A DNA stretch of 64,000 nucleotides from Saccostrea cucullata (taxonomy: Eukaryota). The position numbers and the translations under genes were made by a program. The notes under the pieces are model-generated. The model was not told the origin of the DNA, ran no database searches, and was given only the letters and a program-made list of their open reading frames with translations. Shown here one piece after another: positions 1-64,000 of the stretch; the first letter of the stretch is position 1, and every line of letters starts with the position of its first letter. The DNA is taken from positions 1 through 64,000 of the forward strand of contig NW_026938294.1 of assembly GCF_032062105.1 (NCBI RefSeq), read 5' to 3'.

Positions 1-112
1 TAAGGCACAGAAGAAGAAGAAGTAAATTGATGTATTTTTTCACTTGAATAAAATTGCTGTGTTCTTGTTTCTATTGTGTGTTATTTGTTAATGTTTTGAG
101 GAAATCCAGTTT

Positions 113-221
113 GAAAGATGATGCAATAGGTATCAAAAAAGATGATGCAATAGATATAAAAAGATGATGCAACGAGTCTAAAAAAGATGATGCAACAGAT
201 ATAAAAAGATGATGCAACATA
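113..221. repeat. Tandem repeat, about 22-23 bp unit (AAAAGATGATGCAAYAGATAT), about 5 copies
   Basis: Directly visible repetition of aaagatgatgcaa. Confidence 0.9.
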
Positions 222-227
222 TGTACT

Positions 228-415
228 GAATTGACCCACTTATCCCCTCCAGGGGCTGCACTCCGTTGAACCCCCTATCCCCTCCAGGGGCTGCACTCCC
301 TGACCCGCCTATCCCCCACAGGGGCTGCACTCCCTTGACCCACCTATCCCCCAGGGGCTGCACTCAGTTGACCCACCTATCCCCCTCAGCCCAAAAGTGC
401 ACTCAGTTGACCCAG
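228..415. repeat. GC-rich tandem repeat, about 30-32 bp unit (TGACCCACCTATCCCCTCCAGGGGCTGCACTCNNT), about 6 copies
   Basis: Directly visible head-to-tail units with no unique spacers. Confidence 0.9.
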
Positions 416-2325
416 CCGGCCAGACCCTTATACTACTGAAGTCCTCTAGCAACTACAATGCAAAGTCATTAACTTAAAGATCCCACTAGCATTTTTTGTT
501 TTATTTTTTTTTCTTTTTGGCATATATGTTCGAAGTTACAAGATTTAATTTTGCTAACCTCATCAGGAAGTTTTGTACTTCCGGAACGTTTGGAATACCA
601 TGGTAACAGAGTACCATGATAAACTTCGTTGCAGCTCAGATTATGTCCCTTGGATACAGCGATGTCGCCATGATTAATTCCTTGGGGATAATTTTGGGCC
701 AGTTCTTGAGATAGCCCAGGTCCCGCTGCCGAACCTATTGCAGCAGATGTTCCTGACGTCATGGCCACATCATGGGCAATGCTGTTAACAATGACGTTCA
801 CCTATTTCAAAAAATATATCTTTGAAATTTTGAGACTCGATATTCAAATTTTAGCACATTTCTATATTGTGATATTAAGTTTAAATCTAAGAATTTCAAT
901 ATTTATTATTATCAGTAAAATTATGTCCAGATCTATAAATAAAAATTGATCAAAGAAAAATATGACGAAATTCACCTTTTGTTCGACAAGACTCCCAACT
1001 AGAACAGTGACAGGAATACCCCAACCTGACCAGAACAAGACTGTCGGGTCACAGTAATCGTGGCTTAAATGATACGAAACACTCATACTTTTAAGGCTTA
1101 TAACTTATGCAGAATGATTTTCCACAGATATAAACACTTAAATTACTTAAAAATATGTATAACGCCTATGTAAATCAGATTTATTATCAAAATAAGGGGG
1201 AATGGTTTTCTATATTTTGGACTCTTTTTAAATGCAGGTAAAAAAACTTTATTTGTGTTTTTATATCTTAATATTTAATTAGTAGCTAATGTTGTGACAT
1301 GACCCGGCGAGTTTTCCTTTGAAGTCAAGCATACTGTAACTGCGATACAGAACACTTTTTGTGGGCGTTTCTTATGCAAATGAGCAGAAACTGTACTGTA
1401 TCTGCAAAATATCAACGATAAAGTACGGTTTATTTTTAACGATGACGGAAAGCTGTATCCGTATACAGACACAACAATCGTTCAATTCGCCATAGAACTC
1501 TTAGTATTTACTCAAAAACTGAGGTGAATTAAAAATAAAATTTTACAACGTAAAGGTATTATCGGATTCAACATTTTAAAAAGGAGTGGGGCAGTTAACA
1601 AATTATTACCCCCCCCCCCCCCCCCCCCCAAAAAAAAAGCGGAAAATCGTATTCCATGGGGGTAGACTTATAATCAACCAACACCTATGTGCGTCAATTC
1701 GTTACTTGTTGTTGAAATAAAAACCGTATGTATACAAGTTTAGAAAAAAAAATTTAAGAAAGCGAAAAAGAAAAAAAACTCAAATTTGGGATGGGGGCAG
1801 CAGTGAGTGCTGTATCCCCGTTTGGTTACTCTACATTTTAATGAAAAGTGAAGATAAAATACCCCCCCTCCCCTTTTCCTCCCTGCTTATTTCAATTTTG
1901 TATATGACGACCGGTGGAGGACATTGTCGGACATTTCTCTCAGAATCTACGATCTCCCGAAGCATTTTTGTTTCAAAAATATTCCCACATGATTCTCATA
2001 TATCAAAATGTTTTGCATTAAATCGTAGCTTAAACTAATAAAAAAATGTCAGCGAGAGCTGCATAGAGAAAAAAAACCTGCGCAATCAAATCCAAATAAA
2101 ATTTATGGAAAACAAATTAATTTATGCATCCCTTAAATAATTTTAAAATGATATATACCTGCACGTCCATCTCACTCGGCATTTCAGTTGAGAATGCTTA
2201 AAATGGGATACTAAATCAACTTTCTGCAAAATCATCTGATTGGTTGGGAGATATACACCCAAATACGCATGTAAATTAGTGAGGTCCTTGGAAAGGTCAT
2301 GTCACAAGTCATTTAGAATACTCGT

Positions 2326-2415
2326 TTCTTACTGTATCAGAGATACAGGACGGGGCTCGGCTCGAGCTATCGCTCTCGCCTCAAGCCCCGTCCTGTATCT
2401 CTGATACAGTAAGAA
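2326..2415. repeat. Hairpin/foldback with 32-bp perfect arms (non-autonomous DNA element core)
   Basis: ttcttactgtatcagagatacaggacggggct ... agccccgtcctgtatctctgatacagtaagaa. Confidence 0.85.
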
Positions 2416-3324
2416 CTGGTACCTGTCTAAATAATACATGTCAATTTGAATATTTTTAATATCCCAAAGAATCAAAATGAATTTTTAAATAGCCACTGCA
2501 CTCTCCAGCTATGAACATGTAGTCATCAATTGCATTCATAGCACTATAGACGCAAATGCTTCCACTAGGAGTGCAATTGCTCTATCACATTCGTGTAGAA
2601 CAATCTCTACTAGATTTGGTACTAGTGTTGGGAAGTATATATACGAACTGTTTCATAAGAGGAATAAAAATAAGTTTTTAACAATATTCTTTGAAAAAAA
2701 AAGGAAATTCAGAATACTTAAAATTGCTGAATTATATCTTTAAAAATTCAATTTTGGTCAATGTATTTAATTGTATAATAAAACTTTTTAAAAATTGTAG
2801 AGAACTGTCATATTTTTATTTTTTGTATCATGCATATTTGAACAAAGAACGATAACTCTTCACACTTGGGTAAATAACATTCAGAAAGAAAAAAATTCTC
2901 TAGCTAGTATATCTTTTTCAAGAATGATTTCAGCTATTAAAAAATAAATAGAAGAACTAAAAAAAAATTATAGAAAAGCATTCTGGAGTAATAACCATTA
3001 TAAAAACATTCTCATTTTTCATCATAGTGTTAAATTATTGATTTTCGTCAGAGGGTTTTAATAATGTTGATCGATGACGTCACAACTGCAACAAAACAAA
3101 AATGTGATGACGGCGCTGCTAAAATGTATCCAGATAACTGTGTTTGAGAGGGAAATACTTTAACTTTATAAATATGTTTGTGATTTATTAGAGAAAAGGA
3201 GCATTAATCAGGTTTACTGATTTTAAAGCCGTATGTTTTTCTTTACTGAAGACAAGAAGCTGCGTCCTTATGTAAGTCAGGATTTCCTCTGATATTCTTG
3301 AAAAAAAAAATCAAAGAATGCAAA

Positions 3325-3490
3325 TATAAGTAATAAACAACGATTATTCAGTGAACATGGCATTATGAATAGCAATAGCTCTGCTGGCATATTTTCCATG
3401 ATGCGCTAGCGCGCATCATGGAATATGCCAGCAGAGCAATTGTTATTCATAACGCCATGTTCACTAAATAACATTATTTTATTTCTTAAT
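3325..3490. mobile_element. Foldback/palindromic MITE-like element
   Basis: Near-perfect palindrome of about 165 bp centred on catgatgcgctagcgcgcatcatg. Confidence 0.75.
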
Positions 3491-3509
3491 TAGATTCAGA
3501 AACTTCAAA

Positions 3510-4660
3510 AAAAGATACATAGCAGGTTCCAGTCAATATTCAACCAAGCCTCTTTCATTACGCCTCACTAAGATATAAACGGTAGTAAATCAGAAACAAG
3601 AGTACTGTGCAACAATATATTTAAAAAGTGGTGTAAATCAGATATGGATACATATGTATTCCATAGAACTTTTGGACAATTTGAAATCACAAGTTTTACC
3701 TAAATCAACAGCTTAAAAAAGTACGACTTTTCAATTTTATACACAACCTTCCCCACGATAAATTAAAGATCAGCCTTTTTAATATCATTGACAGCTGCTT
3801 TTTCAATACAAATGGAACAATGTGTAGGTTGTTTTTGGGGACCAGGTCTTCCAACAGTCTATTGGAATTCCCATGTGTGCCAATTGCGCCCTATTATTAG
3901 CAGACCTATTTTTGTGCTCATATGAAGTAGAATTTGTGCAAAAGCTTATGCGTAAAAAAGAGAAAACACTTGCCGTGGCCTTCAACTCGACATTTAGATA
4001 TATCAACGACGTTTTGTTAATTAACAATGGTAATTTTTCATTCTTATGTCAATACGATATATCCTGTTGAGTTTGAGATAAAAGATACCACAGAATCTGA
4101 CACATCTGTTTCATATTTGGATATTTTACTTCAAAAATACATCAATAGTAATCTAACAACCAAGCATTATGATAAACGTGATGACTTTAACTTTTCTATC
4201 GTCAACTTCCCTTACTCATGCAGTAAGGGTATTGACGTTTATTGAGTTTATATATCTCAGCTGATTCGATAGGCAAAGGCATGCTCTACGAATGAACAAC
4301 TTGATGAAACAATAATTTCAGCAGTCTCGTTTAAAGTAATCATTTAGTAAGTTCTATGGTCGATAAAATGATCTCATCAGCAAATACAATTTATCATTGA
4401 GTCAAAAGCTGACTGACGTTTTTCAAAATAATTGTTAGTCCATTATTTATACACTGCATTGGCGACGGTTTTGCCGTTATTTCCCGATCACGACAAGGAG
4501 CACACGGCGGGTGTGACCGGTCGGCAGGGGATGCTTATTCCTCCATGGCACCTATTCCCACCTTTGATGTTTTGGAGGTCCTTGTTTGCTCTGCTCCTTT
4601 TTTGTTTTGTTTTATGGACTTCTGATCTTGAATACTGTTCTTTACCTCCATATCTTTCAT
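3510..4660 (+). mobile_element. Degenerate Penelope-like retroelement (RT and thumb fragment plus 3' region)
   Basis: Frameshifted ORFs with PMxxNCAxLLADLFL, FRYINDVL (YxDD region) and YDKRDDFNFSIVNFP; conserved 3' block gggtgtgaccggtcggcagggg...cccacc. Confidence 0.8.
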
Positions 4661-5924
4661 TTGGTATCTTGTGCTATTCTAGATTTTTTTGGTGACTTTG
4701 CTGGTGTAAGAAAATGTAATTAATTTCCACATAATCATTGTTATGTGTGATCATTATATATAAGAAAGCTAGTTTAACAATTGGAAGAATATTTAAAAAA
4801 AAACAAAACAAATAGTTATGACTTCCAAAAATACATTTTTTATATTATCAACGTATTTTTAACTCCAAGAAGATATCAAATTACAGTCAATCATTTGCAA
4901 AGAACATTCTTAATCTGACAGTTAATTATTTTTCTCTCAGCAGAATTGATACTTCTTTATCTTAAAAAAATAAAAACGAAATGGGGTGTCACAACTCACA
5001 TTTTGAACACTGGACCAGTCATGGCTTCCCTTATACACCACAATACTAATTTCCCTGATATTCATACGAGAATGTTTCGTAGTAAAATCTCGTATTGCTT
5101 TGACCATCAGTTTTGCTGTTTGATCACTAGGATAATGTAAAAACCCAACTCCAAGAGTTGGAAAAGCAATGGATCTTGTAAAATAGTTGTTTGCTGTTTC
5201 CAGACATTTCTTCATGAATTTCTCTAACGTCTAAAAATACCAAAATATATACCATGATTATCAATCGAATCTAAACAATTTACCAAAGAAAACAGGTGTG
5301 TAATACAATTAAAATTTTAAATGCATTTATCGTCATGTTTAAATTATAATATATTAAAAAATGATCATAATATTAAAATTACTGATAATGGATCAGGTTG
5401 ACTAGTTCCCCATTTTGGCAGGGCTCCGTGGTACACAAATTTGCATGGAAGCTGATAACCTCCACTGACAGAAATGTCTCCGTATTCAACACCATTGGAA
5501 TAATTCTGGTTTAGCTCATCTTGCATTTTTCTACCAGCAACTTTCAACAAAGCTTCAGATAACCCGCTATTGCTGAGTTGTAAGTTTTTTGGTCCACTAC
5601 TCACTAACACATCTGCCTGTATCATTAAACAGGTAATTTCTTTCAAATTTGGTATTTGTACATTAAAGTTCGAGAGCATTGAGGTCATACGTCGGAACCG
5701 GGGGGGGGGGGGGCCCCACTTTTTTTGCAAATCTATATATTATATAGGCATTGAACATTGGTGTTTACCTTTTTGTTGGTTTAGCCCCCTTTTCAATTAC
5801 CCCCCCCCATTTCAATTTGCTTCCAACGCCTATGGAGGTGGATCTAATTCAGGTTTTGGGTCATTTGTTTAAGTTTGTTTTGAACTAAAGAGTTTTCGGA
5901 TTGTCTATATGTTTACAAATATTA

Positions 5925-6800
5925 ACAATGATTTTTGAATCAATGCGAATCAATATGACTTGGAGTTCCTGAGGAAAAGAAAAGATTTTTGAGAAAATTA
6001 AATCTATTCATCGTGATCTCATCCTACTCCATCCTAACAATGATTTGAAAGGAATTTAATTTACACTTCCTTAGGATGTTTCCATTTCAATATGACTAAA
6101 AATGGCTTTGCTGTTCTTGTGACAAAGATTTTTGAAGATTTCTCCGATAAATTTCTTTGTAAAAATTTGATCCTCCAATGTCGCCTCACCAAACCCTCGG
6201 GACCATGATATGAACAATCTTTAGAGGAATTTTTTTAAAAACTTTTTCCCTAAACATTTCCAATAAAAGTTAAATCCTCCATTTTTGGCCCACCCTACTT
6301 AAGGGGTCATGATTTGAACAGGCTTGGATCCACACTACCTGCGGATGTTTCAGTATTGATATGACTTATCATGGGTTTGTTGTTCCTGAGAAGACTTTTC
6401 TTACATTCCCTTCTTTCAATTGGATCCCCTTTTGTCACCCCAATCTACCCGCGGGAGACATGATTTTAAAAGAATTTTAATTAACATTATGAAAGGTTTC
6501 ATATACAACCATGTAAGTGTCAACTTTCAACAAGTTTTTAACATTAGTTCAGGAGATAAAAAAAATAAAGATGCCATTTAATTTTAACTTATTTTAAATT
6601 ATCTACTCTTAAAAAAACAGAATATGACCAAAAAACGTTTCATGGCTTTGGTTGAAACTGACCCAATGGTTCTGGAGAAGTCTAAAATGTAAAAGTTTAC
6701 AGACGGACGGACAGACAGGTAGACGGACAGAGACATACATACGAGGAGAAAACTGATAGAGTCCATTACTGTTTTGCCAATAGGGGACAAATAAGCTCGA
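5925..6800 (-). mobile_element. Helentron/HINE-type non-autonomous element with degenerate satellite-like core and (ACRG)n microsatellite
   Basis: Repeated atgatttgaa...acact(a/t)cct...ggatg units and acagacggacggacagacag at about 6700. A paralogous copy at about 13940-15740 is split by an RT insertion. Confidence 0.55.
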
Positions 6801-7046
6801 AAATTTACCTGTTGCTTACAAAGATTCCCTGTCCTAAGGAGGACTCTAATATTGCCGATATTAAAAGATTTGCAATCACCGTCTGTAGTCATTGTCACGA
6901 TGCCTTTGGAAACTTTCTGTTGATCACTGAAAACTGAAGATTTTATTTTAATAATTCAAGTACTTTTGATAAGCCATGTTTGAAATTTTTATTAACCAGG
7001 AAGCAGAAGATTTGATAAATTCAAAGTCTTAAATGTTATCACTTAC

Positions 7047-7160
7047 ATTGTATCCAAACTGACAAAAAAAAGTGTTTCTGAGAAATCTAAATAAAAATGT
7101 GTGAAATTGCCAAAAACATTTTACATACTAGTACTTCCAAGATACAGTATACTTTCAGAT
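7047..7160 (-). promoter_or_regulatory. Putative non-coding first exon/promoter of copy A with a STAT (GAS)-like site
   Basis: Donor GTAAGT at 7041-7046; TTCTGAGAA at 7076-7084, also present in copy B at 16020-16028. Confidence 0.4.
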
Positions 7161-7469
7161 AACAAAAGGCATGTCATGTGAAGTTTATCTTCCTTGTTAG
7201 CGAAAAAATGTAAGCAAAAACAAGTTTGTGACTTAACTTGACTATATAATTTTCTTTTTATTTACCTTTTATGTAATGTGATGTGCAAGAGAAGAATATT
7301 TTATCTGACATGAATATATATCTATGAAGGTATCTAAGAATTGTCTTTAAAAGGAAATTTGTTTTGTTAATCTACAAGTAACCACCAACAGATGGAATGA
7401 GAAAAATGCTGTCATAAGGAAATAAGCGATTGATGAGAAACTGCAATAAATATAAGACACGTTACAGTA

Positions 7470-7900
7470 TATATTCCATCTTTTCGTCAACTTTCCTGAT
7501 TTATGAAGCAATATCACTCTATCACCTGCATATGGTGTTTACATATCTGAACTTATTCGATACGCGAGAAAATGTTCCGAGTTCGATCAGTTTTTAAAGC
7601 AAGATAGGATACTGACAGATAAGTTGATGTCACATGAACTTCAACAACCCCGTTTAAATCTTCATGGTCGTAATAATGACCTTGTGAGCAAATATTACCT
7701 TTCATTAGGCCGTATTTTGGCTGACCTATTCATATTGATTGTTAGGCCTTTGTTTTTATTTTGAATTGACTATAAAATATCATGTCTTTTTGATGAATAC
7801 AAAGGGATCACGATCGATGTGACCATCGGCAGGGGATACTTACTCCTTCTAGCTAGCAACTTGATCCCACCTGTTAAATTTCTAGGGGTCCTTGTTTGAA
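7470..7900 (+). mobile_element. Penelope-like retroelement 3' remnant
   Basis: Decayed SPAYGVYISELIRY-like sequence and the conserved 3' block; duplicated at about 17020-17410. Confidence 0.7.
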
Positions 7901-8821
7901 ATCAATTGGGACAGATTGACGACAGTCAAAGATACATTTTATCAAAAAGACAGACATATTGAAAGGAGACTTATAGTTGGTTTCACCTGTAGAGATCACT
8001 CGTTATGAGTTTGATATTCAAGTTTTAAGATGATTGCAGAACATTTTAGCAATGACGTTGCATGCCCTTATAAAATAACATGAATATACAAATATAACGA
8101 ATAAACATCTTTTTAAAACAAACCCACTGTTTTTTCTGATATTTAGTAATGGGGAAATAGTAATCGAACTATAAATCGGCAATCCATTAACCTCGCGATT
8201 TTTTTTTTGGGGGGGGGGGGGATTTATATCTTGACGCACAAGACTATAAGTACATTTAAAGGATATATACCATAAACAATTTTCTTATCTCCTACACAGA
8301 AGAGTCCGAATGGTATTTTTTTCAGTTTTCCTTTCAATGAAAATGTAATGAAGAAATTTGAATTATGTAAAATTTACACTCTTGAAAATACCTCATACCC
8401 CCATAAATTTTGCAGTTGAAAAACTTCATACATCTCTAAAACATTTTGAAAATGTTTCACTTGTGTATTCCTCATGACAAGACCTTCCATTAGGCAACAT
8501 CAATGTTGACCCTTTGACTTTGACCCTGGAGGTTTAACTCCTTTTGAAATACATAAACTTGGCCGTAATGTTTCAACGATTGGTGTAAGAGTTCACCTAT
8601 ATCAGGTGTTTTCCTTGTGACAATACATTTCTTTGGGTACCATTATTTTCGTTCTCTTGAATTTGAACTTGAAGTTTGTCTTGCATTTGAGAAACTTTCA
8701 CCTGTACCCATGAGCTGCCATAATTAGAGATTCACAAAAATGCTTAAATCTTGTTTTCTGTCTTATCTGCTGAAGTTTTCAAACTTCCTGTTTCTTCTTG
8801 CAAAACATTGTATTGAAATTA

Positions 8822-9885
8822 CGAGGGCTGTTCGGAAATTATTGAGACAATTACATTTACTTTACAATGGACGGAGATAATTTTATGAAAATTCATCAAC
8901 ATTTTATAAAGAACGACTAAAGAGCTAATGCAAAATTTCAAATTCCTATGATAATTAGATAAGTTTCAGTGAAGTAATAAATATGCATATGTCTATCGAC
9001 CCGGAGCAGCATCGCTACGTCAATTAGCGTTACGTTAGCCGTAGATTGTTTCGCTTGTGAAACGATCGGAAAGCGTTTAGTACTCTTCCTTTTTTGTTAT
9101 TATATATAACATTACAAACATCAAACAGTCTCTTTTCTTAAACTATTCTTTAAAAATGTATGCTGTTGCTACCCCATACCCAAGTGAAAAATGTTCATTT
9201 GTGGGAAAGGATGACTAAGAATCATGCAGTGCCGATTTATGCAACGCGGGTTTAATACCATAACGATATCAATACTGTACGTAATAACTCATGGTCGTTC
9301 AGATCTTTTAATTTAACTCTGGTTAAAATTATTGTAAAAAAAATGTATACCACTGAAAAAACAAACCCTAACACATTTTTTCTCGTTGTTATTGTTTTAG
9401 CAGGTCGTTCAGTTTTAAAAAGAGTTCTACATTGCGCTACACAAAATTTTAGGTATTCTGGCTGCTCCGCCCTTGAGTCGTCAAAATCTATTTTCTCGTC
9501 GTTAGCAGATTTCTCTACCGCGCTTAATTTTTTTATGATCTCCGTATTTCTGATCAAAATTCTATCAAAGTTGCACAACATGAATTTGAAACAAAGCTGA
9601 AAAATTATACACTTAAACTTAATTATATTCGCTCTCCTTATGGATCCACGAAGAGTTAGAATTTTGGTGTTACATATTTTTAATATCTGATTCCGCGACT
9701 GCTCCGGGTACCCCTACTATAGACACATTTATATAACATTGTAGAGAAAATATTTGATATTTGTAAAATATTTCTTGCTCATATAAATTTAGTGTATGTC
9801 AAACGTATAAGCAAATTTTCACCGAAAGGCGTTCATTAGAAAGCAAAATATACACAATGTCTCAATAATTTCCGAACAGCCCTCG
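8822..9885. mobile_element. Tc1/mariner-type MITE
   Basis: 28-bp TIR CGAGGGCTGTTCGGAAATTATTGAGACA at both ends, flanked by TA target duplications. Confidence 0.9.
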
Positions 9886-11745
9886 TATTGCACTCGTTAG
9901 AAATTCAAATACTGTAGATTGGCAAATATTAACGATGGTTTTAATTTCGCTATGTTCGCGATTTGTTAATTTTCCGCGAAATTAAACCCATCGTAAATTT
10001 TATTATTATTATTTTAAAGCGTTTAAATCCTTATGCGAAATTTTGAATTAATTTCTTGCAGCGTAAAATTAAAACCTAGTATGTCTTTATTTAGCATAAT
10101 ATATTCTCTGCGAACTTACATTGTGTCCCAACTAGAAAAATAATCCATAATACATATATGTTTATTTTCATTGCAGACATAATTCATAGCTTAAAAAGTT
10201 GATAAAACAATTGGTACAAAGTCAATAAAACATATTTTTAAACTTTAAATTAGCAAAACATTAACGGCAAATTCTTTGGAACAATTGTAATTTATTGAGA
10301 AACGTGTCAACTGACCCTTTATTATACACATCAGCCATGAATTATGAAATGTACCGGTAATAAAACAGAAGCCAGCCTCCTCTAACAAGTGTACTAAATA
10401 AGATATTCAGGATAGGACTGATTTCTATCATAAACAACAAACTCTCGATCTGAAAAGGCTCCACCATTTGCCACTACACTGAATTTCATGGTGAGTGGCA
10501 CATACAGGGTTCGTACAGATTTTGCATGGTGGCCTCTTATAATTTCCACCTGAACTGGTCAGATAAATGTCACCAAGACTCATTCTCACCAGAAACATTG
10601 GATAACGGTTTTGACTGTCACATTCTAAATAAAAGAAACGGAAATATTAAGAAAGATTTGTAAAATCAATATTGATAGTGGTTCAACTGTTTTATTTTTT
10701 TTTCTGTTATTTTGGATTTATCGAAAAATTGAATGCATTTAATATTCTTTTAGGCACATATTTTGGCCTTTTTTGTTATAATTATGTATGTATTTTTTCG
10801 TAATCCTTTGCATTTAGAGTCTAGATACCTAGAAATTATAAAACCTTTCGAGTAGTTACTCAGTGCTCAAATTCATACTACTTTATCTAGAACCTTATTT
10901 ATACACAAAAGAATCTTTAAATACAAATAAGGCAGCGATTTTGAGCCTACGTATGATTTTGTAGTATGGTGTACGTATTCATCAAGTTTGAGAATTTCCC
11001 AAAAGACCATTGAGTGTTTGGGGATTACCTGAATATTGATGTGACTTGGAGGCTACTTCAGCTCCATACACTCCCGTCCCCAGTCTCCCGTTCTCTGTAA
11101 GACAGCTATCCAGTCCTTGACTACAAATGACGTCAACATCAGGAGACTTCGTGGCATGGAAAAAATAGTACTCATTTATTTCGGAATGAGTATGTGTTGT
11201 CATGGAGGTATTCAATGAACCCATTACTTTTACGGGCCCACTTGACTGTGGAATTTTATCCAGTGGGGTGAAATTTCCCTCTACGATTGCTTTTCGGAAT
11301 AGCCTCTGGCATTCTTCTCCATACTTCAGAAACAATTCGACATTTTCTAATCTCTGAATGCTGACAATACGGACATTTCCTAAAGTTTTTTTAAACGCAT
11401 TTTCAATGGATCCATGAGTGATTTGGTCAATATTTTCTAAATGGAACTTTCCTGATTTTACTTTCTGATTCCACCCCTTGAGTGTTATGTCGGAGGTATA
11501 TTTGGTCCAGTAGGGTGGAGATCTGAGCGCTTCTTCATATTTATAATCAAGGTAAGCTTTTGTGCCTCGTTGTGGAACTGATTGTAAGTTTTTAGATCTG
11601 TTTGGGACTGAAGCGACTAAAAAAGTTTTATTTTTAATAACACATACACAAATGATTTAAATTACGTAATACTCATCGGTAAATAAAATTCAAAATAAGA
11701 AGAATTGCTGATTTTTATTTTTTTAAAATAATTTTGGCCAGTATA

Positions 11746-11952
11746 CTGTAAAAGTACTTTTTTCCGCGTGGTATTAATTTACGCTATGTACGCGGTCACA
11801 ACTTTTCCGCGGAAATTTGTCCAAGCGTACTTAATATAAATGTAAGGCATATAGTGACAATCTAGAAAATCCGCGTAATTTTCTACCCGCGGATTAAACA
11901 GAAATTGTTATTCCGCGGAATTATGACCCCGTGGAAAAAAGTACGTCTACAG
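11746..11952. mobile_element. TA-flanked MITE (CTGTA... termini)
   Basis: TIR ctgtaaaagtacttttttccgcg / cgtggaaaaaagtacgtctacag with TA flanks; related elements at about 9912 and 52608-52788. Confidence 0.75.
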
Positions 11953-13559
11953 TATTTAATTGTATAATAAAATGTTCTGAAAATTGAGGAAAACTGTGAT
12001 ATTATGATTTTATACTCGGATTTACGCATATTTTTGCAAAGAATGATCATTCTTCATGCCTTGGGTGTTTTACATTCAGAAATTCGAATTTTCCATAAAT
12101 TACATCTTTTTCAAGAACGATTTCATCCCTTTTTGGAATTTGTCTCTTACTCTAAAGGAATAAAGAGCTAAGCGGGAATATTATCCTGCACATGTTGCCA
12201 CATTTCATTTCCGGACTTACAAATTAAGAAAGACTAACGTAGAATTAAGTAGGTTAAATATTGCATTTTATATTATGAACATTGATGGAAGCGCCACTGC
12301 TAAAGAATACTAAACTTAACGGCGTTTTCTGATTAATAAACAATAAAGCTTTTCTTGAGAAATAAAGAAGATAATATTAAGAGGATGTAAATATTTAATA
12401 TTGAATGATCAGGTTCATATTCAGTACTTTGAAGGCAATTACATTAATTTAATTAATGTAAAATCGCTTCTGTATGAAGGAGTAAAAAGTTTGCATTACC
12501 TAACAAGAGAAGGTTACTAGAAGGAAATTAGATTCTTCTAAAGGTTCACATAACTTATTTCAAAATATACATTCCCAAACCTATGGCAACTTGGGCTCTA
12601 GAATATCCACTTCCTGACTGTAATTCGTTCATGAATACCTAGTATAAAAAATAACTTTATTTTATTTTTTTTTGTTATGAAACATTTATCATCTATATTA
12701 TCTATATTTTATTTTTTGGTCCCAAATTGTTAACAATAAGCTTCCAAACGTTCAATTCAATTTTAAAGAAACCAATTTTCATTCATTTTTTCCGCAACAT
12801 TTAACAATACATTTCAATTGAAAGAAATAATAGAAATAGACATTATTACACCTACATTCTGAATATTTAACCAGTCTCTCTTCTTCAAAGACTACAATGA
12901 CAATGTCCTTGATATTCACAGCAGATTGTTTGAAGCTAAAGTCTCCTATTGTTTTTGTCATCAGTTTCGCTACTTGATCACTAGGATAATCTAGAAACCC
13001 AAGTCCAAGTGTTGGAAAAGCAATGGAACTTCTACAATGACTGTTTGCCATTACCAGACACGTCATCATAAATTCCTCTAACGTCTACAAATATCAAAAT
13101 AATATCAAGAATACAAATTATACTATAGCAGTTTACTGCAGGAAAAATCTGCAAAATGATATAGTTTACTGAATCTAGAAATTATATTTAACTTTTACAA
13201 AACATGGTTTTTTCATTGATATAAACAGTAACAATTATGATTTTAAAATTACGGATAATGGATCAGGTTGACTGGTTCCCCATTTTTGCAGAGCCCCGTG
13301 GTACACAAATTTACAAGGAAGCTGATAACCTCTACTGGTTGCAATGCCTCCGTATTCAACGCCATTAGAATAATTCTGGTATAGTTCATCTTGCATTTCT
13401 CTACCGGCAGCACTTAACAAAGCTTTAGACAATCCTCCATTGTTGAGTTTTAAGTTTTTTGGTCCACTACACACCAACACATCTTCCTTTTTCATTAAAC
13501 AAAACTTTTTTCATGTAAATGGAAGTCATTTCTTTCACAGTTGGTATTTTGGTTCATTT

Positions 13560-13870
13560 ATTATACCGCCTGCTTGAAAAGCGGGTGGGTGTATAGTAAT
13601 CGTTATGTCCGTCCGTCTGCATGTCCGTCTGTTACGCTTGGGGTACCCATCTCTTATCTGCAACTCCTTTCATACCACTAAATGAAATTTGATGAAACTT
13701 TCACCGAATCTTTATTTCTTTATTACATATTGCCATTGTGCACCTCCTATTCAACTTTTTGATCCTACACATATTTTGGGTTTCCCATAGCAAAACATGG
13801 ACACTACCATTATATTCATGTGGGAGGCGGGGGTATCATTTAGTGAACTCATTGCTCACAAAACTCTAGT
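13560..13870 (+). mobile_element. Short Helentron-associated (HINE-like) element
   Basis: Subterminal inverted pair ataccgcct / aggcggggtat, (GTCC/GTCT)n tract and 3' hairpin gtgaactcattgctcac; absent from the homologous intron of copy A. Confidence 0.6.
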
Positions 13871-14649
13871 TTATGTTTATTTTGAACTAAAAAGTTTCAG
13901 GATGTCTATATGTTCACTCATGTTAACATTCAAACAATAACTTTTAAATCAATGAGAATAAACATGGCGTGGTGTTCTTTAGAAATTTTTTTAGAGAATT
14001 ATCAAACTATGTTCATCTTGATCTCATACTTCCCCATCCTACCCAAATTTGAATCTACAAATCCGAAGGATGTTTCCATTTCAATGTGACTAAACATGAC
14101 TTTGCTGTTCTTGTGAAGAAGATTTTTGAAGATTCCCCCTATAAATAAATTCTTTTCTAAAACTTTCATCCCCCATTGTGGCCTCGCCAATCCCCAGGGC
14201 CTATAATATGAACAAATTTGAATCTACATCCTAAGGATGCTTCCATATTGATATGATTATTGGAGTTTTCTTTTTCTTTAGATGAATATTTTAAAATATC
14301 TTTTCCCTAAGCATTTCCAAAAGATGTTGAATCCTCAATTTTGGCCAACCCTACTTAAGGGGGTGTGATTTGAACAAGCATGGATCCACACTACCTGCAG
14401 ATGCTTCAATATTAGTATGACTTATCATAGCTTTGTTGAATGTTCTTTAAAAGACTTTTCTTACATTTCTATGTTGAAATTGGATCCCCTTTTGTCACCT
14501 CACTATTTCGGGAGACATTATTAAAAAAACAATTACATACATTATGAAAGGTTTCACATACATGTATGTTTCAGCTTCAACAGTGTTTCAACATTAGTTT
14601 AGGAGAAAAAAATAATAAAAGATTCAACATAATTTAAACGTATTCTTGA

Positions 14650-15540
14650 TTCTTGAGTTTCTGATCGACAATATCTATGTGGTTTTGGAGACCAGGTATT
14701 CCAACAATCTACTGGACTTTCCATGGGTACCAATTGCGCTCCGTTATTAGCAGATCTATTTTTGTATTCATATGAAGAAGAATTTATACAAAATCTTATG
14801 CGTGAAAAGAAGAAAACACTTGCTGTGGCCTTCAACTCGATATTTAGATATATCGACGACGTATTATCATTTAACAATGGTAATTTCCATTACTACGTCG
14901 ATACAATATATCCTGGAGAGCTTGAGATAAAAGATACCACAGAGTCTGACACATCTGTTTCATACTTCGATATTTTACTTGAAAAAGACGTAAATGGTAA
15001 TATAACAACCAAGCTATATGATAAACGTGATGACTTTAACTTTTCTATCGTGAACTTCCCTTACTTATGCAGCAATATACCTTCATCACCTGCATACGGA
15101 GTTTATATATCTCAGTTGATTCGATACGCAAGAGCATGCTCTACGTATGAATAATTTCTAAAACGAGGTAAATTATTGACAAGCAAGTTGATGAAACAAT
15201 TCAGAATATCAACAGTCTCGTTTAAAGTCATCATTTCGTAAGTTCTATGGTCGATACAATGACCTTGTCAGCAAATTGAATTTATCATTAAGTCAAATGC
15301 TAACTGACGTTTTTCATACTAATTGTTAGTCCATTATTATACATTGAATTGACGACGGATTTTTCCGTTATTTTCCGATCATGACAAGGAGCACATGGTG
15401 GGTGTGACCGGTCAGCAGGGGATGCTCACTCCTCCATGGCACCTGATCCCACCTCTGATGTTTTGGAGGTCTGCTCCTGTTTTGTTTTGTTCTATGGACT
15501 TTGATATTGAATACTGTTCGTCATCTCCATATCCATCTCT
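14650..15540 (+). mobile_element. 5'-truncated Penelope-like retroelement (RT/thumb)
   Basis: ORF 14723-15154 MGTNCAPLLADLFLYSYE...FRYIDDVLS...SNIPSSPAYGVYISQLIRYARACS with a premature stop; inserted relative to the homologous intron of copy A. Confidence 0.85.
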
Positions 15541-16229
15541 GAATTATCTCCTTTTAAAAAAACAGATGTTTTTTGGCAAAATTGGTTGAAACTGACACAA
15601 TGGTTCTCGAGAAGTCTTAAACGTGAAAACTTTACAGACGGACGGACAGAGAGGCAGGTAGACGAACAGACAAACATAAGAGGAGAATTCTGATATGGTC
15701 CATTACGGTTTTGCCGATAGGGGACTAATAAGCTCGAAAATTTACCTGTTGGTTACACAGATTTCCTATGCTAAGGACTACTCTGATATTCCCGACAATA
15801 AAAAATTGGCTATCATGGTCTGTAACCATTGTCACGGTGCCTTATGGAACTCTCGGTTGATCACTGAAAACTGAAGATTGAAACTATGTTAATAATTCGA
15901 GTACTGTATATAAGTCATGTTTGAAATTTTAGTTGCCAAGAAGCAGAAGATTTGATAGATTCAAAGTCTTCCTGTTATCACTGACGTTGTTTTGTATCCA
16001 AGCTGACAAAAGACGGTGTTTCTGAGAAATCTGAATAAAAATTTATCTAATTCCAAAAATTACGTATTATTACTTTTAAGACAATAGATACAGTACACTT
16101 TCAGATAACAAAAAGCATGTTATTTGCCGTTTATCTTCCTTGTAAGCGAAAAAATGTAAGTATAAACAAGTTCGCGACTTAACTTGACTATCTCGATTCC
16201 TTTTTATTTTCTTTTATGTAATGAGATGT

Positions 16230-16399
16230 NNNNNNNNNNNNNNNNNNNNNNNNNNNNNNNNNNNNNNNNNNNNNNNNNNNNNNNNNNNNNNNNNNNNNNN
16301 NNNNNNNNNNNNNNNNNNNNNNNNNNNNNNNNNNNNNNNNNNNNNNNNNNNNNNNNNNNNNNNNNNNNNNNNNNNNNNNNNNNNNNNNNNNNNNNNNNN
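16230..16399. other. Assembly gap
   Basis: Run of N. Confidence 1.
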
Positions 16400-16622
16400 G
16401 TATATTAATATTTCTTCACTTAGGGCAGTTATATTAGTTTAAGAGTTGTTGTACAATGTGCTTTATAAATAATAATTAATTTCATTACAACGTGTATAGG
16501 TAACAATCCTCTGTTAAAACTAATGTCCAAATAACTGTATCTCACTTCTATTCTCTATGATCGTGTAGTGTAGGACAGCGCCGCGAGAATTCCATCGGCA
16601 TCGAAAGCAAGTTTTTTGACTT

Positions 16623-16712
16623 GCCTAGATAGCCGAGTGGTCTAGCGCGCTGTTCCTGCACTGCTAGGAGACAGATTCCGAAAGTCGAGAGTTCAACCCC
16701 AGGCTGGGGCGG
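16623..16712 (+). mobile_element. tRNA-derived SINE head
   Basis: A-box-like TAGCCGAGTGG and B-box-like GTTCAACCC; the anticodon region is not tRNA-like. Confidence 0.6.
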
Positions 16713-16733
16713 AAGTGAGTCTCCATGTAAAAG

Positions 16734-16876
16734 NNNNNNNNNNNNNNNNNNNNNNNNNNNNNNNNNNNNNNNNNNNNNNNNNNNNNNNNNNNNNNNNNNN
16801 NNNNNNNNNNNNNNNNNNNNNNNNNNNNNNNNNNNNNNNNNNNNNNNNNNNNNNNNNNNNNNNNNNNNNNNNNNNN
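16734..16876. other. Assembly gap
   Basis: Run of N. Confidence 1.
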
Positions 16877-19618
16877 TTTTAAAAAAACTTTGTTTATCTG
16901 CAAGTAACCATCACAGATGGATTGAGAAAAATTGCCGTCATAAACAATAGACAATTGATAAGAAACAGTTATAAACAGAAGATACTTAACATTATATCTT
17001 TAATCATTTCGTCATTTTTTTAACGTTCCTTATTCATGTAATATCACACTATCATCTGCATATGGTGTTTACATCTCTGAACGGATTAGATACTCAAGAA
17101 AATTCTCCGAGTACAATCGGTTTTTAAGATACTGACGAGTTGATGTCACAGGAACTTAAACAACCACATTTAAAGTCAGCATGATCGTAATAATGACATT
17201 GTGAGCAAGTATAACCTTTCATTGGGTCGTATTTTGGCTGACCTGTTAATATCGATTTTTTGGCCTTTGTTTTTATACTGAATTGACTAAGAAATGTCAT
17301 GTTTTTTGATGAATACAAAGGGATCACGATGGGTGTGACCAGTCGGCAGGGGATAGTTACTCCTCCTAGCAACCTAATCCCAACTCTGAATTTTCTAGGG
17401 GTCCGTGTTTAAAACCAATTGGGACAGACTGACAACAGCTAGTCAAATGTACATCCAATTAAAAAGACAAATATATAGAAAGGAAACCTTATGTTGGTTT
17501 TTTTGAATTCGAGCTGTTTTAAATTCGATTAATTGCAAATAATGTGAGAAGGGCGCAAGAGTGAAACTGAAACAGGGGGCAAAATTTCCTTATTTACCTC
17601 ATTACTGAAAATTCGGATAAAAGCAAGTTTATTGTTTCCTTTTGGACAGCAACTATTTCACTCGGCTTTGCTTTTGGAACTAGTTTCTGTCTTTGAAGAC
17701 AATGAACTTGCTCTTTTCCTAATAGACAGTAAATATTTTCCCTTGTGGCTTCAAATCTATGGTAGCTATGGTATAGCTAGATTTGCAAACTAACATATTT
17801 GCTTTATTTTTATGATATAGAATTAAATTTTTTATTCAATATGGGATCTTTAGTGTTATTAAACAACACATTTTTTCTCCATAAAAACTTGTAAATTGAA
17901 AGGCCATGGGTCATTTATGCATGTAACGCATTTATAAATAATTTTTTTGAAAATGCTAAATACATTTTCTAGTTATGCATGTTCTTTCTTATTTTCAAAG
18001 TTTTAGCATTCTACACGTTTGACAATTTTGTCGCTTGCTTCTATATCGAGACCCCTATCCCATATTCATAGCCCCTCCTCAATATTAATATCTAAAACAG
18101 CATGAAACCCCAATGGAAGAGTGCTCCTCATGAGTACATGTTTGAGAATAGCATATCATGATATAACACTAATGTATACAACAGGGTATCTCATCTGCTA
18201 CATTAATGAGTCATTCGAACATTTTTCAGATCAAACCTTGTATTGAGTAAGACTATAAGTACATTTTAAGGATACATACCATAAACAAATAGTCTTATCT
18301 CCTACAAAGAAGAGTTATAATGGTACATTTTCAATATTTCTTTTAATAGAGATGTAATTAAGTTATTTCCATTGAAATACACCCAAGGAAATGTTCAATG
18401 AGAAAAACTTCATACCGGTACATTTCTAAAACTTTTTGAAAAATGTATTGAGCTGTGAAGTTGCATTATGACACTTTTCACGAAAGTATGTGGCTAAGTC
18501 AAATATTATGCTGATATACTAAACAAATATCACTTATCAAGCGAGAGAGGCACATACTTCAGCAAATACCATAAGACATTAATACAAATGTAATTAATAG
18601 AAAATTTGCTTTTAATATATACCCTTGCAATGCAAAAATATTTCGCGGTATAATACAATATGCGTCCCAACAGAAAGTTTTTTTTCATATAGGCAGAGTT
18701 TCAGTTTCTGTATTAATCGTATTTATTTATATTTAAAAAAAAAGATAGACAGGGCTACTGAATAAAAACTGTCTAAAGTCTACAATGGCTTAGCGATTAT
18801 TCTCTGATCAGCAACATTCAGTTAGAATTCCCTCCCCTCCATATTCAAAGATTCAGCTACATATAGCTATTGCCCCGTCCATCCGTCCATCTGTATGATC
18901 GTGTGTTTGTCTTTTTGTTTGTTTATGTGTTTGTTTGCAAAAAAAAAAAAAAAAAAAAAAAAAAACTTTTACCCTACCTCACCTTTTGATTGGCTGGAAG
19001 CCAAGGCTTTCATATTTCACAGGTGTATTTCTTGTTACAATACCTTTCTTTGGGTACCAACATAAAAACAGCATGTCATTTACCCATTTTTGAAATTATT
19101 ATCCAGGCTTTAGCCTTGTGTATAACCGTATATGTGAATAAGTATATATATGAACAAATACTGCTAGGATTTTCATGTTTTACTTGTAGATTTCCATAGT
19201 TAAGATCATTTCTTTGGGTGCATATGTTTTTTTTATTAAGACCGAAAACTTTAACCTTGGTCATAACTATTGAATGCTTTTTTACTTTATATATTTTTGA
19301 CAAAGCCTCTCTAGGGTACATCTACCGACAATTTCGATTTCTTTTGTCCTTTATCTTGGAAGTTGGCTAACCTTTGAAAAACTTTTTTTGTCTGTACTTT
19401 TTAAACATTAAGTACTATTAAGGCTTTCATAATTCACATATACATTTCATATGACAAGATCCTCCTCTGGACACTACTAATTTTTATCCTTTGACTTTGG
19501 AAGTTTACCTGTATTGTGAAAACTTTAAACTTTGCCAAAACGTTTTTACATTTGGTACAAATGCTTTCTTATTACATGTGTTTCCTTGTGACAATATATT
19601 TCTTTGAGTACCATTTTC

Positions 19619-20248
19619 AGCCGGGCTCATTGCTCGTAGAGCAATGTCCGGCTTTTGCGACGGTGTTCAACAGGAAATGCTGCTTCATCACCACTTAATA
19701 AAATTTACGCCTTAGAATATAGTACGTTTTCGCAATCACCTTTGAGGCAATACAAACACTTAATTAAACTTTCAAAGTCATCTGAAATTGTCAAAAAAAT
19801 AATTATAATACAATACTTTCTATCGTCTTCGACGATTAATTGTTTGCTTAAAATATGCGAAAGGTATTCATCAGGTATCCCTGTCTGCGTCATATTCTAT
19901 AAATAAAGGTTGTACTATCAGGCTAACACAAATGCAGGAACTAATGACTTGATGTACGCTTTGATGCAAAACTCCCCGCTGAGGACACATCTGTGCATAA
20001 TCGTTTGACCTTAAATAATCTTGCTGCATCAGTGTTTATTTACTTCTGTTGGTATATAAAACCCCGAAACGATACATGTGACAAATATTTTACGCTGTTA
20101 AATTCTAGCTACATTTTAATTAATTTTTAAAACTTTTTAATGCTATATATGACATAGAGATATATAATTATCTTCTCAATGTCTGAATCGGCTTGTTTTT
20201 AATCTGTCATCGCGGTCTTTGTTCGTTACCCTGTAAATGAGCCCGGCT
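19619..20248. mobile_element. MITE with 13-bp TIR
   Basis: AGCCGGGCTCATT ... AATGAGCCCGGCT. Confidence 0.7.
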
Positions 20249-20843
20249 TTCAGCACTTCTGAGTACTTTGATTTTCTTTATCTCTTGACCTTGGAGTTTG
20301 ACTTGCAATTTTCCATATGGGGCATTAGTGACAAATACCAACACATCTTGTTTTTTTCTATTCTGCTTAAGTTTTTAAGCTGTTCGTCCTCAAGTTGGCG
20401 TAAATCAGGTACATTCATACAAATACTTTCATATTGTACTTACTAGAAATTTATAAAACAATATATTCATTTTTTTAAGCACATACACTGTACAAAATCA
20501 AGGTCAATAAAACAATACGTACAGAGTCAATTAAACCTGTTTTTCACTTAAACTTGTAAAAAGCGCTAATAATTCTACGTATAGTAAAATAATGGAATAT
20601 CAATCTCATATACAAGATGTTTATTATGGTCCATAAATAACGTTAAAAAGTTGAATTTAGGTACACATACACAATATCCTTCAAAACATCTCTATTATCA
20701 ATTTCAAAGTATTGAACATTCAAATATTTCAACAATTACTGTCAACGCTTTTCCTTCAATGCTTATAGGAAGGGAAAAGGGCTTGAGATATTTCCTTAGG
20801 CACGAAATTACATGAGTTGTACTGCTTCGAAAAAGACTGGGAA

Positions 20844-21083
20844 CCACGGAAGCCGGTTGGAGCCAGGAAAAAAATTATTTTATCTTGAGATCGCCACATA
20901 AATAACTCGCACCGCCAGAAACTTACAGGATACAAAATTATCTGGCAGATACTTATTTGGCGCCCGTAATATAATTTTTTTGGAGGCCACCAGAAATTAT
21001 CTAGTGGCCGAAATTAAAATTATTCCCTGGCGGCCGCCAGATAAAATAATTTTCTACCAGCCACCTACCGCTTCCGCCGTGGT
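20844..21083. mobile_element. MITE with imperfect TIRs
   Basis: accacggaagccggttgg...aattatttttatct vs agataaaataatt...ccacctaccgcttccgccgtggt. Confidence 0.6.
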
Positions 21084-21509
21084 CATTATCAAATATTAAC
21101 GAAAATCTTTTTCTTTTCAATCAAAAAAATCATATTCAGATCATCTGACGGTATATTATATCTATTTATAATCTTTAAAAAATATTTATAGTAATGAGTA
21201 CGTATTTTGTGATTTCTAAACTGTCTTAAAATTATCTTAGAAAAATATACTCTTAAAGTTGCGATATTTGCAATATAGGTGATTTCCAAAAAGAATAGAT
21301 AGGAAACACCATCCTCGGATATCTTGCATTACTGCTTGGTAACCTTATTTTATAATCAGGGAACTAACAAAACAAAATGATAAACGTTAATCGAAAAATT
21401 CTAGGAATCAATTTTAATTCATTGAGAAACTAGTCGTCTGAAGTTAATGTCCTTTTTTTTCTGTATACACATCGGCACAGAAATAATGAAATCTAACCAA
21501 AATCACGGT

Positions 21510-24500
21510 CTAACAAGTGTACCAAATAAGATACTCGGGATAGGACTGATTTCTGTCATAAACCACAAACTCTCGGTCTGAAAAGGCTCCACCATTGGCC
21601 ACTACACTGTCATGGATTTCCTGATGAGTCGAACACACAGGGTTTGTACAGATTTTACATGGTGGTCTTTTATAATTTCCGCCTGAACTGGTCAGATAAA
21701 TGTCACCAAGACTCATTCTTACCAAAAACATTGGGTAACGGTTTTTGCTGTCACATCCTAAATAAAAGAAACTGATATATTAAGAAATGGTTGTAAAAAA
21801 ATTTTGAAAAGGATTTGACCAAGTTGTTCAACTGTTTAAATTTTCTATAATTTTGGAGTTATATAAATATTGAATGTACTAAATATTCCTACAAATTCAA
21901 TTTTAGTCTTTTTTCTTTGCATATGCATTTTTTCGTAATGCTTAACAGTTAAGGACCAGGACCTGGTTGTTATGAAAACTTTTGAAACGTTATAAAACGC
22001 ACTCCATGCTCAAACTGATACTCTGTTCTCATAATTATACACAAAATTATTATTAAAATCAGAGAGGAATTTTGAGCTTAAGTATTGTTTTGTAGTACAG
22101 AGTTTAAGCACTAAGTATGTACTCTTCAATTTTTAGAACTTCCAATAAGTCCATTGTAGTGTTTGGGGATTACCTGCATATGAATGTGACTTGGAGGCTA
22201 CTTCAGCTCCATACACTCCCGCTCCGAGTCTTCCGTTCGCTGCAAGCCGACTGTCCAATCCTTGACTGCAAATGACGTCAACATAATGAGACTTCGTGGC
22301 ATGGAAAAAATAGTACTCATTTATTTCGGAATGAGTATGTTTCGTCATTGAGGGATCCAACGAAGCCATTACTTCTACAGGCCCATGGGACTGTGGAATT
22401 TTATCCAGTGGGGTGAAATTTCCCTCTACGCTTGCTTTTCGGAATAACCTCTGGCATTCTTCTCCATACTTAAGAAACAGTTCGACATTTTCTAATCTCT
22501 GAATGCTGACAATACGTGCATTTCCTAAAGTCTTTTTTAACGTACTTTCAATGGATCCATGAGTGACTTGGTCAATATTTTCTAAATGGAACTTTCGTGA
22601 TTTTACTTGCAGATTCCACCATTTGAGCTTTTTGTCGGAGGTATATTTGGTCCAGTAGGGTGGTGATCTGAGCGCTTCTCGATATTTGTAATCAAGGTAA
22701 GCTTTTGTGCCTCGTTGTGGAATTGATTCCAAGTTTTTAGGTCTATTAGGGACTGAAGCGACTGAAGAAGTTTTACCTTTAATAAAACATGGTTAAATGA
22801 ATTAAATAACGTAATACTGATCAGTAATTCATGTGCAATGTATTTCTACTTAGTTTATTTATTGTATTTATACCTGAAGAATTGACCTGATTTATTTCGT
22901 CCCTGAATGCCTGTGAATATATAAGCAAAGATACAGAATTTTAATTTCATATACTAGTAATTTTCATTATAATTTTTATCAAGGTATGCTTATATAAATA
23001 TAGCTCAAATATATATTAGCTGCTATAATTACTCTATATTATATCTAGTGTGTGGGAATGAATTACAAAAATATACACTTACATTTAATACAAACTAACT
23101 ACATGTTTTTACTGTTGTCTTACACAAATGAGTATTTACCGTTTCCAGTTTAGGCAAATCACTACTACCCCCATACAGCACAATTCGTATATCTGAAATA
23201 CTCTGTTGCTGTCGGTGCTTAGAAAATTTTTCTATAGAAGTTACTGTTTTTGCGGCTGCCACGTCTGCAGGAAATTTAAGATTCCCAGTTCCGAGAGCGG
23301 GAATTGCTATGGATGTGTAGCCAGTATTATTTGCTTTCTCTAGACAACCCAAGACGAAGTCCTCTAGCACCTACAATGCGAAATCCCTAGCATAAAGATC
23401 CAACTATCTATTTTTTTTTTTTTTTTATTGTGGCATATCTGTTAGAAGTTACAAGATTTATTTTTGCTAACCTCATCAGGAAGTTTCGTACTTGCGGAAC
23501 GTTTTGAATACCATGGTAACAGAGTGCCATGATAAACTTCGTTGCAGCTCAGATTGTGTCCCTTTGATACAGCAATGTCGCCATGATTAATTCCTTGGGG
23601 ATAATTTTGAGCCAGTTCTTGAGATAACCCATGTCCAGCTGCTGTACCTATTGCAGCAGACGTTCCTGACGTCATTGCAAGATCATGGGCAACGCTGTTA
23701 ACAATGACGTTCACCTATTTGTGAAATGGTCATGTTAGAACTCAATATTTAAATTATAATATATTTCTGTATCGTAACATTTTAAGTATAAATTGAAGCA
23801 TTCAATATTTATGAATGATTATTGGTTGAAAAATGTCTTTGAGCTTTAATGAATGATAAAAACATAGTGAGGTTTACCCTTTGTTCAACAAGACTCCCAA
23901 CCAAAACAGTGACAGGAATACCCCCAACCTGACCAGAACATGACTGTCGGGTCATAGTACTCATGGCTTAAATGATACGAAATTACAAATATATGCAGAT
24001 TTTAAAACTTTTAAAACTAGAATTATTTTCCACATTAAAAAGATATAATGCCTATGCAAAACAAATTTGCATTCAAAATCAAAAGGAATTTTTTAAAACA
24101 ATATTATCACAGATAACTCAATTTATGCCGCTATGAGAAATATATTATATTTTACACCTTAGGATAATTCTGCATATCCCTGCGCAGTCTGCAGGATATG
24201 CGCCTTTATCGCAGCGCAATTTCCCCCTTAATGATTTGTTTTACATTTTACTTTATGTCATTGAATTAAATGATATATTCGACAAAACTGCATATCTGTG
24301 TTTGGTTATTTTTCACTGCATTATCAGGCTGATATTTCTCATAGGAGGCATAAATATGAAATCTGGTTGAATGCAGATTAATAAAATAAAAAATACTATG
24401 TATTTGAATATTCATATTCATGTTACACAAACCTGGGGTCCCTGGAACCGCGGTGACCCTCGATGATCCTCCTTTTAATTCTGTCATAAATTCCTAAAGA

Positions 24501-27500
24501 AAACAAACTAAAGTTTTCAGTCAATAAACAAATAGCAATTTACAATTATTTTCGAAAATTATATAATATTAATTGAATATGAAGTTCATAAAAATTTGCA
24601 ACTGCTTCTGCCCTACTCTAGATCATGCTTATGGTTTCTAAATGTAAGATACTTTAAATCATTTCCAAATACTTATTGTTTTGTGTAATTTTTATATAAT
24701 AATAAAAATCATTTAGCTATTGGAAGAATATTAAAAATACCAAGAAAAACATTTGACTTTCCAGAATATATTTTATATACATTTCTGCTTATAACCAGTA
24801 TATTTTCAAAGACAAGCGAAGTCGTAATATATGTAGAAGACCATAAGTATGTACATGTATATATGTATTTTATTTTGGAAATTTTGCAAAATGTTGTATT
24901 AGGAGAAGACTTGTGTCTAATCCTTCTGACTCTTTGTCAATAAAATATGTTCAATTAAATTCTAAGTTTTGGCAGGAAAACTAAGGAACATATAGTAGAT
25001 TTCTTAACAATCAATCATTTGCACAGAACAGTGATAATCAGAGGTGATACTTATTAATTAATTGCAAAGCAAAACACAAAAACGGAAGCGGTTATCGCAA
25101 TACTTACATTTTGAACATTGGACCAGTCATGGCTTCCATTATACACTACAATGCTAATTTTCCTGATAGTCATACGAGAATGTTTTGTAGTAAAATCTCG
25201 TATTGCTTTAACCATCAGTTTTGCTGTTTGATCACTAGGATAATGTAAGGATCCAACTCCAAGCGTTGGAAAAGCAATGGATCTTGAGGAATGATTATTA
25301 GCAGTTTCCAGACACTTTTCCATGAATTTCTTTAACGTCTAAAATACCAAACAATATGAATATCAATTGAATCAAAGCAATTTACCAAAGAAAACGTGTG
25401 TGTAAAACTACCTTAGGTTTTGTTTATCCTTCAATTTAATTCATATTTTAGAAAATAAGTACGGGTCTCTGTAAGAATCAGGCAATGTGTGTATAAAAGT
25501 GAATCATGAGGGTTTTCAGAATTCGATGATTTTACACACATAGGTTTCTCTTGCACTATGAACCACGTATGTAAAATGAAAATTATTTTGGGTCCTGGTT
25601 ACTATGGAAACATGGCCAAAGAAATTTTCCCTAGCAACCAGTCAATTTTCAATGAGAATGGACAAATATATCACTAAACTTAGAGGCTTGAAATGGAATG
25701 TGAATATTATCAGAGCGGTTCTTAAATAATGTTATCATAAAGATAAACATTTCAAATAATTCAAATAATAAAACCATGTAATACACGGAATTTTTATTAT
25801 TAGATATTTCTTTTATGGGCAATGGAAGATATGCATGTTTTGCATTTTTTGCTGATTCAGCATTTTTGTTAATTTGGGCAAATTTCAAGGCCTTATATCT
25901 CAAACTTCTGGCACAATACAAGAGTATGGTATATTTTACATAAAGGCAGAGGAATATACCTTTTGGAATATAAATTCAAAAACGTGTGTTTTTTAGTATT
26001 GACAGTTGGTTGCCTAGCAACAAAAATGGATGTTTTGATTAAGAGAAAGAGAAAAATTGCCAAATGTGCGAGTTATTTATGGAATAAAATCTTATCGATG
26101 AATACCAAAATCAATTTTTAAAGTAAAAACATATTTCTGAGACTTTAATGAATCAAGGAATATTTTGCAAATACTAATCACCATAGCATCAGAAACTCCT
26201 CCATAGCAACAAAGGAAATAAACCCACTTTTGACACACACTCATATATATGTTTTTAAAGATTATTCAACGTTTGACTGACTTCAGTGATTTAAGTGCAT
26301 CAGGGCATTTTTTTGTACTTTATAAGTCCCTAACCTGTGAAACTGGAGGGGGCTTTAGGTTTCTCTGAGTCTGTCCTTCGGTATAGCTGTCCCCATGTCT
26401 GTCTGTAAGTCTGTCCTACTTAATTGGATTTCCGCACTTCTATTCTAAACGCTTGTAGATATCGAGCTGAATTTCTGCATGTGAGTGTATCTTGGTGAGT
26501 TACAGATCAAGTTTGAATGTCGTTAAAGCTCATTGATTTTTGATAAAATGGCGTTTTAATTTTTTCATAATGGTTTAAGATCGGGTTCGTGCTGCGCTAA
26601 ATTCCAAAGGTCAACATGGTAAATATGAAGCCAAAAGAAGGTGTTGAAAAAATGAGTTGAATTTCCGTCTTTATGGTTTTTTTTATTAAAGGCATGCATA
26701 TACGCAAAATTTTAACATCAAACGCTTTTTTCTTGGTCATAACTTTTGCATGATATTATAAATTGACGTTCTAGAGAAAAGGGGGAACCCGGTAGGGGAC
26801 ATGCATTGCTTCCGCAATAATCTCAAAATGCTTGTTAACCTATGGCAGCAACACTGAGCATGTAGCTATTATGAAAAGTTATAAAGCACCATCATCTATA
26901 ATGACCTGAACATTTATAAAGGAGCTGTAAGTGAGATATGTACTGTCTCTGAATTTCAGTCTTAAAACTCCCTTTAAAGTCTGTGACATTGTCATTGAAA
27001 GGTATGCAAAGAATAAGTTGCTATGTGTCATTGTTACCATGGCAACATGTCATAAATTTTCAAAAATATGGCATTTTTTAACATGTTTAGAGTGTTATAG
27101 TTAACATTTATACCTAAACAAGATTCCAGGCCATATAAGTTAAACAAGTTTTCTTTCGATCTCAATCTCACAGTTAAAGGTTGATATACATGTACAACAA
27201 AATATTAGAGAAAAGAGCCTTGAAACATTTTCCACAACAACAACCACAACAAGCCTTCAACTGTAAAATTTGCATGTTTTTATTTTATCCTACATTTTAA
27301 AAAAATCACATTTCGAGTGAGCAATCAGGTGCAACGAAATCGAACTTTGTATACCCGTCTGACAGTGCCGATTTATGAGAAATGTTCAGCTTTACATCTA
27401 AATGTACCCAAGAAAGTAAATTCCAAAAGCCAGGCACGTATCATCGATTTTGAAAGTGGGGAGGCCAGCCAGAGAAAATTTTTTTTTACTTACCTAAACA

Positions 27501-30500
27501 AGTTGACAAGGAAAAAAAAAGAATAAGTTCTCCAAAGACGAAAATCCTATTTCGTGGGGGGTGGGGGGGGGTGGGGGGGTGTTAGAGACCAACTTTTTTC
27601 GGTGCCAACATCTTTCAGTACCGATTCATTATGCTATATTTTCGTTCTACAAGAAAAAGTGGGGGGGGGGCAAACAGCCCCCCCCCTCGGTTGCTAGGTG
27701 CCTGAAAGCAGCAAGGTATTACTTTAAACCACTGGTACTTTGTTGTTGCTCTACTGGTCAGAGACCAGAAGAGCTTATGCGATAGTAATGCGTCCGTTCG
27801 TCCGTCCGTTCTCACGAAATAATGGTTAAGTGACAGTTTTTGTGCCCATTTAAGATTTATGTGACTCTTTTGTTTTATGTGACTGTCACATACAAATTTG
27901 ATTTTTTTTAGCAGAAATGAGTGTTATGTGACTTAAAAATCATTCTAAAGAAGTGTCACATAAAAAAATACGGACAATATTGTCCGTATATGGACGTCCG
28001 TCAAAAGGTTTTGAGATTTACCTCCCTTACCCCATGTATCATGTTTTGCGCCACATAATTTTTTTGGAAAAAGTCACATAAATTTGTCAGTCACATAACC
28101 TGCATTTCGTGGGTCTGTCCGTCTGTTTGCCCGTCTGTCTGTCTGTAAACAGTTTTTCAAAATGCTACTCCTCCTACAGTTTTGGTCTGATTTCAATATA
28201 ACTTGGCACACCAGTAGACTACACTAAGATACATAATTCTGTGTATCGGTTTTGAATTTCGATGAACGGTGTTGCCGTGGTTACTAAAAAAAGAAATTTC
28301 TGTGAAATTCTTTCAAAATGCTACTCCTCCTACAGTTTTGGTCTGATTTCAATATAACTTGGCACACAAGTAGATTACACTACGATATATAATTCTGTGT
28401 ATCGAATTTGATTTCAATGAACGGCGTTGCCGTGGTAACTAAAAATAGAAATTTCTGTGAAATTCTTTCAAAATGCTATTCCTTCTACAGTTTTGGTCTG
28501 ATTTCAATATAACTTGGCACACAAGTAGACTACACTAAGATACATAGTTCTGTATATCGGTTTTTGATTTCGATGAACGGTGTTGCTGTTGTTACTAAAA
28601 ATAGAAATTTCTGTGAAATTCTTTCAAAATGCTACACCTCCTACAGTTTTGGTCTTATTTCAATATAACTTGGCACACAAGTAGACTACACTAAGGTACA
28701 TAGTTCTCTGAATGGTGTTGCCATGGTTACTAAATATAGAAATTTCTGTTAAATACTCTCAAAATGCTACTTCAAATACAGTTTTAGTCTGATTATAATA
28801 TAATGTGGCATGCAAGTAGACTACACTAAGAACATAAAGATACTTAATCAAGGATCATTATTCTATTTATTGCTGTTGAAAAGTTTCAATTTCCAACTGC
28901 TTAAGTACTTTTCTCTTCCTTTGCTATACGTACAAACCAGTAGAGCTTCAGTCTCGACAGAGACTTCTGGTTTTTGTGGTCACACTGCAAGGTATAAAAT
29001 GCTCAAATGTTCTTATGTTTTTGGTGTTGTGGAGTTGCAAGGTCCTGAAAAAGATGTGTTCATGTCACAAATGCAGATTCAGGGCCGGTGTGCCCCCCCC
29101 CCCTTTTTGAAGATTTTGTGCATGTAGAGTAGAATATATAAAATTTATATGTCCACTATCCTAAAATCAAGGAAAAAACATCTTTCATTTGTGGACCCCA
29201 ACTAGTGACATGCCCTAAACCCACTGGGAACTTCAATGCAGTCCAGGACCCCCGGTCTTCTACCCCACCCCCACCCCCATGACAAGATTCCTTGATCGAC
29301 TTTCTTGAATTTTCCTGTTTTTTTTCTCAAGATAGGAGCAATAGCCCAATTTAAGTAAACTAAACAGATAGCTACTGAAACATACAAATTAATGTTGAAG
29401 TCAGAAAATCTAGTGGGTACAGGTATTCTAAATAATGCATGAATTAGAAGTCAGATTTTTCAAATATAAAAAAACCAACATTTTTTTATTAAATTCAAAC
29501 ATTTGGAAATGAAGTTATTCTTTGAAAATTAAGGTACGAGTACATCAATGGCATTAGGAATTCTATTTATTTTATCTCAGTTTAGTTCAGTTTATTGAAG
29601 TCAAGTTTCGAACCTGCGACGTAAGGATTGACTCAATACTTTATGACTCTATAGAGCAGACGCTCTAACTACTGCGTCACGCGGGCGAAAAGAATATATA
29701 CAGGTAACTCTTGATGGCTCGAACTTCGATCTCTCGAAGTTCTTGATCGCTCGAAGTCAGTATCCGGTCCCGATTTTTTTCCCTATATAACTAAGCAAAT
29801 TTACTCTTGATTTCTCGAACTCTTGATCTCTCGAAACCCTTGATCTCTCGAAGTCAAAATGTAGTCCCGCTATGCATATTCTATTAAAATTTACCCTTGA
29901 AACCTCGAAGTGGCTATGTGTATACAATCATGAATGTTACACAATTACCTGGACATTTAAATGGTCCAAGGCAGAAGACGCGGGTCTCGAGAAACGGGAT
30001 GTTTATACAGGTGACACTTGTACTGCTAGGTGATAATTGATTTATAGTTAATCATATGTTGCCTACATGCTATTAAAAAAATTATCATAGACTGTCTTAC
30101 GATAATTCAGAGAAGCGGTGTGAATGAAAAATAGTAAATTGAATACAAGACGAAAAACTAACTAGTTTAATTTTTATTCGAGTCAGTGTCAAAGGTTATC
30201 GAAATATGAAAATGCAGAAACAGCCTCAATGTCAATATTACGACTATTGTTGCACAAATACTTACAGAATCCCGTCCAACGTTTAATGATATTGTTTGAA
30301 GTAGTCAATGCTATGTACGACGCGGTAAAATGTCGTTTTTATTTAACGAATGCGTAGTTTGACGTCTGTATCAAAAAGAATACATAAATAAACTTGAAGT
30401 GACGATGTACATTTTTCTATTTACTCAATTTAATAAATATATCTACCATACGAAAACATACGGTGCTGTTTTATAAAAACCACGTGTAAAGGGTTAGCAC

Positions 30501-33500
30501 TGCATGAAAATTATTACATTCGGTAAGACTAATTTCAAAACCGGTCAACAAACCCGGAAAATTCCGGACTCTTGAAATCTCGAACTCTTGATATCTCAAA
30601 GTTTTTTCTCAGTCCCGCGGATTTCGAGGTATCGAGAGTTACCTGTATACTTTGTGTTACAGTTTCTATCGAACATGAACAATTTTCCTAAGCCTAGCCA
30701 ATGAAATTAATTTTTATGCGCCCGAATATTTTTGTCCTGTCTAGTTGTTTGTCTGTCTGTTATCAACTTTAACCTTCGGCATAACTTTTGAACCGTTCGA
30801 GATAGAGACTTCATATTTGGAATGCATACTCCACTAATTTAACACTTTCAACTGACACGAAGGTCAATGAGCTTGTGACCTTGACTGTAACCTATATGCT
30901 AAAAATAGCTTTTTAGAACTTTGTTGCGGCCGGGCGCATAGTGTTTCACAAACACATCTTGTTAACATTTACAATGCAGTCATCATTCTTTTCTATCCTT
31001 TTTTGGAGACATGCTTGAAGAATACAATTATCACAACTTAAAACCAGAAGTCTCTGTCGAGACTGAAGCTCTACCGGTTTTTACTTATAGCAAAGGAAGA
31101 GAAAAGTTCTTAAGCAGCTGGGAATTGAAACTTTACCACGGCAATAAAAAGAATAATGATCCTTGATTAAGACTCTTAATGTTCTTAGTGTAGTCTACTT
31201 GCATGCCACATTATATTATAATCAGACTTTAACTGTATTTGGAGTAGCATTTTGAGAATTTTTAACAAAAATTTCTAATCTTAGTTACCACGGCATCATT
31301 GAAATCAGAAACGGATACACAGAATTATGTATCTTAGTGTAGTCTACTTGTGTGCCAAGTTATATTGAAATCAGACCAAAACTGTAGGAGGAGAAGCATT
31401 TTGAAAGAATTTCACAGAAATTTCTATTTTTAGTAACAACAGCAACACCGTTCATCGAAATCAAAAACGGATACACAGAATTATGTATCTTAGTGTAGTC
31501 TACTTGTGTGCCAATTTATATTGAAATCAGACCAAAACTGTAGGAGTAGTAGCATTTTGAAAGAATTTCACAGAAATTTCTAATCTTAGTAACAACCGCA
31601 ACACCGTTCATCGAAATCAAAAACGGATACACAGAATTATGTATCTTAGTGTAGTCTACTTGTGTGCCAAGTTATATTGAACTCAGACCAAAACTGTAGG
31701 AGGAGTAGCATTTTGAAAAATTATTTACAGACAGACGGACGGACGACGGACGCATTATTATCGCATAAGCTCTTCTGGTCTCTGACCAGTAGAGCTAAAA
31801 ACACAATATTTAAGGGTTTTCTTTTCCCTGACGAGTTCAATATAAAATTCACCTAATTCACAATATATTACCATAATGTAATATGTTTTCTGAAAAGGGT
31901 ACATAGTGCGGTGTGCAAATATAATTATGTATTGTTGTACAATTTTTAGTGTATTGATGTATACGGTTATACTTATTGAATACATCATAACACCCCTCCT
32001 TTTAAATAACACTATATTTCATTTTAAGTTACAAAAATAGTTTGATTAATCTTTTAAAACTAATTCTTTTCAAGTTTAAAAAATACACACAAAATTAGAG
32101 AGAATTTGTACACTTCGATTGATTGATTGTGTTTATTGTTAAACGTCTCTCTCAAGAATTTTTCACTCACATGGAGACGCCACCACTTGCTGGTGGAGAG
32201 CTGCAAATTTTGTCCTATACACGACATTGGGGAACATTGGGCAAGGAGCGATCTTTTTCATGCCAGCACCTACTGCGACATGGGTCCTCTGTTACAACAC
32301 ACTTGATTTGCATTTAATGTAAACTAAAATTTATTGAAATTAAGTTTTCATCGTCATACCACTTATGCAAATTAATATATCTGGTTGTAGCATAGGCATC
32401 GGTAGCGGTGGGGTCTACACACATAATGTAAACATTAAAAATTGGGGGGGGGGGGGGGGGGGGGTTTCAATTTGCTACCGACAGCTATGCATAAGAAAAA
32501 AGAGTTTGACTGAGAGACCTTTTACGTGTATAATCATCTTCTTGTTCTCAACGAGAATAAATCAATACATGTAAAATCAAAACGTTTTTTCAACAATATA
32601 ATTATTACAAATTAATTCTCTCAATTACTAAAATCTATAATTTTTGTTTAATAAATTTTATTCAAATTGTGTTAAATGTCCACATGGTAAAAAAAAGTTT
32701 ATGAACACTCTAATTGCATTAAAAAAAAATTTCGTGCTAGATGAAGATGTGCTTTTATTGTAAAAAAAAAAAAAAAATATCATATATCAATTATATATAT
32801 GATATATAAATATTTTTTTAAACAGCTGGAGCAAGCCCCTGTGCACCAAGATGCATTTTGTAACTTCATAAAAAGATTGAGCATGAGGAAAGCTTAAAGT
32901 GTGGTAAAAATTGTAAATCATGCTTGCTTTAACATCTATCCGTCTAATCAAGCTACTCTTAGTATACATGCAGTGTTATGTAGGGATTGTGTCTGTCACT
33001 GTCTGACCTGACACATGTGTACATTGTCTCTCACTAATGTGTGTTAATGTAATATTTTTATTGCGAAATGTACCGGGGTCGGGAGAGAGTCAGGACAGAG
33101 GCCTCTTCAGGTCTCACAATTTTCAAAGCAGAGGAATCTCGGGTTTAATGCATGAAAGCCAAACAATGGAAAGAAAAAGCACAGGAGCTTGCTCCCAGCG
33201 TGTAATAATTAAATAAAAATCAAATAGGGAGAAATACAAGGGAAGTTATTGGGAAGCAAAAATGCTTCAAAATGCAGAAAAAATGAATATTCACTTTTAA
33301 AATTCTTTTACACATATCATTTGCACACCGATTTTTTTTTATTTAAAATATTTAATACAATGAAATATTGATCTTCATGTTTCTATGCTGAATTTGTAAA
33401 TCATTGTATTTATTTGTTTTAAGCCTTTAAAAACCGAGCAGAATTTACCATATTTTGATATTTTCCAGTAAATAACATGACCACTTACAAGTGTGAAATT

Positions 33501-36500
33501 AAAATTGAACCGTAAACGTTCTTTGAATCTCTAGCATTGGTTTAAAAAAAAAAATTAAACACAAATTTGATTATCTCCTTTCATTTCTGGATATCTTTAT
33601 GAAAAGTGCAGATTTTCATGATTTACAGAAATGAGAAAGTTTGCATCACGTTTCCATGGCAACCGAAGTTATAATTCAAAAATACTTATAGATCTCACAA
33701 TCAATCACACATTTCTTTAAAATTATGATAGAAAAAATCCAAATCTATAACTATGCGATGCCAATAAATTTTGATAATTACGGAGAATTGGTCTTAAAAT
33801 GCTTATGTACAGAGAATTTCAAGAATAACTTGAGCTCGTTGTTGTGTATAATTTTATCATCGTTATAAACTCGGCAATACTGCTATGCATTAATTAAGAA
33901 CAAAAATTACTATTGTTAAAGTTCAACACTATTCTTATGTATACTAAGTCATCATTTCTAGACGAAAATAATCAAAACTGTAAATGAGTGCCTGTCAAAA
34001 CTGGATTTATTTCCTTTGTTGCTATGGGGAAGTTTCTGTTGCTATGGTGATTAGTATTTGCAAATATTCCTGGATTCATAAAGAAGTCTCAGAAATATGT
34101 TTTACTTTAAAAACTGATTTTGGTATCCACCAATAAGGTTTAATTCCATAAATTAACTCGCACATTTGACAGTTTTTCTCTTTCTCTTAATCAAAACATC
34201 CATTTTTGTTGCTAGGCAACCGATTGTAAATATCAAAAAACACACGTTTTTGAATTTATATTCCAAACAGGATATTCCTCTGCTTTTATGTTAAATATAC
34301 CATACTCTTGTATTGTGCCAGAAGTTTGAGATATATGGCCTCGAAAATTGCCCAAATTAACAAAAATGCTGAATCAGCAAAAAATGCTAAACATGTATAT
34401 CTTCCATTGCCCATAAAAGAAACATCTAAAAATAAAAATTCCATGTATTACATGGTTTTATTATTTGAAATGTTTATCTTTATGATAACATTATTTAAGA
34501 ACCGCTCTGATAATATTCACATTCCATTTCAAGCCTCTAAGTTTAGTGATATATTTGTCCATTCTCATGAAAAATTGACTGGTTGCTAGGGAAAATTTCT
34601 TTGGCCGTGTTTCCTTAGTAACCAGGACCCAAAATAATTTTCATTTTACATACGTGGTTCATAGGGTAAGAGAAACCTATGTGTGTAAAATCATCGAATT
34701 CTGAGAACCCTCATGATTCACCCTTTGTCTGATTCTTACAGAGACCTGTACATAATTATAATATTAGAATTACTGATGATGGATCAGGTTGACTTGTGCC
34801 CCAATTTGGCAGAGCCCCGTGGTACACAAATTTGCATGGAAGTTGATAACCTCTACTGACTGAAACATCTCCGTATTCAACACCATTGGGATAATTATTG
34901 TTTAGTTCATCTTGCATTTGTCGACCAGCAATCCTCAACAAAGCTTCAGACAATCCTCCATTGCTGAGTTGTAAGTCTTTTGGTCCACTACACACTAACA
35001 CATCTGCCTGTACCGTTCAACAAAGCATTTTCATCATATAAAAGGTATGTTTTTCCAATTTGATTGACATTGAGATATTATAGGTTGAAAACCCCTAAAT
35101 GCATCTTAATTCGAGAAACGGGGTTTACTCAGTATTCTGGGATTCTATGAATACTTACGTGAACACTATTTAACGCGCCTACAATGACCTCAACGTCTGG
35201 TTTGCCAATTTTAGCGCTATTTTGTGGACCTTTTTTCGATACATGTGGCTGTGGAGTAGGATAATGGACCTCTGAATTATAAGAAAGAAATAAATATTCC
35301 TCGATTACTAGTATACAAACTCAAAAACTAATAGATTCTATTATTTAACTGTATATATATGATAATACGCTTTTGTTACAACTCCAAAATCACATACAAC
35401 CTCACCTGCCTGTAAAGATGTATATGTTTTAGCCACTGTCAAGAATGTCTGCAAGTAAAATGAATAAAATAAGTAGGAGGAAAGAATCAAGTTAAACAAG
35501 TCGATAAAACCACTTTACTTCGAAAAGCATAATAGGTATCAGTCTCAAAGTACTGAATATCCTCCTCGTAATTTAACCTGTTGGCAATTTTCCATGCCGA
35601 GTCATTACATCATATATACTTTTAAATTCCTCATTCAAGGTTAACCATCTTTGAAGTTGTTTTATTTATCAATTCTTACGTATTAAAAACTATCATTGAT
35701 TTATTACGAAAAGGTATCAATAATATTTTTATTAACTAACTTAACTAACATTTGAAAACACTTCTGAAAATGATTCTTGGAAAGCAATTTTTAAAGAAAT
35801 CAATGAAGAAATGAAAACAAATATTAAAACATATATCCGGATATAAAACATACTTCCGAAAAAAGCTCATTTTTGATAGTTAAAAGTAAAAGTGAACTTA
35901 TTCAGATTATATTTCTAGATCAAAACAGTTAATCTGAAAGAAGGACATAACAAAAAGTAATCAAGCTCAAAGGTTAATTTAGACATATAAAATTTGAACA
36001 AACAGAGATTGAACAAATATTAACATCCAAACACTTCAGTTCATGTGTCAAGAAGGAGTAAGGATTCCTTGTCAACCGATTCCAAGTCGGGTTTTTTAAA
36101 TAAGGAATTTATATTGCCCTGAGTTCCACAACTTACCTTGAAAAGATCGTGATCTTTCTTGAAGATCACAACGAGGACTTCCTGGAGTGATTGTGGAGTA
36201 ATATTTTTTATACAAGTTAACATAATTTCGGCAACAGTTGTTGCAGGGTATCCAAGCCTTCCAGCACCAAGCGCGGGAAAAGCGATCGTCTGATGGCCAT
36301 CTGATTCCGCTTGTTTCAATGAGCCATCGATGAGATTTTCAAGTGTCTGAAAAGAAGTAAGTGTAACTTTCATTCCTATCTATATGTCTTATAAATTTTA
36401 CGTGTCATAAAAATATATTTCTAAATTAAAATTGTACCCAATATGTTCATCGTATAAAAAAGTACTTTTTTCGTAAAAAAAGAACAACAGTGTAATGGAA

Positions 36501-37210
36501 TCAAATGCTGAATATTATAAACCTGTTCATCTTGTTTTGAAGAATATTTTGACAGCGCCCCGTGATAAATCGCCTTGCAAGAAAGTTGTCCCCCAGAGGT
36601 AATGGCAATATCTCCGTACTGTATCCCATTAGGGTATTTCTGTTGGCATTCCCTCTGAATTCCGGAACCAGCAGCATTTAACAAAGCCTTTGAAGCACGA
36701 CCTTTACTCAGGTCAAGGTCACACCCATTGCTATTTACTATTACATCAACCTTGAATCACAATGAAAGGACAAAGGGTCAAAACCCAAGATTGAATCTTC
36801 AAATAATGAAAAATGAATTAATCAGAGAAAGAGGTAATTCTAAAAATGATTCTGCCTATCTCAGTTGAGTACTGAATCCTATTTATAAAAGACAGTAAAC
36901 TTTTTAAATCTTTTCATTTCTTTAAAAAAAGAAGGAAATGACATTATCATTTTGTTACTATTTCAACATACGGAATTTGTTGGATGATTTTAAATACTTT
37001 TACTCTGTCTTGTAAACCACTAAACCGTACTCGTTTTCATTTTTTTTTCTTTTGGTCGAACAGTGTCGTTTAAGTAATATTTTAGAAAGGACAGTTTATG
37101 AAATAATTGAGAACACTCCCAGTTACCTGTTGGTCAGAAAGGTTTCCCTTAATAACACGAACTCTGATATTCCCCACAATAACGAATCTGCTACCGCCAT
37201 CTGTTGCCAT
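21510..37210 (-). CDS. Macro-PARP copy C: intact three-macrodomain ADP-ribosyltransferase (PARP14/15-like architecture, H-Y-E triad), 879 aa
   Basis: 14 coding exons with GT-AG ends and consistent phases: 37210-37127, 36750-36523, 36346-36137, 35448-35406, 35271-35159, 35007-34774, 25338-25108, 24493-24433, 23966-23878, 23714-23472, 23370-23140, 22910-22874, 22761-22174, 21757-21510 (sum 2640 nt). Macro motifs (VIVNS, IAFPALG(A/T)G) occur three times; PARP motifs FHAT, GVYGA, SKS, REFVVY, QSYPEYLI. Confidence 0.92.
26320..26835 (+). mobile_element. HINE-like element
   Basis: gtccctaacc / ggtaggggac subterminal pair, (GTCT)n-like tract and 3' hairpin followed by cttgtt. Confidence 0.5.
27746..28975 (+). 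mobile_element. pearl/CvA-type Helentron-associated element with 156-bp tandem core (about 4.3 units)
   Basis: Subterminal inverted repeat gctctactgg / ccagtagagc, (GTCC/GTCT)n tract, core units starting at 28161, 28317, 28472, 28628 and 28763, 3' hairpin agtctc-gaca-gagact. Confidence 0.85.
29603..29686 (-). mobile_element. tRNA-derived SINE head
   Basis: Minus strand GCCCGCGTGACGCAGTAGTTAGAGCG...CCTTACGTCGCAGGTTCGAA; shares agtcaatccttacgtcgc with the SINE at about 47200. Confidence 0.65.
29701..30645. mobile_element. Tc1/pogo-type MITE
   Basis: TIR CAGGTAACTCT(T/C)GAT with TA flanks and repeated subterminal ctcgaa motifs. Confidence 0.85.
30712..30963 (+). mobile_element. Short HINE-like element
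   Basis: tatgcgcccg / cgggcgcata subterminal pair, (GTCT)n tract and 3' hairpin gtgtttcacaaacac. Confidence 0.7.
31040..31797 (-). mobile_element. Second copy of the pearl/CvA-type element, inverted relative to 27746-28975 (about 3.3 core units)
   Basis: Reverse complement of the left copy, including both termini and the 156-bp core. Confidence 0.85.
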
Positions 37211-38543
37211 CACTTTACAGTATCAGGAAATTTTTCTTTACAGAGATACCGAAGCTAAGTGACACAAGTCTGGAATTTTGAAAAAGGAAGGAAAAATGTA
37301 TGCGAATCCTTGATAAAAATTTCATTTTATATTGATAAATATTAATTTAGGCAAATTTGCTATAGACATGCTCGAATATCACGCTCCATTTCCTACTCAA
37401 AAAATTATGAAATTACCAAATTTGGGGGGATTTTTTTCGGTTATAAACATAAGGTAGAAGATATTTTTATTAACTGCTTCCTCTCTGATATAACCCTAAT
37501 TTAAATATCCCTGAATTTTTTATGTGTTTTTTTTAAAGTTAATTTGGCCATACAGGGTAAGGTCTGTCATAAGTTGTACTTAATCTCTATCTTTACTTCT
37601 GATTAAAAAAAAAATTAAATGCTGCATATAAAGGCTAAACATCAGACTTCCTGTCCTAAAACATATTCTAGACGCCTTGAAAATAAGAAAAAATGATTCT
37701 CAAAACTACAAAAAACATTAAGAAAATTTTATTTATGTTGAAATGTTTTCAAAATATAGACCATGTATCTTTTATATGAAAGACAATTGCTGTTACTCTC
37801 GGATGTTGAGATATTGCTGAGCGTTGCAAACTGGCAATATCTTTCAATCCTTGTTCAGTGTTAACCATGATCTCTTGGACATCTTCCACAAGTCTTTATA
37901 GTCTCTCAAAGCAAGACAATTTCTAAATGACTGCAAAAGTAAGCAGTATGTACACTAGCCTCAGGATAATGGTTCATTATTTTATAGTTTAGAGTAAAAT
38001 CAAAGGTAAGCATTATATTCAACTTGCTTTTATTAAAGTGGCAATATCACGCATCTTTTTTTGTCCAGAAAGTGTTTGTTCATAAAAATAAATCTTCTTT
38101 TCCAGAACAGAAAGGACACTTATATGTGTTCATTATTTTATAGTTTGAAGAACAACAGAACCAAGATCAAAGGTAAGCGTTATATTCAACTTGCTTTTAT
38201 AAAATTAAAAAAAACTGGCTTGTTTTTCAATCTGATCTCTGTAAACTTGCCGATGATTTATACAATCAATGCATATGCTTAATAATCTTTACTTTTAAAA
38301 AAATTATTACTCTCTACTCACTCTGAATTTGAATAATCTGAATAAATTTTCAAACATGTCGTATAATTTGAGTTGAATACAAGTATTTTACCACGCGAAC
38401 TCCAACCCAAATGTTAAACCCAAAGAGACCATCTGTAATAATTCCCCTTGATTTTTTTTAGGTTACTCTATTTAAATTAACTTTAAATGTCAATTTTTAA
38501 AACTAAATTTTTTTTTTCATTTTCAAAGCATGTAAAATCTTAC

Positions 38544-38665
38544 CTGTTATACACTTTAAAAGTCCTGCTGTCGAACCAAAGCCAAACCGAAAGTAACATT
38601 ACTCAAGCTGATATTTACAAGTTTATATATTTTTTTCCAGAGCTTTTTTGATAGCTACAGGAAGT
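38544..38665 (-). promoter_or_regulatory. Putative promoter and non-coding exon 1 of copy C with IRF-element-like site and TATA box
   Basis: Donor CAG|GTAAGA at 38544; AAACCGAAAGT at 38584-38594; minus-strand TATATAAA at about 38622-38629; ACAGGAAGT (ETS-like) at about 38657. Confidence 0.55.
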
Positions 38666-41600
38666 TTTTTTTTCAGAATCCAAATTGATCAAATCGACCT
38701 AGAAAAATTGAACAAAAATGAAATTTGAAAATAACTTTTTTTTTACAAATCGGTCCCAAAAAACACGAGTCAGGAAAAGGATCCAATTGTTATTTTTCTT
38801 TCATTCGGAAGTTCATCAATAGAGTTATGAAAAACCACAAATGTTTGCTTCAAAATTATAACACATGTAATATCAAATGAAGGGAACATTCTTAACCATA
38901 TGATATTGAGATATGTATATTTTCAAAATGTAATACTTCAACTTTTATCAGCAGATTGCGAAAAAATGTTGTACAGAAAATACAAAGAAAGTTCGTTTTT
39001 CCCTCTTGAAATAAACCATAGTAAATATATAAAAAGAAAAACGGGTATGATACAAATGTTCCTAATATCTGTTCAGTATTTTTATTACATCCCATATAAG
39101 CATTTTTCTGCAAATCCGTATTAATCACATAAAATGTTGCTAGTATTGTATTCTATAATGTATAGTGTTATATACATATACCAACATTACACAATGCGCA
39201 TTAACAAAGTGCATGAAAGTTGATGAAAGATATGTAAAAAAGCTAGATGTAATTGAATACAAAAAACCCACAATCTAAATTGAATTCCGTGATGTAACAC
39301 TGGCTGAAAGGAAATCAATTCCTATATCTATCACATGCAGTGCAGGAATATCCCTCTGTCCCACTTTAGAGTTAATTTACAAACGAAAATCACTTCTGGA
39401 AACTAAGGAGCTTTTTCTTAATTTGAAGTGCTCAAAAGCTGGTTTCCGCTAAAATTACAAGGGCTTATAAATGTAGTGTAAATATACCGTCCATAAAATG
39501 ATATTTTTTTCATAAAACATTTGTCAATATTTTCTCAAAAGTGGAAATGGAAAACAAAAGTTTTGGTATTTTGTAATTATGTTTTTTACTTAAAATCATA
39601 ACACACGAATGATTACAAGTTACAAGCACACAATTTATTATCACAGTCAAATTTATCACTCTTTATATCAACACATTAATATTTATCACAATTTCTTGTT
39701 CAATAGATTATCTATACCAAATAAGGTACTCAGGGTAGGACTGGCATCTGTCATATACAACAAACTCACGGTACGCGAAGCTTGCCACAACACTGTCATA
39801 TATTTCCTGGTGACTGGTACATACCATCTGACCACACTTCTTACAAGGTGGCCTCTTAAAACTACCAGTTTTAGTTGTCATGTATATATCACCAAGACAC
39901 ATTCTCATCAGAAACATTGGACGACTTCCATTTGTATCAACTCCTAAAACGATCATATTCATAATTAGTAATATAATGATAATTATCATAATTAGTATGT
40001 CTTATAATATCTAGTTCTTTTATTTCAAATTATCCAGAATAACATTTTATAGAACAAGGTGCAAAGATCCTACCTTGAAATATTTTATAACAATTTTACT
40101 CAAAGAAATTCGCAATTTATTAAACATATTTTTTGTATTAAAATGTTCAAGTTATCTTGACATCTTTACTTGACTTTTTCATTTTACTAAGTACCTGTAT
40201 ATCCATCGGATTTTGCTGAATCTTCTGCACCATAAACACCTGTTCCAAGTAATCCTCCTGAGTAAGCTAATCTGTTGTCCAGTCCTTGACCAGTGATAAC
40301 TGAAACACAGCCCGGTTGTGTTCCATGAAAGAAGTAATACTCGTTGATTTCGTGATGTGTGTGATTTATCATTACAGAGTCCAAATGACCCATTGTCTTT
40401 GCCGGGCCACTTGAACCATTAACCTTGTCCAATGGAACAAAGTTTCCTTCAGCTATTGCTTTTCTAAATAGTCTTTGACATTCATCCGAGTATTTCGAAA
40501 AAAGTTCCACATTTTCGATTCTTTGAATGCTGACTATTTGTTTATTACCTAATGTACTTTTAAAAGCTTTTTCTATGCTTTGGAACGTGTTTTGATCTAC
40601 GTTTTCTAAATGTGTTGCTCCGGATTTCACAGCTAAATTCCACTCTTTGAGTTTCTTTTTGTTGGTAAATTTTGTCCAGTAAGCTGGAGTACGAGCCTCC
40701 TCTTGGTATTTCCAGATCAGATAATTCTTTGTTCCACGTTGTGGCATCACTTTAAGACCTCGTCTTTGGATATGTCTGTGGTGATTTCTGTGTGCTGAAA
40801 AATCACCGGCCATGAATCAAATTCATTGAATTTTTTAAAATTCTTTTTATTTTCGTCCGCTATATTATCTTATAAATAAAGAAAAATAAAAGCAAAAAAA
40901 AAATGGTGGTGTTTTAATTTTCTTTCAGATTATGCAATATACAATTTATTTATAAGCGTGTGCATAATTACCCCTTCCTCCATTTGCTCCAGATTCTGTT
41001 GACAATTCGGTTGTCATATGACTCAATTCACTCTGGAAGGCCTGTGGAGTTTCATTAAAAAACATAAGTTAATAATTGAAAAAAGTTTTCTTTGAACTTT
41101 GCTCTTTGAACTTTGCTTTTTAGTTTATTTTGAAAATTTTATGAAATATGATCCATTGATTTGCACTGTTTAAGTCACAATTTACTGCATTTTAGTACAG
41201 TTACTCTTAATCAGGAAGCAAGGGTACAACACTAAAAAAAAATAATCAAGACTAAACCTTTTCCAAATATTGAAGATCACTAGAACCTCCAAATAACACC
41301 ACTTGAATATCGGAAATAGTTTTCTTTGGAGTTTTGTTGCAAAATTTCTCAAATGCTGAAATCATACTGGAAGCTGCAATATCTGCTGGGATTTTATGAT
41401 ATCCGGTTCCGAGGGCAGGAAAAGCTATCGATTTATGTCCTGAAGAGTTGGCTTTCTGTAGACAATCCATAACAAATTCCTCCAAAAGCTAAAAAATAAA
41501 ATTCAATAACTATGATGACATACATGAATTTTCTAATAATAAATTTTAAATGTTCAGAACTCGAGTTATGTAATGTGTTTGGTATAGTCGCAACTATTTA

Positions 41601-43961
41601 TACCCATATCAACAAAGATAAAATATCGAACAAAGATCAAATATATTTAACTTATTTTCTTGTTTTTAAGATAACAATAAATGTAAATATATGAGACTAG
41701 AAAATTGTTTATTTTCTAGTCTCTAGAAAGACTAGAAAATCGAAAAGAATGTCCTGAAATTTTTTCTCCAGTTATAACTTCGCTACCTCAGCCGGAGGCT
41801 TTGTTGATCCTGACCGTTTTGAATACCACGGCAGCAGAGCGCCATGATATATTTCTTTGACTGAGGATATATCATGGGCGGCAGTGACAGCAATTTCGCC
41901 ATGTTGAATTCCATTTGGGTAATTCTGGGCAAGTTCGTTGGTCAGCCCGGCACCGCCTGCTGTGGCTACAGCTGCAGCAGTACCCGCCCCCATTCTTAGA
42001 TCTGGAGTGACACTATTCACAATGACATCTACCTAAAATACCAAAGAACCAAATAAATAACCTATCAAGTTCATTTATCATCATATTTCGTTTGACGAAA
42101 GAAAACTTGCCTTTTCTTCCGTGAGATTTCCAACTTTGACATTCACCGAAACGCTGTCAATTTTACTAGAGTATACAGTCTTTGTAACAGTTGCAGCTGT
42201 GGTAAAGAATAAAAACATTAAATATAAAATTCATATACATGTATAAATTTAAAATACTTTAAATTAGGCAAATCAAAGAATTATACATTTACTTACCAAA
42301 CGTCTGGCCTTTCAGTTCCTGAAGTATTTTCTGCAAAAGACATTCAATAACTTTTGAACCTTTTAATAAACCTTCGTGTACAAATATTGCCTGTAATATT
42401 CACCCTTCATCATTTAAACGAGTTATAGTAGCATAGTACAGCAGACTAATTTTCTGATATATTATTGATTATATGTACTTACAGATTGTGCTTGTGACCA
42501 ATTCTTTTCGTTGCCGTACACAACAATGATAACTTTCTCAATCTTTATGCTTATCTGACGATGTGTCATATTAAAGTCACGGATACATTGCACCATTAGC
42601 TTAGCTGTCTGATCCACAGGGAAATGTAGTGATCCAAGACCAAGGGTCGGAAACGCTATTGATTTTGTTGAATGTTTGTTTGCTTCTTCTAAACAATCTG
42701 ACATAAATTTCTTAAGGATCTAAGTGAAAACAAATTTTAAAAAACTTAATATATGATAGATGTAAAAAAAAAACATACCTGACAATAAAATTAGAAAAAA
42801 AAATATAACAGCACAGAAACAAAACAAAACTTTATTATTTACGTATGAGGGATCTGGTGAGTTGGATCCCCATTTCGGTAAGGCACCGTGATAAACATAA
42901 TTGCAATCCAGTTTATAACCTTTGCTCACAGCACATTCACCATAGTCGATGCCATTTGGAAAATTGTCGTCGAGTTCTTTTTGCATTTCTTCTCCAGCCA
43001 CATCTAGCAGTGATTGTGATAAGCCACCATTATTTAGCTTTAAGTCTTTTGGTCCACTACATACTAAAACATCTGCCTATAATATTCAATGGATACTTAG
43101 GTTTAGCAATCTTTAGGATTAGACTAGATCAGTTATCTTTTAAAGATTTCTGGCATATTAAAATACTTTTTTTTAAACATGGCATCTTTGATTTGGACAA
43201 TATGACCTAGATGAAAAAAAATCATAAAACTTAAATTTTTCAAAATGATTTTTAATATATTTTATTGACAAAATGTCAAAGGGATTGGACACAAGTTGCA
43301 AAAAACTCTGATAGTCCTCTCAAAATTTTTATTCGCTAAAGCTACAAAAATTTAGTCAGAGAGAAATCTTCAGCACAGTAGGCAATTGAAAGAGTAAAAC
43401 AAAATCTAATGTGTAATCATTTAACTGATTTAAGAAATTAGAAAAACTTGGCTAATTAAGTAAATCCTAGTGCGTACTTGAATAGAACTCAGTGTGTCCA
43501 CCACAACTTCAATGGTCATTTTCCCTATTTTATGACTATTAGACATTGGTCTTGTTTGACCTCCTTTACCTATAATAAATAAATACAAATCGTTGCTGTT
43601 TTTTTTTTTAGTTTGGAGTCAAATTGTTTAATCGTTCAAAAAATGTATAATGAACAACATCTATATTGAATTAAAATAAAGAACAAAACACGTGACCAAA
43701 TATCAGTTTTGTTTTTAAACTAAAATTCCAAATCACATCTTTTTAGAGTAATAGAGCGATGCATAAATTTACCTTTGTGAACAAACTTCTTCGCTTCCGT
43801 CAAAAATTTCTATTTGAATAAAAAAAAACAAACATATGAAGTTAATATTTAAATATATACGATGCATGCACAGAATACTGATGGTTTTTACATTCTTGCA
43901 TGATTTTTTTTTGTTTTTAAAAAAATTATTTTATTCTAATTTGCTTCTAAATAATTTCAAT

Positions 43962-43974
43962 AAAAACCGAAAGT
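43962..43974. promoter_or_regulatory. Intronic IRF-element-like site
   Basis: AAAAACCGAAAGT; the paralogous site at 49489-49501, GAAAACCGAAAGT, matches the IRF-E consensus G(A)AAASYGAAASY exactly. Confidence 0.45.
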
Positions 43975-44884
43975 AATATTTATTTTATTTCTATAATCGA
44001 CTTTCTTTACGTATCAGATTGAGTTACAGACACTTTATCTATACGCAGTCGTTTAAACAAAGATTATTACCTTGAAAGTATCCTTTTCTGTTGTATATAT
44101 AACGATCCGAATCTCATCTAAGAATTGGGGTGTAAAGTTTTGTATGCAGTCAAACATGATCCTAGCCACAGTGGTAACTGGAAAGGAAAGAAACCCAGTA
44201 CCAAGGGCGGGAATCGCCATCGTCTGGTATCCATCTGTATTCGCCTGATCCAAACAAGCATTGATAAGTTTTTCGAGGGTCTGAAATCAGAAAAAAAAAT
44301 TACAGTAAGGTTGAAGCATTACTTTGGTTTCATATATTTTGCTTTTCTTCAGTTTTTAAAGTTGGAGACATTTGGCTTTTAAACATAATTTTTAGATAAA
44401 CCATTTTAAGAGTCTGATATTAGAACAAATAATACAGATAAACAATAACCTCTTTCAGATTTTTGCTTTTCTATAGTTTTTTTTTTAATATAAAATAGGA
44501 GAATCTTAATTGGCTTTTCAAATTATGTTTTTCAAATGTCTGAACATTGATTTCTTTTCCGAATTTTCCTTTTCTTCTGTTTTCAGCCTTGGATTTATAG
44601 AGATTCAGTTTTAGCATACAATACCTGTTCATCTTGTGATGAAGAGTACTTTGACAGGGCCCCATGGTAAATAGCATCACAGGATAACTGTCCTCCAGAG
44701 GTTATGGCAATTTCTCCGTCCAGTATTCCATTAGGATAGTTCTGTTCTGAATGCTGTTCCCAGCAGCCGATAACAGAGCACTGGAGGCTTTACCTTTACT
44801 TAGGTCAAGGTCAGATCCATTACTATTTACAATGACGTCGACCTTAAAATACACATTCATGAAATAACATTATTGGTCAATTTT

Positions 44885-45070
44885 GTTTTTGTTGTTGATG
44901 ATGATGTTGTTAATGATGATGATATTCTTGTTAATGATGATGATATTGTTGATGATGATGATGTTATTGATGATTAATAATAACGATGTTGTTGTTAATG
45001 ATGATGATGTTGATAAAGATGTTCTTAATGATTATGTTGTTGATGATGATGATGATTATGATGAACTAAT
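44885..45070. repeat. (GAT/GTT)n compound microsatellite
   Basis: Directly visible; shorter paralogue at about 50428-50500. Confidence 0.95.
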
Positions 45071-45644
45071 GTTGCTGGTGAGGGTAAGAAAGATGTATAT
45101 TTACCTGTTGGTCTGTTATATCCCCTTGAATGACTCGAACTTTTACTTTCCCAACGGTAACGAATTTGTTATCGGTAACAAAGTTTTTGTTATCGCTGTC
45201 AGCTTCAGCAGACATGTCTATTATCTTTTCTTTATTACTGTTTAAAGAAATTATAAAACATATCTTGAATTATTTAAGTTTGTAACCAACCAACTATGTG
45301 AAGGTGAGGGTGTGTGTGTGTATATAAACTCGGTAGGAAAATGTGAAACAAAAACAAAAGAAAAGAAAGTGTGATTTACTTGAATTATGATTATAATAAA
45401 TTATTAATAGTTTGTTCATATCTGGAAAAATTTACATTACACATTTCCTTGAATATTTTTAAAACATACTTAATAATTGAATTTTTATGCTCGCTTTCTT
45501 GCCATTTGTATTGTATTTCGGAGTCATTGACTTTCAAAATATATAAAAGTGTGGAATTGACTTTTCAAATTAAGATTAATTAATCAAATTAGTTTTTTGT
45601 GATTTATTTGCAATTTTCATTATAAAGAAATTAAAATATCTTAC

Positions 45645-45740
45645 CAATTCTGATGTAAATAAGATAAAAACCAAACACCAAACTGAAAGTAGTACCGCAA
45701 ATCGGGTATTCCTTTCTAAGAACTGCGCATGTTCTCTTCC
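45645..45740 (-). promoter_or_regulatory. Putative promoter/exon 1 of copy D with clustered IRF-like, kB-like and GAS motifs
   Basis: Donor at 45645; AAACTGAAAGT 45680-45690; GGGTATTCC 45704-45712; TTCTAAGAA 45714-45722. Confidence 0.55.
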
Positions 45741-47194
45741 TAGTCCTCATTTAAAGCCCCTGTAGGCTAAAGTGCAATATAGATAAATCGATATATCAAG
45801 TGTGGAGTTTTAACACGTACCCGTTCAACCATACCCGTTTAAACAGTTTAATTTTTAAATAACATTTTCCTTAATCTGGAAAATTTCAGAGACAACTTTT
45901 TTTTATTCTAGGGAAGCTGTGAAGTTTTTAACTTTATTTATTAAAATACATATTTTTTAAAATTAATTTAACTTAAACATTTTGTTAATGACTGTTTACA
46001 GACATTTATTGGATAGTCCATTGAAGGCAAAACGGTAAACAGATGGTCGATGTAAGAGCATTCAATGTTAATAGAAGCATGAAGGACAGATGATACAAAC
46101 AAACTTTTGTCAAAAAAATTGAAAATAACATTTTGTGGTCATTTATGAATAAGTAAAGTTTTCGTATGGTTTTCCTTGTTATAACTGTTTAGTCTCCTAT
46201 GGAAATACGATTGATGTGGAAAAATCTACAGAATTTTCCCAGTGATGATTTTGGAAAGAATGAGTCATTTATGATGGAAAGACGGTTGTGTGGTAAGATG
46301 GAAAGAGAATGAAAGAAAAACTTTTGGGTGTGAACACTGTTGTATATCCGCACTGGTTAATTGTGACATATTTGGATGATGTGAAAATAGTAGAGTGTAA
46401 TGGTAGAGTCAAAGGTAAAATTGTGTACTCCGAATAATTTTATTGAAAACTTCATTATTGTGTCTTTTTGCATTTTTGATTGACAGTAAAGACCATCTGT
46501 TTGCAATTGTTGATTGAAATAATTTCATTGACACTGGAGAGATCGCTACTATATAGTTTAAAATAAAAGTTTAAAAATTTGACATTTATTTCTTACATCT
46601 ACCTGCTTTTGATTCAAATTGAAGTGCTACAAGCTCCGAAGCACGTGATTTTTTTTTAACCGCGCCAGTTGATGAACCAGTAGATTTATGTAGAAATAAA
46701 GTATTCTTTGTAATTTTATCTCGAACAAAGGAAAAGGAAATGTAAATATTTGAAAATAAATAAATAAATGAAAAAGCCATCGATAGGTAATATACTTAAT
46801 GCATGTTGGATAAATATTGCACCAAGGCTATAAATGTATATTCAACCAGTTTTCAAATCCAGATTCAGTTTCATCCATTTGTAGAAAAAGACAAAACAGT
46901 CATACATAAAATTTACACTGTTTCTGAAAATGCAAAGATATTCAAAACAAGTATACATGTAAAGAACCTTTAGGAAAAAGACAAAAGTGTTCCGTTAAGC
47001 AAAAAATTAAATTTCAAAAGGACAAATAAAAGAAAAAATATTCCATGGAATCACAACCATTTTAGGCTTTTTCATATCATAGACAACTGGCTTTTTAAAA
47101 ATATCTGCTTCTACACACAAGTTCTCTAGATCTGAAGTCAATATAAAATGTTTGAGTTCCTCATTGACAATATCTATGTTCTATATATCTACGT

Positions 47195-47320
47195 CTATCA
47201 GTCAATCCTTACGTCGCGGGTTCGAATCCCACTGCGGGACGTGGAAACCGGTCCTTCGGATGAGACAGTATAAACCGAGGCCCCGTGTCGCAGTAGGTGT
47301 TGGCACGAAAAAGACCCGTT
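47195..47320 (+). mobile_element. V-domain SINE fragment
   Basis: B-box GGTTCGAATCCC followed by gtccttcggatgagac..taaaccgagg(c/t)cc, which resembles the conserved V-SINE domain. Confidence 0.7.
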
Positions 47321-47549
47321 TTATATTCCTGTGAAGCAGACTTTATTCTCGAACTTCTTATGAGAAGAAAACATTTGCTGTGGTCTTAAGATATACTAAC
47401 TTTTTATCGATCAGCAATAATTACTCATACGTCGACTCGATATTTCCCTGTGAACTTGAAAAAAAGATATCACTAAACCACAAACTGCCAAATCTGTTTT
47501 AAATTTGGATGTTGAACTGAATAAAACGATAAGGGCCATCTGATGAAAC

Positions 47550-47710
47550 ATGTGGAGATAACGAACAGTATTCAAGATCAAAAACCCATAAACAATACAA
47601 AATAGGAGCAGAGCAAACACAGAGCTCCAAACCATCAGAGGTGGAATCTGGTGCCATGGAGGAGTGAGCACCCCATGTCGACCGTTCATACCTGTCGTGT
47701 GCTTCTTGTT
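47550..47710 (-). mobile_element. Penelope-like element 3' block, inverted, within other decayed RT remnants (about 47330-48360)
   Basis: Reverse complement of ...ggggtgctcactcctccatggcaccagattccacctctgatg... Confidence 0.65.
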
Positions 47711-49006
47711 ATAACGATAAATTCGTCGTCAATTCAGTTGTCAACTAAATTGTATGACAAACAAGATGACTTCAGTATTTCCATCATGTTTTTCGTCAAT
47801 ATTCATTTATCTATATTTTTATTTATACAAAATGTTATTCACAAATAAAAGTGAATGGGATTGGGCAGCAGGTAAAGTCTATTTTAGCCCTCTCCCTACA
47901 AGGTCAAGGTGAACACACACTAAATATAAGTATGAAACTAAATACACAAACGTAGTAAAAAAAACAAGACTAGAAAAAAAGTAGAAAATAGTCACAATGT
48001 AATACATGTTAGAAAATGTTGGCAGAAATAACATACATGACAGTGTCAAATGCATGTAAAATGTTTGGTTGCTGCGATGTAAGCATGTACTGCTTCAAAT
48101 ATTTGAATATTAATTTCATTAAGTATGTGGCAAGTATTCAGTTATCACCTGCACGCGATGTTTACGTTTTCCAGTGTATTCGATACTCAATAGCATGATC
48201 TGGATAGTGTTTAATTTTTAAACCGAGCCAGACTTCTGACAGATTAATTGATGTTACAGGCATTTTGTAATTTTTTGGATCATCCTTTTTGGTAAATATA
48301 CTTGTCAGCAGAAATCTATCACTGAATTGTATTTTGGCGGACGTATTTCATACCAATTTTGGGGGTTTTTCCCTCTGTGGTGGCCCCGCCATGTCCATTG
48401 GGGCCTCAATTCGAACAAACTTGAAACAGATGTCAAAGAGCTTTTTTCAAAATTATCTTCATTTTTGGCTCAGATTTTTTCTTTTCTTTAAATGACTCAG
48501 CCAATTCTTCTAATTTCCTAAATATTCCTTCGTTTGAACAAGTTTGAATCCCCTTAACACAATGGTGCTTTGTGACAAGTGAATTTTTTTTAATAGCCCA
48601 ATACCTGTTTAATTTGATTTTACGTTATTCTAGAAGAAAGACAAGCACTGGACATTCTTAGACCTGCAGAAAAGGTCACTAAAACATCACCCTATAATTT
48701 TAAATATACTTATAAATGATTTTTTAATGTACTTGGTTTAACTAGCAATCCCGAAGATGAAACAATAACAATAGGCTAGAGTAAGTTATTAATCAGGATG
48801 TTCTGGCATATTAAAACAGATTTTTTAAACATGGCATTTTGATTTAGACAATGTGGTCTAGATGAAAAAAAAACATTCATATTGCACTGAAGCTACAAAA
48901 ACTGAGTCGGAGCTTTTTCTTCAGCACAGTAGGCAATTAAAAGAGTAAATATAATTATTTAAGACATTGCAAAAACTTGGCTAATTAAGTAAATCCCAGT
49001 GTGTAC

Positions 49007-50609
49007 TTGAATAGAACTCAGTGTGTCCACCACTACTTCAACAGTCATTTTCCCTTTTTAATGACTGTTGGACATCGGTCTTCTTTGACCTCATTTACCT
49101 ATAATAAATAGAGTACAAATCGTCGCTCTTTTATGTAAGTTTGGAATCTTACTGTTTAATCGTTCAAAATATGTCTAAATAACAACATCTATCTTAATAT
49201 CAAGTTAAAATAAAGAACTAAAACAAACATACACGATGCCCCAAAAATCAGTTGTGCTTTTAAAATAAAAGTCCAAATTAGATCTTCTTAGTATACTAGT
49301 AATAATCAATGTATAAATTCATCTTTATGAAGAAACTTCTTCGCTTCCGTCAAAAATTCTATTTGAATTACAAAACAAAACATATGAAGTTAATATCGAA
49401 TATATACAATGCACAGAATGCTAAGGGTTTTTACATGTTTGCATGAGTTTTGTTTTTAAACATTCTTTTTATTTTGAATTGCTTAAATGAAAACCGAAAG
49501 TAATATTTGGTTTATTCCTGCAATCGACTTTCTTTACGCATCAGACTGAGTTACAAACACTTTATTTTTATGCAGTCGTTTAAAGAAAGAGTATTACCTT
49601 GAAAGTATCATTTTCTGTTGCACATATAACGATCCGAATCTCATCTAAGGATTAGGGTGAAAAGTTTTGTATGCAGTCAAACATGATCCTAGCCACAGTG
49701 GGGACTGGAAAGGAAAGAAACCCAGTACCAAGGGCGGGAATCGCCATCGTCTGGTATACATTTGTATTCGCCAGATCCAAACAGGCATTGATAGGTTTTT
49801 CGAGAGTCTGAAAGAAGAAAAATTTCGAGCAACTGTAACATTAATTTGGTGTCATATTTTTGCTTCTCTTCAGTTTTTAGTTTTAAATTTTGAGACCTTT
49901 GGCTTTCAAGTGTAATTATTAGATAAAGCATTTTAAGAGTTTGATATTAGAACAAATAGAACAGATAAGACAATAACCTCTTTCAGATTTTCGCTTTTCC
50001 AAAGTTTTCAAATTTAAATTTGCCAGAAACTTGATTGGCTTTTCAATTGTTGTTTTAGAAGGGTCTGGACGTTAATTTCTTTTCAGAATTTTACTTTTCT
50101 TCTGTTTTCGGGTTTGAATTTATAGAGATTCGGTTTTTCCATTAATGTGTTTTAGCATACAATACCTGCTCATCTTGTGTTGATGAGTATTTTGACAGGG
50201 CTCCGTGGTAAATGGCATTACAGGATAAATTTCCTCCAGAGGTAATGGCAATTTCTCCGTCCTGAATCCCGTTTGGATACTAGTAGTCCTGTTCACACTC
50301 CGCTTGAATGCTGTTCCCAGCAGCCGAGAGCAAAGCATTAGAGGCTCTAATCTTTTACTCAGGTCAAGGTCAGGTCCATTACTATTTACAATGACGTCAA
50401 CCTTTAAAAACAGATCATTCGACATTAGTTGTTGTATTTGATGATGATTTGTTGTTGATGATGATGATTTGTTATTGTTGTTGTTCATGATGATGATGAT
50501 GGTGAGGGTAAGGATGTTGGTCTGTTATGTCCCCCTTAATGACTCGAACTTTTACTTTCCCAATGGTGACGTATATGTTGTCGCTGGTTGCTGGAGCAGA
50601 CTTTTCCAT
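49007..50609 (-). pseudogene. Macro-PARP copy E: 5'-partial duplicate of D (Macro1 region only)
   Basis: First coding exon from 50609 has lost its donor; 50401-50166 has indels and a TAG; 49807-49598 has a TAA; the ~49358-49323 exon has a mutated donor; 49098-49007 has a TGA; no downstream exons. Confidence 0.88.
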
Positions 50610-50884
50610 GATCTATTCTTCACAACTGTTGTAAGAAATTATAAAATTTGATCTTTTATTTATGCTTGTAACCAAATGTTTATGTTTCTGTATAAGAAAG
50701 AAAGTGCGATTAGAAAAAATAAATGAGTTTTGTTTAATTTGTATACATGTACTTTTTCTTGTCATTTGTATTGTATTCTGAGTCATTGACTCCCAGATAA
50801 AATAGTATGTAATTTACTTTTCGATTTCAGTAGTTCTTTGTGAGTCATTTCCATTTTTATAATATATAAATTAAAATATCTTAC

Positions 50885-50982
50885 CAGATGTTGTGAAATA
50901 AGAAGCTGAGAAAAAACACCACACTGAAAGTTGTACTGCAAATTGGGTATTCCTTTCTAAGAACTGCACATGTTCTCTTCCT
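50885..50982 (-). promoter_or_regulatory. Duplicated promoter cassette of copy E
   Basis: CACTGAAAGT 50922-50931, GGGTATTCC 50945-50953, TTCTAAGAA 50955-50963. Confidence 0.5.
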
Positions 50983-63445: not shown

Positions 63446-64000
63446 TTTATACCACCTCAATGCACACAGCACTCATGTATCTATTTCTCTTGCACTGACA
63501 CTTAAAATATGCACAACTAGGAGGATTTATTGATTAGTTATTAATAATATATTTATATTGTTATTTTGTTTGCTTTTTTGCACAGTATTTATGATTATTA
63601 CTGTACTCTGAAGGACTTGTATCTATTTATGTTTGCATGTACACAATGTATTAGTTTTAGTACTTTCTCATCTGTTCTGAACAGAACAATATTAATTGGT
63701 AGTTTCATTAATTTCTGATTACAATTATCACAAATATATGGATTTTTTAAAATAAATCACATATAAATTTGATTATCTGTTTTAAAAATTGTTTGTGGAT
63801 TGTAATCAAAATTAAGGAAAGTACAGGTAACAGCTCTTCTTTTTTTCTTACTAACAAGTGAAAGTTTGCCTTTCTTTTACTAATGCATGGACCAGGACAC
63901 TTGTTTGTCGGTTTTGGTATTTATGTCAGAAATTTATTTTATCAATCTTCAACTTTGTTTGCACTGATTTCCCCAATGCTGAAAAATCATCAATTTTATT

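What the first reader, a model, noticed from the sequence alone, without database searches (positions are those of the whole stretch)
21510..40794. Macrodomain PARPs that retain the full H-Y-E catalytic triad: candidate invertebrate reader-polymerase family
Seen: copy C has His (22301-22303, FHAT), Tyr (22211-22213, GVYGA) and Glu (21570-21572, DREFVVYD); copy D has His 40325-40327, Tyr 40232-40234 and Glu 39765-39767 (YREFVVYD). Established: vertebrate PARP14 and PARP15 have Leu at this third position and are mono-ADP-ribosyltransferases, and PARP9 lacks the canonical triad; H-Y-E marks PARP1/2 and tankyrases (poly) as well as PARP3/4 (mono). The proteins also lack the RRM/KH and WWE modules of PARP14. 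Inference: three ADP-ribose-binding macrodomains fused to a potentially chain-forming catalytic domain would give a self-amplifying read-and-write enzyme unlike the vertebrate macro-PARPs.
Basis: partly seen in the sequence, partly recalled or inferred. Interest (0 to 1): 0.82.

Follow-up and report, generated by a model that had tools for sequence, protein, structure and literature searches.

The report
Spiralian macro-PARPs with intact H-Y-E triad
A tandem array of mollusc genes fuses PARP14-type ADP-ribose-binding macrodomains to a catalytic domain that keeps the full His-Tyr-Glu triad of true poly(ADP-ribose) polymerases; this is a large, unstudied family across molluscs, brachiopods and annelids, and whether it makes chains is untested.

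Summary
His, Tyr and Glu lie at the stated codons in copies C and D. The Glu aligns with the Leu of PARP15, the Ile of PARP12 and the catalytic Glu of tankyrase-2.

It is not chance. About 25 paralogous terminal exons in this genome all keep the Glu. So do 141 of 144 catalytic domains of the wider family.

The family spans bivalves, gastropods, a chiton, a brachiopod and annelids. Its long members carry PARP14-type RRM, KH and macro domains. NCBI names them PARP14-like, PARP15-like or uncharacterized.

The catalytic domain is not the vertebrate PARP14 type:
- The family profile matches tankyrase best, ahead of PARP12, PARP15 and PARP14.
- In an unrooted tree it separates from classical H-Y-hydrophobic domains, which the same genome also encodes.
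- It has a conserved Cys3-His insert before the Glu strand.

Polymerase activity and "self-amplification" remain inference, because H-Y-E is not sufficient (PARP3 and PARP4). I found no paper describing this family. Verdict: a real, conserved new variant of macro-PARP whose product length is unknown.

The parts
21510..21757 (-). Copy C terminal exon: C-terminal part of the catalytic domain. Catalytic Glu at 21570-21572, Cys-x2-Cys-x4-Cys-x2-His insert at about 21624-21659, stop codon at 21510-21512.
22174..22776 (-). Copy C catalytic-domain N-terminal exon: His at 22301-22303, Tyr at 22211-22213, and the Lys and second Tyr of the tankyrase-like motif Y-x-A-E-x-x-S-K-S-x-x-Y.
22874..22910 (-). 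Copy C short linker exon between macro 3 and the catalytic domain. There is no room here for a WWE domain.
   Evidence: Read joints and phases.
23140..23370 (-). Copy C macrodomain 3, C-terminal half.
23472..23714 (-). Copy C macrodomain 3, N-terminal half. Its closest solved relative is PARP14 macrodomain 2.
23878..23966 (-). Copy C exon with the first strand of macrodomain 3.
24433..24493 (-). Copy C short linker exon between macro 2 and macro 3.
25108..25323 (-). Copy C macrodomain 2, C-terminal half. The upper boundary is approximate.
34759..35001 (-). Copy C macrodomain 2, N-terminal half, of PARP14 macrodomain-2 type. A 9.4 kb intron separates it from its C-terminal half, and no read evidence spans that intron.
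36044..36373 (-). Copy C macrodomain 1, C-terminal half.
36424..36750 (-). Copy C macrodomain 1, N-terminal half.
37085..37213 (-). Copy C first coding exon. The start Met runs directly into the first strand of macrodomain 1, with no RRM or KH upstream.
39708..39943 (-). Copy D terminal exon: Glu at 39765-39767, the Cys-x2-Cys-x4-Cys-x2-His insert, and the stop codon.
40195..40813 (-). Copy D catalytic-domain N-terminal exon: His at 40325-40327 and Tyr at 40232-40234. The donor is in phase with the terminal exon.
41261..45215 (-). Copy D macrodomain exons: macro 3 at 41261-41482, 41787-42032 and 42084-42230; macro 2 at 42477-42704 and 42840-43070; macro 1 at 44068-44286 and 44622-44759; first exon at 45102-45215.
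   Evidence: tblastn with copy C exons and open frames.
10385..11629 (-). Copy B catalytic exons. The H/Y exon (11030-11629) is intact. The terminal exon (10385-10622) is split by a frameshift and carries a TAG. The Glu codon is still present.

Best explanation
Copies C and D belong to a tandem array of short (Macro x3 + catalytic domain) paralogues of a large spiralian PARP14-like family. Bivalves, gastropods, a chiton, a brachiopod and annelids all have members.

The catalytic domain is a distinct lineage of the PARP fold. It never lost the catalytic Glu and keeps a tankyrase-like NAD+ site: H-G-T, G-x-G-I-Y-x-A-E-x-x-S/T-K-x-x-Q-Y and R-E-F-V-V-Y. It also carries a conserved Cys3-His insert, a probable zinc knuckle, in the acceptor loop just before the Glu strand.

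My proposed mechanism, all inferred:
- The enzyme is an active ADP-ribosyltransferase that uses its own Glu. It therefore does not depend on an acidic acceptor residue for substrate-assisted catalysis, as PARP10 and PARP14 are thought to.
- The zinc-knuckle loop selects the acceptor.
- The PARP14 macrodomain-2-type macrodomains bind ADP-ribose on the products or on the enzyme itself and hold it at modified targets.
- The setting is probably antiviral or innate immunity.

Chain length cannot be read from sequence. I consider mono-ADP-ribose or short oligomers somewhat more likely than long polymers.

Shown: the triad, its conservation, the fold, the domain architecture, the taxonomic spread and in-frame splicing. 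Inferred: activity, acceptor type, zinc binding, macrodomain reading and the immune role.
For: - The triad codons are as claimed, and Pfam finds PARP and Macro.
- The Glu aligns to the PARP15 Leu, the PARP12 Ile and the tankyrase-2 Glu.
- All distinct terminal exons of the family found in this genome keep REF plus the Cys cluster.
- Across 144 family domains: His 141, Tyr 144, Glu 141, Lys 140, and the three Cys 122-130 each.
- The big protein search gave 2803 hits at E<=1e-3 and 646 at E<=1e-10.
- Named members come from Mollusca, Brachiopoda and Annelida.
- Long members have RRM_PARP14_3 above Pfam's cut-off, weaker KH_PARP14 hits, and Macro.
- The family profile against solved structures ranks tankyrase-2 5e-27, PARP12 8e-24, PARP15 3e-21, PARP14 5e-18 and PARP1 5e-11.
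- An AlphaFold model of a spliced homologue (P0007:75-309) has pLDDT 94.4. It scores Z 22-23 against PARP15, tankyrases, PARP14, PARP10 and PARP12. The rmsd is lowest to tankyrases, 1.6-2.0 A.
- The same genome also encodes a classical WWE + H-Y-I gene and PARP12-like H-Y-I arrays.
- The tree splits the H-Y-E group from the classical group at SH-aLRT 97.
- Macro 2 and macro 3 are closest to PARP14 macrodomain 2, which is a reader (PMC10470015 abstract).
- Spliced contigs in RNA-seq runs join the H/Y exon to the Glu exon.
- Oyster genes annotated PARP14 are listed among antiviral effectors (PMC12803857).
Against: - There is no biochemistry for any member.
- The RNA contigs are 90-99% identical to the window. 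They may come from alleles or close paralogues, and contigs cannot prove transcription of this particular copy.
- Copy C is a three-macro gene only if a 9.4 kb intron filled with a palindrome is spliced, and nothing spans it.
- Copy B is broken, so some array members are decaying.
- The tree is unrooted and lacks vertebrate PARPs, tankyrase and PARP1. 'Never lost the Glu' is therefore favoured but not proven.
- The fold search does not separate tankyrase from PARP15 or PARP14 (Z values tied).
- Zinc binding is inferred from the motif alone.
- The immune link rests on annotation-level mentions that may refer to the classical PARP14-like genes.
Confidence: 0.62

Rival explanations
1. The enzyme is a true poly(ADP-ribose) polymerase. 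Its Glu activates the acceptor ribose hydroxyl for chain elongation as in PARP1 and tankyrase, and the macrodomains bind the product to give feed-forward read-and-write amplification.
For: - The full H-Y-E triad is invariant across the family.
- The family profile is closest to tankyrases, which are bona fide polymerases, and shares their Y-x-A-E-x-x-S-K-x-x-Q-Y motif and an ungapped donor-loop region.
- The model's rmsd is lowest to tankyrases.
- Four of the six human H-Y-E PARPs are polymerases (PMC9189837).
Against: - H-Y-E is not sufficient: PARP3 and PARP4 are mono-transferases.
- The acceptor loop is remodelled by a Cys3-His insert absent from every known polymerase.
- The macrodomains are of PARP14 macrodomain-2 type. 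By established knowledge that type reads mono-ADP-ribose, not polymer.
- No assay exists.
Confidence: 0.25
2. The enzyme is a Glu-dependent transferase whose main acceptors are not protein side chains but nucleic-acid ends (viral RNA or DNA phosphates). This would parallel DNA and RNA ADP-ribosylation by PARP1-3 and by PARP10, PARP11, PARP14 and PARP15.
For: - Long family members carry PARP14-type RRM and KH nucleic-acid-binding modules.
- A zinc-knuckle-like insert sits in the acceptor loop.
- Protist relatives fuse the same H-Y-E domain to ZNFX1/SF1-type helicases.
Against: - Copies C and D in the window have no RRM or KH domains.
- Nothing in the sequence identifies the acceptor.
- This reading is not exclusive of the other explanations.
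Confidence: 0.15
3. These are ordinary PARP14/15 orthologues. The Glu is an incidental or reverted residue without functional meaning, or the domain is catalytically dead.
For: - Annotation pipelines name members PARP14-like or PARP15-like.
- The macrodomains are PARP14-type.
- Copy B and a lone macro fragment are pseudogenised.
Against: - The Glu is as conserved as the His and the Tyr, 141 of 144.
- The same genome has a separate classical WWE + H-Y-I gene that resembles the vertebrate PARP14 catalytic domain much more closely.
- The profile ranks PARP14 below tankyrase, PARP12 and PARP15.
- The NAD+-site residues are all intact.
Confidence: 0.05

Closest known systems
Vertebrate PARP14 / PARP15 (macro-PARPs, clade 3)
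   Same: - Macrodomains lie N-terminal to a C-terminal PARP catalytic domain.
- Macro 2 and macro 3 are closest to PARP14 macrodomain 2.
- Long family members share PARP14-type RRM and KH domains.
- The genes are tandemly duplicated, as noted for PARP14-like genes (PMC4245714).
   Different: - The third triad residue is Glu, not Leu.
- There is no WWE domain, and in the window's copies no RRM or KH.
- The family profile scores PARP14 about 29 bits below tankyrase.
- A Cys3-His insert sits in the acceptor loop.
- A separate classical WWE + H-Y-I gene exists in the same genome.
Tankyrase 1/2 (clade 4 poly-ADP-ribose polymerases)
   Same: - H-Y-E triad.
- No helical regulatory subdomain.
- Near-identical G-I-Y-F/x-A-E-x-S-S/T-K-x-x-Q-Y motif and E-Y/F-V-I/V-Y strand.
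- Best profile match (5e-27) and lowest rmsd.
   Different: - No ankyrin or SAM domains.
- The tankyrase Cys-His-Cys-Cys zinc site lies in a different loop, after the Tyr motif, and is a gap in this family.
- This family's Cys cluster is in turn a gap in tankyrase.
PARP12 / ZAP-type catalytic domains (clade 3, H-Y-I)
   Same: PARP12 is the best single-sequence match among solved structures (5e-13) and has the same compact fold.
   Different: It has Ile at the third position, CCCH zinc fingers and WWE in place of macrodomains, and no Cys insert.
Sponge, hemichordate and bivalve classical PARP14-like proteins (Macro-WWE-PARP, H-Y-hydrophobic)
   Same: They are invertebrate, multi-copy and combine macrodomains with a PARP domain.
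   Different: They have a WWE domain and no catalytic Glu. A branch with SH-aLRT 97 separates them from the H-Y-E group.
Protist H-Y-E PARP fusions (choanoflagellate ZNFX1-like helicase-PARP, kinase-ankyrin-PARP)
   Same: The catalytic domains group with the spiralian family in the unrooted tree and keep H-Y-E.
   Different: Most have no Cys cluster and none has macrodomains. Their partner domains are different.

Membership tests
PARP catalytic domain superfamily (PF00644, ARTD fold) | Sequence match to the PARP catalytic profile | tested here: met
   The N-terminal exons score 33.5-33.7 bits against a cut-off of 26.7. The terminal exons alone score 20.5-21.1 bits. Spliced homologues score 60-80 bits.
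PARP catalytic domain superfamily (PF00644, ARTD fold) | ART fold with the H-Y-[E or hydrophobic] NAD+ site | tested here: met
   A homologue model has pLDDT 94.4 and scores Z 22-23 against PARP15, tankyrases and PARP14. The triad codons are confirmed in the window. The window's own two exons were not joined for folding.
PARP14/PARP15-type macro-PARP (clade 3C) | PARP14-type macrodomains N-terminal to the catalytic domain | tested here: met
   Three macrodomains by Pfam. Macro 2 and macro 3 best match PARP14 macrodomain 2. The macro 1 N-terminal half had no solved match at E<=0.01.
PARP14/PARP15-type macro-PARP (clade 3C) | Third triad residue hydrophobic (Leu); mono-transferase type | tested here: not met
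   Glu in copies C and D and in 141 of 144 family domains.
PARP14/PARP15-type macro-PARP (clade 3C) | Catalytic domain most similar to PARP14/15 among PARPs | tested here: not met
   Profile ranking: tankyrase 98 bits, PARP12 88, PARP15 79, PARP14 69. An unrooted split separates the family from classical domains.
PARP14 proper | RRM and KH array plus a WWE domain before the catalytic domain | tested here: not met
   None in copies C or D. RRM_PARP14_3 and weak KH_PARP14 hits occur in long family members, but no WWE was found in them.
Tankyrase (clade 4) | Ankyrin repeat clusters, a SAM domain and a Cys-His-Cys-Cys zinc site after the Tyr motif | tested here: not met
   Only Macro and PARP domains were found. 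The tankyrase zinc segment is a gap in the profile alignment.
Poly-ADP-ribose polymerases (functional class) | Intact H-Y-E triad | tested here: met
Poly-ADP-ribose polymerases (functional class) | Demonstrated elongation of ADP-ribose chains | not testable with these tools
   This needs an enzyme assay. H-Y-E is not sufficient (PMC9189837).

The most novel reading that the evidence does not exclude
Spiralian PARP14-like proteins carry a previously unclassified PARP catalytic lineage: H-Y-E, a tankyrase-like NAD+ site and a zinc-knuckle acceptor loop. This lineage is a genuine oligo- or poly-ADP-ribose polymerase. If so, these animals use a macrodomain-coupled polymerase in innate immunity, and the mono-only state of vertebrate macro-PARPs is derived or results from replacement of the catalytic domain.
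Probability: 0.25. Interest if true: 0.8.

Novelty: new variant of a known kind. Interest (0 to 1): 0.55.

Why it matters
The field treats macrodomain PARPs, and clade 3 as a whole, as enzymes that lost the catalytic Glu and became mono-transferases. In Citarelli 2010 (PMC2964712) only one Tetrahymena protein in the clade keeps it. A 2026 review of PARP14 evolution does not mention invertebrate H-Y-E forms (PMC13224862).

A family of hundreds of sequence clusters across Spiralia combines PARP14-type modules with an intact, tankyrase-like H-Y-E site and a new Cys3-His acceptor-loop insert. This offers a natural experiment on what decides mono- versus poly-ADP-ribosylation and acceptor choice. 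It also bears on how antiviral PARPs evolved. The family is directly testable with recombinant protein.

Tried and rejected
1. Rooted tree with human PARP1-16 and tankyrases: not possible.
   - The word searches returned only spiralian and protist proteins or unnamed sponge proteins.
   - The tree is therefore unrooted and lacks those clades.
2. The first AlphaFold model used a shallow 25-row alignment and was only moderate (pLDDT 72.9). It was replaced by the 114-row model.
I relied on HMMER alignments plus the fold match.
Exons were searched one by one by reference. Phases were checked exon by exon. Naturally spliced homologues (P0007, P0025) stood in for folding.
5. The Pinctada homologue's locus showed only a PARP-only gene call and no informative neighbours.
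6. The Vyas 2014 paper is not held, so a review was cited instead.
7. The macro 1 N-terminal half has no solved match at E<=0.01.
8. A Leu-to-Glu reversion within PARP14/15 is disfavoured but not excluded. Against it: classical H-Y-I genes coexist in the same genome, and the H-Y-E group clusters with protist H-Y-E domains.
9. Fold ranking cannot tell tankyrase from PARP15 or PARP14, because the Z values are tied.


Full report
**Setting.** The window is AT-rich eukaryotic DNA. It comes from a 1.17 Gb, 23,869-contig assembly. Its nearest named protein relatives are bivalve (Saccostrea, Pinctada, Mytilus, Pecten).

The minus strand holds a tandem array of macrodomain-PARP genes:
- Copy A is cut by the left edge of the window.
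- Copy B spans 10385-15829.
- Copy C spans 21510-37213.
- Copy D spans 39708-45215.
- A lone macro 1-like fragment lies at 49595-50573.

**Observation.** Pfam finds PARP on both exon pairs and Macro on six half-domain exons of copy C.

HMMER alignments place the Glu at the third triad position. It aligns opposite Leu in the PARP15 motif KLFVVFF, opposite Ile in the PARP12 motif SIFVIFE and, using the family profile, opposite the Glu in the tankyrase-2 motif AEYVIY.

The His aligns with the tankyrase motif LFHG. The Tyr lies in a motif nearly identical to the tankyrase motif GIYFAENSSKSNQY, including the Lys and the second Tyr.

**Gene models.** Contigs from public runs of the same organism label, some on record as RNA-seq, are 90-99% identical to the window. 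They show seven joints in the 3' half of copy C. After the stated cut shifts, all seven are GT-AG on the minus strand and keep one reading frame to the stop codon. These include intron 21758-22173, which joins the H/Y exon to the Glu exon.

Because identity is below 100%, the contigs may derive from alleles or close paralogues. They support the splice pattern but not expression of this particular copy.

Copy D has an equivalent in-phase GT-AG intron at 39944-40194. Both genes start directly with macrodomain 1. Only short linker exons lie between macro 3 and the catalytic domain. There is therefore no RRM, KH or WWE.

Exons were searched separately, and naturally spliced homologues were used for folding.

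Two caveats apply. Copy C's macro 2 is split by a 9.4 kb intron that holds an imperfect palindrome of about 9 kb, and nothing spans it. Copy B's terminal exon carries a frameshift and a TAG, also seen on contig C18530.

**More than chance.** A search of the whole assembly with the terminal exon found 34 matches. Every distinct one reads R-E-F at the triad position and carries C-x2-C-x4-6-C plus His upstream.

The exhaustive protein search with a spliced homologue (P0007) gave 2803 hits at E<=1e-3 and 646 at E<=1e-10. I counted residues in 144 catalytic domains taken from this search and from a word search:

| Residue | Conserved in |
|---|---|
| His | 141 of 144 |
| Tyr | 144 of 144 |
| Glu | 141 of 144 |
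| Motif Lys | 140 of 144 |
| Three Cys | 130/144, 122/134, 130/141 |

The Glu is thus under the same constraint as the NAD+-binding His and Tyr.

**What the family is.** Named members come from many bivalves, gastropods, a chiton, the brachiopod Lingula and the annelids Owenia and Dimorphilus. NCBI names are 'PARP14-like', 'PARP15-like', 'poly [ADP-ribose] polymerase 10/14/15' or 'uncharacterized'.

Long members (1200-2000 residues) carry RRM_PARP14_3 above Pfam's cut-off, weaker KH_PARP14 hits, Macro and PARP. The family therefore shares PARP14's overall architecture. The window's genes are short, PARP15-like truncations. In the tree, short forms arise several times among long forms. Macro 2 and macro 3 of copy C are closest to human PARP14 macrodomain 2.

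**The catalytic domain is not the vertebrate PARP14 type.** I compared a 114-sequence family profile with all solved structures:

| Solved structure | E-value | Bits |
|---|---|---|
| Tankyrase-2 | 5e-27 | 98 |
| PARP12 | 8e-24 | 88 |
| PARP15 | 3e-21 | 79 |
| PARP14 | 5e-18 | 69 |
| PARP10 | 4e-12 | |
| PARP1 | 5e-11 | |

A high-confidence AlphaFold model of P0007:75-309 (pLDDT 94.4, pTM 0.91) matches PARP15, tankyrases, PARP14, PARP10 and PARP12 at tied Z of 22-23. The rmsd is smallest to tankyrases, 1.6-2.0 A over 173-179 residues.

The same genome also encodes classical domains. One is a WWE + H-Y-I gene whose catalytic exons closely resemble vertebrate PARP14 and PARP10 (contig C9354). 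Others are arrays of PARP12-like H-Y-I domains.

In an unrooted maximum-likelihood tree, the spiralian H-Y-E domains group with protist H-Y-E domains (choanoflagellate helicase-PARP and kinase-ankyrin-PARP fusions). A branch with SH-aLRT 97 separates them from the classical sponge, hemichordate and own-genome domains.

The simplest reading is an old H-Y-E lineage that Spiralia combined with, or kept in, PARP14-type proteins. A reversion from Leu looks less likely. Without tankyrase, PARP1 and vertebrate sequences in the tree, this is favoured but not proven.

**The Cys3-His insert.** The insert lies between the conserved R-P-P and D-S-V. This is the loop that precedes the Glu strand, the acceptor loop of PARPs by established knowledge. 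It is a gap in tankyrase, PARP12 and PARP15. Tankyrase's own zinc site lies in a different loop that is a gap here. The model is confident in this region, with pLDDT 93-97 per block. Zinc binding is inferred only.

**Mechanism.** I conclude that these are active ADP-ribosyltransferases that use their own catalytic Glu. The structured acceptor loop would set acceptor choice. The PARP14 macrodomain-2-type macrodomains would read ADP-ribose. Macrodomains 2 and 3 of PARP14 are readers and macrodomain 1 is a hydrolase (PMC10470015 and PMC10499325 abstracts).

Polymer synthesis is possible, and the tankyrase-like site raises its odds. But H-Y-E is not sufficient: PARP3 and PARP4 are mono-transferases (PMC9189837). 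I put true chain synthesis at about 0.25-0.3. The 'self-amplifying' loop is lower still. An immune role is suggested only by family context and by oyster transcriptome papers that list 'PARP14' among antiviral genes.

**Literature.**
- Citarelli 2010 reports that in clade 3 only one Tetrahymena protein keeps the Glu (PMC2964712).
- Perina 2014 describes tandemly duplicated PARP14-like genes in invertebrates but not their triads (PMC4245714).
- A 2026 PARP14 review has no mention of invertebrates, 'H-Y-E' or 'triad' (PMC13224862).
- Full-text searches for PARP14-like with H-Y-E found nothing further.

I therefore rate this a new variant of a known kind: real, conserved and apparently undescribed, with its key functional claim untested.

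Noticed in passing
window:25499-34721: The intron between the two halves of copy C's macrodomain 2 holds an imperfect palindrome of about 9 kb. The arms are about 93% complementary, nested, and centred near 30,000. It reaches to within 38 nt of exon 34759 and 176 nt of exon 25323. It could be a foldback element, an inverted duplication or an assembly artefact. Copy A has only about 150 nt at this position.
   Followed up: partly
window:10385-15829: Copy B's terminal exon is split by a frameshift and has a TAG; the same lesion is on contig C18530. tblastn finds no macro 3 or macro 1 half-domain exons for it. It is probably a decaying paralogue with fewer macrodomains.
   Followed up: partly
window:49595-50573: A lone macrodomain-1-like exon set lies upstream of copy D. 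It has an in-frame stop at about 49652-49654 and no catalytic exons. It looks like a pseudogene fragment.
   Followed up: partly
window:53457-55136: An intronless 559-residue ORF on the minus strand carries two B-box zinc fingers and NHL repeats (Pfam). It is a TRIM-NHL-like gene next to the PARP array.
   Followed up: partly
window:62681-63130: An ORF with a weak BAG-domain hit (23.8 bits against a cut-off of 23.4).
   Followed up: no
window:24080-24350: Contig depth in the public RNA-labelled runs is very high here, up to about 17,000 against tens to hundreds on the exons. The stretch lies inside intron 23967-24432 and has many loose ends. It is probably an abundant repeat or transposon fragment.
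   Followed up: no
window:4027-4245 and 14723-15154: Two similar plus-strand ORFs contain a reverse-transcriptase-like Y-I-D-D motif, in or near introns of copies A and B. The one scanned (14723-15151) has no Pfam hit at E<=0.01. Assembly gaps (N) lie at 16230-16399 and 16734-16876 and were left untouched.
   Followed up: no
G000 contigs C18530 and C520 (loci L002-L012, L031-L041): Two other contigs carry arrays of the same genes. Some exons are 96-100% identical to the window, for example C18530:70935-71153. These are probably haplotigs or very recent duplications, so copy counts in this assembly are inflated.
   Followed up: partly
L075 (G000:C9354:5101-15100) and C17608: The same genome has a classical WWE + H-Y-I PARP gene with a 559-residue reverse-transcriptase ORF inserted in an intron (L075:6384-8063). 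Contig C17608 holds an array of single-exon PARP12-like H-Y-I domains.
   Followed up: partly
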